DNA of 62,674 bases, filler included, from 16 parts of 16 records of this genome joined end to end with filler, not necessarily neighbours in it; one strand, 5' to 3'; numbered from the whole stretch's first letter, positions 1 through 62,674 are shown. The notes: generated by a model from the letters alone, not told the origin. A program made the numbers and translations.

Positions 1-949
1 CCGTGATGACATGTCAAAAATGTCGGAACGCATAACTCTGCAAGTAGTGGAGCAATGGCGCTAAAAATAGTTTTCCCATCTTAGTTACACCAGGAAGTAC
101 CACCAGCTCTAATATGGGCTCTCGAGGACGCATGTGGATGTGATTTGCATGAAGCAAGGCAAATTCTCCCCAAAAAATATATCGTTCAGTGTCTGGTAGA
201 CTGCAGTCAATTAGTGCAACACCCGATGCGTCTACACTAGTGTTCATAAGCCAGAAGGACACAATCAAAGTCCGAAAGCAAAAAATACACGGTGTGGTGC
301 CACCAAATGTTTCTAGTTTGGCAACTATTGGACTGCTTCTACAACGTCATAGTTCGCTTAAGAACGTCCCTACGATTACATACTTCACTGATAGGTTCTG
401 GGTCATCTGTACTTGTTGCTCCGCTCTGGGATTCTTGTTTGGCGATATTAATTACCTTTTCGAGCTATTACATGTCACACGTGTTACCTACCATGTGTAA
501 ACACGAACCCGAAATACAGTACCTGTAGTTCTTCATGGTTCAGAAACAAACAGCAATCTATTGACGCGGCATGTTGCCAGCAATAGGCTGAGAAACAGTT
601 TGAACATGTTATGTAGATCTCTTGTTTGCAACCAACTTCTTGGCATGGTTGGTCCTCCTTCTTCATTTTTGTATATATGTTTCAGATATGGGATTTGAAA
701 GGCGAGGTGGTTTACTTATGCGTGTGAAAGTCCTACAAACAGAACATTTGTTCTGCGTAGCTTGCCTTAAACATGTTATCCTTGTGGTCGGACTTACACC
801 ATATCTCTGATTGGACTGCAGTAGCCCCAATTTTGCCTGCAGTCCAGCAACGACGACTCAAAGGTAACGGACCGCTACCATACCAAATTGCCAGGGATTA
901 TGCACATTCGACCGACGACGTCATGTAGCGCGTTCATGCGCCTTATTTG

Positions 950-1830
950 TGTCAATCAAATATACACCTTCATGATAGTCATGTCAATGGTGGTCGCTGG
1001 GGATTGACCTGTGATGTCAGTACTCCAAGAAATAAGGTAGCAGCAATGACACACCTCAATTCTATTTTTCTCACATACGAACTTTTTGAACCCATGTGCT
1101 CGGGAACTTTTTCATAGCCGGTTATAGCGTACAGTACATATATCAAGAGATTTTGCACCACCTCGAGAGCTCCATTCTTGTTAAAATCAAATATTAATGT
1201 TCATGGTTGTCACGTCTTGGGGTGGTCGCAGTGGGACGCCTTTACGACGACTACCACGTGCCTTGACTACCGCAAACATGAACGTGGTGGCATCCAAGTA
1301 TGGCTGATATTTTGCACATGTATTCCATGTTCTAAGGGAATTAGTTGATGCCAAACGTTTAAACATATCAACACGAGATGGGTGTGCTCCAAGAGCACAG
1401 TTCGCGTCGAAAGTGCAAATGTAATATTCAAGGTGGTCACGTGTTGGGGTAGTCGGCATGGCACACTATCACTGCAAGTACCCCGCAACATGACCACACC
1501 AAAAATGAGATTGACATCCAACTATGGCTGTTATTTATCACACGTATGACAGTGTTTGAAGCGATTTGCTCCCCACATAACAGTTAAACATATCAAGAGA
1601 GGATAGTTTTGCTCCAAAAGCACGTTCATGTTTAACTGAATTGCAAGTATTCATGGTAGTAACGTCGTGGGGGAGTTATCGTGGCACAATATCACGGCGC
1701 CTACCCGTGACGCGACTACCCCAAAGATTGACCTGGATGACATCCAACCATGCCTTGCATTTTGCATACGTAAACAATTGGCAAAGCGATTTACTTCCCG
1801 CAAAAAGGTTCAACATACTTCAAATTACAA
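950..1830. repeat. Degenerate ~225-bp tandem repeat, about 4 units
   Basis: CATCCAA at 1291, 1516, 1741; AACATATCAA-like at ~1137, 1362, 1587, 1812; TTCA(T/A)GGT-GT-ACGT-like at ~969, 1200, 1427, 1650. Confidence 0.75.
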
Positions 1831-2098
1831 AATAGTTTGTATGGTCGCATGGCACCCATAACCCACATGCGACCATACATACTATTTTGTAATTTGAAGT
1901 ACACGTTGTCGCTGAGGCCCGAGGGAATGTTAGCTGTAACGCACGTGTTGGAACATGTGGGATTTCTAAAAAAGATACTACCTCCCTTCACCAAACGAAC
2001 CTGTTGCTGTTTTTTGCTTTCTTTGATGCCAATCTTTGCGTCATAGTGTTTGTGGTACCAGTACTGGAAAGGGTGTGCATCCACCAAAATGACGGTCC

Positions 2099-2198
2099 NN
2101 NNNNNNNNNNNNNNNNNNNNNNNNNNNNNNNNNNNNNNNNNNTTAATTAATTAANNNNNNNNNNNNNNNNNNNNNNNNNNNNNNNNNNNNNNNNNNNN
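2099..2198. other. Artificial contig spacer (N44-TTAATTAATTAA-N44); also at 7796, 14248, 18892, 23077, 29645, 31858, 35922, 38113, 40248, 46759, 52117, 55392, 57750, 60491 (100 bp each)
   Basis: Identical 100-bp block 15 times; the core puts stops in all six frames; genes are cut at these points. Confidence 0.99.
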
Positions 2199-2225
2199 TT
2201 CGGGTTTCTAACTGGACGGAGTATA
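2199..2225 (-). repeat. MITE-like terminal repeat (TATACTCCG-N-TTAGAAACC family) at contig start
   Basis: TTCGGGTTTCTAACTGGACGGAGTATA; matches copies at 23012, 52217 and the reverse complement at 55365. Confidence 0.8.
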
Positions 2226-2262
2226 AAACTCGATTAAAGTGTAAAAGTTTCAAATATTCGAT

Positions 2263-2270
2263 TAAATTTG
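2263..2270 (+). promoter_or_regulatory. Bacteroidota -7 promoter element for rmuC
   Basis: TAAATTTG fits TAnnTTTG, ~57 bp upstream of the ATG. Confidence 0.5.
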
Positions 2271-2327
2271 TATTTGGTTTTTGAACGTCCTAAAGAAACT
2301 AATTTATAAGCTTTCAAATAAAAAAAC

Positions 2328-3749
2328 ATGCTAAACCCTTTTCTTATTTTTATAGGCATTCTTATCTTATTAGCCCTAGGTTTTTTTGTAGGCAAGTTGA
2401 TTTCTAAACTTACTTTTGAAAAACAACAAGCTGGATCTGAAGAAAGAAATGCCTTATTAGGACAACAATTTTCAGAATTTAAAAATACCGTAGAAAACGA
2501 AAAAAAAAATACAGAACAAAACATCAGACAATTGCAACAAATGGATGAGAGTTTTAAAAAGGAAGCACAAGAAAAACTAGAAAAACTAAGAGCTTCTAAA
2601 AATATAGAATTGGAAGAACTCAGAACTCAAAAAAACAACTTAGCAATTGAATTGACTAGAAAAGAAGTGACTCTTAAAAATAGTCAAGAAAATTTAAAAA
2701 AAAACAAAGATGAAGTTGAGAAACTACAAGAAAAATTTACCAAAGAATTTGAAAACCTTGCCCATAAAATATTAGATGAAAAATCATCGAAGTTTACGAA
2801 ACAAAATAAAGAAAACATCCAACAAATTTTAACGCCTTTACAGGAAAAAATTCAAATTTTTGAACGCAAAGTCGAAGATACTAACAAAGAAAGTATTGGA
2901 CGGCACTCTGCGTTAAATCAACAAATAAATAGTTTGAAAGATTTGAATTTACAAATGAGTAAGGAAGCCATCAACCTCACGAAAGCTTTGAAAGGTGACA
3001 GTAAAACTCAAGGAAACTGGGGAGAATTGATTTTAGAACGTGTTCTTGAAAAATCGGGTTTGGAAAAAGGTCGTGAATATGATTTGGAAAAAAGTTTTTC
3101 CGTAGATCAAGAAAACAAAACCCGTTTACGTCCAGATGTTATCATCAACCTACCAAACAACCGTAAAATGGTCATCGATTCTAAAGTATCTTTAACCGCC
3201 TACGAAAAGTATGTAAATACCGATTCGGAAAAAGATAAAAAACGCTTCTTAAAAGAGCATGCAAACTCTTTACAACGACATGTAGATCAATTGAGTGCGA
3301 AGAAATACGAAGACTTATATCAAATGGAATCTCCTGATTTTGTTTTGTTATTTATTCCTATTGAACCTGCTTTTGCCATTGCTTCAGAAGTCGACAATCT
3401 TTTATACAATAAAGCTTTTGAAAAAAATATTGTCATGGTTACTCCTACGACCCTATTAGCTACCTTACGTACTATTGATAGCATGTGGCAGAATGAAAAA
3501 CAAAAAAAAAATGCCCTAGAAATTGCAAGACAAGCGGGAGCTTTGTACGATAAATTTGAAGGGTTTTACCAAGATCTCCTAAAAATAGGAAGTAAAATGG
3601 ATGACGCAAAAAGTGCTTATGGAACTGCGATAAACAAATTACATCATGGTAAAGGAAATTTAATCATCAGTGTTGAAAAGATAAAAAAATTAGGGGCAAA
3701 AGCTAAAAAATCTTTGCCTGCATCTAGTATAGAACATGCCAAAGAATAA
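2328..3749 (+). CDS. rmuC: DNA recombination protein RmuC
   Basis: N-terminal TM anchor, coiled coil, motifs QGNWGE, RPDVII, IDSKVS, FVLLFIPIE, TPTTL. Confidence 0.95.
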   Translation: MLNPFLIFIGILILLALGFFVGKLISKLTFEKQQAGSEERNALLGQQFSEFKNTVENEKKNTEQNIRQLQQMDESFKKEAQEKLEKLRASKNIELEELRTQKNNLAIELTRKEVTLKNSQENLKKNKDEVEKLQEKFTKEFENLAHKILDEKSSKFTKQNKENIQQILTPLQEKIQIFERKVEDTNKESIGRHSALNQQINSLKDLNLQMSKEAINLTKALKGDSKTQGNWGELILERVLEKSGLEKGREYDLEKSFSVDQENKTRLRPDVIINLPNNRKMVIDSKVSLTAYEKYVNTDSEKDKKRFLKEHANSLQRHVDQLSAKKYEDLYQMESPDFVLLFIPIEPAFAIASEVDNLLYNKAFEKNIVMVTPTTLLATLRTIDSMWQNEKQKKNALEIARQAGALYDKFEGFYQDLLKIGSKMDDAKSAYGTAINKLHHGKGNLIISVEKIKKLGAKAKKSLPASSIEHAKE

Positions 3750-5187
3750 TCTTATACCCGTTCTTAGCAACCATAACAGGTCATTTTCGAGCTCTAAGCT
3801 AAAAAATCATCTGCTATTTATTGCTATAAGTCTCGTGGTATTTGTATTTTCTTTAAAGGAAGGTTTTTTTTGGGACAATATTACTTTTGGATCTAAAATG
3901 GGAAGTCATTTGTATGAAAATGGTTTATTTGCCTTCGATTTTCCAGATACTTTTGACCCAGGACATCCCCCATTTTTAGCTTTTATACAAGCTTTGGGAT
4001 GGAAACTTTTAGGCAAATCATTATTTATAAGTCATTTGATGATGCTTCCTTTTGTATACGGTTTGTTTATACAACTTCATATTTTTATAAAGCACTATAT
4101 AAAGGATCGGGATCTAAGGTTATTTGCTCTAATTTTCTTATTGGCAGATCCAACTTTGGCGGCTCAATTTGTGTTAATTAGTCCCGAAATCATTCAATTA
4201 TTTTTCTTTTTTTTAGCCATCAATAGCCTTTTAAAGAAACAATATTTATTAAAAACAATCGGTTTTTTTTTTCTAGGGATTGTCACCTACCGAGGAATGA
4301 TGTTATTCGCAGGGGTATTTCTTTTCGATTTTTTACGCCATATGGGGCTTCAAAAAAAGAATCTCTCGCTATTTTTATCTAAAAAGAATATGCTTAGCTA
4401 CACAATAGGTGTTCTTCCTGCATTTGCTTTTATTACTTGGCGACTAACAGGAAAAGGCTGGTTACAAACCCACCCTAACTCCCCTTGGGAAACTTTGTGG
4501 CATTTTGCGAATTTCAATGAATTTTTGAGAAATCTACTCGTACTCGGACATCGGTATACAGATTTTGGAAGGATAGGTCTCTTTGCATGCCTCCTCTATC
4601 TTTTTATCACAAACAGAGCCGTGTTTTTTAAACCTAAAAACAAAGAACTTCTATTGTTAGGAGTAACTTCTGTTTTTGGAATCGTTATCGTAAGCTTATT
4701 GGCGGTTAATCCGTTTGGTCATCGGTATTTTATAGCTTCTTATTTGGCTTTTGCACTACTTACTTTTCTCTTAATTCCATCCTTTACTAAATACAAAAAA
4801 AGAATATATGTCCTACTTCTTGGAATCTTAATTAGCGGTAATTTTTGGGTGTATCCTGAAAGAATGTCACAAGGTTGGGATGCTTCTTTGGCTCATATGC
4901 CCTATTTTGATTTGCGTTCGGAAGCAATCCAATATTTAGATTTAAAAAAAATTCCTATTGAAAATGTGGCAACTTTTTTCCCCAATGGAGGTAAAATAGA
5001 TACGGTTGATTTAAGTGAAGATGATAGAGCCTTCTCCTATTTTTTTACAGGAGAAGAACCCTATGTGTTCTATTCTAACGTGTATAATTTGGAAGACAGA
5101 GAATATGATTTGTTAGAAACGAATTATATCTTATTAAAAAAATTTACCTCAGGAAAAATTCGGATTGAAATCTTAAAGCATCAATAA
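3736..5187 (+). CDS. Polytopic membrane protein, probable GT-C fold (ArnT/PMT-like) glycosyltransferase
   Basis: Many TM segments; FFWD after TM1 and a GHPP motif resembling the GT-C first loop; overlaps the rmuC stop. Confidence 0.55.
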   Translation: MPKNNLIPVLSNHNRSFSSSKLKNHLLFIAISLVVFVFSLKEGFFWDNITFGSKMGSHLYENGLFAFDFPDTFDPGHPPFLAFIQALGWKLLGKSLFISHLMMLPFVYGLFIQLHIFIKHYIKDRDLRLFALIFLLADPTLAAQFVLISPEIIQLFFFFLAINSLLKKQYLLKTIGFFFLGIVTYRGMMLFAGVFLFDFLRHMGLQKKNLSLFLSKKNMLSYTIGVLPAFAFITWRLTGKGWLQTHPNSPWETLWHFANFNEFLRNLLVLGHRYTDFGRIGLFACLLYLFITNRAVFFKPKNKELLLLGVTSVFGIVIVSLLAVNPFGHRYFIASYLAFALLTFLLIPSFTKYKKRIYVLLLGILISGNFWVYPERMSQGWDASLAHMPYFDLRSEAIQYLDLKKIPIENVATFFPNGGKIDTVDLSEDDRAFSYFFTGEEPYVFYSNVYNLEDREYDLLETNYILLKKFTSGKIRIEILKHQ

Positions 5188-5355
5188 AAAAACTCCTTGA
5201 CAAGCTACCATGTGCAACGGTATTATAAGGTAGCGAAATTACCATCAAATGCAAAGAGCTAAAGATTTTTATTTTTAAAGATTAGGAAGGCTACTTTTTT
5301 CTGGTGTCTTTTGCCAAATTTCTATTTCCTTTGATCCTTTGCAACGGATTTGGTT

Positions 5356-6138
5356 TTAAAAATCTTTTCTTTTAGATTTTGTAAGGATTCTGTAAGAAGG
5401 TAAAATTACCCATAATAGTAAAATGGAAATCGCTAAAATCATTCCCAAATGAGTTCCAAAAAACTTTTGAAATACAGCTCCTGTATATCCTAATAAAACA
5501 GAAATATCGAGTTTTAATAGAATTAAAATTCTGGATAAATCTATAGGATTAAACATCGTCGCAAATAACGAAAATTGATCTAATGGATATTCTCGAAAAA
5601 CGATCAATGAAATTAAAAATAACCCATCATAAATTACAGCAAAAAATAGCCATAATAGAATTGCATATCCAAATCCTTTAATTTTATTTTCGTTAGACAA
5701 AGCAATGTTAAACGCCAAGGCAACAAAAATAAAGGTTAAAAAAGTTCCCACCAAAAGCAAGGAAATAAAATTGAAAATGGTACTAGATTGTATAACTCCA
5801 TAAGCCAAAAAAGGAATTCCTAATCCTAAGACGAAACTTAGTGACAGGGATAAAGAAACTCCTATATATTGTCCTAAAAAGATCGTTGTTCTTTTTAAGG
5901 GTTGTGCTAATAAAAGCTCTGTAAATTCTCGAGAGCTATAAAAATACATAATTCCAAAAATGGTTCCTATAAGCGGTGTTAAAACGACAATGATATTCAT
6001 TAAGGTAATGACTGCTTTAGAGGTGTCATTATTCAAAAAAAGGAGTACAAAACCTATCAGTAAATAGAAAACAAAATAGACATAACTCCATCTACTACGC
6101 ATCAAGTCAAAAAAACTGTATTTTAATATTTTAAGCAT
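5356..6138 (-). CDS. nosY: NosY-type ABC permease (N2O reductase maturation)
   Basis: Six-TM permease with ELLLAQPL and NPIDLSR; directly downstream of nosD-nosF. Confidence 0.88.
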   Translation of the reverse strand: MLKILKYSFFDLMRSRWSYVYFVFYLLIGFVLLFLNNDTSKAVITLMNIIVVLTPLIGTIFGIMYFYSSREFTELLLAQPLKRTTIFLGQYIGVSLSLSLSFVLGLGIPFLAYGVIQSSTIFNFISLLLVGTFLTFIFVALAFNIALSNENKIKGFGYAILLWLFFAVIYDGLFLISLIVFREYPLDQFSLFATMFNPIDLSRILILLKLDISVLLGYTGAVFQKFFGTHLGMILAISILLLWVILPSYRILTKSKRKDF

Positions 6139-6838
6139 TTTCTGTAGTTAAAATGGTGGCGATAGCGTGTTCTAAATCTGTTTGGTTGGTTTGTTCTTTT
6201 AATTCGCTTACTTTTCCTTTAAAATAGATTTTCCCATCTAAAAGGAAGACAATTTCGTCTGCTACTTCTTCTACGAAACTCATAATGTGAGAAGTTATCA
6301 AAATGGTTTTTCCTTTTTCTTTTTCTGATTGAATAATTTCTTTTAAATGAATTAACGAAATAGGATCTAAACCAACAGTTGGTTCATCAAGAATTATTAA
6401 ATCGCTATCAAACATAAAGGCGACTACTAAATTTACTTTTTGACGTGTACCTCCAGATAAATTTCCAATTTTTTGTTTTAAAAAAGGAGGCAACCCAAAT
6501 AATTCTATCAAATGCGTATCGTTTGCTGTTTTTACACGGATGTCTTTAATCATCTGTATCAACTCTATAACAGTAAGGTTTGCAGGAAAATTAGCGGTTT
6601 GCGGTAAATAATTTATATGGTTTCGATAGGTGTATTTTTTTAAAATATTTTTATTTTGAATTTTAAGGGTTCCTTTATCGGGGATCACCATTCCTAAAAT
6701 ACTTTTAATTAGCGTTGTTTTTCCAGATCCATTAGGTCCTAAAATAGCAAAAATTCCACCAGATTTAATCTCTAAATTCAATCTTTTTAAAACCGAAACT
6801 TTTCCAAATTTTTTATATAAATTTTCTATCTGTATCAT
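6131..6838 (-). CDS. nosF: NosF-type ABC ATP-binding protein
   Basis: GPNGSGKT, LSGG, ILDEP, ITSH; lies between nosD and nosY with overlapping stop/start. Confidence 0.88.
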   Translation of the reverse strand: MIQIENLYKKFGKVSVLKRLNLEIKSGGIFAILGPNGSGKTTLIKSILGMVIPDKGTLKIQNKNILKKYTYRNHINYLPQTANFPANLTVIELIQMIKDIRVKTANDTHLIELFGLPPFLKQKIGNLSGGTRQKVNLVVAFMFDSDLIILDEPTVGLDPISLIHLKEIIQSEKEKGKTILITSHIMSFVEEVADEIVFLLDGKIYFKGKVSELKEQTNQTDLEHAIATILTTENA

Positions 6839-7795
6839 TCTATATTTTTCATAAAGGGATATTTATCTACTAAATTATCTGGCGTAAATGCGGGAGCTAC
6901 TTTTTCTGAGAAATTAATAATATCTACAAACAAGCTTCTTAATAAAACAATGGCTTCTGGCGTTTTATTGACCACATAGGAAAATAGCTTTACAGGTCTG
7001 TAAGGCACATCGCCAATTCCGTTTTTATCTAAATCATAACCGGTATAAGAACTCCAATAATTGTGATTAAAGTTATTATCGTTTAATTTGCTATGGTAAG
7101 AAATATCAAAAGAATTATTTAAAAAATTATTTTGAAAGAATTTATTGGTATAACAAGCTCCTGCAATTTTGAGTGCCCAACCATTTCTAATAAAATTGTT
7201 TTTAGAATAATTAATTCTGGTAGATCCTTCTATATTGATTCCTATTGTATTTTCTTCAAAAGTATTGTGATTAATTTCTGCGTCATAAATTTCTTTTAAT
7301 AATAACCCGTAAGAAGCTGTCCCCCAGTTTTTTACAAATGTATTTTTTGTCATTTTGATAAATTTTGAAAACATAACAGCCACTCCAGAGCCATTATTTC
7401 TAAAGGTATTATTATGGTATTCATCATGATTAGAAAACATAAAATGCAAGCCATATCTTAAATTGTCATAACTTGTATTATGAATGACTTTACTATGGGT
7501 TACAAATTCGAAATAAATACCGTCACGTAAATTATGGACTTTGTTATTTTCAAGGAGCATATGAGAACTGTGCCATAGATGAATTCCATTTCCAGAACTA
7601 GCTTCTTCTTTAGCATTGCTAGAAATATGATTGTTTTTTAGAATTCCGTATTTAGATTTTTCTATGAGAATTCCAAAAAAAACCGTTTTTAATCGAACAT
7701 TCGTAATTTTAAAATGGTTACTTCTCGAAATATAGATGGCCGCATAATCTTTGGTATAACTACTTCCTACATTTTTTAGAGTCATTCCATTTATG
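6835..7795 (-). CDS. nosD: NosD beta-helix maturation protein, 5'-truncated at contig end
   Basis: GNGIHLW, RDGIY, LRYGLHFMFS, NYWSSYTGYDLDKNGIGDVPY; frame stays open to the contig end. Confidence 0.93.
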
Positions 7796-7920
7796 NNNNN
7801 NNNNNNNNNNNNNNNNNNNNNNNNNNNNNNNNNNNNNNNTTAATTAATTAANNNNNNNNNNNNNNNNNNNNNNNNNNNNNNNNNNNNNNNNNNNNCAGGC
7901 TCTGTCGAAGGGTTAGAAAC

Positions 7921-7951
7921 AAAAAGAACCACCCAAAAATTTTCGGGTGGT
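7921..7951 (-). terminator. Probable intrinsic terminator of the susC-susD-lipoprotein operon
   Basis: ACCACCC...GGGTGGT stem followed by TCTTTTT on the minus strand, ~25 bp after the stop. Confidence 0.55.
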
Positions 7952-7974
7952 CATTTAAGTGGGGGGCATAATTA

Positions 7975-9285
7975 TTATGGTTTTTCGTCATTGTAAAGTT
8001 CCGTGACTTCTGATGCTGTTAAAGCCACATCAAATACTCTAAAGTCATCTAACTGACCTTTAAAGGTGTCTTCTGTTCTATCTTTAAAAATCAACCAATC
8101 AGTGGCTTTATTCGTAGTACTGCCTGCAAAACCGAAAGTAAGGGTGGTTTCAATCAGAGCTTCAACTCCTACATCGTAAATCCCCATATCATTAAAACGT
8201 ATCTCTTCTCTATTCTCATCATCCGCATAATAAGCTTCTGTATGTGCATCAAGCTTTTCTTGAAAGATCATTGCTCCATCCACATATAAAGTTTTTAACG
8301 GTGCATCTGCATCTACAGAAATAATTACCTGATGCCATGCATCATCAGCAATCAAATCCTCTACGGCTCCTTCATAATCTTTTAGGATTTTATGATTGGG
8401 CCATTCAGAACTTCCCAACACTCCAGTAACTTTTGTCCAAGACGTATGGTTACCAACATCCGACGTTATAATATGGCTTGTCGGATATTGTATCGCAAAA
8501 TTACCTTCTGAACTTTTACTGATATCAAGGAAATACCCATATTGTCCTGCTACTCCATAGACAAAACGATTGCTGTCTGAAGTATAATCGTCCTTGTTTG
8601 TTTTAAGCCAGATAGAAAAGGTCATACTTCTCGAAATTAGGGGTTCGTCTGATGCTACTTCAATCACATCACCATCTTCCATAAAGTTAGAGGCACTTGC
8701 TGGTCGTCCATGTCTATCTTCACTAAAAGAAACGGAACCATGAATTGTTGGTGTAAATGTTCCGACACTCGCATCAGCGTTGTTATCAAATTTGAAATAG
8801 GCAATTTGATGGCCTTCTTGAGGAGGTGTTACTTTTCCAACACCCTCTGTATTAAAGATCCGAGAAATTGGAGTCAAATTTTCATCATCCTCTGTGGCTA
8901 TGGAGCCGCTGAGATTAAGTGTATAGTCTGTTCCTTCGTCAAATTCATTATCAGGTGTTATCGTTACTATGGCTCCTGATACGGATACGGTGGTCTCCAG
9001 GGTCGTTTCATCAATCATTATACTTATGTTAGATGTTACTGTGCTAGGATCAACCTCTCTAGAGAAGGTAATTGTGATGATTGCATTTAGCGGTACCTCT
9101 TGAGCTGCAGTAGCTCCGTTTAAGTCTGCTGTTGTTTCTGTTCCTGCTAAATCTGTTCCACTTGCTTCTATGCTAACCACTGTTAGTAGTTCAATCTCAT
9201 CGTCTTCACTACAACTTGTAAAGAAAATGAACCCGCCTATTACTAGGGCGGTTACTGTCATAAAAAATTTGCTGATTTTTCTCAT
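7975..9285 (-). CDS. Surface lipoprotein with Ig-like (Big_5) and LamG/ConA-like domains; probable glycan-binding protein
   Basis: Lipobox FTSC; ITITFSREVDP...YTLNL Ig-like pattern; WHQV...LYVDG...FKGQLDDFRVFDVALTASEV LamG pattern; follows susD. Confidence 0.8.
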   Translation of the reverse strand: MRKISKFFMTVTALVIGGFIFFTSCSEDDEIELLTVVSIEASGTDLAGTETTADLNGATAAQEVPLNAIITITFSREVDPSTVTSNISIMIDETTLETTVSVSGAIVTITPDNEFDEGTDYTLNLSGSIATEDDENLTPISRIFNTEGVGKVTPPQEGHQIAYFKFDNNADASVGTFTPTIHGSVSFSEDRHGRPASASNFMEDGDVIEVASDEPLISRSMTFSIWLKTNKDDYTSDSNRFVYGVAGQYGYFLDISKSSEGNFAIQYPTSHIITSDVGNHTSWTKVTGVLGSSEWPNHKILKDYEGAVEDLIADDAWHQVIISVDADAPLKTLYVDGAMIFQEKLDAHTEAYYADDENREEIRFNDMGIYDVGVEALIETTLTFGFAGSTTNKATDWLIFKDRTEDTFKGQLDDFRVFDVALTASEVTELYNDEKP

Positions 9286-9344
9286 TTTAATTAAATTATT
9301 ATTATTGACTTTATTCCTTGTTTTGGAATATTTTTTTAGAAAGT

Positions 9345-10838
9345 TTAGTATCCTGGGTTTTGGGTAATCAGACCTTCTGAGTTGTCTATCTCTGATTGTG
9401 GAATGGGGAAAACTTCGTTTTTGTTAGAAGTAAATCCCAAGGATCCCAGTACGGAACTTGCTCTTCCAGTGCGTACCAAGTCCCAGAAACGTTGTCCTTC
9501 AAAAGCCAATTCAAACCTTCTTTCTTCTAGGATGGCCTCTCTGAGTACGGATTGATCTGTGGTACTTATATCCTCTAGAATAGTGGTGTCTCCTTGACGT
9601 GCTCTCTCTCTTACCTGATTCAAATAGGGTAGTGCTTGTGAAGGATTTCCGTTTTCATTCAACGCTTCGGCGGCTATTAACAAGATGTCTGCATACCTAA
9701 GGATACGACGATTGTAGCCCCATGGTGCAGGATCGGGTCCTGGCATCCATACTTTTTCGTTGTAACATTCAATTTCGATGGTGTTTCCGTCATTGTCTAA
9801 GGTAGTATCTGGAGTTGCTTCATCTCCTAGAATTAATTCCCCGTCTTTTACTTCATTCAGAAATAGGATGAAGGCTTCCTTTCTAGGGTCTTCATCAAAG
9901 GATTGGAGGATGTTGTAAGAAGGTCTTCCAAAACCCCATCCTTTATTTGGATCGCTACGTACCCCCTGTGTAATGGCAAATTGATTTCCCGAAGTACCTG
10001 AAACATCAAAACTATCTTCTGGTAAGGCTCCCACTTCAAAGATGGATTCTATACCAAATTCACTTTGTTCTGTGAAGAGGTTATTTAAATCGGGTTCGAG
10101 ATTGTATTGACCTGAGTTGATCACTTCTAGAGCATATTTTTCTGCATTTACAAAATCACCTGTAAACAGATAACATTTTGCCAATAGTGACTTGGCAGCC
10201 CCTTTTGTAGCACGTCCCAAATCCTCTGAATTGTAGTCAGACTTCACAGGAAGGTTTTCCATAGCGAATGTCAAATCTTGAAATACAACTTCCTTCCAAA
10301 TGGTTGTTGCTGGTGAGCGAGTTTTAATACTGGAAGGATCTACATCGGAGGTCAACCGCAATGGAACATCACCCCACACTCGTAGTAAGATAGAATAGTA
10401 GTAAGCTCTTAAAAAACGTGCTTCTGCTTCTATCCTTAGTTTTAAATCGTTATCCATTTCAATGGCAGGCACACTTTCAATTACAAGGTTTGACTTTCGT
10501 ATGGCTTCGTATAAGGTTTCCCACCATCCTCTGATAAGACTTTGATTTGCATCATAGGTAAAATCATTGAATTCATTCACAGAAATTATATCACTTGGAT
10601 TACTTCCTTTTGTCTCATCATCAGACATGATATCTAATAATGGATAACCGCCAAAGATTTGCCATACACGGAGCATGTTATAAGCTCCATTTACAGCCCA
10701 AATTGCGTCTGCCTCGGTTGATGGAAAGGTTCCTTCGGTAAGTTTTCCTAAAGGAGGTCTGTCTAAGAAATCTTCATTGCAAGAATAGGTTGTGAAAATG
10801 AGTATGAATAGTAGTCGTGTATAGATTGATATTTTCAT
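9345..10838 (-). CDS. susD: SusD/RagB family lipoprotein
   Basis: Lipobox YSC; AEARFLRAYYY, WGDVP, GRATKGAA, RYADILL, ERRFELAFEGQRFWDLVR, QNPGY. Confidence 0.95.
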   Translation of the reverse strand: MKISIYTRLLFILIFTTYSCNEDFLDRPPLGKLTEGTFPSTEADAIWAVNGAYNMLRVWQIFGGYPLLDIMSDDETKGSNPSDIISVNEFNDFTYDANQSLIRGWWETLYEAIRKSNLVIESVPAIEMDNDLKLRIEAEARFLRAYYYSILLRVWGDVPLRLTSDVDPSSIKTRSPATTIWKEVVFQDLTFAMENLPVKSDYNSEDLGRATKGAAKSLLAKCYLFTGDFVNAEKYALEVINSGQYNLEPDLNNLFTEQSEFGIESIFEVGALPEDSFDVSGTSGNQFAITQGVRSDPNKGWGFGRPSYNILQSFDEDPRKEAFILFLNEVKDGELILGDEATPDTTLDNDGNTIEIECYNEKVWMPGPDPAPWGYNRRILRYADILLIAAEALNENGNPSQALPYLNQVRERARQGDTTILEDISTTDQSVLREAILEERRFELAFEGQRFWDLVRTGRASSVLGSLGFTSNKNEVFPIPQSEIDNSEGLITQNPGY

Positions 10839-10843
10839 GGTTA

Positions 10844-13800
10844 TTAAAATTTAATGTTCATTCCCAGATTGTATATTTTTGTAACGGGATAAACTCCTTG
10901 GTCAATTACCCCGCTCAAGGCATCCTCGGCTCCAAGATCAGGTGAGTATCCGCTGTATTGAGTCCAAGTGATAAGATTGGTTCCACTAATGTATACACGC
11001 AATGCCTCCAAACCGATTTTTTTTAGATTTTTTTCAGCAAGATTGTAACTCAAGACTACAGATCGTACTCTTAGGTAGGATCCATCTTCGACGAAATAGC
11101 TGGAAGCATTGAAATTTACGCCTCCAGAAGAAGCTTTTGGGTGTGTATTTGTAGTTCCTTCTCCTGTCCATCGATTGTTGAAACTGGCTTCGTAGTTTTG
11201 GTCGTTGGTTCGAACAATTTTCTTTGCGTTGAAGATTTCATTTCCTGCTTGTCCTTGAAGATCGATACTTAAGTTGATTCCTTTGTACCCGAATGCTGTA
11301 TTGAAGCTAAAGATGTAATCGGGGATTGAAGAACCGATCTTGGTACGATCCTCAGCATTCAATATCCCATCACCGTTGACATCTCGATAGATAAAGTCAC
11401 CTACATCTTGGTTGGCGTATCTAGGGAATTGGTCGAGTTGCTCTTCGTTTTGATAAATTCCTATGACATCAAATCCATAGAAATACCCTATAGGTTGCCC
11501 TACTTTGGAACGTGAAAGTTGATAGCCTCCTATAGGTAAATCTCCACCAATCAATTCAGATTTTGCTCCTATGTCTTCTCCAAGGTTGATTACTTCATTG
11601 CTGACTTTGGATCCGATAATACCCAATTGATACTTGAAATCCCCTATTTTGTCTTGCCAAACTAGGTGAACGTCAAAACCCTTGTTTTTGACGGAAGCCG
11701 CATTAAAGACCATTGTTTTTGTAAATCCAATCCCTTCTATGCCTGAGAGCGTTAGGTTTACTAAGATATCCGATGTGTTTTTTATATAGTAATCTAATTC
11801 TGTCCTGAATCTCCCGTTAAACATTTGTAAATTGGCTCCTAGATTGTACTGTTCTGTTTCCTCCCACTTTAAATTCCTGTTTCCAGCTTCATTAAAGGTA
11901 ACACCATTGTTTAACACTTCCGATTCTCCGAATACAGCTCCTCTACCACTGATGATGGTAGAATATTGACTTTCTCCAGGGATTTTTTCATTTCCGACAA
12001 TGCCCCAACTCGCTCTTAATTTTAGATGGTTGATGTTGCTTTTTCGGTTAAAGAAGGATTCTTTGGAAACATTCCATCCTAGGGCAAATGAAGGGAAATT
12101 ACCCAATCTGTTTCCTGCTCCAAACTTGGAAGAACCGTCACGCCTCACCGTAGCAGTCATTAGGTATTTGTCTCGCAATGTATAATTGACTCTAAATAAA
12201 TACGACAACAGTGTCGCATGTTCTCCGCTGTTGGAACTTGTTACAAAGGTAGGATCTCCCGCATTTATATAGTGAAGTTCTTCAACGTCACTTACCAAAT
12301 TTTTGACACCACTGGTAAGAAATTCTGAGGTTGTTTCCTGAGTGGTATATCCAACCAAGGCACTCACTCTATGTCCTATCCATTCCTTGTTATAAGAGAG
12401 TATGTTTTCAAACAAACTTAGGTTGTCATCTTCGTAAGTAACGGCTAATGTACTCATCGTTTGCTGTTGTAACGCAGAAACAAAAAATTGTGGTGAGAAA
12501 TTTTTTGTTTTGCGATGTATGTAATCAAACTGATAGGAAGATTTAAAGGTGAAATTTTTTAGGAAAGTAAATGCGACAAATACATTTCCTACAGCTCGTT
12601 TAGTTTTTAAATTGCTGTTGTTGAATTCGATGACTGCTAGTGGATTTGTACCTCCTACAACTTCTCCAAAAGAGCCGTCTGTATTGTACGGGAGATCAAT
12701 AGGTCTCGCATTGTACGTTGGGATAATGATCGCTGAGGCACTTTGAACTCCATCATCTTCATCCCGGCTAGAAGCTGATTCTGGGGCGTTTTTCTTGTCT
12801 CTGTTTACAACAGAAAGGTGGATGCCTACTTTGAGATTTTCTTTTAGGTTATAGGTTGTATTAATTTTAGCTGTAAATCGCTCTAGGTCTGTTCTTGGTA
12901 AAACTCCTTCCTGAGTATAATATCCTGAGCCTACATAGTAATTTACTTTATCTGAAGCACCACTAAAAGAGGCATTGAATGAGGTAATTGGTGTCAAGTC
13001 ATTAAAAACTTGATCTTGCCAATCGGTATTCGGAAGTGCGTTGATATTGTTATAGGTGCCAGAACTGATTTCATTCGAATAAGTAGCAAACTCTTGTCCA
13101 TTCATCATGTTGATCTTATTACTGATACTTTCAAATCCACGTTCCAAATTTAAATTTACTTTTGCCTTTCCTTTGACTCCTCCTTTCGTTGTGATGATGA
13201 TCACACCATTAGAGCCTCTCGATCCAAAAATGGAAGTTGCTGAAGCGTCTTTTAAGACTTCTATAGATTCAATATCACTTGAGTTTACAAAATCGATAGA
13301 GGTGTCTTCTTGAATAATAACTCCATCTACTACATAAATTGGATTGTTGTTGTTTAAGGTGGTTACTCCTCTTAATCGTATGACGGGTGCAGCTCCTGGA
13401 TTACCAGAACTACTCAATACTTGAAGTCCCGAAACTTTCCCTTGAAGGGCCTGTGAGGGATCTGCATTTGGGATCTTTATCAGTTCTTCACTTTTTATTG
13501 AGGATATGGCTCCTGTTAAATCGCTTTTCCTTTGTACGCCATATCCAATAATAACAACTTCTTCTAATTTGTCTAGATCTTCTTCCAATACAATCGTATA
13601 ATCTTGGGCAGTAGTTAAAGGAACCTCTTTCGTCAAAAATCCTAGGTAACTAATGACCAATACATCACCAACGTCAACTTGTAGTTTAAAAATCCCATCA
13701 AAATCGGTTTGTGTTCCTTTTGTTGTTCCTTTTACTAGAACGGTAGCTCCTGCCAGTGGAATACCCTCTACTGAATGAATGATCCCGGTTACGGTTTGTT

Positions 13801-13861
13801 GAGCAAATAAGTCTTTTCCTAAAAATAAGCAAAAGGCAAGGATAAGCATTTTTGTCTTCAT
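10844..13861 (-). CDS. susC: SusC/RagA TonB-dependent transporter
   Basis: LEEVVIIGYG, IESIEVLKDASATSIFGSRGSNGVIIITTK, LKWEET, C-terminal Phe. Confidence 0.96.
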   Translation of the reverse strand: MKTKMLILAFCLFLGKDLFAQQTVTGIIHSVEGIPLAGATVLVKGTTKGTQTDFDGIFKLQVDVGDVLVISYLGFLTKEVPLTTAQDYTIVLEEDLDKLEEVVIIGYGVQRKSDLTGAISSIKSEELIKIPNADPSQALQGKVSGLQVLSSSGNPGAAPVIRLRGVTTLNNNNPIYVVDGVIIQEDTSIDFVNSSDIESIEVLKDASATSIFGSRGSNGVIIITTKGGVKGKAKVNLNLERGFESISNKINMMNGQEFATYSNEISSGTYNNINALPNTDWQDQVFNDLTPITSFNASFSGASDKVNYYVGSGYYTQEGVLPRTDLERFTAKINTTYNLKENLKVGIHLSVVNRDKKNAPESASSRDEDDGVQSASAIIIPTYNARPIDLPYNTDGSFGEVVGGTNPLAVIEFNNSNLKTKRAVGNVFVAFTFLKNFTFKSSYQFDYIHRKTKNFSPQFFVSALQQQTMSTLAVTYEDDNLSLFENILSYNKEWIGHRVSALVGYTTQETTSEFLTSGVKNLVSDVEELHYINAGDPTFVTSSNSGEHATLLSYLFRVNYTLRDKYLMTATVRRDGSSKFGAGNRLGNFPSFALGWNVSKESFFNRKSNINHLKLRASWGIVGNEKIPGESQYSTIISGRGAVFGESEVLNNGVTFNEAGNRNLKWEETEQYNLGANLQMFNGRFRTELDYYIKNTSDILVNLTLSGIEGIGFTKTMVFNAASVKNKGFDVHLVWQDKIGDFKYQLGIIGSKVSNEVINLGEDIGAKSELIGGDLPIGGYQLSRSKVGQPIGYFYGFDVIGIYQNEEQLDQFPRYANQDVGDFIYRDVNGDGILNAEDRTKIGSSIPDYIFSFNTAFGYKGINLSIDLQGQAGNEIFNAKKIVRTNDQNYEASFNNRWTGEGTTNTHPKASSGGVNFNASSYFVEDGSYLRVRSVVLSYNLAEKNLKKIGLEALRVYISGTNLITWTQYSGYSPDLGAEDALSGVIDQGVYPVTKIYNLGMNIKF

Positions 13862-13887
13862 ATTCTCTCGGTTTATATAAGTCTTTC

Positions 13888-13895
13888 CAAAAGTA
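13888..13895 (-). promoter_or_regulatory. Bacteroidota -7 promoter element for susC
   Basis: TACTTTTG on the minus strand, 26 bp upstream of the ATG. Confidence 0.55.
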
Positions 13896-14044
13896 GATAG
13901 AAGAGAAGGTATGGATTAATGTCTGAAATGCTATGTATTTATAAAATGTTAAAAGACAATTGATTAATAGTAAATAAAATGTAAACTTTAACAGTTTAAA
14001 GTGATTTTGAAGGGGGGATTTTAATCTCTAAAAGGGCTTCATCC

Positions 14045-14140
14045 TTAAAAAATCTTTAGGAAATTCGTAAGATCTTCGCTAGTTTTGATGTTTATTTTCT
14101 TTCTCAAGCGATATCTTTGTGACTCAACCTCCTTTGCAGA
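14045..14140 (-). pseudogene. C-terminal remnant of a LuxR-type HTH regulator
   Basis: SAKEVESQRYRLRKKINIKTSEDLTNFLKIF resembles the tail of Bacteroidota LuxR-HTH regulators; upstream sequence is repeat-like, not protein-like. Confidence 0.65.
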
Positions 14141-14348
14141 GGAGTATACGTCCCTGATATGGGTTGACCACAAAAGCCTGCCTTGAGTCTGTTGAAGGGT
14201 TGAATTGTGGAAGGGTTGAATCGTGGAAAAACCGACAACTGACAACCNNNNNNNNNNNNNNNNNNNNNNNNNNNNNNNNNNNNNNNNNNNNTTAATTAAT
14301 TAANNNNNNNNNNNNNNNNNNNNNNNNNNNNNNNNNNNNNNNNNNNNT

Positions 14349-14376
14349 AAAAAAACCACTCGGTTAGGAGTGGTTT
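14349..14376 (-). terminator. Intrinsic terminator
   Basis: AAACCACTC-6 nt-GAGTGGTTT perfect stem running into a T tract on the minus strand. Confidence 0.65.
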
Positions 14377-14484
14377 AATGTATTTGATACATAGCTTGTT
14401 TTTGGCTACACAGATATAGTAAAAAAATTAAACTAACAGTAAATTAATAGAAAATTCTTAAATTTGTTCTATAAACAGAAAGTC

Positions 14485-14721
14485 ATGATTATTAGCATTA
14501 CTAAATTATATCAGCTTTTAGCAGAAAAGACAGATAAAGAAACTGCAGAGACTTTAACTAGCTATATTGAAACCAAAGTAAAAACAGAGGTAGAAGACAA
14601 AACCTCTAACTTGGCTACAAAGGAAGATTTAGCAAACGTTAAAACAGAAATGATAAAATGGTATGTTGCTTTGTTTGTAATGCTTACTTTAATGATTGCA
14701 GGGCTATACCTAAAAAAATAA
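14485..14721 (+). CDS. Small coiled-coil membrane protein (DUF1640/CCDC90-like), convergent with the portal
   Basis: LATKEDL...MIKW plus C-terminal TM; ATG at 14485 preceded by TAAATTTG at 14459. Confidence 0.65.
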   Translation: MIISITKLYQLLAEKTDKETAETLTSYIETKVKTEVEDKTSNLATKEDLANVKTEMIKWYVALFVMLTLMIAGLYLKK

Positions 14722-14722
14722 A

Positions 14723-16070
14723 TTAAACTTGTGCCGCTTTTTCTGTTCCGGTTGGATTTTTATCTAGGGTAGTTAATACGGTATCTTCAAAACCACCTCC
14801 TAATTTGTCATCCCAGCCGTTATAATTCTTGGATAAATTCAAAGGGTTCTAATGTGGTGTCTCTGTTTGTTTTCATTAATGCTGATAGAATGAACCATGC
14901 TTCACGTTTGTCTGCTCCAGAACCAGCACCTAGTTTACCTCCTGGAATTCCTGCACCAATTAAAGAAGGGTCAACGCCAATAGCAGTTAAGATTTCTTGA
15001 TTTCCTGCAGATGTATCTTGCAGGTAAGCACCCTCTTTTAATTTATTGTCTACTGCGGTTATTTTTAATCCAGGTAATGGATTTCCGTTGTCATCTTTAT
15101 ATACCATAGACATAATGCTTTTTCCTGCGTTTTCATTATCTCTCAGGGCGGTGTCTAAGTCTTCAACAAATTGTGTGCGGATTTCTTGGCGTTTTTCAGT
15201 CGTGAATTTTTGCCAGTCTTCTTTGTATTTTCTATCAAAAAATTCTTCCGATACTTCGATTAAGAATTTAATATTCAATTGATTTTCTAAAAAAGCTTTT
15301 TTGAATTTTGGAATGGAATTGGCAATGTCTAACCAACCACTATTCACAACAGAATGCCATTCGGCTTTTGGATAATAGTTTTCATCTACTAAAGGGTAGA
15401 AAATTGGTCTGACAAAATTGCTTATTCTGTACTTTTTACAATATTCTTTTACTTCTTCAGCGGACCAATAGCTATCTATCAATGGAATTTTGGAAACATA
15501 CTTTGATGCAACATCAACGCCTTCTACCCATTTTGTAGAGATGTAAACGTTTTTAATAGATCGAGTGCTTTCATCCATTATTTCAAAGCGACAATCCGCA
15601 GACTTTTGTCGTTTGATTCTATTAATAGCTTTGAAATCCTTTGAAAGCACATATTCAGGAAAGGCAATTGCAAGATATTCTAAATCTGTAATGGTTTCTT
15701 TCCAGAAACGTTTCATCTGGTTGCGCTTCCAAAAGGCATTGATGTTAGCATACTCATGAATGCACTTTTGTTCAATGATGCGTTTACCATCCTCATGTTT
15801 TTCTTCAGTGAGGATAAATCCAGAACCATAATGTGCTTTTCTGGAAACTCTTAACCCTGAAAGTGCCGCTCCGTTTAATCTTATTTTTTCTAATAATTTT
15901 TGGGGGAAATCATTATTTGTACCCCAAGTGGCAATTACTCCTTGCTTGTCTTGGGTATGTAAAATGACGCTTGTTACATTTGCATCTGCTTTTTTTGTAG
16001 ATGCAAAAGAAACTAATGCCTTTGTGTTTTGTCCTGTTATAGCAACATCGCCATGAAATACTGTGTTCAT
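14723..16070 (-). pseudogene. Phage portal protein with a 1-nt frameshift near the 3' end
   Basis: Position after terS-terL; WGTNNDFP, NYYPKAEW, GVDPSLIG..PG, SGADKREA; ORF stops at FIQEL* but the shifted frame continues YNGWDD...LTTLDKNPTGTEKAAQV*. Confidence 0.75.
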
Positions 16071-16411
16071 TAATAAATTACTTTTTGTCCGTTAATAGCT
16101 ATAAGTAATCGAATGTGTATTTTCTTCTTGTCGCCATTCTGGAGTTCTAAATTTCTAGTTCTATTTTCAAAATGATTAGGGTTTCTTTTTACAGTTTCAC
16201 CAGTCTGTACTGCTTGTACTAAAGAAGCCTTTGTCGGTGTTTCTTTTTTAGGTCTTAACTTTTTTACTTGTTTATAATTGTAGAGTTTTCCGCCAGTCTT
16301 TGAATTTCTTTGAAGTGACCTGAATGTGATGTCAAAAGGATAGGCGTTTCCTTCCTTATCTACTCTATCAATTATTGCGATTGCCTTGTTTAAAGAAATT
16401 TCATTTTTCAT
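16070..16411 (-). CDS. Hypothetical prophage protein
   Basis: 113-aa ORF whose stop overlaps the portal start (TAATG). Confidence 0.75.
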   Translation of the reverse strand: MKNEISLNKAIAIIDRVDKEGNAYPFDITFRSLQRNSKTGGKLYNYKQVKKLRPKKETPTKASLVQAVQTGETVKRNPNHFENRTRNLELQNGDKKKIHIRLLIAINGQKVIY

Positions 16412-16773
16412 AAGGCTAATTTCGGGCGACTACTATTTTTAAAATAGGACATAAAAAAAACCATTGAAAAATCATCTTTATTCATAAAAGTTGTGCAAGG
16501 GAAGTATAAGTGAAAAGTCTCAAAAAGTCTACTTATTATATTAGAAAATGTACATTTTTATCTTAAAGAAGGTTCTAAAATCTCATTTTTAAGTCTTTTT
16601 TCGGAGTATAATCTCATTTTTAAAATAATAAAATATTGATATTCACTATTTTAAATCCTTAAAAATTCTCTCAAAATCTCTTTTTTAACGATGAACCACG
16701 CCGCATCCTTTGACGAATGACAATTGCCTTGTTCACTTTTTAAGGATATATGAAATTCAATCTGGTGAAAGTG

Positions 16774-18300
16774 TTACATTGTGGTTGGCAAATCCCAATA
16801 CTCTCGTTCGGGTTTGAGTAGATCCTTGTAGATGGAGTAGATAGGTATGTCGAAGGCATCGGGCAGATGGGCGGTATGCTCTTGCTTCATACTTGTATTG
16901 CGTTCGTTTTTCTTGATTTTTTGTATTCCGTTCTTCCCTTCGGAAGCTTCGGCACGTTCCAATCCTATGATAAGGTCTTGATTGTTTTGTTCGTTGATTT
17001 CAATACTAGGGTAACGAGAGCTACTACCTTTAAACATCATATTGATAAGGATATACTTATCGTTGTGCGGTGCTACAGGCTTGCGTTTACTCTTATCATA
17101 CACCGTCCATCCTTTAGACTGGAGTAAGCGTACCAATACATCTCCGTAAGTTTCGTTAGTTCCTTTCCTAACCTTTGCGTTACCATCATGGCCATAGTAT
17201 AAGTGTACCGTTTTGGTAGGTAGTGGTGCATAATACTCTACAAAATCATTAATTAGATCTTCTTCATCGTTAGGTTGCTTTGCCCAAATAGATTTTAATA
17301 CACGATACTTGTTAGGCAGTTGCTGACTAATTACGCCAGATAAAAATACGCCCCAATCTATAGACAAAATAAGCGGTCGCCCTTTATCTATATCATTATC
17401 TTGTTTGCAGTTAAAGGATATTGTTTGAAAATCATTAGTAAGTGCCTCCAAATATTCATTATTGTAATCTGAGTAATAATGTTTATTAGCGTTTAATTGT
17501 GGGTAAAAACCATTAAGGATTTCTTTGGGACGTATGTTTTTCATTTCTGCATTAAATAACGTTGTTGTAGCAAATGTATCTTCCATTCGCTTTAAGTAGC
17601 CAGATTGTAAATTATGCAGGTTAACTAATACGCTTGCCTTTATAAAAGCATGAGAGCCTTTATTTTCTGGACGTTTACAAACTTCTTCCATTTCAATAAA
17701 CCACTGTCCCTTTTTTGTTACTGGTGTCGAGGATGCATATATTTCAGCTCCCAATAAAGAGGCGTCTTTAAATCGCTCTTTTTTAGCACGATTCGTCACC
17801 CTTACATTTAAGTCTAATCGTGTTTTATCGAATAAAGATGCTTCATCACCTATTATAGCGTAACTGTTTAAACCACGTCCAGAATTTGGACTATCTAATG
17901 CGATGAGTTGAAAAATACATCCGTTAGAAAAATGTATTATGTTTTCCCATTTATTCGGAGTCTGAATAGGATCCTTAAACCCATATTTTGCACCATTTTT
18001 TCCAACTACATAATCTATATTCTCATAGATCCCTAATTCAGCAAGTCCTTCTTTTGTAGAGGGTAGCGTTTTTGAGAGTATATGTTGGTAAGTTGAGCCA
18101 ACTAAAGCAAACGTTGCTCCAGGCATTTGCTTTACCATTTCTCGCATAAAAAATCCTAGTATAAAAGATTTTCCAGCACCTCTTGCCCATTCTAAAAAAA
18201 TATACTTTTTCTTTAAAAAAAGCACTGAAATTATTGCTGCCCATTGGGCAGGGTTTGGAATAATGTCTAAAAAATTACTCTGCTTCTTTTTCATCCTCAT
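16774..18300 (-). CDS. terL: Phage terminase large subunit
   Basis: Walker A WARGAGKS, Walker B AIIGDEA, ASSTP coupling motif, nuclease motifs LSIDWG and HLPDAFD. Confidence 0.88.
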   Translation of the reverse strand: MRMKKKQSNFLDIIPNPAQWAAIISVLFLKKKYIFLEWARGAGKSFILGFFMREMVKQMPGATFALVGSTYQHILSKTLPSTKEGLAELGIYENIDYVVGKNGAKYGFKDPIQTPNKWENIIHFSNGCIFQLIALDSPNSGRGLNSYAIIGDEASLFDKTRLDLNVRVTNRAKKERFKDASLLGAEIYASSTPVTKKGQWFIEMEEVCKRPENKGSHAFIKASVLVNLHNLQSGYLKRMEDTFATTTLFNAEMKNIRPKEILNGFYPQLNANKHYYSDYNNEYLEALTNDFQTISFNCKQDNDIDKGRPLILSIDWGVFLSGVISQQLPNKYRVLKSIWAKQPNDEEDLINDFVEYYAPLPTKTVHLYYGHDGNAKVRKGTNETYGDVLVRLLQSKGWTVYDKSKRKPVAPHNDKYILINMMFKGSSSRYPSIEINEQNNQDLIIGLERAEASEGKNGIQKIKKNERNTSMKQEHTAHLPDAFDIPIYSIYKDLLKPEREYWDLPTTM

Positions 18301-18856
18301 TTACTTCTTCAAAGTCAGTATCAACAGTAAAGCTGTTAAAGTCTAACGAACCTGTGTTTAGGGCTTTAGTAATGGCGTTTAAAGCTTCTTTTGGTAGATG
18401 CATTTTTATAGGCTTATCTTCTAATTTTTCTGGGTTAAAATTGATGGAATTTTCTTTGTCCACTTCGGCATATTTACCCATTAACTCAAGAGCCTTGCCT
18501 ATGGCTTTTAAATCTTTAGCTTTTACGGCCATCAGTAAATATTTATGAGAATATTCTAGTAGAATGGCTAGAGAACCATCCCGATCCGCTTTCATAACAT
18601 TGCCAAATAGACGTTCTGCATTTTTTAAATCTCGATAGGCTTGAGCTCTACTAATCTCATACTTTTCCATCAATACATTGGTTGCTTGTTCTCTGGAATG
18701 AAAATTTTGACGAAGTGTAAAAGCCGCTAACCAACGATCTTTTAATTCACTTTGCTTTTCCGTTAGTGGATACTTTGCAGGGTCTTTGTAATAAGCATAT
18801 ATCTTATCAAATGAGGAGTCGCCTGTCTTTATAGTAGGTAAATGTTGTCTTGCCAT
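18275..18856 (-). CDS. Probable terminase small subunit
   Basis: N-terminal HTH (YEISRAQAYRD); immediately upstream of and overlapping terL. Confidence 0.65.
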   Translation of the reverse strand: MARQHLPTIKTGDSSFDKIYAYYKDPAKYPLTEKQSELKDRWLAAFTLRQNFHSREQATNVLMEKYEISRAQAYRDLKNAERLFGNVMKADRDGSLAILLEYSHKYLLMAVKAKDLKAIGKALELMGKYAEVDKENSINFNPEKLEDKPIKMHLPKEALNAITKALNTGSLDFNSFTVDTDFEEVNEDEKEAE

Positions 18857-18991
18857 GGGTCAAAAATGGCAATTGTCAACTTTTTAGAATANNNNNNNNN
18901 NNNNNNNNNNNNNNNNNNNNNNNNNNNNNNNNNNNTTAATTAATTAANNNNNNNNNNNNNNNNNNNNNNNNNNNNNNNNNNNNNNNNNNNN

Positions 18992-19720
18992 TACGATTTC
19001 TAAATCTAAAGCGGTAGTTAATCTTATTTTTTTAACGGCTTCAATTAAAATTTCTACCTTTTTATAGGTGCCAAATTTACCAAAAGCCATGATTTTTAGA
19101 GGTCCTTTTGGCAATTCATAGTTTGGTAGAGAAGAGATTTCAAAAGTTCCATGAGCAATCATTATCACATTATTTGCATTGTATTTTTTTTTCAAAATAT
19201 TGCGATATTTCTCTAGGGTAACCGCCACCAAATCTGCTTGTAAAATAAACCGCATTCGTATGGTTTCTATAAAACGATCTATTTTTTGAGAGATTTTATT
19301 TTTTGTAAATTTTGTACTCTCTAAAGCTACTTTTTCCATACTATTGTATAGTAGAACAATTGTTGGAATCGATTTTATTTTACAAATTAAAGGCAATAAT
19401 AAACTCAAAGCAACAGGTAGTTTTTTATTTCCAAACTTCATCAATTGCAAATTGAACAATATCAAATCTGGTTTTGTTTGATTTATTGCCCTGATTATTG
19501 ATATCAAGTTGGTATAGCCGTTAAATTTCCAACATTCTTTTACAGTAATTTTACAACCTTGTTCTTCAAAAGAAATATCTTTAGATGCTGGAACTACATC
19601 TGTTAAGAGAATCAACTCTGTTATTTCTTCTTTTTGTCTGAAATGCTTTACCAAATGATACGCATATTCATTCAAGGTTATTTTGCTAGGTGGATAAGCT
19701 GTTACAATGGCAAGTTTCAT
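18992..19720 (-). CDS. Glycosyltransferase (GT-B/GT4-like), 3'-truncated at contig end
   Basis: MKLAIVTAYPP, IAHGTF, AFGKFGTYKKVEILIEA. Confidence 0.8.
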
Positions 19721-19852
19721 CTGTTTTTTTTTAATTATAGTATAAATTTGTAACTTATAAACTTATAATTAGGGTGGATATAGATGAACAGACATTTCCT
19801 TTCGACCAAAAACAAATTTTATTTGTTTTTGGTCTTCTTATTGGTTTCATAG

Positions 19853-19913
19853 ATACTCCGCTCTTTTAGAAACCAAAAATTTTCAAGCATCGCAATGCTT
19901 TGCTTGAAAATTT
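19853..19913 (+). repeat. MITE-like terminus followed by a 13-bp hairpin
   Basis: ATACTCCGCTCTTTTAGAAACC, then AAATTTTCAAGCA...TGCTTGAAAATTT; the terminus and the left hairpin arm recur at 53547 and ~53680. Confidence 0.7.
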
Positions 19914-19972
19914 CCTTGTTATTCACAAAAATAAAGGAATTCAATTTTTTGAAAATCGATTTGGATAGAATC

Positions 19973-20016
19973 TACTTCGCCCGTTTAGAAACCTAAATTT
20001 CTAAACGGGCGAAGTA
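19973..20016. repeat. Minimal MITE-like element: perfect 19-bp inverted repeat with 6-nt loop
   Basis: TACTTCGCCCGTTTAGAAA-CCTAAA-TTTCTAAACGGGCGAAGTA, ~30 bp after the metE stop. Confidence 0.85.
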
Positions 20017-20044
20017 TAAATTAATTGTGTGGTTTTTTTTGATT

Positions 20045-22357
20045 TTAGACAAACTCTATTTCTTTTTCCCGCAATTTAGTAGCTGCTTTCACCAAGTTTT
20101 CTAAAGCCGTTCTCGTTTCTGGCCAGGCTCTTGTTTTTAAACCACAATCAGGATTTACCCATAAATGTTCTTTAGGAAGTACCTTTTTAGCCTTTATTAG
20201 TAAATGTTCTATTTCATCTACAGAGGGTATTCTAGGGGAATGAATATCATAGACACCAGGACCAATCTCATTTGGATATTTGAAATCTACAAAAGCGTCT
20301 AACAATTCCATTTCAGATCTTGAAGTTTCAATGGTAATGACATCGGCATCCATATCGGCAATGTTTGCAATAATATCATTGAACTCTGAATAGCACATAT
20401 GTGTGTGAATTTGAGTTTCATCTTTTACACCACTTGCAGAAATTCGAAATGCTTTTACGGCCCAATTTAAATAAGTGTTCCATTCTTTTTTTCTCAAGGG
20501 CAATCCCTCTCGTATAGCAGGCTCATCAATTTGAATAATTTTCAATCCATTTTTTTCAAGATCTATAACTTCCTCTCTAATAGCCAATGCAATTTGATGA
20601 CAAGTAACGGCTCTCGGTTGATCGTTTCGTACAAAAGACCATTGTAAAATGGTAACGGGACCTGTAAGCATGCCTTTCACAGGAACCTTTGTTAAAGATT
20701 GTGCATAAGTAGACCATTTTACAGTCATAGGGTTTTCACGAGATACATCTCCAAATAAAATAGGAGGTTTTACACATCTACTACCATAACTTTGTACCCA
20801 TCCAAAACTACTAAAAGCAAAACCGTTTAACTGTTCACCAAAATATTCTACCATATCATTGCGTTCAAACTCTCCATGTACCAACACATCGATTCCTACC
20901 TCTTCTTGAAATCGAATGGAGGCTTCCGTTTCTTTTTGAATTAGAGAATCGTATTCTTTTTGTGAGAGGATTCCTTTTTTAAATTTGGATCTCCAACTTC
21001 TTACTTCTTTGGTTTGAGGAAAGGATCCAATAGTTGTGGTTGGAAATAAAGGTAAGTGGAGTGCCTCTTTTTGTTTGACTTGTCTTATGGGAAACGGATG
21101 GGCTCTTCTACTGTCAGCATCTTTTAGATGGGCAACACTTTCTTTTACACTTTGGTTGTGAATTAACGTTGAAGTTCTTCTGTTTTGATTTGCTTTTTTA
21201 TTTTCTTCAAAATGGATCAAAGACTCTGTGCTTTTAGAAAAGGAAAGCTCTTTTAAAGTTGTAATTTCTTGTAATTTTTGTTTGGCAAACGCAAGCCATT
21301 GTTTAACCTCTGGTGGTAGATTTTTCTCGTTTGTTTCTAAATCTAAGTCATACGGACTGTGCAATAAAGAGCAAGAAGAGGCAATCCATATATTTTCTGA
21401 ACCTACTTTTTCTACTGCTTTTTGAATGTTGGCCAAAGAAACTTCAAAATCGTTTTTCCAAATGTTTCTTCCATCTACAAGACCCAAAGATAATTTTGTT
21501 TTAGGATGGTAGAATTTAGACTCCAAAATATCCTTTAATTGTGAGGGACATCTTACCAAATCTAAGTGCAAAGTATCTACAGGAAGCTGTAAAGCAACGG
21601 AAAGGTTCTCTCCATAACAGTCAAAGTAATTGGCAAAAAAGATTTTTAAATTAGGGAAATGGGTATTGATTTTTTCATAAGTAGTTTGGATTGCTTGTTT
21701 TTCAAATTCAGACAATTCTAAAGCCATACAAGGTTCATCAAACTGAACATACTCAACATCTAGATCCGTCAACTGTGTGAGAATTTCAAAATAAACAGGC
21801 AACAATTTATCTAACAAATCTAACCTGTGGAATCCTGTTTCCTTCTCTTTTCCAAGTAATAAAAAAGTAACGGGTCCTATGAATACAGGTTTTGTTTTGA
21901 TTCCTAAATCTAAAGCTTCTTTATATTCGTCAATGATTTTGGTCGAAAAGAATTCAAAATTTTGTTCTTTTTCAAATTCAGGCACAATGTAGTGATAATT
22001 GGTATCAAACCATTTCGTCATTTCCATAGCTGTACTATCCAACCCCTCTTTTTGAATTCCTCTAGCCATGGCAAAGTACAAGTCTAAAGAATTGCTTTTA
22101 TTCAATTTTTGGAATCTTTTAGGAATACAACCAAATGTAAGACAGGCATCCAAAATTTGATCGTAGAATGAAAAATCGTTGGAAGGAATGATATCAATTC
22201 CTATTTCTTGTTGTAGCATCCAATTCTGTTTTCTTATTTTAGAACCTACTTCTAAAAGGGCTTCTTTTTCTATCTTTCCAGACCAAAAAGCTTCACAAGC
22301 TTTTTTCAATTCTCGTTGATTTCCAATTCTTGGATAACCTAAAATGGTTGTTTTCAT
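20045..22357 (-). CDS. metE: Cobalamin-independent methionine synthase
   Basis: MKTTILGYPRIG, EMTKWFDTNYHYIVPE, PTTTIGSFPQT, HTHMCYS, WVNPDCGLKTR; start moved to the ATG at 22357. Confidence 0.98.
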   Translation of the reverse strand: MKTTILGYPRIGNQRELKKACEAFWSGKIEKEALLEVGSKIRKQNWMLQQEIGIDIIPSNDFSFYDQILDACLTFGCIPKRFQKLNKSNSLDLYFAMARGIQKEGLDSTAMEMTKWFDTNYHYIVPEFEKEQNFEFFSTKIIDEYKEALDLGIKTKPVFIGPVTFLLLGKEKETGFHRLDLLDKLLPVYFEILTQLTDLDVEYVQFDEPCMALELSEFEKQAIQTTYEKINTHFPNLKIFFANYFDCYGENLSVALQLPVDTLHLDLVRCPSQLKDILESKFYHPKTKLSLGLVDGRNIWKNDFEVSLANIQKAVEKVGSENIWIASSCSLLHSPYDLDLETNEKNLPPEVKQWLAFAKQKLQEITTLKELSFSKSTESLIHFEENKKANQNRRTSTLIHNQSVKESVAHLKDADSRRAHPFPIRQVKQKEALHLPLFPTTTIGSFPQTKEVRSWRSKFKKGILSQKEYDSLIQKETEASIRFQEEVGIDVLVHGEFERNDMVEYFGEQLNGFAFSSFGWVQSYGSRCVKPPILFGDVSRENPMTVKWSTYAQSLTKVPVKGMLTGPVTILQWSFVRNDQPRAVTCHQIALAIREEVIDLEKNGLKIIQIDEPAIREGLPLRKKEWNTYLNWAVKAFRISASGVKDETQIHTHMCYSEFNDIIANIADMDADVITIETSRSEMELLDAFVDFKYPNEIGPGVYDIHSPRIPSVDEIEHLLIKAKKVLPKEHLWVNPDCGLKTRAWPETRTALENLVKAATKLREKEIEFV

Positions 22358-22385
22358 GAGTATGTTTTTATGATGAATAACTGTA

Positions 22386-22393
22386 CAAAGATA
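22386..22393 (-). promoter_or_regulatory. Bacteroidota -7 promoter element for metE
   Basis: TATCTTTG on the minus strand, 28 bp upstream of ATG 22357. Confidence 0.6.
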
Positions 22394-22492
22394 CAAACAA
22401 AGAATATTAATTGTGTCTTTAGCGATCTTTTTGGAAATATTTTCTATTTTTGATATTTTTAAAGAAAATATAACTAATTAAAGAGAAAAAAT

Positions 22493-22978
22493 ATGAAGCC
22501 AACAGAAAATAGTTCTAACATCCCATTGGATGCGATTGATCTTAAAATCTTAAAATTGTTACAAAACAAGTCGAATTTGACGACAAAAGAATTGGCTTCC
22601 AAAGTAAATTTATCGATAACTCCTGTTTTTGAACGTGTAAAGAAATTAGAAAAAGAAGGTTATATTAAGAAATATATAGCCATTTTAGATGCAGAAAAAC
22701 TAAACAAAGGATTACTTGTTTTTTGTAATATTACTTTAAAAGAACATACACGTGAAATAGGCAATCAATTTGTCAAAGAGATTCTTTCCCTGGAAGAAGT
22801 AACGGAATGTTATAATATTTCGGGAGATTATGATTTTTTACTAAAGGTTTTGGTCAAAGACATGAAACAATACCAGAATTTTGTCCTCAATCATTTAGGA
22901 AGTTTACAAAATATCGGAAGTGCTCATAGTACGTTTGTCATGGGAGAAATTAAGAACTCCTATTCAGTGCCTATTTGA
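22493..22978 (+). CDS. Lrp/AsnC family transcriptional regulator, divergent from metE
   Basis: LDAIDLKILKLLQ...ERVKKLEKEGYI HTH; ECYNISGDYDFLLKV RAM domain. Confidence 0.95.
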   Translation: MKPTENSSNIPLDAIDLKILKLLQNKSNLTTKELASKVNLSITPVFERVKKLEKEGYIKKYIAILDAEKLNKGLLVFCNITLKEHTREIGNQFVKEILSLEEVTECYNISGDYDFLLKVLVKDMKQYQNFVLNHLGSLQNIGSAHSTFVMGEIKNSYSVPI

Positions 22979-22984
22979 TTTTTT

Positions 22985-23032
22985 GTCCTTAGAAATCTGA
23001 AATTTTTCGAGTTTCTAACCAGACGGAGTATA
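22985..23032. repeat. MITE-like element with degenerate left arm
   Basis: TTAGAAA...TTTCTAACCAGACGGAGTATA. Confidence 0.75.
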
Positions 23033-23387
23033 TAAGCTATTGCGTATTTGTCTTGCAGATGGTGAAACAGTGATGCNNNNNNNNNNNNNNNNNNNNNNNN
23101 NNNNNNNNNNNNNNNNNNNNTTAATTAATTAANNNNNNNNNNNNNNNNNNNNNNNNNNNNNNNNNNNNNNNNNNNNACACACCACATAAAGGTTTCGTAA
23201 AGTTTTGCTTGGTACACACATTTACTCTTCGTTTTTACGAAAATAATGAATGCCACCATAGATACATCACTGATACAACTAAAAGCTTAAGAAATTTTCA
23301 TTTTGTTTTTAAGTAAAACGAATACACGACAGCAAACAATATCTTGTTGAGAACATCTTATGAACAATGACAAGAGATATAACTTAC

Positions 23388-26300
23388 CCATAATACGATA
23401 AGTGTGATGATAGATGTCCGATATTAGCTGCCAGGTGAGTTGTACGATAAAGGGCTACATCTTGAGAAACAGAGGAGAGAAAAAATATGTGAATTTCCTT
23501 TCGACTGTGAACTATCCCACGAGAATTAAATCGCCGATAAATGCCTAAAGGCTTTTTGTTGTAGCGCATGACTTTTTTCAAAACTGTGATACCATGCTTT
23601 CCATCTAATAGACTGAGTAGATCAAACTCGTCTTCTTCCGACGCGCGCAAAATTCCTAAAGAAAACCAAATAAGAATTTCGGTCCATCACTATGCCATAA
23701 ATGTACCAGAATCACATGTATTGAAGAAGAAAAGGGGGGAAAAAAAGAAATAAACAATTTTTTGCTATTCGTTAGTTAGTGGGAGGTGTACGTAGGCGTA
23801 TGTATGTTCCCGTAGGTTTGTAAGCGAATAGTAACATCATTCCATCTATCAAGGTCGTATTCACGAGGTAGTGAGATATTGAATGCTGATGTTTTTGAGT
23901 TATAAGTTTCCTGACAGTCTTGTGTCAAACCGAATTAAAACATAATGCAATCCAAAAAATAATTCTGCACGCGAACTATATCTAAGTGATTGTTATTACC
24001 GAGTGGCGATATCACTTTATCTTTATAAGTCCAAAGTTCCTTCATCTTTTTCTTATAAGAAGCGTCTGTTTTCATTCTTTTCGTATTCTTCAGATTCTCC
24101 CACCGCGATTTGTTCCTATTATGGCAACCAATTACTGTATGACTAATTGTGTCAACCACTTTCGTGAGGTGTGTTTTTCGCAAGTTTTTGTGCATGGAGC
24201 CGACATAATCATAGGCGAAGTAGTGATTGAAAACGGACTCGTCGTCCTTAACACCGTTGTTATTCACAGTTGGTGCAAGTCCACGCGTTCCATCTCCACC
24301 AGGAGAACCCGAGTTCGATTTAGCATCCATGTCAATATTCGGTTCAGGAAAATCTGCGTTCGTCCTTTCACTCAGGTCTCTCTGTGCATCGTACTCATCT
24401 ACAATGTCAACATAACAACAACTTAAAATCAAACGTGGCACAAATATGCTCGAAAAAAACACACAAAAAATGGAACAATAGCAACTACCATCTCAAGAAT
24501 GTTGTATAAATTAAAAACATATAAGATTTCAAAATCCCAAAAAACCTACGAAAACATTAGTTTCCCTTTCTCAAAACATTTATTTCAGAAACCATCTTTT
24601 CAAACTTGAAAATAAATCCAAAATATATCAGACTAACAACAAGCAATAAAAGTCAACAAATCTTATTTTCCTTTTTTAGAGCTCGTATTCTTAAAAAAAA
24701 ATATAACTTGTGAAAATACAACTGTGTGTGGCGAAAAAAAGATTATTACGCTTCCCCCAAGAAAAACCTCAGACAAACATACCATACGCAGAAAGTTGAG
24801 AGTCATCAGCCGACAGAACGTCAATATCACCGTAACATTTTGTAAGTCGAAAAGAACCAAAATTATTGAAACATGTAGCAGTCGATCGTTTTCGATCTAT
24901 TGTATTTGTATCCTGCCTCATTAAGTCACCACGGGGAGGATCAAAACAACAGTATACGATCTGAACACAAAGATAACAAGGTGTTAGTTTTCCTCTTTGA
25001 ACAACATACATATTTCAAGTAAAACACAACCAAGCAACACAGGCGTCTGAATTATGTTTGTTCTGTCGTGATTTTTGCCAGTAACATATAACAGTAAAGA
25101 TGCAGAGTCATTAAGGAAACACAAACAAAAATTGCTGTCGATACACGTTCGTTTGGCATGAAAGCAAATTACCAAGACTTACCAAGTCCTCCTTTTCATA
25201 AATAAACAGGCAAGCACTTGCAAACACAAACAAACAACATACCGGATGATCCCTTAGTGGTTTCTCGACGTCATCGCGATCTTTGTCGAACTTCTCAGTA
25301 AAAAATTGTTCAAATCTTTTCGCTCCATTTCTCTGTTTCTGGAACCTATCCATATTCTCGACACTGTAGTGAATACGAGTGAAATTCAAAATTTGGTCAA
25401 GAACATCATCAGTGATTCCGGCTGATTTAAATTTTGCTTTCAGTGCAAAATGAGGTAGTTGCTGAAAACAGTAAAAAACACAATTTAAATGATATGAGGT
25501 TCTAAAACGTGTTACAACTTTGTGTGTTCACCCATGCGTCAGGGAATCATAACTTCGAATTTTGTAAGTCACCAATTAATGTACCACATATGAAGAAGCG
25601 GAACTGAGACGACTGAATCAACAAGGTGATCCGTTACCATTTTAATGAAAATATGGTATTCACGAGTACATAAAAGTGTAAACGAAATTTTTAACGAAAC
25701 AAAACTGAACCGAGTAAAATGAGTCTTTGTTTGTATGTTTTGTGGTCGTAGTGAGAGCACTTACTTTTATCGGGATGTTTTTGTTCATACTGGATAAGGA
25801 ACTCTTTTTCTGTTCAGCAAGTTGATGTGCAATTTCCCAATTCCGTTTTTCTTGCCAAAGAACAGCTTCGTCTCGACAACGAGGAACGCAAAACTGCGCC
25901 CCTGAATCAATATATAAATCAATCTCAGCATTAGAAAATGTCCTTAAAAAATTTCTGAACGTCAAACGCGCTGTGTTAACTTTCCCATAACCGTTGGATT
26001 GTGAGAGTGGAACACGCGAATAGTATAAATTTTGCTGGTTACATCGTGTGTGATGACTTTTCAGACCACCAAAAGATCCATTGGGAGTGTTTGACATGTC
26101 ATATATCAGCAATTTATAAAAATTCAGAGTTTGGTCAGCAGAGAGACGAATGATTTTACCTTGCTTATCTTTCTTGTTGCAAGAACGAAAATCATTGATT
26201 ATCTAAAAAAACAACGACAAATTTTGTGAACGAAGTCACATCACGATAAAACCTCTTCTTTGAAAAATCCGACAAACGATTACCCATCCCATGTTGTTTG

Positions 26301-28606
26301 TGAAATCTTGCCTGATTTGGAAAGGGTTCTGGGTTTACAATGTTTATGTAAAAAACCAATAAATAAAAACCGTTGAAACAACTTTATAATCTTGGTGAAA
26401 AAAGATGAAAATATCAAAGGGCAACTGAAAAGTATTTTAGGTTCGACATATGTTTGTCAAAGACATTCGGGCGAAACACAAACTAATCCTACAACATAAA
26501 CGCTTAAGACAAATATACCTTTTTGATCATCACTGTGTAGTCCAAAATGAATTTTCGCGTATACAAATAGCCCTCTATATCCGAGAATCCAATTCGCGGT
26601 TCTTTACTCGACGTGAGCTTACCAACAGCAAAGCGACTCTAAAAAAACAAAGAAACAAAAAAATTAACGAGTGCCACCAAACGAGCAAAATTACCAGGAA
26701 AATGAATTACAAATAAATCTCCAGTGCAGACTTCTCCATTTTACTAGGCAGTTAAAATTATTGCAATCGATGATGTGTCACCTTTAAAAAACCTGTAGTT
26801 TTGCGTCATCATTCACATGAATACGTTTGCCCAAATAGCTATTAAAAATACATTCACAATGAAGTATTTTTGGAATTTATAAAAGCAACGGTTCTCTTTG
26901 TAATCTCTGTGAGTGAGTTCCACAGGTTCGGGGTTTGTCATGCAAATACTACAAACCTCACTAATACAACCACCTATTTTTATTTTGTGTACTTACTATC
27001 AATAAACGTTTCAGGTAGAAGGGAACATCACCATCGTCAAAACCATCTTCCATGTCTGTGTTTTGCCAACAAGGGTTCAGGTGTTGTGAACGAAACTTAT
27101 CCTCAGTATTAACCTCCTCCGGTGTCAAACAAACATACAAGATCGCAATGTCTTTCAAAACCGCGGGAGTACGATGTAACAAAGCTTTTTCTAATAACGT
27201 TTTCGACCATTCATGGACAAAACCAAAATAAACATCTTTTGCGAAATTAGCAGTTTGAGGATCAATATCGATATTAAACACTTCCTTCATATGCTTCCTT
27301 ATTGTGTGAGTATCAACATTGGGATAAGGAGTTGAAAGACTTGCAGCTGAAAGTTGCCCGAAAAGTGAAACAACTGTGGAATCAACAGCCAATCGATGAG
27401 TGTTCATTGAGTTGAGATCTAAAAAAAATAAAAATAAAAATTATAACTGCACGTTCGAAAGATCAGTTACATTCGAGATATTAAGGTGAAAATACTATTG
27501 CATATTAGTTTGTCGTGACTCGCATAGACCTGAACTTTCAGTTGAAAACCAATTTGCTTCGAAATTAACTTTAGCGGAGGTGCTTTGCTTTCTCACAGAG
27601 CGAAAAGAAAACTAAAAACACACACTAGAGATACAAAAATTTCTTGTCGCAAAAAAACAATTTAGCTATTTATATTTATTTGTCAAATGAATATCGTCGT
27701 TATTAAGGATTTCCGAGTTCAGATGGTAATAATGACGCGGTATGAGATCTGCATTAGGAACAGAATTTTGTACGTCTTCGGAAAATAAAACAATAAACAT
27801 ACCCTAATATTACTTACATAACAAATAACTCTTTGCAGTTTCAGCGTTACAATTTTTCCACTTGTGAACATCAACAACAATTATTGTTTCGGACTTCTGC
27901 CAATCAAAACTCCCATCACGCCACCATGATTCTTCACTTTTCCAGTTATGTTTTAAATGGGAGGGAAACAAATCACGCATTTTCTTGTCAAATTCAGGCT
28001 TCGATATATCCGGAGTGTTTTTAAAATATACATCGAATCCGTCTTTAGCAAGCTGCGGAAGTAAACGTCGATGATGACAGTCGATCGCAACATACTGACG
28101 GTTGTTGTCCTTATCGGTGTACTTGAAAACAATGCCACGTAGCATGTCGTTTTTTAGTTCGGGTTGATAACCAACATCCTAAAAAATGAATAAAAACCAC
28201 GATCACAGCCCTGTAATTGAAGTCATGATTTCTTCACCTGTCGCGAAAACATTTTCCTGCTAAAATTAGTAGCACAAATGTTTCCACGACCAACGAAATC
28301 AAGCAAGAAACCCAGCAGGAGAGAAACTACAATAAATCTTGTTTGAGAAGACATTGAGAATCATATTAAAGTATTCTGCAGTACTCGGCAGAAACAAAAT
28401 ACACAACAACCAAAATTAAATATCTTACCATCAGGTACCAAAAAGACTTGTGTCTATTCAACCATTCGTCCTGCGGTGGTCGACATTGCATCGATCGTAA
28501 TTTCGCAAGTTGTAATTCATTGAGGTCGGGTATATGAGCGACATCTTGGACAGATTGAATATCACTCCATTTCACAAGCTCTCTCTTTGCACCCAAATCA
28601 TCAAAC
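23388..28606 (-). CDS. Eukaryotic spliced gene, at least 9 exons (~860 codons), with ParB-like N-terminal and DNA-MTase-like C-terminal motifs
   Basis: Exons 28606-28429, 28178-27818, 27418-26997, 26638-26519, 26202-25765, 25461-25243, 24960-24783, 24398-24000, 23655-23388 have AG/GT boundaries and join in one open frame; gene structure is well supported, product call is tentative. Confidence 0.6.
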
Positions 28607-28991
28607 CTAAAAGATGCAACAGCACAAAAAAAGCATTATTCGCTTGACAATTGCAATAAACCAGGAAATCGTGAAAAATGTTATATAAATGCAAAACATA
28701 TAAGATGACACATATTTTGTGCAACTGAGAATAATACCTTTCCCGACGAAGAAAAATGCCGTGGACAATAAAAAAGAAATACAATTAATTGATGCCAACT
28801 GTAATAGTAACATCAAAATGTTAGGAACAAAATTATCCAAAATAGAGGCGGTGAATCCTTGTTTTCTCTCCCTCCACAAAAATATTCATTTTTCAGTTTA
28901 ATTTTAAGATTTTGATTTGGTTTCAACAAAAACTACAAATATAAAAAACAAAAACAAATTCTTTTCACAAACAGAAAACACAAACTAATAC

Positions 28992-29513
28992 CTACAGCCA
29001 TCTTCTAACACGATCATGCCACTCCTTCTTGCTTGAGTTGGACTTAATCTGTTTTTCATCTATTTTAAAGACTTGAGAAACATTCATTTCAGTATCGGAA
29101 CCATCAAGAGCAGAGTCATCACGTACCGTGTCATCACGTGCAGTGTCAAGATGATCAACAGTTTCCAGTTCAAAAACGCTGTTCAGTTTTGCATTCACAT
29201 GACCATATGCCATTTTCTTAAACATTCTATCTCCTAAGTTAGATTTCGCCATGTTGTCGCGATATAAAATTGATTCCTTTCCCTCCACTATTTCAGCGTC
29301 AAACACACCTCTTGCCTTCTGAAAACATAATGCATTTACAACACCTTCAACAAGTTTCGTGTATGTTGGATTAAATGCAAATGCCATGGAATGGTGACAA
29401 AATATATGATCCACACATTTCGTATCCACAAATTCTGGTGTGTAATCAAGAGGATTAACAGAATTCATATCTGCTTTCAACACGGTAACAGTTGGAAGCA
29501 CGGCGAGTGGCAA
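28992..29513 (-). CDS. Eukaryotic ORF or exon, unknown function, possibly an upstream part of the spliced gene
   Basis: 173-aa ORF followed by a GTATT donor; joining it to the next exon needs a different frame. Confidence 0.35.
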   Translation of the reverse strand: MPLAVLPTVTVLKADMNSVNPLDYTPEFVDTKCVDHIFCHHSMAFAFNPTYTKLVEGVVNALCFQKARGVFDAEIVEGKESILYRDNMAKSNLGDRMFKKMAYGHVNAKLNSVFELETVDHLDTARDDTVRDDSALDGSDTEMNVSQVFKIDEKQIKSNSSKKEWHDRVRRWL

Positions 29514-29744
29514 CGAAATTTGATCGCGTTGACAGTGGAATAGAGCATCAGTGCGAGCTAAAGAGAGTATAAAACAAAAAAATTAACCAAGACATATCAT
29601 CGATTTTAATTGGCTGGGTGTTGGTTAATGTGGGTGTTGGTTAANNNNNNNNNNNNNNNNNNNNNNNNNNNNNNNNNNNNNNNNNNNNTTAATTAATTAA
29701 NNNNNNNNNNNNNNNNNNNNNNNNNNNNNNNNNNNNNNNNNNNN

Positions 29745-31515
29745 GTTATCGATATCAGTGACAATGTCTTGAGTTTTCTCAATAATTTCTCTAAAACCTC
29801 CCACTGAAGGAGGACAACTTTTCAGAGAATCCAAATTTGAGCCAATCTCTTCGATTTTTTCAATCAATTCTTCCACCTATAACGAAACGAAAGAATAAGC
29901 ACACCAAATTCAAACTTTAGAAAGATATAAGTGAGTAACATAGATAACAAGAAGCCACAAAAAATGAATTGATGAGAAAGAGTGTGGTGACGGTAGTGGA
30001 GTGGCGAATGGTGGGGTGGGTTCGAACGAAGTTATTAAAACGCCGTTTACATAATTATGCACATGGCGTAGCATGTTATAAGATTTATTTTTTTTAATGG
30101 TGGTGTTTTTGCAAAAAAATGAATCGTATTTTTCAAAACATGAATGTTTTATCCAATAAATACTTTTTTGGGCATTATTAAGATTGCTGGTTGTTGTAAA
30201 AATAAGTTTGAAAACATATTTTGACACTTTTCATTCGCTTCGTAAAACCAAGTTGGGCATAAATTTAATATTCACAAAAGAAAAGAAAAAAGGGAAAGTT
30301 CTGTATCGTTCCATTTACAAGAACTGAGCAAAATATTGTTTAATTGATTTTTACTTAGAAATGATGTATTCGAATTGTGCCTTTTTACTACCATGCATGA
30401 TACAGTAGTTTACGGACATACCTTATCCTCAAAATCGGTGGTCGCTTTTGCAAATTCGCCAACATATTCTTTCATCCTTCGTTCATTGAAATGCCAACGT
30501 GTATTACTTCCTCTCATAATACATTCTTGAACAAGTTTCTTGTAGTTTGCAGTCAAAAGTTCAAGGTCTTCATTATCTGTTAATCTTCCACACGTACGCG
30601 CATAAATTTTAACTGCTTCTTGAAGCCTCACAGCGGATGGATATTTCGCGCGAGCCTCTGACGCAGCAATCTAAATAATGTATTAAAAAAAAGAATGAAA
30701 ATGAGGGTGTTCCAGTACGCTTCGAGTGGTGGGTGTTATATAATATTTTTTCTTCCTTTCAACAAAAATGTTTGATACAACAAAATATTCAGGGGGTTTT
30801 CAACACACACAAAAAATATCCAGTCAGCTGATATGAAAATGAGGGATACTATTGCGTAATGTTCTTGAAGGGGGTGGTTGTAGAAAACATTCAAATTCTC
30901 AGAATTTCCTTTTTTCGAAAGGTATATATTAATTTTAGAAGGGTGTAGGGCTTCAAAAACATATCAAAGTGCCTTGAAATAATGTTAAAAAAAGCAATTT
31001 TAGAAAATGTAACGAGCTTTACAACCAAACGAAAGATTTTCTGCAAAAAAACTGAATTTAAGCATTTCAAGGCAGTACGTAAATCAAAGAGCGAAAAAAA
31101 TGTATGCCATCCAAACTTAATTTGGCCAATGCGCATATTTTCTACACTTTCAGGCGTGTGGAAATGAATCTTTTTTGAAGAGTTTTTATAGAAATAGACG
31201 CTGGTGGTATTAAAACAAATATCTAGTCTATTACGTAGATACAAAACAAGTTCTACAAAAATACTAAGAAGTTTCGATCGCAAGAGCACACCATACCTTA
31301 ATCTCATATGGTATTCTGAGTCCAAGGTGCGTAAGATTTCTGACTTCTTTGAAAAGAGTGATTATATCTTGATCGAAATTGACAATTAATCGCGGTGGTT
31401 GATTTTGAGATGAATGAACGGTGAATACTGTGCCATCGATGTCAAAATCTTTCATTTGACCAACTTCTTGAAGCCAATCGGTAAATATTACACCTGGCTG
31501 GAGACGTGTTTTAAA
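29745..31515 (-). CDS. Cytoplasmic dynein heavy chain, three internal exons (tail region)
   Basis: Phase-0 exons 31515-31297, 30670-30422, 29876-29745 give ...LIVNFDQDIITLFKEVRNLTHLGLRIPYEIK|IAASEARAKYPSAVRLQEAVKIYARTC...FEDK|VEELI..., collinear with the dynein-1 heavy chain tail. Confidence 0.88.
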
Positions 31516-32021
31516 CTAAAAACAACAAGAAAGAAAAAGAAAGAAAAATAATTAAATCATGCTTCAATCTAAAAGATGTTTCGAATTTTTGAGATTTTGT
31601 CCTCCAAAATTGGCAATTTGTACCAATTTCTATTGTGTAAAAACAGAAAAACATCAGCACGAACAAAAACCTGGCACAACAATTCATTACTTGTAGGTAA
31701 TAAATCTTTTAAGAGTTACTCTAAATAAAATCTCGAGAGCGGATTAGCAACAAAATAAATTTAGAAACTTGCTTTTTTATTGAAATGGTCCTCATAAAAA
31801 TGGCCTGAACATGAAATTGTGAAATAAGGGGTGTGTGTGTGTGTGTGGTGGGTGGTGNNNNNNNNNNNNNNNNNNNNNNNNNNNNNNNNNNNNNNNNNNN
31901 NTTAATTAATTAANNNNNNNNNNNNNNNNNNNNNNNNNNNNNNNNNNNNNNNNNNNNCACTTTTCATTTTTGCTTAGCCTACTGCCTCCAGCCTTTTGTC
32001 TTGCAGTCTATTCTTTACTAT

Positions 32022-32064
32022 CTTTTGACTTTCGACTTTCGACTTTTGTCTTTCAGACTTTCAA
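32022..32064. repeat. Heptamer tandem repeat CTTT(C/T)GA
   Basis: About 6 degenerate units; reverse complement at 46859-46888 and 54731-54754. Confidence 0.75.
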
Positions 32065-32095
32065 CTCATTTATCTTATTGTCTTGAAAAAGGTAC

Positions 32096-32596
32096 TTATT
32101 CAATTCCTAAATTTGTTTTTACAGCAGGTAACAAATCTTCTCCTTCAGATACAATCAATGCTTTGGAATCCAACACGTATAAGATTCCTTTTGTTTTTGC
32201 GACTGCTTTAACCGCTTCTTGTGCTTTTTTGATGATCGGATCTAATGCTGTTTTTTCTTTTTGTTGCAGTTCTTGTTGTGCAGCTTGTTGTAATTGCTGA
32301 ATTTTAGATTGGTCTACTTGTACTTCTTTAATTCTTACTTCGTTTTGTGCCGCCGTTTGAGAAATTTCTTCCGCAGTGTATTTGTCAATTTTCTCTTTTA
32401 AGGCTTTTTGAGCAGTTGTAATCTCTTCTCCATATGTTTTTCCTAGTTTTTCTAAGTCTGCTTGTAATTTCTTAGTTTCAGGCATGCTAGAGACCACTTC
32501 TTCAAAATTTATATGCGCTATTTTTTGAGCTTGTGCAAAACTGATCATTCCTAATATTACAACTACGGCGACTCTTAAAGTTTTAAAATTTTTCAT
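32096..32596 (-). CDS. skp: OmpH/Skp periplasmic chaperone
   Basis: Signal peptide, AQKIAHIN, coiled coil, YVLD...DL; second copy in bamA-skp-skp. Confidence 0.92.
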   Translation of the reverse strand: MKNFKTLRVAVVVILGMISFAQAQKIAHINFEEVVSSMPETKKLQADLEKLGKTYGEEITTAQKALKEKIDKYTAEEISQTAAQNEVRIKEVQVDQSKIQQLQQAAQQELQQKEKTALDPIIKKAQEAVKAVAKTKGILYVLDSKALIVSEGEDLLPAVKTNLGIE

Positions 32597-32644
32597 TTCT
32601 TGATTTTTAAATTAATGTATTTTTTTTGCTTTTCTTTAACTCTC

Positions 32645-33283
32645 TTATCTATGTATTACTTTTTTTTCATTTTGTTCTTTTTTTTGTTTTCGATCTTCAA
32701 TTCTTTTCTTTAAAGCCTCTTTCGCTTCTTCTTTTCTCAATTTTGCTTCTTGTTTTTCAATCTCTTTTTTTGTTTTTGTAATATAAGTAATTACTTTTTT
32801 GCTAATATCATATTTTGGATTGGCATGTAAAAGTATCAAATCACTAGATCTATCAAAAACAAAATCGTATCGTTTTTTTTGTATGATGGTTTGAATTGCA
32901 TTAAATACTTGGTCTTGTATGGGTTGTACTAATTGTTGTCTCATTTCAAATAAACTTCCTTCCACTCCAAAATAACGAGCTTGCATCTTTTTTAACTCGA
33001 TTTCTTTTATTTCAATGTCTTCTTGTTTTTCAATGATTAAATCTTCTGTTAACAATATTTTTTCATGATGCAAATCTGCTTTTAATTTTTCAATCTCTTT
33101 CTCAGATCTTTCTATATCTTGTCTCCATTTGGCTACTTTTGATTCTAGGTTTTTTTGAGCTTCAGCATAGGCAGGAATGTTTTCCAAAATATATTCCATA
33201 TCTATATAAGCAATCGTTTGCGACTTTTGTGCGTTTAAAAGACCACTTACAAAGAATACGAGTATGTATATATTTTTTACCAT
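32645..33283 (-). CDS. skp: OmpH/Skp family protein
   Basis: IAYIDMEYILENIP, LVQPIQDQVFNAI, YDFVFDRS; start placed at MVKNIY. Confidence 0.9.
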   Translation of the reverse strand: MVKNIYILVFFVSGLLNAQKSQTIAYIDMEYILENIPAYAEAQKNLESKVAKWRQDIERSEKEIEKLKADLHHEKILLTEDLIIEKQEDIEIKEIELKKMQARYFGVEGSLFEMRQQLVQPIQDQVFNAIQTIIQKKRYDFVFDRSSDLILLHANPKYDISKKVITYITKTKKEIEKQEAKLRKEEAKEALKKRIEDRKQKKEQNEKKVIHR

Positions 33284-33342
33284 GTGTGTTGTGTCTGAAA
33301 TAACCATGCCAAACTTTAGACTGACAAATATACTCAATCCAA

Positions 33343-35921
33343 TTAGAATTGTTTACCAATAATAAAATGTGTTTGCCAACCCGATTTTTCACTTCGCCCA
33401 GTTAGTGTATCAAATCCATGACCAAAATCGATCCCTAACAATCCAAATGCAGGCATGAAAATTCGGATTCCAAATCCTGCTGATTTTTTAACATGAAAAG
33501 GGTTAAAAGATTGAAAATTGTCATATGAATTTCCTGCTTCCATAAATCCTAAGGCATAAATAGAGGCAGAAGGTTTTAGGGTAATCGGGTATCTCAGTTC
33601 CATAGAAAATTTATTGTATATCGTTCCTCCATCGCTAGAAGACAATACCGAGTTTTCATAACCTCTTACTCCAACAACTTCTCTTCCGTCAAACTGAGTC
33701 TGTTGCAGTCCATCTCCGCCTACATAATACCTTTCAAAAGGAATGTCTTTTAACTCAGAATTGTAATTTCCTAAATAGCCAAATTCTGTGTTGGTCATCA
33801 AAACAAATTTTCCAATCAATGAGGTATACCATTTTGCTTTGTAGCTTAGTTTGTAATACTCTAACCATCTAAATTTTTCTTGATTTATTTTTCCTGTATT
33901 GGGAACCGTTGTTGAAACTCCGTTTATCATACTTTCTGTTTGGTAATTAGGATTCTTTTCTAAAGCTGAATAGTTGATTCCATTAAATAAAGAATAGGGC
34001 AAGGTAGATTTTGCTCCAATACTAATATCAGATCCTGTAGTTGGGAAAACTCTGCTTGGACCTGATGAATTTCTACCAAAAGTTATACTGTAAGATAAGT
34101 TGTTAGAGATACCCGTACCGTCTTCAAAATCTAACAACCCAATATTATATTGGTTGACGTCATACTGTTTAAAGCTGATGGCTTGACTTAAAGTAAAATA
34201 ATCATCTGGCCATTGCAATCTTTGTCCTAACCCTATGGTAATCCCTAGTATGTTTAGACGTCTGCTTTTATCTACGGTAAAGGTTGTATAATCATATTGG
34301 TATTGTTTTGAATTGTAAATAGAGAAGGAAAAGGATTTTGGTTTTTTACCGCCTAACCAGGGTTCAGAAAATGAAAAGCTATAGGTATTGTAATAACGAC
34401 TTGCTTGTAATCGCAAAGCCAAAGATTGTCCATCTCCCATGGGTAAGGGTTTGTATTCTTCTTTTTTCAGTAAATTCCGAATCGAAAAATTATTAAAAGA
34501 TAAACCTAAAGTACCTATAAAGGCTCCTCCACCATAACCTCCTTGCAATTCAATTTGACTTGCTCCTTTCTTAACAACCGAGTAATCGATGTCTACTGTT
34601 TTATCTGCATAATTTGGTTTCAAATCTGGAGTTACATTTTCTGGGTCAAAAAATCCTAATTGCGAAATTTCACGAATAGATCGAATGATATTTTCTTTGC
34701 TGTAAAGATCTCCAGGTCTTGTTCTTAATTCACGGTAGATTACATAATCGTTTGTTACTTCATTTCCAGATACGGATACTTTTCTAATGGTAGCAGGGGC
34801 ATCCTCATGAATACGAATTTCAACTGTAATAGAATCGTTGTCAACTTTTGTTTCAACAGCGTTTACTTGAGAAAACAAATAACCGCTATTTTGGTATAAA
34901 GAAGTGATGTCTTCAGAGTCGGGAGTATTGTCTCCCTTAACTCTTTCATTTAAGACCTTTGAATTGTAAATATCTCCTTTTTTAATTTTTAGGAAGCGTT
35001 GTAATTGTGCGGTTGTATAACTGCTATTTCCTAAAAATTTGATCTCTCTAAAATAATAACGTTTCCCTTCTTCTAAGGTAATGTCTAAATTGATTGTTTT
35101 GTTGTCTTTGTTCCAAGTGATACTATCCGAAATGATCCGTGCATCTCGATAACCTTGTTCACTGTATTTTTCGATAAGGTTGTCTAAATCTTCCTGATAT
35201 TTATCTTTGATATATTTTGAAGATTTCCAAAAACGACCCCAAAATTTTCTTTTGGTATTTTTTAAATACTTTCTCAATTTTTTATCAGATACTCTTTTAT
35301 TTCCCTGAAAGTTAATTTTTTTAATTTTTATTTTAGAACCTTTGTCTAAGTGAATTCGCAGATTCTTTGCATTGACCTCTGAGGTATCTTTTTGGGTACT
35401 CATATTTACTTTGGTTTTTAAGTAACCCTTATCGGTATATATTTTTTTGAAGTAATTTTTAGTCGTAACCAAAAGGTTGTCTGTAAGCATTTCTCCTTTT
35501 TTGAGCTCCGCTTCTGTTTTTAAGGATTTTGCTTTCGATTTGCTCACACCTGTAATTGAGACATTGTTTAGCTGTGGCAATTCAGTAACCTTAAATTCTA
35601 AGTAGGCAACATCTCCATCAATTTTTGCGAGGAATACCTCTACAGAGCTAAAACGTTTTGTACCGTATAATTTTTTAATCGCACTCGATAATTTATCGCC
35701 AGGAACCTTAATTTCCTGACCTACTCTTAATCCTGTATACACTTTTACAGATTGTTCACTAAATTGTTGTACTCCAACGACCGTAATTTCTCCTAAAGTG
35801 TATTTTTTTCCTTTTTCAAAAGAAGTAGATTTTGAAGAGGGTATTCTTTCCGTTTCTTGAGCAAAAGTAACTTCGCTTTGCAGTACTACCCCTAAAAAAA
35901 GAAATGCTAAGATCGGAAGAG
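33343..35921 (-). CDS. bamA: Outer membrane assembly factor BamA, 5'-truncated
   Basis: POTRA repeats, VRGY motif, C-terminal WQTHFIIGKQF; frame open to the contig end through a signal-peptide-like stretch. Confidence 0.96.
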
Positions 35922-36206
35922 NNNNNNNNNNNNNNNNNNNNNNNNNNNNNNNNNNNNNNNNNNNNTTAATTAATTAANNNNNNNNNNNNNNNNNNNNNNN
36001 NNNNNNNNNNNNNNNNNNNNNCGTAAAATTTTACACTCGCCAAAAAAATTTTCAATTTGTGAAAAACCTCAAAATTTTCCAGATTGTTGTAGTTTTCAAA
36101 ATTTGTGAACTTTTTGTATAAGTCACCGGCTTTTAGAAACATAAAATTTGCAAATACATATACATCACAGATCCAACATACTGACGTATAATAGAATAAT
36201 TATTAC

Positions 36207-37477
36207 CTGTCGATGGATGAATAAGAAGAATCTTTCGCGAAGTAGACCCCCGGTCCATGGACTGCGACTTGCGTGAATTCGCGAAGGAAACCATTTTTAC
36301 AAATTGATTCGATGTGTTCTGCAGCGGTTCCATGAAATACGCGCCTTGATGTCTAAATACGTACGTATTATGAAAGTTTTATTGAAGGAACTTATTTTCA
36401 TTGAAAAGTTGTTTTTTAACCACAGATTTACTTGAGAATTTTCTACGCATTGTTTTCCCCAGTGGCAACATTGGCAAAATGGGGGTGTAGCTTCGCAAGA
36501 TAAGCAGCATTTTTAGGCTTATTGGACATGAATTTTTTTTAAAATACATATAAATTAAATCGCTAAAAATTAAAATTGACAATGTGGGTGTCAATTTATT
36601 TTTACGGAGAAGCTCATTTGGAAAAGAAAACTAGCCCGACGCTAAATTTCTAAATTTGTAGGAATCGCAAGAGAACAGAACGGGCATTACAAAAGTAAGG
36701 TCATTCTCTGAATGAAATGTACTATGGGATAGTAGTCAAGTCATGAAGCCATAGAAAATCCTGGCATCAGCAGATTTATGGCCAACTTATGCGAAGAAGC
36801 AAGATTATATTGGATGGATAGTAGATAGATAGTACTTTTAAAATTTTCGAAGACCAACATACTTCTTTTTTGACTTCAACCATTCATTTTCTCATCCACA
36901 AATTTTAGTTCTAGTTTGAGTAAGAGTTGCTGCTATTAAAGGACATGTTGTGAGCTGATTATACTATACTATACTCATCTTGAAGAATTTGAAACACCCA
37001 ATCGAAAAGAAAACCATTTTTTGTGTGTTGTTTGTTTTCACTCTTTGAAAATCCACGAAAGTATTTGTTGATTTTTCACAACAACAAAAATTGTGTAAGG
37101 AAAAATTACTACAGGTTTATACGCAAAATCAGCGATATCAAATCAAATATCAACAGTTGTTGCAATAAATTTTTACTTGTGGTATTTTCGGACGCACAAA
37201 AGCGGACTTCAATAAATCTAGTGTGAGTTGTGTGGTACAAAAAAATCATGTATCATGTAACTAACCGAAGTTTTCATCATTTCATCAGTGACCTTTTCAA
37301 AATTCTTAAAGTGTCGATACAATAATGGATTCACCACTGCTTCAACTTTAACTATCTCAAAAAGAGCACTGTGAGTTGTATCAAATACCAATCGTTCAAT
37401 TTCTTTATATTCAATATCGTCTTTCGGAAGCTCACTTATCTCGAATTCCGTTGATTGGTTCCAATATCTTGGGAATT
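36207..37477 (-). CDS. Eukaryotic PARP-family ADP-ribosyltransferase catalytic domain, two exons (absent from the ORF track)
   Basis: Exons 37477-37266 and 36352-36207 splice in phase: FPRYWN...EYKEIE...IVKVEAVVNPLLY...|TSRRVFHGTAAEHIESICKNGFLREF...GPGVYFAKDSSYS. Confidence 0.85.
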
Positions 37478-38212
37478 CTAGTACACAACAAAGGAGACAA
37501 GATATTAGTCATGTAAATTTTGCATATCCTTTCGGGCCTCCGAATGTATTTCCGTGAGTACTTGCTCAATTTCCAAGCGTGCTGTTTTATTAAAAAGACG
37601 ACATCGAGTTCTGGTGATTTTTGAGATTTTTATTTTCCCAAATAGTTTTGAGCATATCAACGAGCATAAAAATGGATTTTCTATCTTCGCGAGTTTTAAT
37701 ATCCTGGCAATGTGCAGTACCTTGTTGGAAAACACTTGGATTTATTTTTCTTTTGCATCATACGCACTTTGAAAATGCTCATTAATATTGGGTGGGTGTG
37801 GGGTGTGGGGGGAAAAGAGTTTTTTTTAGTTATGGCGCAGCAATATCGCTGACATTTACTGTCATCTTTTGCGTGCGGTAGTGTCAAACATTGTATTAAA
37901 TGCCAGCGAATACACCCACATTTTTGTAGAATATTCTCAGAATAATCAATTTTTTTATAATTTCGTACTTCTGAGAAACGACACTCCTTTTTACAGACAG
38001 AAAAACAACGAAAAAGGATATTTTGTTTTCTATTGTACGTACAGTACAGTAAAAGTTCACTTAAGAGGCCCGCCTCTTAAACGAAATTGTTGTGAAAAAA
38101 AGTTGATGCGCCNNNNNNNNNNNNNNNNNNNNNNNNNNNNNNNNNNNNNNNNNNNNTTAATTAATTAANNNNNNNNNNNNNNNNNNNNNNNNNNNNNNNN
38201 NNNNNNNNNNNN

Positions 38213-38481
38213 GAAGGATTCAAACTGTACATCAAGAGACCAATCCAGAATACTGGCAGTTGATCCGCGAGTTTAAAAAACTTACCAATGTAGGGGTTGT
38301 GGTAAATACGAGTTTTAATGTAAGGGGAGAGCCTATTGTCTGCTCTCCAGACGATGCGTATAGATGTTTTATGCGTACAGAGATGGATGTTTTGGTTATT
38401 GGCAATTATGTTTTTAAAAAAGACCAACAGCCAAGTTTTAAGGATAAAGACAATTGGAAAGAAGAATTTAATTTAGATTGA
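38213..38481 (+). CDS. Carbamoyltransferase (NodU/CmcH/SxtI family), C-terminal fragment
   Basis: RIQTV...VNTSFNVRGEPIVCSPDDAYRCFMRTEMDVLV. Confidence 0.9.
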
Positions 38482-38487
38482 TTTACT

Positions 38488-39624
38488 ATGTGGAAAATGA
38501 TAAAATACAACCTGATTGTATTGACTGTACTTTTAATTTTAGTGGAAGCCGTCTTGTGGTTGTTTCCAGTACCCGATCCTTATGCTAAAGTCAAACAAAA
38601 GATGTTTGAGGATCATAGGTATATAAGATCTCAATTTGATAGAAATTTAAAACAAAAATTCGCTACGGAAGAGGGTTTATTAGGTTTTGATGCCTATCAA
38701 GAGGTTACAGATTTTACCACAAATAACTACGGGTTTAGAGGAGATGAATTGACGGATCCAAAACCGAACGACGAATATCGGATTTTTGCTATTGGAGGCA
38801 GTACGACTGAAAACTTATACGTCGATGACAAAGATGCTTGGCCGTATCTATTGCAACAAAAGTTGAATCGAGAGAAATATCAAAATAAAAATATAACGGT
38901 TTACAATGCAGGTAAATCAGGCGATCATATCCAAGATCACATTGCGATGTTATCGCATAGAATAATCCACTTACAACCAGATGAGGTAATTGTCTTTTGC
39001 GGTGTTAATGATGTCAATAAATTACTTCGAGATAGAAATCCTTTAAAATTTTACGATAATAATAAAATCAAAAGAATAGAAATATTTTTGAAAATATTAC
39101 GTGTCTCCTCAACTGAATTTCAAATTCCAAGGAGGTTGTATTATGTTTTTACGCATAAAAGTACGTTAGAAATAATCAGTATTGAATCAAATTATAAAGA
39201 AAACGTAGTCAAAATACAGTCAAAGCCAATTGAATATGACATTCCTTTAATAGATTATAAAAATTATGCCGATAAGCTAAAAACCTTTGTAGGGATTTGT
39301 AAAGCAAATGAGATTAAACTTACCTTTGTCACACAAATAACCACTTGGGATACTGAAGATAGATCTTTAAAAGATTGGCATTGGATGTCGTATTCTAAAG
39401 GAATCAGATACGATGTTATGGGTTTTCAACAAAAAATGGACAGTTTAAATCGAATCGCTATTAAAATAGCAACTCATTTTGAGGTTCCTGTATTCAACGC
39501 AGCTGATATTATCCCAAAAACAGGTGTTTATTTTTTTGATGATTGCCATTTTAATCCTGAAGGAAATAAAAAAATGGCTGATGAACTGTTTCATTTTTTA
39601 ATAACAAATAAAGAGAAAAAATAA
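38488..39624 (+). CDS. SGNH/GDSL hydrolase-fold membrane-anchored protein
   Basis: AIGGSTT, NAGKSG, CGVND, DDCHFNPEG blocks. Confidence 0.85.
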   Translation: MWKMIKYNLIVLTVLLILVEAVLWLFPVPDPYAKVKQKMFEDHRYIRSQFDRNLKQKFATEEGLLGFDAYQEVTDFTTNNYGFRGDELTDPKPNDEYRIFAIGGSTTENLYVDDKDAWPYLLQQKLNREKYQNKNITVYNAGKSGDHIQDHIAMLSHRIIHLQPDEVIVFCGVNDVNKLLRDRNPLKFYDNNKIKRIEIFLKILRVSSTEFQIPRRLYYVFTHKSTLEIISIESNYKENVVKIQSKPIEYDIPLIDYKNYADKLKTFVGICKANEIKLTFVTQITTWDTEDRSLKDWHWMSYSKGIRYDVMGFQQKMDSLNRIAIKIATHFEVPVFNAADIIPKTGVYFFDDCHFNPEGNKKMADELFHFLITNKEKK

Positions 39625-39625
39625 T

Positions 39626-39775
39626 ATGGAATTTTTAAAAGATTTATATAACTTTTTAAGAGAAAGAAAAAAGTTTTGGTTGATCCCTATGATCCTTGTT
39701 TTACTATTAGTAGGTGTTCTTTTAGTTTTAGGAGGTAGCTCTGCAGTTGCTCCATTTGTTTATACCTTATTTTAA
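39626..39775 (+). CDS. SxtK-like (DUF5989) small membrane protein, 49 aa (absent from the ORF track)
   Basis: MEFLKDLYNFLRERKKFWLIPMILVLLLVGVLLVLGGSSAVAPFVYTLF. Confidence 0.88.
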   Translation: MEFLKDLYNFLRERKKFWLIPMILVLLLVGVLLVLGGSSAVAPFVYTLF

Positions 39776-39783
39776 ACGTAGTG

Positions 39784-40143
39784 ATGAAAAAACAAGAAAA
39801 TTCAAAAGTTATTCTGGTCATTGTCGTAGGATTTTTATTACTTTCCTATCTATTCGATCAAAAAATACTAGTATCTATTGTTACAATCGTTGGGGTAGTC
39901 TCATTAATTTCAACTTTTGTAGAAAAATCAATCGTCTATCTTTGGGAGAAGATGGCTTTGGTGTTAGGTTGGGTAAATACAAGAATAATTCTAGCATTTA
40001 TCTTTTACGTCTTCTTAACTCCTCTTGCCTTGTTGGCAAGATTATTTTCTACCGATCATTTAAAACTGAAAAATAAGGACAGCACTACTTTTTTAGAAAG
40101 AAATCATTCTTATTCAAAAAAAGATTTAGAGAATAGTTGGTAG
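39784..40143 (+). CDS. SxtJ-family membrane protein
   Basis: W..MALVLGWVNTRIIL..IFY..LTP...D.L.L...R.H....DLEN; context with the carbamoyltransferase and DUF5989. Confidence 0.8.
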   Translation: MKKQENSKVILVIVVGFLLLSYLFDQKILVSIVTIVGVVSLISTFVEKSIVYLWEKMALVLGWVNTRIILAFIFYVFLTPLALLARLFSTDHLKLKNKDSTTFLERNHSYSKKDLENSW

Positions 40144-40377
40144 CCATTTATACTCCAGACAGTTCGCAACCTAAATTTTTCCAGATTTGAATATCTCTGT
40201 AAGAGAATTTTGTCCTTTGCGTTGGCAAGCTTCTCAAAAGTTACGGTNNNNNNNNNNNNNNNNNNNNNNNNNNNNNNNNNNNNNNNNNNNNTTAATTAAT
40301 TAANNNNNNNNNNNNNNNNNNNNNNNNNNNNNNNNNNNNNNNNNNNNCAAAAGCCTGTCTATAGAAATAGAAAATTT

Positions 40378-41954
40378 GTATCCGCTCAAAAAATACTGGC
40401 AAATAAAAATATATTGAATTTTTCCTAATAGAAATAACCATCAAATAGGGTTGATATTTTGTAATAAACCCTTTTATTTATAGTAGTTTTTTTCCTATAT
40501 TTACGTATGAAAAATCAAGAAATTTTTGATGAAATATCAAAATTAGATTTAGCCCATATAAAAGATAATTCTCTCAAGAACGTTTCTAGATTAATGCTCA
40601 ATCTAATTGAAGATTTGCAACAAGAAGTTTTAAAATTAAAAAAGGTAAATCAATCTCAACGAGACGAAATAAATAGGCTAAAAGGAGAACAAGGCAAGCC
40701 TACTATTAAGTCAAATACTAAATCTAAAGATTATTCTACAAAGGGTAAGGAGAATAAAAAGAAAAAACACCTTAAAAAAGGTAAGAAAGCACATATAAAG
40801 ATTGATCAGACAATAAAGATTAACCTAAACAAAGAAGATATGCCTAAGGATGTTGTTTTTAAATATTGGGACGATGTCATTACTCAAGATATTGTTTTTC
40901 AAGTAAAAAACAGTTGCTATAAACTTGCTGTTTATTACTCCCCATCTTTAGGTAAAACATTTAGAGCCAAAGCACCTCATGGAGCTTCTTATCATTCTAA
41001 TAATTTACAAAGTTTTATCATTACATTAAACAAAGTTCTGGATGTTACAGAAGCAAAGATTTTAATGCTCCTTAAGAGTATTGGTATTAAAATTTCTAAA
41101 GGTAGTTTATCTACTATTTTATTAAAGTATACCGCTATTGCCCAACAGGAAAAACAAGAAATTCTTAAAGCAGGTTTAACAAGTTCGTATGTTCAAACAG
41201 ATATTATTTTAAAAACTAATGAAGTAGTTACTTTAGGAGATTTTACAAATTTTATAAAACAGAAACTTCCTGATTTATACCAAAAGAAAAATATCTTTAT
41301 GAAAGTAAAATCTGCTTTAGCGATAGCATACTATAACTATCAAGACAAAATTCCAAAGGTGAGTTCTCTAGTGAGTGATAATGCTCCAGAGTACAATAAA
41401 ATATCTGTTAAACACCAGTCATTATGTTGGGTACACGATGCTAGATATTATAAAAAGCTAAACCCCATTTTAGAAATACATAAGAGATATCTGACTGATT
41501 TTATAAAACTATATTGGGCTTTTTATCATAAATTGTTGGATTATAAAAAAAGACCAAGCAAAGAATTGGCTCATAAGATAAGTATTGATTTTGATAAATT
41601 ATTCACCTCCAAAACAAACTATTTTCATCTAGACAAACTAATAGATAAAACTTTTAAAAACAAAGATAAATTACTCACCGTGTTAGTAAAACCAGAAATA
41701 CCATTACATAACAACCTTGCAGAATTGGGAGCAAGAAGAAAGGTTAGAAAAAGAGACATATCCTATCATACAATGTCTGATAAGGGAACTCTTTGCCCAG
41801 ATGCTTTTATGACCATAACACAAACCGCAATACAACTCAATGTCGATGTGTTTCAGTACATAAAGCAAATGATTAACAGAAAACAAGATAGAGTAACTCT
41901 TGCTGATTTAATACTGCTGAAAAATTAATATTCCATTGTTTTTTGAGCGGATAC
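40378..41954 (+). mobile_element. IS66-family insertion sequence, 1,577 bp
   Basis: 22-bp TIRs GTATCCGCTCAAAAAA(T/C)A(C/A)TGG at 40378-40399 and 41933-41954; no target duplication. Confidence 0.88.
40507..41928 (+). CDS. IS66-family transposase, probably internally deleted
   Basis: Leucine zipper RDEINRLKGEQGKP, LVSD.A..Y, LCWVHDARYYKK, PLHNNLAELGARRKVRKRDIS. Confidence 0.8.
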   Translation: MKNQEIFDEISKLDLAHIKDNSLKNVSRLMLNLIEDLQQEVLKLKKVNQSQRDEINRLKGEQGKPTIKSNTKSKDYSTKGKENKKKKHLKKGKKAHIKIDQTIKINLNKEDMPKDVVFKYWDDVITQDIVFQVKNSCYKLAVYYSPSLGKTFRAKAPHGASYHSNNLQSFIITLNKVLDVTEAKILMLLKSIGIKISKGSLSTILLKYTAIAQQEKQEILKAGLTSSYVQTDIILKTNEVVTLGDFTNFIKQKLPDLYQKKNIFMKVKSALAIAYYNYQDKIPKVSSLVSDNAPEYNKISVKHQSLCWVHDARYYKKLNPILEIHKRYLTDFIKLYWAFYHKLLDYKKRPSKELAHKISIDFDKLFTSKTNYFHLDKLIDKTFKNKDKLLTVLVKPEIPLHNNLAELGARRKVRKRDISYHTMSDKGTLCPDAFMTITQTAIQLNVDVFQYIKQMINRKQDRVTLADLILLKN

Positions 41955-42354
41955 GTTACATACACTTTCACTTTTGTTAATCAAAGAATTAGAATTTTTA
42001 TGTGGATATCCTTCAACTTCACTTAACGAAAGACTATTTGTTGATGAAGGTAGAATGCAAGGAGTACTGTTGTATACAATAGCAGGTGCAGAAGGTAGTT
42101 ATGGAGGATTAGTGTCACAAGCAACTGAAGAACGAACGTTGAGGTTGCTAAAGTCTGCAATTTACAGAGCTACGGATTGTGCTTCCGATCCAATATGTTA
42201 TAACACAGATGATGGTCAAGGTATAGGAGGATTAAATATGGCAGCTTGTTATAGTTGTACTTTAATCCCTGAAAATGCATGTGAAGAGTTTAATTCTTTT
42301 TTAGATAGATCATTATTAATAGATGAAGATTATGGTTTTTTAAAGGTTTGTTAA
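41955..42354 (+). pseudogene. drmB: DrmB-like DUF1998 domain, 5'-truncated by IS66
   Basis: LHTLSLLLIKELEFLCGYP..SL.ERL, EGSYGGL, CASDPIC, AACYSC.L.PE..CE.FN..LDR; frame begins at the IS end. Confidence 0.8.
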
Positions 42355-42369
42355 ATTAATATTTTGGAA

Positions 42370-45300
42370 ATGCAACAATTCAAAGCAGCATATATATTAG
42401 AAGGCATCCAAGAGCAATTAAAAGAGTTCGATACTAATCGAATAAAAGGTTTATTGGATTACTTAAGTAGTTTTGATGTTGAGACTAACATAGCAGAAAT
42501 AACTATTGAAAATAAATTTAAACCCTACTTTAATGTAATTCAGAACCAAATAGTAAGAGGCTTACCAACGAAACCAACAGTTTTTATTGAGGAAACTTTT
42601 GCGCGATTATATGATAGCCAAGAAAAAGATGATTCAGCCTTAGCAAAGCAACTAGGATATATTGCCTTTAGGGCTACCGATAATAAAACAAATAATCAAG
42701 TCTTTAAGGCGTTACATCTAATAGATCCTAGGTTGCAGTATGATGAATCAAGTTACAATACACAACTATTGGGAAGTAATTTCGAAAAAGAGTTTTTATT
42801 CAATTATTTAAACCGTAATCAAGCTTCATATCTAATTCAAATATTACAACCTCAAAGACATATAGATACAATTGTTCCTAAAGAAAAAGCTAATGAATTC
42901 AATCAGCAACAAGTTGATTTTGCAATAGAATCGCCTTATAAAAGTTCTTTTACCTATAAAAAATATAGTGAAGAAAAAACAGGCTATCGTAAAAACATTG
43001 GAGCTATTGTTGAAATTGATGGCGTACAATATCATTCAGTGTTTTCCCAAAAAGTATTAGATAATTATCGAGATAATACAGTACAGCAAGGAAATTGGGA
43101 ATCAATCCGTGTCAACAATTTAAGAGAAGATACCGTGCTCCCTTGGTTATCTAAACAAGATAAGGAATTAAGTGATTATTTAAAAGTAATTCAAGAGAAT
43201 GCAAATGCTTCATTGCAAGACACTAAATGGCGGGAGATTTTAGAGCAAACATTAGCGCCAATAGCCATTGCAAGGTTACAAAAAACAATTATTGATCAGT
43301 TAATTTCGGGCGTATTAAATGTAGAAGATAAAGAGTGGAATATTGCCGTTATAGAAAGAGATATTCCCTGTGCTAAATTAGCATTTAAGGATATAGATAC
43401 CTCATTAAAAAAAATACTTTTATTAAGTACAGATAAAAAAATTAGGGAAACTATACTACCAATATTAAACCTTACAATTATATCTTCAAAAGAGTTTGAA
43501 AATTCAAAGTTACATCTTAACCATAAGGTTGTTTTGCAAAATGAGTTTTCAAATGATAAAGATTATGATTTGGTTGTTGATATATCTATGCTTCGTCGTT
43601 CTCAATTAGAAAAATCTGAAACCAATTCGGTTAAAAATTGGATTAAAATTAGAAGCGTACATTATGTAAATTCTAAAAGAAAAATATACACATCTGACAC
43701 GATTAAATATAGAAAACTTACTAAAAAGAAAGATAATGATGTCTATGAAGTTTATGATGAAGCAAGTGACATTCTAAAATATTTCGTTCAAAATATTTTT
43801 AGAAAAAATGACTTCAGAAAAGGACAGTTACCCATTCTTAATAGAGCCTTACAAGGGAAAAGTGTAATAGGTTTGTTGCCTACAGGAGGAGGTAAATCCT
43901 TGACTTATCAATTGGCATCTATGATGCAACCTGGGGTAACTATGGTTATTGACCCTATTAAGTCTTTAATGCAAGATCAATTTGATAGTTTAATTAGATT
44001 AAACATTGATGCATGTAATTTTATTAATTCTAAATTAGATCGATTTGAAAAGGATATTGCTACTAATCAACTTACAGAAGGGGAGATCATATTCAATTTT
44101 ATTTCACCAGAAAGATTACAAATTCAAAGTTTTAGGGATGCACTTAATTCAATGTATAATAAAGATGTATATTTTAGTTATTGCGTAATAGATGAGGTTC
44201 ATTGTGTTTCAGAATGGGGTCACGATTTTAGAACATCTTATTTAAGTTTAGGAAAAAATGCTATTGAACATTGTAAAACAAAAGGATATCCTGACAAGTT
44301 GTTACCTGTGTTTGGTCTTACCGCAACAGCCTCTTACGATGTATTATCTGATGTAGAAAGAGAGTTGTCTGGAAATGGCAGGACAGATCTAGACTCCGAA
44401 GCTATTGTGAGGTTTGAAAACAGTAATAGGGATGAGCTTCAATATAATGTCGTTGAGGTAAACGTTGACTTTGAAAGAGAAGAAAGTTTTATAAAAACAC
44501 TACCAAATGGCGAGCAGTTAAATTTTTCAATAACACCTTTAAAAACAGGTGCAAAAGATAAAATTGCAATCGCAAAACAAGAAAACCTAATTACTTTGCT
44601 TGACAAGATTCCTGTCAAGTTATCAGAATTTAATGGACAAGTAGATTTCTTAAAAGAAAAAGCGCATGAACGTGTTAATGATTTATCCCAAAGGGATGAT
44701 GTTAATATTTATATAGAAAATTTAAATATATCAGATTTTTATAATCCTATTATAAAAGAAAATAAAGAATTTTATAGTAATGCAGGTATCGTATTTACGC
44801 CACATAGAAGATGGTATCAAGGAGTAACAGATCAGTTTAAAAATGACATCTACAGTCAGGATATTCTAGATGATTATGGCAATATAATCCATCGAGGAGG
44901 TGATTTGATTAGGGATGCAGAAGGTAATGATGTTAGAATGCCACTGGATAAACGTAAGGGAATTGCAGATAAAATATTGCGAGATGCTTCACGTTTAAAA
45001 GTAGGTGTGTTTATGGGGTCTTCAGATGATTCAGAAAAAGTAGATAAAGAAATTGAAGCCAAATCTTTTGCTAATCAATATAAATTTATAAACAATCAAC
45101 AAAGTGTAATGGTAGCTACCAAAGCTTTTGGTATGGGTATAGACAAACCGAACGTTCGCTACACAATTCATTTCAATTATCCAGGGTCTATAGAAAGCTT
45201 TGTTCAAGAAGCAGGTCGTGCAGGTCGTGATAGAAAGTTAGCTTTAAATTCAATTCTCTTTAATAAGCAACAATTAATTTCATTTGAACCAGATTTTTAC

Positions 45301-46734
45301 AACAAAATAGATGGTAGAATAGATCTAGAGTCTTTTAATAAGTTACGATTGTTAAGGGGTAAGCAATTTCTTAAAGAAGATGTACCAAAGCTTTGTAATT
45401 CATTGGGAATTGAGAATTTGTCTCAAAATGTAGCTTTTAATGAGTCTATTGCTATTAAGAATTTAGACAGGGACAATCTCGCATATTTTCACAATAATTC
45501 ATTTAAAGGAGAAGACAAGGAAAAAGTAATGATATTCGAATTGCTTAATAATATTACCTATCCTAATCAAAAAGTAACTTTTAATCTTGCGGAAGAGGTA
45601 GAAGATATAACAGGTGAATCAGATATTTGTATTCGTATAAATAAAAATTGGTTAAATGTAAATGCTGATTTTAGAAACAGAGTAGGAGCTATTAATCTCA
45701 ATACTTTCAACTATGCGTATAATTTCACGGTTTATGAAATAGCAGATGCAAAACAAATTTTAGATGTAGCTAAAAGTTTAATACAATCAAATTTCCCTGA
45801 ATACAACAACACAAATATGTTAACCCATTGGTTAAACAGTACACAAGATAGAACAGCACAACCAGGGATTGAAAAAAGATTGATGGATTGTGAGACTGCC
45901 CAAGAAATTAATCCACAAATTGAAGTAAATTTTTCCAATAAGTTTGCTGACAAATCTTATTATATTGACAGTCTAACAAGAAAAATGCAACAAGTAATTC
46001 ACCCGAATATTAATCAAAATAATATTGAAGCATGTCTTTGTTCAAACTATGAAGAGTTTATAAAAAAACTGATAGCATTAATACCAGATTTAAATATTAA
46101 TGATTTAGACCCTGAAATTATTGAAAAAGGTAAAACAAGGTTTTATAGTCAACGAAGAAAAGACGATACAGATAAAGCTCTCTTTAGATTATTGTCTATA
46201 GGTGTAATCGACGATTATACTGTAGATTATAATTTAAAAACCTATACAATTAAAGTCACAAAAAAAGAAGCTGGAGAGTATATTAATTGCTTATTTGAAT
46301 ATATTAAAAGATACTATTCCGAAAGTAGAGCAAAACAAGAAATTAAAAAAGTAAAAGAGTATAAAGGAAATACAGAGATTCAAAAATGTTTAGGGTTCTT
46401 AACAGATTTCGTTTACAGGGAAGTTGAAACAAAACGATTAAGGGCTATTGATGATATGATATTAGCGTGTAGAATTGGTTTGGGAGAAAATGGAAATGAA
46501 GAGTTAAAAGATTTTATTTTCTTGTACTTTAATTCAAAATATGCTAAAGTTGATTATACGATTGATGTAGATAGTGAAGAAGTGCCTTATTCTTTGTCAG
46601 AAGACACAGATTTTGGTAAAGACTTTAACTTTGAGACAGTATGGAAGTTTATCAAAGCTATAGAAATTGATAGAGGAGGAGAAAAGGATAATATAAAACA
46701 TTTAAGAGGAGCGTGTTTAAGACTATTAATTTAG
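42370..46734 (+). CDS. Large RecQ-family helicase with an N-terminal PD-(D/E)xK-like nuclease region
   Basis: FRKGQ, LPTGGGKSLTYQL, VIDEVHCVSEWGHDFR, GLTATA, ATKAFGMGIDK, QEAGRAGRD; N-terminal QVDFAIE...IVEIDGVQYH. Confidence 0.88.
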   Translation: MQQFKAAYILEGIQEQLKEFDTNRIKGLLDYLSSFDVETNIAEITIENKFKPYFNVIQNQIVRGLPTKPTVFIEETFARLYDSQEKDDSALAKQLGYIAFRATDNKTNNQVFKALHLIDPRLQYDESSYNTQLLGSNFEKEFLFNYLNRNQASYLIQILQPQRHIDTIVPKEKANEFNQQQVDFAIESPYKSSFTYKKYSEEKTGYRKNIGAIVEIDGVQYHSVFSQKVLDNYRDNTVQQGNWESIRVNNLREDTVLPWLSKQDKELSDYLKVIQENANASLQDTKWREILEQTLAPIAIARLQKTIIDQLISGVLNVEDKEWNIAVIERDIPCAKLAFKDIDTSLKKILLLSTDKKIRETILPILNLTIISSKEFENSKLHLNHKVVLQNEFSNDKDYDLVVDISMLRRSQLEKSETNSVKNWIKIRSVHYVNSKRKIYTSDTIKYRKLTKKKDNDVYEVYDEASDILKYFVQNIFRKNDFRKGQLPILNRALQGKSVIGLLPTGGGKSLTYQLASMMQPGVTMVIDPIKSLMQDQFDSLIRLNIDACNFINSKLDRFEKDIATNQLTEGEIIFNFISPERLQIQSFRDALNSMYNKDVYFSYCVIDEVHCVSEWGHDFRTSYLSLGKNAIEHCKTKGYPDKLLPVFGLTATASYDVLSDVERELSGNGRTDLDSEAIVRFENSNRDELQYNVVEVNVDFEREESFIKTLPNGEQLNFSITPLKTGAKDKIAIAKQENLITLLDKIPVKLSEFNGQVDFLKEKAHERVNDLSQRDDVNIYIENLNISDFYNPIIKENKEFYSNAGIVFTPHRRWYQGVTDQFKNDIYSQDILDDYGNIIHRGGDLIRDAEGNDVRMPLDKRKGIADKILRDASRLKVGVFMGSSDDSEKVDKEIEAKSFANQYKFINNQQSVMVATKAFGMGIDKPNVRYTIHFNYPGSIESFVQEAGRAGRDRKLALNSILFNKQQLISFEPDFYNKIDGRIDLESFNKLRLLRGKQFLKEDVPKLCNSLGIENLSQNVAFNESIAIKNLDRDNLAYFHNNSFKGEDKEKVMIFELLNNITYPNQKVTFNLAEEVEDITGESDICIRINKNWLNVNADFRNRVGAINLNTFNYAYNFTVYEIADAKQILDVAKSLIQSNFPEYNNTNMLTHWLNSTQDRTAQPGIEKRLMDCETAQEINPQIEVNFSNKFADKSYYIDSLTRKMQQVIHPNINQNNIEACLCSNYEEFIKKLIALIPDLNINDLDPEIIEKGKTRFYSQRRKDDTDKALFRLLSIGVIDDYTVDYNLKTYTIKVTKKEAGEYINCLFEYIKRYYSESRAKQEIKKVKEYKGNTEIQKCLGFLTDFVYREVETKRLRAIDDMILACRIGLGENGNEELKDFIFLYFNSKYAKVDYTIDVDSEEVPYSLSEDTDFGKDFNFETVWKFIKAIEIDRGGEKDNIKHLRGACLRLLI

Positions 46735-46858
46735 TACATGACAAAAAAAACAATTCCTNNNNNNNNNNNNNNNNNNNNNNNNNNNNNNNNNNNNNNNNNN
46801 NNTTAATTAATTAANNNNNNNNNNNNNNNNNNNNNNNNNNNNNNNNNNNNNNNNNNNN

Positions 46859-47459
46859 AAGTCGAAAGTCAAAAGTCGAAAGTCAAAAATTGGTGGGTAA
46901 TGGTCTATTGCCTAATATCTATTGCCTACTGACTCTATTATTAGCAACCGTTACATTTACTTCTTGCAAAGACAACACAAAACCACAGCTACAATATATG
47001 CCAGATATGTATGAGTCTGTAGCGTACGAACCTTATGCAGAGGAATCTGTATTCATAAACAATATGGCTTCACAGTTACCCGTTAAAGGAACGATTGCCA
47101 GAGGTCAAGTACCTTACGATTACCCGAATACAAATGAAGGATACGAAACCGCATTAAAAGAATTGAAATCTCCGTTAACGGCTTATGAGATAGACAGCAA
47201 AAAAGGAAAAGCTTTATACGGAATTTATTGTGCCATTTGTCACGGTAAAAAAGGAGAGGGACAAGGAGACTTGGTTAAAAGAGAAAAGTTTTTAGGAATT
47301 CCTAGTTACAAGGATAGAGTACTTACGGAAGGAAGTATTTACCACGTTATAATGTATGGTAGAAACTTGATGGGATCTCATGCCTCTCAATTGACAAGTG
47401 AAGAACGTTGGCAAGTTGTAAACTATGTTCAAAAATTAAGAAACGATTTATTAAAATAA
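46859..47459 (+). CDS. actE: Alternative complex III monoheme cytochrome c lipoprotein; start uncertain, frame open to contig start
   Basis: Lipobox FTSC, YMPDMY, CAICH heme motif, axial Met; precedes actF. Confidence 0.85.
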
Positions 47460-47541
47460 ATGATAAGAAGTAGGAAGTACCCATAAAGATTTTAAATCAA
47501 GTTACCAACTACTAAATACCAATTACTAAATACGAATAAAG

Positions 47542-48858
47542 ATGTATCAGTTTACAGGTAAATTAAAAACATTTGCATGGGCATTAATGATTGTAGGAGC
47601 TGTAGGAGTCATCTCTGGGTTTTTAATGACACCCCGTTCCGTAGAAGAAGTAAAAGAACAATTGCACCATACACACAACCTACATGAAGCACATGGAGAA
47701 GAAAGATCTCATAATGCTTCTACAGAAGTTACTCCTGACAAACATGCAGTGCATGTATTTCACCAATTAAAAAACAGACCCTGGTCTGCTTTCTATGTTG
47801 CTTTGTTCTTCTTTTTTATAGTAACCTTAGGAGTCTTAGCGTTCTATGCTATCCAAAGGGTTGCACAAGCAGGTTGGTCAATTGTTTTATTTAGAGTCAT
47901 GGAAGGAATTACAGGAAATTTATTGCCTGTTACCCTCATCTTGTTTGTATTCTTGCTATTAGGATCTGCACAGATGCACCACCTATTTATTTGGATGGCT
48001 GAAGGAACTGTTGATCCTGAAAGTGCGAACTACGATGCAATTATCGATGGAAAAAGCTGGTGGTTAAATGTACCTGGTTGGATTTTTAGAGCAATCGTTT
48101 ACCTTATTGGATGGAACTTGTACAGACATTTATCAAGAAAAAGATCTTTAGCTCAAGACCATGCAAAAGATTTGGTAAACTACAAGAAAAACTTCAAAAT
48201 GTCAGTCGTATTTTTAATCTTCTTTTTATTGACAGAATCTATGATGTCTTGGGATTGGATCATGTCTTTAGACCCCCACTGGTTTAGTACCTTATTTGGA
48301 TGGTATATTTTTGCAACCATGATTGTATCTTCGATTACAGTGATTGCAATAGTAACCCTTTACTTAAAATCTAAAGGGCATTTACCCTTTGTAAACGACA
48401 GTCATATTCACGACTTGGCAAAATTCATGTTTGGATTTAGTATTTTTTGGGCTTATTTATGGTTTTCTCAATTCATGTTAATTTGGTATGCAGATATGCC
48501 TGAAGAGACCACTTATTTTATACAAAGATTTGAAGAATACAAATTACCTTTCCTATTGTTGATCGTTATGAACTTTATTTTTCCAATATTACTTTTAGTA
48601 AATAGTGATTACAAACGAATTCCTCATTTTGTAATCGGAACAGGAATCGTTGTATTACTAGGACATTATATGGATGTATTTATCATGATTATGCCTGCAA
48701 CAGTTGGTGGTGAGTGGTTTTTTGGAATCCCAGAAATAGGAGCACTCTTCTTTTTCTTAGGATTGTTTATTTATTCGGTATTTACCACAATTTCAAAAGC
48801 ACCTTTATTAGCAAAAGGAAATCCATTCTTACAGGAGAGTGAAACATTTCACTATTAA
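47542..48858 (+). CDS. actF: Alternative complex III membrane subunit
   Basis: WDWIMSLDPHWFSTLFGWY, HIHDLAK, YLWFSQFMLIWYA. Confidence 0.9.
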   Translation: MYQFTGKLKTFAWALMIVGAVGVISGFLMTPRSVEEVKEQLHHTHNLHEAHGEERSHNASTEVTPDKHAVHVFHQLKNRPWSAFYVALFFFFIVTLGVLAFYAIQRVAQAGWSIVLFRVMEGITGNLLPVTLILFVFLLLGSAQMHHLFIWMAEGTVDPESANYDAIIDGKSWWLNVPGWIFRAIVYLIGWNLYRHLSRKRSLAQDHAKDLVNYKKNFKMSVVFLIFFLLTESMMSWDWIMSLDPHWFSTLFGWYIFATMIVSSITVIAIVTLYLKSKGHLPFVNDSHIHDLAKFMFGFSIFWAYLWFSQFMLIWYADMPEETTYFIQRFEEYKLPFLLLIVMNFIFPILLLVNSDYKRIPHFVIGTGIVVLLGHYMDVFIMIMPATVGGEWFFGIPEIGALFFFLGLFIYSVFTTISKAPLLAKGNPFLQESETFHY

Positions 48859-48972
48859 TACAAAAGTTAAAAATCAAAGAAGAACAAAAAACCATTATTT
48901 TTGTAGAAATTTTCTTTCAATTTCAACCTTTTTAGGTTGAACTTATAAATCATTAAAAAATAGATAGAACCT

Positions 48973-50040
48973 ATGCTAGCTTTATTTTACATTTTTATAG
49001 CTGTCGCAATCGCACTAGGAATTTGGCAAGTCAACAAATTGGCAAGTTTCAGAAAAGTAACTTTAAAAAACGACCAAAACGAACTCGTTACGACCCTTGC
49101 AAAAAGGGAAGAAAATCCAATAGCAACTGAAAAAAACAACGACCTTCAAGGAAAATTCTTTCTAATCTTCTTGGTCGCATTTTACTTGATGATGGGATAT
49201 TGTTTGTTTTTTCTAAACGATATTCTATTGCCAGAATCTGCTTCTGTCGAAGGAGAACATGATGACAATTTATTCTTAATTTCATTTATTTTAATCGGAA
49301 TTGTACAATTTGCGACCCATGCTTTATTGTTCTTTTTCTCCTATAAATATAGAGGAATCAACAATAGAAAAGCATTTTTTTATACCGATAGCCATCAACT
49401 AGAATTGATTTGGACGGCAATTCCAACAATTGTATTAACGGGTTTGATTGGTTATGGTCTTTGGGCATGGAATACAATCATGGATTTATCTGAGGCAGAA
49501 AATCCAATTGTAATTGAAATCTATGCAAAACAATTCCAATGGGAAGCTCGTTATGCAGGTACTGACAATACCTTAGGACGTGGAAATGTTAGGAATATCA
49601 AAGGAATCAATACGATGGGAGTAGATATGACAGATCTAAATGCGGCAGATGATATTCCAGTACGTGAATTGCACTTGCCAAAAGGAAGAAAAATTGTATT
49701 TAAATTTAGATCACAAGACGTATTGCACTCTGCTTACATGCCTCACTTTAGAGCTCAAATGAACTGTGTACCTGGCATGGTTACAGAATTTGGTTTTACA
49801 CCAAAATTTACCACAGAAGAAATGAGAGTCCAATCTGAAACAGTTCTAAAAGTAAACGGGATCAATAAAATTAGAAAAGAAAAAGGAGAAGATCCCTATA
49901 TATTCGATTATCTATTGTTGTGTAACAAAATTTGTGGAGCTTCTCACTACAATATGCAAATGAAAATTGTGGTGGAAGAAGAAGCCGCTTTCTACAGTTG
50001 GTTAAAGCAACAAAAAACAATCGCAGAAGTTATCAATTAA
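48973..50040 (+). CDS. ctaC: Cytochrome c oxidase subunit II
   Basis: LELIWTAIP, QFQW, DVLHS, CuA motif CNKICGASHYNM. Confidence 0.93.
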   Translation: MLALFYIFIAVAIALGIWQVNKLASFRKVTLKNDQNELVTTLAKREENPIATEKNNDLQGKFFLIFLVAFYLMMGYCLFFLNDILLPESASVEGEHDDNLFLISFILIGIVQFATHALLFFFSYKYRGINNRKAFFYTDSHQLELIWTAIPTIVLTGLIGYGLWAWNTIMDLSEAENPIVIEIYAKQFQWEARYAGTDNTLGRGNVRNIKGINTMGVDMTDLNAADDIPVRELHLPKGRKIVFKFRSQDVLHSAYMPHFRAQMNCVPGMVTEFGFTPKFTTEEMRVQSETVLKVNGINKIRKEKGEDPYIFDYLLLCNKICGASHYNMQMKIVVEEEAAFYSWLKQQKTIAEVIN

Positions 50041-50145
50041 GTATCAAAAGATTCCTATTAAAAATGGAGAGAAGAGGAATTGAATCTTAAAATACAATTC
50101 AACAAATAACGATTCAATGGTTAAACAATAAAAATACTGAAAGAA

Positions 50146-51459
50146 ATGAAAGCAAAAGCGACCACAGTAGAATCAATTGTGATCAAAAATCTTTTTGAGC
50201 TATTTGACTATGAGATTGAATACAAAACGGTTAAAAATGTGCGGATCATAACAGGTCCCAATGGATTTGGAAAAACGCAGGTTTTAAATATTTTATACAA
50301 TCTATTTGAAAGAAAATTTTTGTTTTTTCAAAGACTCGTATTTGATAAAATTACGGTAAATCTAAGTGACAAAAGAAAGATTGAAATAGTAAAAAATAAG
50401 AAGAATACTCTTTCTTTCCTTTTCTTTAAAGACGCTAAAAAGATTGAAACAGTAAATAATTCTTCTATCATCAAAGATTTAACAATAGAGATTGAAAGAT
50501 ATCTTCCTTTTCTTCACAGAAGAGTAGAAGAAGATGAATGGCTCGATCTCAGAACAGATCAATTATTATCTACTTATGAAGTAATAAATAAATATGGAGA
50601 TCTGCTTCCAAGCAGGATAAATAAAAGTTATTCCGATATAGAATTTGAAGAAACCAATAAAATCTTAGATTCTATAAAGGTTCACCTAATAAAAGAGCAA
50701 CGACTTTATAAAAAGAGCAACTCTCCTAAGAGAAATCATCGGAGAGAACCTGAACAAACAGTAATAACTGAAACCATTCAGACCTATGCGGATGAATTGA
50801 AGTCTGTTTTATCAAAAAAAGGTCTAGAGTCTTATAGCATATCTCAAAATTTAGATAATACGTATCCAAAGAGACTTATTCAAGAAAAAAACAAAGTAGA
50901 AAAAGAAGAATATAACGAAAGATTTTCCAAATTAAAGCAAAAACAGGAAAGGTTAACTAAAAACGGACTGTATAAAACTCAAAAAAAGGGTTTATCATAC
51001 AGTAAAGAGGATTCTAAAGCTCTTTTGGTTTATTTGAATGACTTGGAACAGAAACTTAGTACATTCGATGATTTGTTAGAAAAGTTAGAATTGTTTGCAA
51101 GTATTTTAAATAAAAGAAGATTTACCTTTAAGTCCATTTACATTGACGAAGAAAAGGGCTTCTATTTCAAAACCAATAAGGGAAAAGAATTGAACCTAAA
51201 TCAACTTTCTTCAGGCGAACAACATGAGGTAATTCTCCTTTATGAATTGATTTTCAAAACGGAATCAAGTACCTTAGTTTTAATTGACGAACCTGAAATA
51301 TCACTTCACGTAACCTGGCAAAAGGAATTTTTGGAAGATCTTTTAAAAATTATAAAAATTCAAAAATTTCAAGTGCTTATAGCCACACATTCTCCTTCGA
51401 TAATTAATGACCGATGGGACTTAGTTTACAATCTTGAAAAAACAAGTCCTGATGCATAA
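50146..51459 (+). CDS. ABC-type ATPase (AAA_15/AAA_21), PARIS AriA-like
   Basis: GPNGFGKT, coiled insert, LSSGEQ, LIDEPE, ATHSP; overlaps the DUF4435 gene. Confidence 0.8.
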   Translation: MKAKATTVESIVIKNLFELFDYEIEYKTVKNVRIITGPNGFGKTQVLNILYNLFERKFLFFQRLVFDKITVNLSDKRKIEIVKNKKNTLSFLFFKDAKKIETVNNSSIIKDLTIEIERYLPFLHRRVEEDEWLDLRTDQLLSTYEVINKYGDLLPSRINKSYSDIEFEETNKILDSIKVHLIKEQRLYKKSNSPKRNHRREPEQTVITETIQTYADELKSVLSKKGLESYSISQNLDNTYPKRLIQEKNKVEKEEYNERFSKLKQKQERLTKNGLYKTQKKGLSYSKEDSKALLVYLNDLEQKLSTFDDLLEKLELFASILNKRRFTFKSIYIDEEKGFYFKTNKGKELNLNQLSSGEQHEVILLYELIFKTESSTLVLIDEPEISLHVTWQKEFLEDLLKIIKIQKFQVLIATHSPSIINDRWDLVYNLEKTSPDA

Positions 51460-52116
51460 GGCAACGATTACATTTCAAGAGAAGTTCAATGAGTTGCAAC
51501 TTGATATTTCTCACCCAAATAGTGCGAGACTAAATTTTATCTTCGTAGAAGGAGAAAGCGATGTTAAACTTTTTAGAAAGCTATTTAATCTTAAAACATG
51601 CAAAGTTGAAAATGTGCCAGGGGGTACTATAAAACTTGAAGAATGCGTTGCTTCTTTGGTAAAGGTTTCTCCTTTAATTGTTGGAGTAAGAGATGCCGAT
51701 TTTTATCATTTAGAAAATAAGGATCGGTATTCAAAACCAAGTATTTTTCTAACCGATTGCCATGATATTGAATTAACAATGCTCAAAGACGATACCGTTT
51801 TAAATGCCCTCGTTTTTGAGTATACAGATTTGGAAACTGATGAACAGAACTTAAGGAATAAAATTTTAGAAACTATTAAAATGGTTGGATTTCTAAAATG
51901 GCTCAATCATTTAGAAGATTTAAAATTAAACTTTAAGTCGTCAGGATTCCAAAATTTAATTTCATTTACAAATCTTAACATAGATTTTGAAACATACTTA
52001 ACAAGAGTTTTATCAAAATCTCCGAATGCACAGATTTCTGATCCAGAAGAAATTAAGACCAGAGTACAATCCCTTTTAGAAAAAAATCCTGATTTATTTC
52101 AATTGACCAATGGACA
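51452..52116 (+). CDS. DUF4435 TOPRIM-like protein, PARIS AriB-like, 3'-truncated at contig end
   Basis: FVEGESD, RDADF (DxD), TDCHDIE; ATG overlaps the ATPase stop by 8 nt. Confidence 0.78.
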
Positions 52117-52216
52117 NNNNNNNNNNNNNNNNNNNNNNNNNNNNNNNNNNNNNNNNNNNNTTAATTAATTAANNNNNNNNNNNNNNNNNNNNNNNNNNNN
52201 NNNNNNNNNNNNNNNN

Positions 52217-52246
52217 ATTTTCGGGTTTCTAACCAGGTGGAGTATA
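52217..52246 (-). repeat. MITE-like terminal repeat at contig start
   Basis: TTTTCGGGTTTCTAACCAGGTGGAGTATA, ending 16 bp before the mvaA ATG. Confidence 0.8.
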
Positions 52247-52262
52247 AAATAACAATTTTAAT

Positions 52263-53543
52263 ATGGTAAGACAAATAACAGGATTTTCAAAATTTTCTAA
52301 AGAAGAAAAAATAGATTGGTTGGTAAAAGCATTTTTCAACAAACAATCTATTACAAAAGATACCTTAAAGAGTTATTGGAATACAAATTCTAAACTTCAA
52401 AAATTACATGATGATTTTATAGAAAATACCATTTCAAATTTTTATTTGCCCTATGGAGTAGCTCCCAATTTTTGTATAAATGGTCAAGAATATACCATTC
52501 CAATGGTCATTGAAGAAAGTTCCGTTGTGGCCGCAGCTTCTTTGGTTGGTAAATTTTGGAGTACCCGTGGAGGATTTAAAGCCACTGTCTTGGGAACTAC
52601 TAAAATAGGACAAGTACATTTTCTGTACCAAGGATCTTTTACGGATTTAGAAACCTATTTTATAAAAGTGAAATCTGATTTGTTAAAAGCAACAGAAGAA
52701 ATCACCAAGAGTATGAGAAAAAGAGGCGGCGGAATTTTAGCTATTGAATTACGAACCAAAACAAAAGAACTGGCCAATTATTATCAATTGCATGTAACTT
52801 TTGAGACGAAAAACTCCATGGGAGCTAATTTTATCAATTCTTGTTTAGAGGCTATTGCAGCCACTTTTGAAAAAGAAGGGATTCAAATCGTGATGGGCAT
52901 CCTTTCAAACTATGTACCTGAATGTTTGGTAAGTGCTGAAGTTTCTTGTAAAGTAGAAGAATTGGTGGAAGAAACCTTAGAAATAGAAGCCCATGAATAT
53001 GCACAAAAATTTAAAACTGCTGTGGCGATTGCGAATGTAGAACCTTATAGAGCGGTAACTCATAACAAAGGAATTATGAATGGAATTGATGCGGTAGTAT
53101 TGGCAACAGGAAATGATTTTAGAGCGATTGAATCTTGTGCACATGCCTATGCCGCTAAAGACGGGAGTTATAAAAGTTTGACAAATTGTGAGGTAAAAGA
53201 CGGTATTTTTCGATTTTGGATAGAAATCCCTTTGGCTTTAGGAACCGTTGGTGGTTTGACAGCTTTGCATCCGATGGCAAAATTGTCTTTGGAACTCTTG
53301 CAAAACCCATCTGCTGAAGAATTGATGAAGATTATTGCTGTGGCGGGTTTGGCACAGAATTTTGCGGCCTTGCGAGCTTTGACAACTACAGGCATTCAAA
53401 AAGGACATATGAAAATGCATTTGATGAATATCCTAAATCAGTTAGGAGCGAATTCTAAGGAAAAAGAAAAATTAGTAAAATATTTTGAAAAGAAACCAAT
53501 AACCTATCGTGCGGTTCAAGAAGCGTATCAGAAACTAAAATGA
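52263..53543 (+). CDS. mvaA: Class II HMG-CoA reductase
   Basis: PMVIEESSVVAAAS, SMGANFIN, THNKGIMNG, GNDFRA, GTVGG, GIQKGHMKMH. Confidence 0.95.
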   Translation: MVRQITGFSKFSKEEKIDWLVKAFFNKQSITKDTLKSYWNTNSKLQKLHDDFIENTISNFYLPYGVAPNFCINGQEYTIPMVIEESSVVAAASLVGKFWSTRGGFKATVLGTTKIGQVHFLYQGSFTDLETYFIKVKSDLLKATEEITKSMRKRGGGILAIELRTKTKELANYYQLHVTFETKNSMGANFINSCLEAIAATFEKEGIQIVMGILSNYVPECLVSAEVSCKVEELVEETLEIEAHEYAQKFKTAVAIANVEPYRAVTHNKGIMNGIDAVVLATGNDFRAIESCAHAYAAKDGSYKSLTNCEVKDGIFRFWIEIPLALGTVGGLTALHPMAKLSLELLQNPSAEELMKIIAVAGLAQNFAALRALTTTGIQKGHMKMHLMNILNQLGANSKEKEKLVKYFEKKPITYRAVQEAYQKLK

Positions 53544-53546
53544 TGG

Positions 53547-53723
53547 ATACTCCGCTCTCTTAGAAACCCCAAAATTTTAGGGTGGTTATTTTTAGTTTTG
53601 GGCTGTAGGCTTTAAGCAGTAGGCAAAAGTATAGAAATGAAAGACGATGTCACATTTTTTACTTTTCGTAGTTTTGTTTAAATTTTCAAGCATCGCCTCT
53701 ATGATTTCTAAAAGAAACATAGT
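53547..53723. repeat. Longer MITE-like copy (~175 bp) with degenerate right arm
   Basis: Starts ATACTCCGCTCTCTTAGAAACC, contains AAATTTTCAAGCATCGC shared with 19877, ends TTTCTAAAAGAAACATAGT. Confidence 0.6.
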
Positions 53724-53754
53724 TGTGAGAAGTAGGATAGTTGCAAGTTTTAAT

Positions 53755-53797
53755 TTACGAGCTACGAGCTACGAACTACGAGTTACGAACTAACGAG
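53755..53797. repeat. Heptamer tandem repeat (C/T)TACGA(G/A), 6 units
   Basis: TTACGAG CTACGAG CTACGAA CTACGAG TTACGAA CTAACGAG. Confidence 0.85.
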
Positions 53798-53832
53798 GTA
53801 TGCCTATAGCCATAAATATTACAAAAACAAAT

Positions 53833-54732
53833 ATGAAAAATTATTACAGCAATGGTAAATTATTAATTACAGGAGAATATGCCGTTTTAGAAGGTGCTTT
53901 GTCTTTGGCATTGCCTACAAAATTTGGGCAGAATTTACAAGTAACAATTATAGAGACTCCTCAGATAATTTGGCAAAGTTTTTCCGTAACACAACAAATT
54001 TGGTTTGAAACAGAGCTCTTGATTTCTGAGTTAGCTCATTTGAATAAAGATAAAATTGTAGCAACGCTTCAAAAAATACTGATAGAAGCTCAAAAAATGA
54101 ATCCCTCTTTTTTAAGGGATGGAAAAGGTGTTCAGGTAAAAAATTACCTGACTTTTCCAAATAACTGGGGATTGGGAACTTCTTCAACATTGATCAATAA
54201 TATTGCCCGTTGGGCACAGGTAGATGCTTTTGAATTGTTACAAAATTCTTTTGGAGGCAGTGGCTACGATATTGCCTGTGCTCAAAATAATACGGCCATT
54301 TATTATCAATGGAAAGAGGGACTTCCAAGGGTTACTCCTGTAGAATTTCAACCTGCTTTCTCTGAGCAATTGTATTTTGTGTATTTGAATAAAAAACAAG
54401 ATAGTAAAGAAGGGATTCAACAATACAAAACCCTTCGAAATAGTAAGGAATCGTTTTGTGATGAAATTTCTGAAATAACTCAAAAAATGACAAAACAACC
54501 CTCTTTTGAGGAGTTTGAAAATTTACTGACGGATCATGAACAAATTATCGGAAACTTCCTAAAAGTAAAACCTGTAAAGGAACGCCTTTTTAAAAATTAT
54601 TTTGGAGCTGTTAAAAGTTTAGGTGCTTGGGGGGGAGATTTTGTTTTGGTTACTGGAAATGAGAAGACACCTACCTATTTTAAAGAAAAAGGGTATACAA
54701 CTGTTTTGTCTTATAAGGAAATGATCCTTTAA
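53833..54732 (+). CDS. GYDIA-family GHMP kinase (mevalonate pathway)
   Basis: SNGKLLITGEY, WGLGTSST, GSGYDIA, KSLGAWGGDF; follows mvaA. Confidence 0.9.
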   Translation: MKNYYSNGKLLITGEYAVLEGALSLALPTKFGQNLQVTIIETPQIIWQSFSVTQQIWFETELLISELAHLNKDKIVATLQKILIEAQKMNPSFLRDGKGVQVKNYLTFPNNWGLGTSSTLINNIARWAQVDAFELLQNSFGGSGYDIACAQNNTAIYYQWKEGLPRVTPVEFQPAFSEQLYFVYLNKKQDSKEGIQQYKTLRNSKESFCDEISEITQKMTKQPSFEEFENLLTDHEQIIGNFLKVKPVKERLFKNYFGAVKSLGAWGGDFVLVTGNEKTPTYFKEKGYTTVLSYKEMIL

Positions 54733-55045
54733 GTCTAAAGTTAGAAAGTCAAAAACGGTCAATTCTAATCAGGGATGTACAATTATACTTTTTAAAAAGG
54801 TCTCCCGTAGAATCCACAGATTCTTCTGTGGTTATCTGCGAGATCTACGGAAAAAATAAAATAGAGAACGCAACACTTTTCGATACTAAACAAAATTGCT
54901 CTTAACCTGCTAAAAGACGAAAAGTCAACTAAAGTAGGGGTGAAAAGTAGAAGACTTAAAGCGGGAGGGGACAGTCACTACCTTATGAAAGTTTAATACG
55001 TTTGCCCTGATCGGAACTAATGATTATGATTACTCAAAATTACTA

Positions 55046-55171
55046 TTACGGAGTATGATAAATTGTGGCTATTACTCCTACAATGGTTAATCCTAATAAT
55101 ACTCCTCCTTCAGTTTCTCTCATTTCTTGGGCATTCAATTCTTGAACCCCACAGTTTTCTAAATTTTTAAG
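55046..55171 (-). pseudogene. Double-glycine-leader bacteriocin-like precursor lacking its start codon
   Basis: (CTT)KNLENCGVQELNAQEMRETEGG|VLLGLTIVGVIATIYHTP*; in-frame TAA immediately upstream. Confidence 0.6.
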
Positions 55172-55238
55172 TTAAATAATAATATTGTCAAAACTTTTAA
55201 AAGATATTTCACTTTTTTGGCTTTGATTTTTCAAAGGT

Positions 55239-55280
55239 AAACTCGTTCACTCTAATGTAGTTAGAGTGAACGAGTTTTTT
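55239..55280 (+). terminator. Perfect 17-bp hairpin with T tract
   Basis: AAACTCGTTCACTCTAA-TGTAG-TTAGAGTGAACGAGTTT-TTT. Confidence 0.7.
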
Positions 55281-55364
55281 GTAAAAATAATTTTGAATAG
55301 CTAGATTTTAATCAGAAAAATTCTTTAAAATCAAAAGTAATTTATTTATTTCAAGAATTTGAGA

Positions 55365-55391
55365 TATACTCCGCCCGTTTAGAAACCCGAA
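55365..55391 (+). repeat. MITE-like terminal repeat at contig end
   Basis: TATACTCCGCCCGTTTAGAAACCCGAA. Confidence 0.8.
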
Positions 55392-56748
55392 NNNNNNNNN
55401 NNNNNNNNNNNNNNNNNNNNNNNNNNNNNNNNNNNTTAATTAATTAANNNNNNNNNNNNNNNNNNNNNNNNNNNNNNNNNNNNNNNNNNNNTTTCAATTT
55501 CCTAATTTTTCAATTTTCGAATGGAGTGGCTGCTGACGCGATAATTTGCTTTTTTTAAAAATGTGTTTTTTAAAATCCGAACTAAAATTTTCATTTCTTT
55601 GAATAGAGGGTGTCTTTTACATGGAATAAGGGGTGTGAGTAGGTGGTGTGGGTAGTGTGAGACATGTGTGCTATTATTCATTCACTATCAAAAACAAAAA
55701 TAACAATATCTTGTAAGTACATAGAGAGGTATTTGTTCCAACTAAGGGGCAACAATTTTGTGTTTTTCTGATACTTATTGTCAATAAATGAAAAATTAAA
55801 GAATTATCTTGCTGTCCATTTTTCAGTTTTTCCTGGTGCCACACAAAATTAATTCTTTGTGCAGTAGCATCGCGAACAAAACTTGAAACATCGCGAGGGT
55901 TCTTTTAGTTAGCCTCAAAATTAATTCACGGTCAAAATGGCGTTAGAAGCAAAAGATATAGTTTTTGACAATGTAAAACCATGGTGTTTCTCCTTCTTCC
56001 ATTTCCACAGTAAAAAAATATGAAAAATAAAAAGTGAATATATAAGATTGTAACGGAAATGAAACATTCTCCTAGAAAATTGTGGTGTTTGCATGGAGAA
56101 ACACTGTTTCCAAACAAAATTACAAAAATATGGTAAGCATGAAAAACTTGCACTTTCAGAAATATGCAAAACAATAATTTGGCATGACAGAAAAAATGAT
56201 TTTGTAGCACGAACAAATCTTGGCGAGCCCTTTTTTCCTCTCAAAAATGTTTCATTTTCGCTGTGAACTTAAATTTACACTTTTAGGTTCATATTATGGC
56301 GGCCTTACGTAGTGAATAGAATTATTGCGAAAGGCGCGAGGTTGTTCGTAGGGCCGTCACACTTAAAATATACAAAATGATGCGAGAAAGAGGACGAAAA
56401 AAGAACGTGACACCCACCTAATGAATCTTCACATCCACAAAGCGAGATTGAGAGAAAGAGAAAGGACCAAATACACAGTTCTCTTTGTTGTGAATTCATT
56501 TCTGTGGTTAGTTCTCTACTTTTTCGGTGTCAAGATGAACGATTGTTTGACTCCATGCAATAGATGAATTTCTTTTAAAAAAACCGCGGTTCGAAACCCT
56601 TAATTTAAACTGTTGCCCCACTTTCAAGTCGGGTCAAACTGAATGGTAGAGAATAAAAAGTTAACCCGTTTAATTTCACTTTTGCTTGTGAATGAAAATA
56701 ATAGTAAAAAGAGGGTATAGGTTAAAATCAGTGTTTAGGTTTACGATC

Positions 56749-57749
56749 ATGAAAGTGGCAAGCAGTTTTTTCTTTGTTTTAATAGCTGTTGGAGTGGTTT
56801 CAAGTCAGGTGGTTGTCCCTGGTGAAGAGACCCGGTACAGCTTCCCTCATGATGGGCTGCAGAGAGAGTTTTTGCTTTTCGTTCCCGCCAATTACACTCC
56901 ACAGTACGATCCACTCCCATTGCTGTACTCGTTCCATGGTGCCGGCGGGTATGAAAATGCAGCTGCTTTTGTTGATTGACGGTTTCACTACAATCCTTTC
57001 CAAACAAACAATCTCAGTTATGGGACATCTTTTGGCAGTTTTGTACATGAAATGATTTTTATGTTTTTCTTGCCAAATATTCGTTTGTTTCAATATTTTT
57101 AAAAATCTTTTTCCAAAGCTGAAAGTTTTATGCTTATTCTGGTTCTTGTGAAGAAAACACGATGGCTTGGGTCAAGATAAAAACTTGCGTTTGATGTGAT
57201 TTCGAGACTACTTTGAAAGTTATGTTTTGCATCATCAAGTATCTTTCTACATCACAAAAAAGGTGAATTTGTTTGTGTGGCGTTTTTAACAATGCGTGTT
57301 TTCAAGGCAGAGGGGGTTATGTTTTGCATTAACACAAACGACAAAGAAAATGGGTGATAATTCCCGCAGAAGTGAGCAGGCAAAACGCAATTTTTTGATA
57401 ATGCAAAGATGCAAAACATAGTGGTGTGTGGGAGTGGTGTGGTGTGGTGTGTGTGTGGGTGTAAAACACACAAAACGAAAATTTTCAAGTTTAATCTTAT
57501 TTTTAGCACAGCAGAAGGCGAAGTGAGATTGTCTGATTCTTCATACGTCGCTGAGAAATTCCAATGGGCAGTTGTGTACCCGGAAGGAATTAATAATGTT
57601 TGGAATTCCGCGTGTTGTGGAGACAATGGAGGAGTTGATGATGTTGGATTCACACGAGAAATACTTCGATATGTCACTGACGTTTTAGGAGTACAGATAC
57701 GAGTTGATGCAATTTTTACAAGTGGAATGTCAAATGGAGGTTTTATGTC
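56749..57749 (+). CDS. Secreted PHB-depolymerase/LpqC-like alpha/beta hydrolase, spliced, 3'-truncated
   Basis: Exons 56749-56948 and 57507-57749 join in phase 2; signal peptide, REFLLFVP, LLYSFHGAGG, VVYPEG, WN..CC, DDVGF, GMSNGG. Confidence 0.85.
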
Positions 57750-57849
57750 NNNNNNNNNNNNNNNNNNNNNNNNNNNNNNNNNNNNNNNNNNNNTTAATTA
57801 ATTAANNNNNNNNNNNNNNNNNNNNNNNNNNNNNNNNNNNNNNNNNNNN

Positions 57850-58144
57850 CGCAAACATGCTCTTCAGACGCAAATTGAAGCAAGAAGAGCAATTAAAGGG
57901 TTTCAAAGTTGGTGACACTGTAAGGGTTCTCAATGTTGACGACCCAACCAAATCCCTCACTGAAAGGAATGCAATTTTGAAGAAATTCAGGTTCAATCCC
58001 TACTACATCAATTATTGGAGCAAAGACACCTTTACGGTCCAAAAAATAGTGCTGGGTGATGGGGAAACTGAAAAAAGATACATTTTGGAGGCCTTCCCGG
58101 ACTTGAAATTCAAGCCCACCCAACTCCAGAAGGTGAAAAAGTAG
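57850..58144 (+). CDS. C-terminal SH3-like region of a Polinton/Maverick-type integrase, 5'-truncated
   Basis: FKVGDTVRV...Y..YWSKDTFTVQKI...Y.L...F...QLQKV. Confidence 0.6.
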
Positions 58145-59005
58145 CACACATCCGTCAAGACGACTGAGCGGGCGCCTTCCCACCGGCTGAAGCTCAGCCA
58201 CACAAGTTCCTCGACTTGAAATTGAAGGAATTTTCACGGTTGTGTTGCACAGCAGCTGATCCCTGTATCCAAACCTAAACCTTGAATTAATCGGTATTTA
58301 TTGATTGAGCTCAATTTCTACTGGACTAAACCAATTCGAAGCCGTTTGTTTTTTATTTCAAGGCGATGGGTAGGAATTGCGGTTTTTCTTCTGTTTTTTT
58401 GGCCTTCGCATTGACTAGAACCTGAAAAGTCCAGTGCGAGCAGCGCGGGTGTGCAGGTGAGCTCAAAATCCTGATGGTGTCAAAACTAGGAAATGTTGTG
58501 TTGGGGTGGAGGCTTGAGAAAAGTTTTAATTTTGAGTTCTTGATTGTTTTGCCCCAACTGAACAGCTCTTTTTTTCGAGTCGTTTGGCACTTGAGCCTCA
58601 AGTGCTGTAGTGTTGATTGTGGGTGTTTTGTCTGGGTTTGGCAAGATGATTATTTTTGTGCTGGAACGCTTGCCAGCTGTGGTTTCACTTGAAATTTAGC
58701 ACAATTGCACACCGCCTAAAAAAGACTTGACTTGTGGCTCTTCAGTTTTTTCCCCTTGACGCGGACTAGGAAACATATTGTTGGCATTCATCGTTAAAGT
58801 TGATTTTGACCTCTCTGTCCTTGCACACTGATGGCCATGACGGATGTCACCGCTTCAGCCCTCCACATATTTTGTCTCCTTCTCTACCACAAACTCTCCC
58901 CTCCCTCACTCTCTCCTCTCTCTTCATCACTCACCTCTCATCCACCACACTGTGATTTTTCATTCGCTGAGTGATAATTTATTTGTGGTTGTGTTTCATC
59001 AGGCC

Positions 59006-59996
59006 ATGGGCACAACTCCTGACCCAAGAAAAAGAAAGCACGGAGAATTGTCGGACTCTGAAGGTGAGAACATGAAAGATTTAGCTTTTGAAATGTTTTA
59101 TTCCGCACCAGTTTTGAAATTGTGAAATGAAATATCAAAATTTCCAACCCAAGTCTCTTTTCACAAACTTGAAATCGCACCATGTACTAGAAATTTGGGA
59201 GAGGCTTCCTATTAGAGGGTGCTATGGAGTCCAGACATGGCACACGAAGAGAAATACTTGAAAACCCCTTGTGAGCATGACAACTTTGAAAATCTAAAAC
59301 GAAGCCTTCAAGTGCAGTCTTTCCGTGATATTCTGCAAGGCGAAGTGTCATTTTGATGGGGGTCAGAATTTATCTGGTTTTGAGTCTTCCATCCCGACCC
59401 AGATTCGTTTGAAAGGCACCAGAACACAGTACATATGAAGATTTTTAATTGGGTGGTTACAAGATTGGCCTGATCTGATGAGTCATGTAATTCTCTATTT
59501 TTAGAGATGTCGGAACGCTTTTGGAGATGACATGTCATTTTCCCAACGATATGCAAGTGACGACGTCATGTCGCACCTTTTTGGCAGATATCCTTCACGA
59601 AAATACGAGAGCTATTTGCGAAAATGCAGGAGGCACGTTAGACCAGGCCAAATTCAGACTATGTGTAACCACCCAAAAAATATTCTTCATATGGCCCAGT
59701 CATAGAAATTGTGAAGCCCAAATTTTCCGATGATGCCACGACATGCGAAAAATACTGGAAGTGTCATTTGGCGTCACAAAGTTGCGCTGAGAGGTAGGAA
59801 ACTTGCTGGGAAATGTGATAGATACAGGTGATTCCTGTTTTAGCGGGTCTGAAGAAAAAGAAAATCAAACTATTTGAGGACGGAATGGATACAGAATTGC
59901 TAAAAGATGATCCTGACAAAGAACTGATTGGGGACTGGAAGAAAAGAATTCGGGATCTCAAAACGGAACTTGGACAGGAGTCAGAAGAAAAATCTG
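59006..59996 (+). CDS. Probable spliced eukaryotic gene, unknown function
   Basis: Exon-like blocks 59006-59063 (MGTTPDPRKRKH..., GTGAGA donor) and 59828-59996 (CAG acceptor, GTAAGT donor); internal exons unresolved. Confidence 0.35.
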
Positions 59997-62674
59997 GTAA
60001 GTATGGTGCCCAAAAGCCCCAAAGTGCAATGTTCACTGGGTAGTTTGCCCCACGAGATGCCTTTGTATTTTTGGGTAAGCAAAGCAGTCACCAAACAAGC
60101 GTGTAGTGCTGAAAGAATCAAAGCAACCAAGTCCGCAACAGAGTCCTCACCTTTGTGTCCCCAAACAAGTTTTTTATTAAACAAGCACGACGCCACATCC
60201 CCAAGGAAGATTTTCATGTGTGACACTAGTCCTGGTTGAATCCAGGTCGAGACGACTTGGGATTTTTTTTTCCCACCCTACGTTGAAAAAAGTTAGATAT
60301 TACACGTGACAAAAATGTTAAACGTGAGATGCTGTTCCCATTTCAAAAAGTACCGAGTGGAGTGGTGGGGAGGTGGTGAAGGAAAAAAAATGGAAGAAAA
60401 AAAACACCCAAATCACCTCGACCCGGTTTTTATCCGAGGGATCCAAATTACTTGTTTGGCGTGTTTACCGACTACACAACCAAGGGACTTNNNNNNNNNN
60501 NNNNNNNNNNNNNNNNNNNNNNNNNNNNNNNNNNTTAATTAATTAANNNNNNNNNNNNNNNNNNNNNNNNNNNNNNNNNNNNNNNNNNNNCTTGCGGTAT
60601 TTGTGAAATTCATTTTACTATGCCAGGCAACGAAATAATTTTTGAAAAAATAAATATCAAAACTTGTAAATATTGACAGAAAATAATGTATCTTCTTCGC
60701 GATTTTTTCAGTAAACTATGAACTGAAGTTCAGTGTAGAATTTTACAATTTGAAAAACTGCGAATGGTCAACAATGCCTAAAGGATAGGCAAACCACCTG
60801 AATATCCAATCGAAAATTTTGATTTGTTTGGAAAGGATTTCACTTTTTCAATCTCAGATTTTCTGGATGCCCTCTTAAAAATGCTTGCCGTTTTTCTTTC
60901 TTCACTCAAAACAGTTTGCAAGTACTCTTCTTTTGGAAGAAAGCGACAACCCTTTTCCAAATAATATTTTTTCTTTTTAATATTTTGAGCAAAAAAAGGG
61001 AACATACCGTAAATAATAACAAGAGCAAATGAAATTAATTTCATATTTAGCTGACTATCGCCCCTTCGCCCAAACTTTTCTAATTGTTGGAATTACACAA
61101 ACCAAACAACATCATATCTCTCACAGAATTTCGAGAATGTGAATTGGAAATCTTTCGCCACCTGATAAACTAGGGTAACAAATGAAAAATAACCAACGAA
61201 TAAAAATAGAAACAAGATATTACCCTTAGAAAGTTGGAAGTTCAACAATTATGGGACACATTAAAAATAACACAGAATTTGATTTCAATGGTTGTGTTTG
61301 AGTTTGTTTGTTCTTTCTTTGACGATTGCCAGCAGTTGTGTTGACACTCGTCTTCACTCATTCACTCGCACCCCCCCTGTGTACTGTTCAATTGTCAAGA
61401 CAATGGCTGAAGAGAGCAAAGATTATTGAGCGAGCACACCACTAAACTAAAATTTATTTTCCGGTCACACTATATTTCCAGTTGTCCTTGCCTTTCCTCC
61501 CCAGGTGTGTTGTAAAATGAAAAAAGTAATGTGGTGGAACACAAACGAACGCTGTTAAACCTGTTGTAGAGGCAACATCGAGCAGTTTGAGCTATCACAA
61601 GCAAGCAGTGGCAATTTGCTGCAAAGCAGCAAGCCCCTCCGCAATTCCCTCTTCTGAAGAAGACGTCGTTTGCTCCCGTCTTGCATAACTTCCACGCACC
61701 GCCAAAACTTTTTGATATGAATTTATTGTGTGAGTACATAAAGTGACTCTCTAAAGTTGTGCGATGAATTGTGTGTTGTGAGGACTTTTAATTGCATACA
61801 TGCATTTCAAACATAATACACATAACATAGCATGAAAATATTCAAATTAAAGCATTCTGTAAAGAAAGTGAATTTTTATTCGATTGGCGAGTCTTTCTGT
61901 TCAGTGAATATCAATATCGCTAAATTTCTGATGCATCAAAATTGCTTTCACAGTTTCACCTATCTCATGAAAAATTGTATGAAATTAATGGAATTCATTT
62001 TAACATTTAAGCTATTTTTTTTAATTTCCCAAAAATGTAAATCCTGTGTAATTGTGGCTACAATTTCGGAAACGAAAATTAAATTAGGGTAATGTTGGGG
62101 AAACAAAATATTCAATCAACAAATCCCACCTCCAACCGGAAAATTATTTTTCAAGGCAAGAATGCCGAACTTGCGATGCGAACATTGTGAAAACCCGCCA
62201 TTCTGAAATTGTATAACGGCAAGTGGGAACTTCATTTTTGCACAATTACGTATGTAATTCATTATTTAAAAAAACATAAGGAAGGAATGTGATTCATATA
62301 GGAAAAATACAACACAAAAACTTTGAAATTTTTAATTTTCACTTTTTTTCTACACAAATTTAAGAAAAATGATGGAAAAAAACCAACCAACAACATTAAT
62401 CAATGTACAAACGATGTTTGGCTTATGAAAAGTCTAAAAACCCGAGAAAATTCACTGATTCACAAATAATGTACATGTGAAATGTAAATATAATGTGAAT
62501 TTCATGAAATATTTGTGAAAAATGCAGCACCGAACATACTAAGAACCACACACCTGTTATAAGTCAGTGAGGGGCGATTTTCCAAATCGTAAAAATAGCG
62601 TTTCTGAATAAACCCAACCAGTACTGTGAACAGTGGTAATTTAGCACACTTGATAAAAAGTGGGCGTTCCAAAG

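What the first reader, a model, noticed from the sequence alone, without database searches (positions are those of the whole stretch)
41955..46734. DrmB (DUF1998) coupled to a ~1,450-aa nuclease-RecQ fusion: candidate non-canonical DISARM-like defence system
Seen: a DrmB-type C-terminal domain with its four Zn cysteines is followed within 15 bp by a giant SF2 helicase. It has all RecQ motifs, a ~470-aa N-terminal extension with VDF...VEIDG..YH (DUF559/Vsr-like endonuclease pattern), large inserts inside the helicase core, and no evident RQC Zn cluster or HRDC. Established: in DISARM, drmB pairs with the DrmA helicase and is followed by the PLD nuclease drmC or a methylase; RecQ-like defence proteins (RqlH, PsyrT) pair with DprA-like partners instead. 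Inference: a DrmAB-type sensor with a helicase-nuclease effector in place of DrmC, an arrangement I do not recognise as described. This copy is damaged by IS66, so intact homologues are needed.
Basis: partly seen in the sequence, partly recalled or inferred. Interest (0 to 1): 0.75.

Follow-up and report, generated by a model that had tools for sequence, protein, structure and literature searches.

The report
Broken nuclease-helicase beside DISARM-like remnant
A giant DNA-unwinding enzyme with a predicted DNA-cutting domain sits next to a fragment of a DISARM anti-virus gene, but in other bacteria the two genes mostly occur apart, the enzyme's steady companion is a small gene for a predicted membrane-anchored rod, and both genes are broken here, so this is likely a wrecked meeting of two separate, unnamed, probable defence modules rather than one new system.

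Summary
In detail: a drmB 3' stub (four Zn cysteines) lies 15 bp before a 1,456-codon RecQ-family gene with an intact, conserved Vsr/DUF559-type nuclease motif. Both genes are cut by insertion sequences; the helicase lacks its last ~107 residues.

The proposed DrmAB-plus-RecQ system is mostly not supported. The closest intact locus is drmE-drmA-drmB-helicase-partner, without drmC or methylase. But drmB lies near the helicase in only 2 of 93 homologous loci. DrmB occurs anywhere in 3 of 100 helicase-bearing genomes, and the helicase in 0 of 31 DrmB-bearing genomes.

The helicase's constant partner is a tail-anchored coiled-coil gene (81 of 91 loci, 6 without room). In the model the nuclease is inserted into a degenerate methyltransferase-like fold. 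Other family members carry an extra methyltransferase and travel with DUF1848 or AlkB-like genes.

Best reading: two independent unnamed modules side by side in a defence island, a methylase-free DrmE-A-B trio and a likely membrane-tethered nuclease-helicase defence pair. No catalogued system or paper found matches the pair; nothing is tested. This scan noted both modules before on other DNA.

The parts
40348..40377 (.). 30-bp end of another multicopy element at the contig's left edge
   Evidence: lies on a 1,446-bp contig of depth 456 against 139 for the main contig
40378..41954 (+). IS66-family insertion sequence; 16-bp terminal inverted repeats 40378-40393 and 41939-41954; transposase ORF 40507-41928
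   Evidence: Pfam DDE_Tnp_IS66 E 8.6e-8; repeats; homology to intact drmB starts right after the right repeat; no target duplication visible
41955..42354 (+). 3' stub of drmB (DUF1998/MZB zinc domain, four cysteines); about 535 upstream codons are not in the window
42364..46734 (+). RecQ-family nuclease-helicase, truncated (1,456 codons of about 1,561; likely start ATG 42370)
42364..43686 (+). N-terminal region: predicted degenerate class I methyltransferase-like fold (aa ~1-130 and ~283-441) that encloses the nuclease
   Evidence: model pLDDT 95.1; best VIA rows Z 8.0-8.5, rmsd 4.2-5.4, 191-203 aligned, plus many methyltransferases at Z 4.5-5.5; Foldseek no match at E 0.001
42769..43164 (+). 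Vsr/DUF559-type nuclease domain (aa 136-267), conserved residues S138, E141, D185, E217, D219, H224, D233, R236, D237 all present
   Evidence: Pfam MTES_1575 weak, E 0.11
43813..45231 (+). RecQ helicase core, motifs 0 to VI, with a long insert between motif III and motif V
45232..46728 (+). family-specific C-terminal region, mostly helical, ending in a helical-repeat bundle whose last four helices are missing here
   Evidence: model of the intact homologue pLDDT 91.3; no fold match above Z 7.2
46729..46758 (.). end of a second multicopy element that truncates the helicase; the partner gene expected downstream is off the contig
   Evidence: shared with a 1,202-bp contig of depth 428; homology to relatives ends here

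Best explanation
This contig holds the IS-broken junction of two gene modules that mostly occur apart in other genomes: the tail of a methylase-free drmE-drmA-drmB trio and the helicase of a nuclease-RecQ plus predicted tail-anchored-partner pair, which likely acts on its own against incoming foreign DNA. Shown: the anatomy, the two breaks, the constant partner gene, the independence of the two modules. Inferred mechanism of the intact pair: the partner (N-terminal coiled coil, C-terminal membrane helix) would hold the helicase at the inner membrane, likely through the helicase's C-terminal helical bundle; the RecQ motor would load on a single-stranded tail or fork of entering or replicating phage or plasmid DNA and move 3' to 5' (direction recalled from RecQ); the degenerate methyltransferase-like fold would act as a nucleic-acid-binding or gating scaffold; and the inserted Vsr-type domain would nick the unwound DNA. 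The copy in this genome is likely dead: drmB is split by IS66 and the helicase is cut off from its last ~107 residues and from its partner.
For: Partner: a same-strand gene ending in a hydrophobic helix follows within 120 bp in 81 of 91 loci; 6 of the 10 misses have no room on the contig; it forms one sequence cluster in 76 of 86 loci. Independence: drmB near the helicase in 2 of 93 loci, 2 of 19 of the window's architecture; DrmB in 1 of 50 and 2 of 50 helicase-bearing genomes, on other contigs, against 11 of 401 and 21 of 401 in family and phylum samples (another query); helicase family in 0 of 31 DrmB-bearing genomes while both positive controls rang. The window's DrmB clade is a trio without C5 methylase, PLD or NERD-UvrD hit in all 12 loci examined, 10 of them without the helicase. 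Defence context: BREX, type I RM, GmrSD, Avs2, retron-like RT, Fic, SNF2-Mrr, an integrase beside L130, three viral contigs and three plasmids. Patchy spread: 4 of 401 Flavobacteriaceae genomes, 1 of 57 in one genus, yet many phyla. Catalytic residues conserved; dN 0.03-0.26 with dS at or near saturation against L130.
Against: No experiment shows defence, cleavage, membrane location or binding. Several loci of the window's architecture show no defence neighbour in the stretch examined (L017, L020, L048, L085, L089). 49 of 83 classifiable family members lack the nuclease altogether, so cutting is not the family's common output. Neighbours such as AlkB-like dioxygenase and DUF1848 fit DNA repair as well. 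Two separate sub-clades (window/L130 and L007) sit beside the same DrmE-A-B clade, and in L130 drmB and the helicase overlap by one base, so some coupling is not excluded. For the 57-82% identical clade only one intact context (L130) was seen. Many genomes searched are incomplete.
Confidence: 0.6

Rival explanations
1. One reading: in one lineage the pair is the plug-in effector of a methylase-free DrmE-A-B sensor, filling the slot that drmC holds in class 2 DISARM; DrmAB would sense a 5' overhang and hand the DNA to the nuclease-helicase.
For: L130 has drmE-drmA-drmB-helicase-partner as one overlapping run and the window keeps the same junction; L007 has the same trio 1.2 kb downstream of an unrelated sub-clade of the pair. 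DrmC is dispensable, often missing, and DISARM may borrow parts from other systems (PMC9142583, passages). Other Bacteroidota DISARM-like loci carry a NERD-UvrD nuclease-helicase instead of DrmC. Both co-occurrences involve the nuclease-bearing architecture.
Against: 10 of 10 trio loci found through DrmB lack the helicase nearby; 0 of 31 DrmB genomes hold it; 17 of 19 loci of this architecture lack drmB; gene order differs between L130 and L007; type I RM is a more frequent neighbour than the trio.
Confidence: 0.15
2. The pair is a mobile DNA-repair or damage-tolerance module: RecQ unwinds at lesions, the Vsr-like domain incises, and relatives use AlkB-like and DUF1848 enzymes to reverse base damage.
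For: AlkB-like 2OG-Fe(II) oxygenase or DUF1848 (CxxxCxxC motif) lies beside 63 of 64 methyltransferase-bearing members; Vsr is a repair nuclease and RecQ a repair helicase (recalled); some loci lie among housekeeping genes.
Against: Rare, patchy and mobile; often inside BREX, type I RM or other defence clusters; a membrane anchor has no obvious role in lesion repair; genomes checked keep other RecQ-like genes.
Confidence: 0.17
3. A PsyrTA/RqlHI-like toxin-antitoxin pair: the nuclease-helicase is toxic to the host's own DNA and the partner keeps it sequestered at the membrane until infection frees it (abortive defence).
For: Near-obligate small downstream partner; PsyrT is the other RecQ-type defence helicase and matches the core (E 6e-57); here and in Flagellimonas IS insertions hit the helicase itself.
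Against: The partner is not DprA-like and the helicase has no PRTase match; no toxicity data.
Confidence: 0.08

Closest known systems
Class 2 DISARM (drmE, drmA, drmB, drmC, drmMII; composition from PMC9252829 and 10.1101/2021.12.28.474362, passages)
   Same: The stub is DrmB; the intact homologue has DrmE-like (Pfam DrmE_C, 27.0 bits at a cut-off of 27), DrmA (PADLOC E 6e-193) and DrmB in that order.
   Different: No drmC and no C5 methylase in 12 of 12 loci of this DrmB clade; the RecQ gene is not a DISARM component and is usually absent from these loci.
PsyrTA / RqlHI
   Same: RecQ-type helicase with an added effector domain plus a small downstream partner gene; helicase core matches PsyrT.
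   Different: Effector is a Vsr-type nuclease, not a PRTase; partner is a tail-anchored coiled coil, not DprA-like; protein is twice as long.
DpdF of the Dpd system
   Same: RecQ-type helicase (best PADLOC match E 1.4e-72, core only) in a system that also holds a DISARM-like DUF1998 helicase (PMC12458937 section 8; PMC9142583).
   Different: 123.6 bits against a cut-off of 550 for NF041063; no dpd gene among the neighbours that were scanned.
Helicase-nuclease defences with a Vsr domain (ARMADA YprA-Vsr fusions; Hhe, composition recalled)
   Same: A DNA motor joined to a Vsr-type nuclease in defence context.
   Different: Motor is RecQ, not YprA or SF1; nuclease is N-terminal and inserted in a methyltransferase-like fold; membrane-anchored partner.
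Housekeeping RecQ (E. coli RecQ 1oyw; TIGR01389)
   Same: All helicase motifs; best solved-structure matches are RecQ, BLM, RECQ1 over aa 462-671.
   Different: 249.8 bits against 640 for TIGR01389; no zinc cluster or HRDC match; about 900 extra residues; patchy and mobile.

Membership tests
DISARM class 2 | drmB with DUF1998 four-cysteine domain | tested here: met
   (stub only in the window; full gene in L130)
DISARM class 2 | drmA helicase directly upstream | tested here: inconclusive
   not in the window (tblastn; contig ends in IS); present in the intact homologue L130
DISARM class 2 | drmE upstream of drmA | tested here: inconclusive
   not in the window; DrmE_C match at the cut-off in L130, no PADLOC DrmE match
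DISARM class 2 | drmC PLD nuclease after drmB | tested here: not met
   the helicase follows drmB in the window and L130; no PLD hit in 12 of 12 loci of the clade; no NF038319 match over cut-off in 5 trio genomes
DISARM class 2 | drmMII C5 methylase in the operon | tested here: not met
   no C5 methylase hit in 12 of 12 loci of the clade, while 10 of 13 other DrmB loci scored; the window's own upstream DNA is missing
RecQ family helicase (TIGR00614) | SF2 core with RecQ motif 0, DEVH, aromatic loop | tested here: met
   220.8 bits against cut-off 219.8; motifs
RecQ family helicase (TIGR00614) | RQC zinc cluster and HRDC domain | tested here: not met
   no Pfam hit at E up to 1; only two cysteines conserved after motif VI in the window's clade, no CxxC; a zinc-free remnant is not excluded (weak RecQL4 row, Z 5.3)
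Vsr/DUF559 nuclease superfamily | fold and conserved acidic and histidine residues | tested here: met
   Z 7.7 rmsd 2.6 to Vsr, with NGO0050, I-Bth0305I, Bax1 and TnsA next on the same stretch; residues conserved; DUF559 on 12-82% of members of nearest Atlas clusters of homologue P0002
Vsr/DUF559 nuclease superfamily | DNA cleavage | not testable with these tools
   needs purified protein
PsyrTA / RqlHI | PRTase domain on the toxin, DprA-like antitoxin | tested here: not met
   no PRTase or DprA match; definition from passages of 10.1101/2022.05.11.491447
Dpd (DpdF) | full-length DpdF score and dpd neighbours | tested here: not met
   123.6 against 550 bits; no dpd neighbour among the representatives scanned, which were not all neighbours
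Class I SAM methyltransferase (N-terminal scaffold) | Rossmann-type fold with a glycine-rich SAM motif | tested here: inconclusive
   fold rows at Z 8.0-8.5 but no Foldseek or Pfam hit and no glycine-rich motif among conserved columns: read as degenerate
Anti-phage defence system (any) | protection in vivo | not testable with these tools
   context only

The most novel reading that the evidence does not exclude
A membrane-tethered RecQ surveillance machine with swappable outputs: one chassis (tail-anchored rod, RecQ motor, methyltransferase-like reader fold) carries either a Vsr nuclease or an extra methyltransferase working with a radical-SAM-like DUF1848 or AlkB enzyme, and in this lineage the nuclease form is the missing cutter of a methylase-free DrmE-A-B DISARM trio.
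Probability: 0.12. Interest if true: 0.8.

Novelty: new variant of a known kind. Interest (0 to 1): 0.45.

Why it matters
The pair is a widespread candidate defence module (388 and 584 relatives of the N-terminal region) that no library model or paper found here names; a 2024 survey lists only DpdF and PsyrT as RecQ-type defence helicases. If it works as proposed it would add a membrane-tethered RecQ nuclease, and its three architectures give a natural experiment on cutting versus modifying foreign DNA. The intact locus L130 also offers a direct test of an open DISARM question, which nuclease acts when DrmC is absent. The window's own copy is broken twice and matters only as a pointer; the link that made the finding exciting is the weakest part.

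Tried and rejected
No whole genome is held for the window, so the rest of drmB, drmA and the partner could not be located; the one sequencing run's contigs stop at multicopy elements on both sides. Idea that the short C-terminus is a natural variant running into the partner's start codon: rejected, the last 30 bases belong to a high-depth element. Idea that the degenerate fold is a duplicate of the extra N-terminal methyltransferase: no profile similarity (hhalign probability 0.1%). C-terminal region: no match by Foldseek, VIA (best Z 7.2) or PDB sequence profile; this does not show a new fold. Complex prediction of the C-terminal region with the partner gave no verdict (score 0.00, alignments not used). 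A maximum-likelihood tree did not finish; FastTree was used, 74 rows, split or partial genes left out. Rfam: no match in the window. Aequorivita genus search did not recover the 66%-identical P0006 locus. Paper searches with no description of the pair or of a drmB-RecQ link: 0; 3 listed, none on it by title or passages seen; 0; 3 listed, titles only; 0; 1; Ofir 2018 is not held. Supplementary candidate lists of large defence screens were not searched and may hold this family.
Full report
Setting. The window is 16 short contigs joined by N linkers. The finding lies on one of 6,411 bp (40348-46758) with three ORFs: an IS66-family transposase, a 126-133-codon stub and a 1,456-codon gene. Neighbouring contigs are not genomic neighbours. 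No whole genome is held. The closest relatives are from Flavobacteriaceae; the host is inferred to be of that kind.

The stub. It matches the last ~120 positions of DrmB models, holds the four-cysteine motif and is 95% identical to the end of a 667-aa DrmB. DNA similarity to that gene begins immediately after the right inverted repeat of the IS66 element, at 41955. The 30 bases left of the element belong to another high-depth element. No part of drmA, drmE or upstream drmB is in the window.

The helicase. All RecQ motifs are intact; it just passes the RecQ-family cut-off and falls far below those of RecQ proper and DpdF. Six of the seven best relatives are 1,561-1,563 aa; the window copy leaves the alignment at residue 1,455 and its last 30 bases lie on a 1,202-bp contig three times as deep as the main one. 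So a second insertion removed ~107 residues, the last four helices of a C-terminal helical bundle in the model of the intact homologue. Against L130, dN is 0.03-0.26 in every domain and 0.04 in the stub, with dS at or near saturation: both genes were under purifying selection, and the damage is inferred to be recent.

N-terminal region. The model of residues 1-460 is confident (pLDDT 95.1). Residues 136-267 align with Vsr (Z 7.7, rmsd 2.6, 93 residues), NGO0050, I-Bth0305I, Bax1 and TnsA; residues ~50-440 around it align with three mitoribosome assembly factors (Z 8.0-8.5, rmsd 4.2-5.4; that these chains are METTL17/Rsm22 methyltransferase-like proteins is recalled) and many class I methyltransferases at Z 4.5-5.5. 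These Z values are middling and Foldseek found nothing at E 0.001; the nuclease call is backed by sequence (D185 in 120, E217 in 117, H224 in 106 of 122; their catalytic role is recalled from the Vsr/DUF559 pattern) and by DUF559 labels on nearest Atlas clusters. The methyltransferase-like scaffold rests on fold alone and has no glycine-rich motif.

Who travels with it. A family-specific pattern gave 120 genome matches, 80 with flanks; with viral, plasmid, metagenome and re-fetched loci 93 homologous loci were read. The next gene downstream ends in a hydrophobic helix in 81 of 91 loci scored (window included); 6 misses have no room, one is just under the threshold, three differ. These partners are 130-380-aa coiled-coil-like proteins with no Pfam family over cut-off in the 4 scanned and no PADLOC match in the 3 scanned. 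In L130 the partner overlaps the helicase stop. In the window it would lie beyond the second insertion.

Three architectures. Of 93 loci scored (window included), 19 have the nuclease only (the window's type), 15 have an extra N-terminal methyltransferase domain plus the nuclease, 49 have the extra domain and no nuclease, 10 are too partial. The extra domain keeps a DWGCG-type motif in 64 of 65 sequences. DUF1848 or an AlkB-like gene lies beside 63 of 64 methyltransferase-bearing members and 0 of 19 nuclease-only members (7 of the 19 have under 2.1 kb upstream, and the window). The tree needs only 5 label changes, so these counts are few independent events.

Testing the DISARM link. The closest intact locus, L130 (76% identical), reads: end of a type I restriction gene, a 404-aa unknown, DrmE-like, DrmA, DrmB, helicase, partner, and an integrase-like gene further on. 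A Haliscomenobacter plasmid has the pair followed after 1.2 kb by the same trio; its helicase is 34.5% identical and in another sub-clade. These are the only 2 of 93 loci with drmB, 2 of 19 of the window's type; a 50-61% identical copy in Flagellimonas follows three unrelated genes instead. Whole-genome searches found DrmB in 1 of 50 and 2 of 50 helicase-bearing genomes, on contigs other than the helicase's (read from contig numbers; one checked), no more than the 11 of 401 and 21 of 401 of family and phylum samples. Conversely the helicase family was found in 0 of 31 DrmB-bearing genomes, both controls ringing. The window's DrmB clade (12 loci) is a DrmE-A-B trio (9 with a DrmE match besides L130; one locus partial, one without a scoring match) with no C5 methylase, PLD or NERD-UvrD hit; the 10 loci found through DrmB lack the helicase. 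Many of these genomes are incomplete, and for the closest clade only one context was seen.

Context. Neighbours include BREX, type I RM, GmrSD, Avs2, a retron-like reverse transcriptase, Fic, SNF2-Mrr; several loci show only housekeeping neighbours. The family is rare per genome (4 of 401) but spread over many phyla, viral contigs and plasmids. This is the pattern of an accessory defence-island module, but it is context, not function.

Mechanism. Shown: domain order, intact motifs, constant partner, independence from DrmAB, both breaks. Inferred: membrane tethering, binding of the partner to the C-terminal bundle, loading on foreign single-stranded tails or forks, nicking by the Vsr domain. 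I put this at 0.6, a coupled DrmAB effector at 0.15, repair at 0.17, a toxin-antitoxin logic at 0.08.

Known systems. PADLOC needs DrmA, B, C, E and MII for class 2 DISARM (PMC9252829, passages); C and MII are missing, so neither the trio nor the five-gene run is a member, though the trio works like a DISARM core; DrmC is dispensable and often absent (PMC9142583 passages; 10.1101/2021.12.28.474362 passages). The YprA-family survey (PMC12458937: abstract, passages, section 8) does not mention RecQ or DrmE in its main text. RecQ-type defence helicases listed in 2024 are DpdF and PsyrT (10.1101/2024.02.29.582594, passages); PsyrTA has a PRTase toxin and DprA-like antitoxin (10.1101/2022.05.11.491447, passages). 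Eight paper searches found no description of this pair; supplements were not read.

Earlier notes of this scan describe the helicase-partner pair in at least seven other genomes and the methylase-free trio in one. The first gave me the lead to look for a membrane partner; they are not independent support.

Verdict. A real but doubly broken locus; the proposed single system is mostly a defence-island adjacency of two unnamed modules. New variant of a known kind; interest 0.45.

Noticed in passing
L160-L163, L169-L172, L176, L177: A second Bacteroidota DISARM-like type: C5 methylase, DrmE-like, NERD-UvrD nuclease-helicase, DrmA, DrmB, without a PLD hit (10 loci with both methylase and NERD-UvrD hits). 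A real case of a nuclease-helicase standing where DrmC is missing; noted earlier by the scan.
   Followed up: partly
L173:7502-12463, L178:6067-11064: DrmA and DrmB fused in one ORF of 1,653 and 1,665 aa.
   Followed up: no
L002, L010, L014 and others: Family members with an extra N-terminal methyltransferase domain almost always have DUF1848 (CxxxCxxC) or an AlkB-like gene next to them; nuclease-only members never did.
   Followed up: partly
window 50146-52116: AAA_15 ATPase plus DUF4435 gene, matching PADLOC AriA (E 5e-26) and AriB (E 6e-14): a PARIS-like pair on another contig, cut by the contig end.
   Followed up: no
window 1-2098, 23177-31857, 36022-38112, 55492-62674: Contigs with little or no ORF of 150 aa or more and no Rfam match; with at least three insertion elements on the finding's contig this suggests an eroding, IS-rich genome (inference).
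   Followed up: no
L135:3780-13168 (Flagellimonas aequoris): Three large genes (RecD-like 1,505 aa, SNF2 1,052 aa, unknown 543 aa) run straight into the helicase, which is itself split by an IS21-like element (family label recalled).
   Followed up: no
L130:653-1867: Unknown 404-aa gene between the type I restriction gene and drmE; no Pfam or PADLOC match.
   Followed up: no
L010, L012, L073, L139, L141: The methyltransferase-type pair with its AlkB-like gene sits inside or at the end of BREX operons, between pglX and pglZ in three of them.
   Followed up: no
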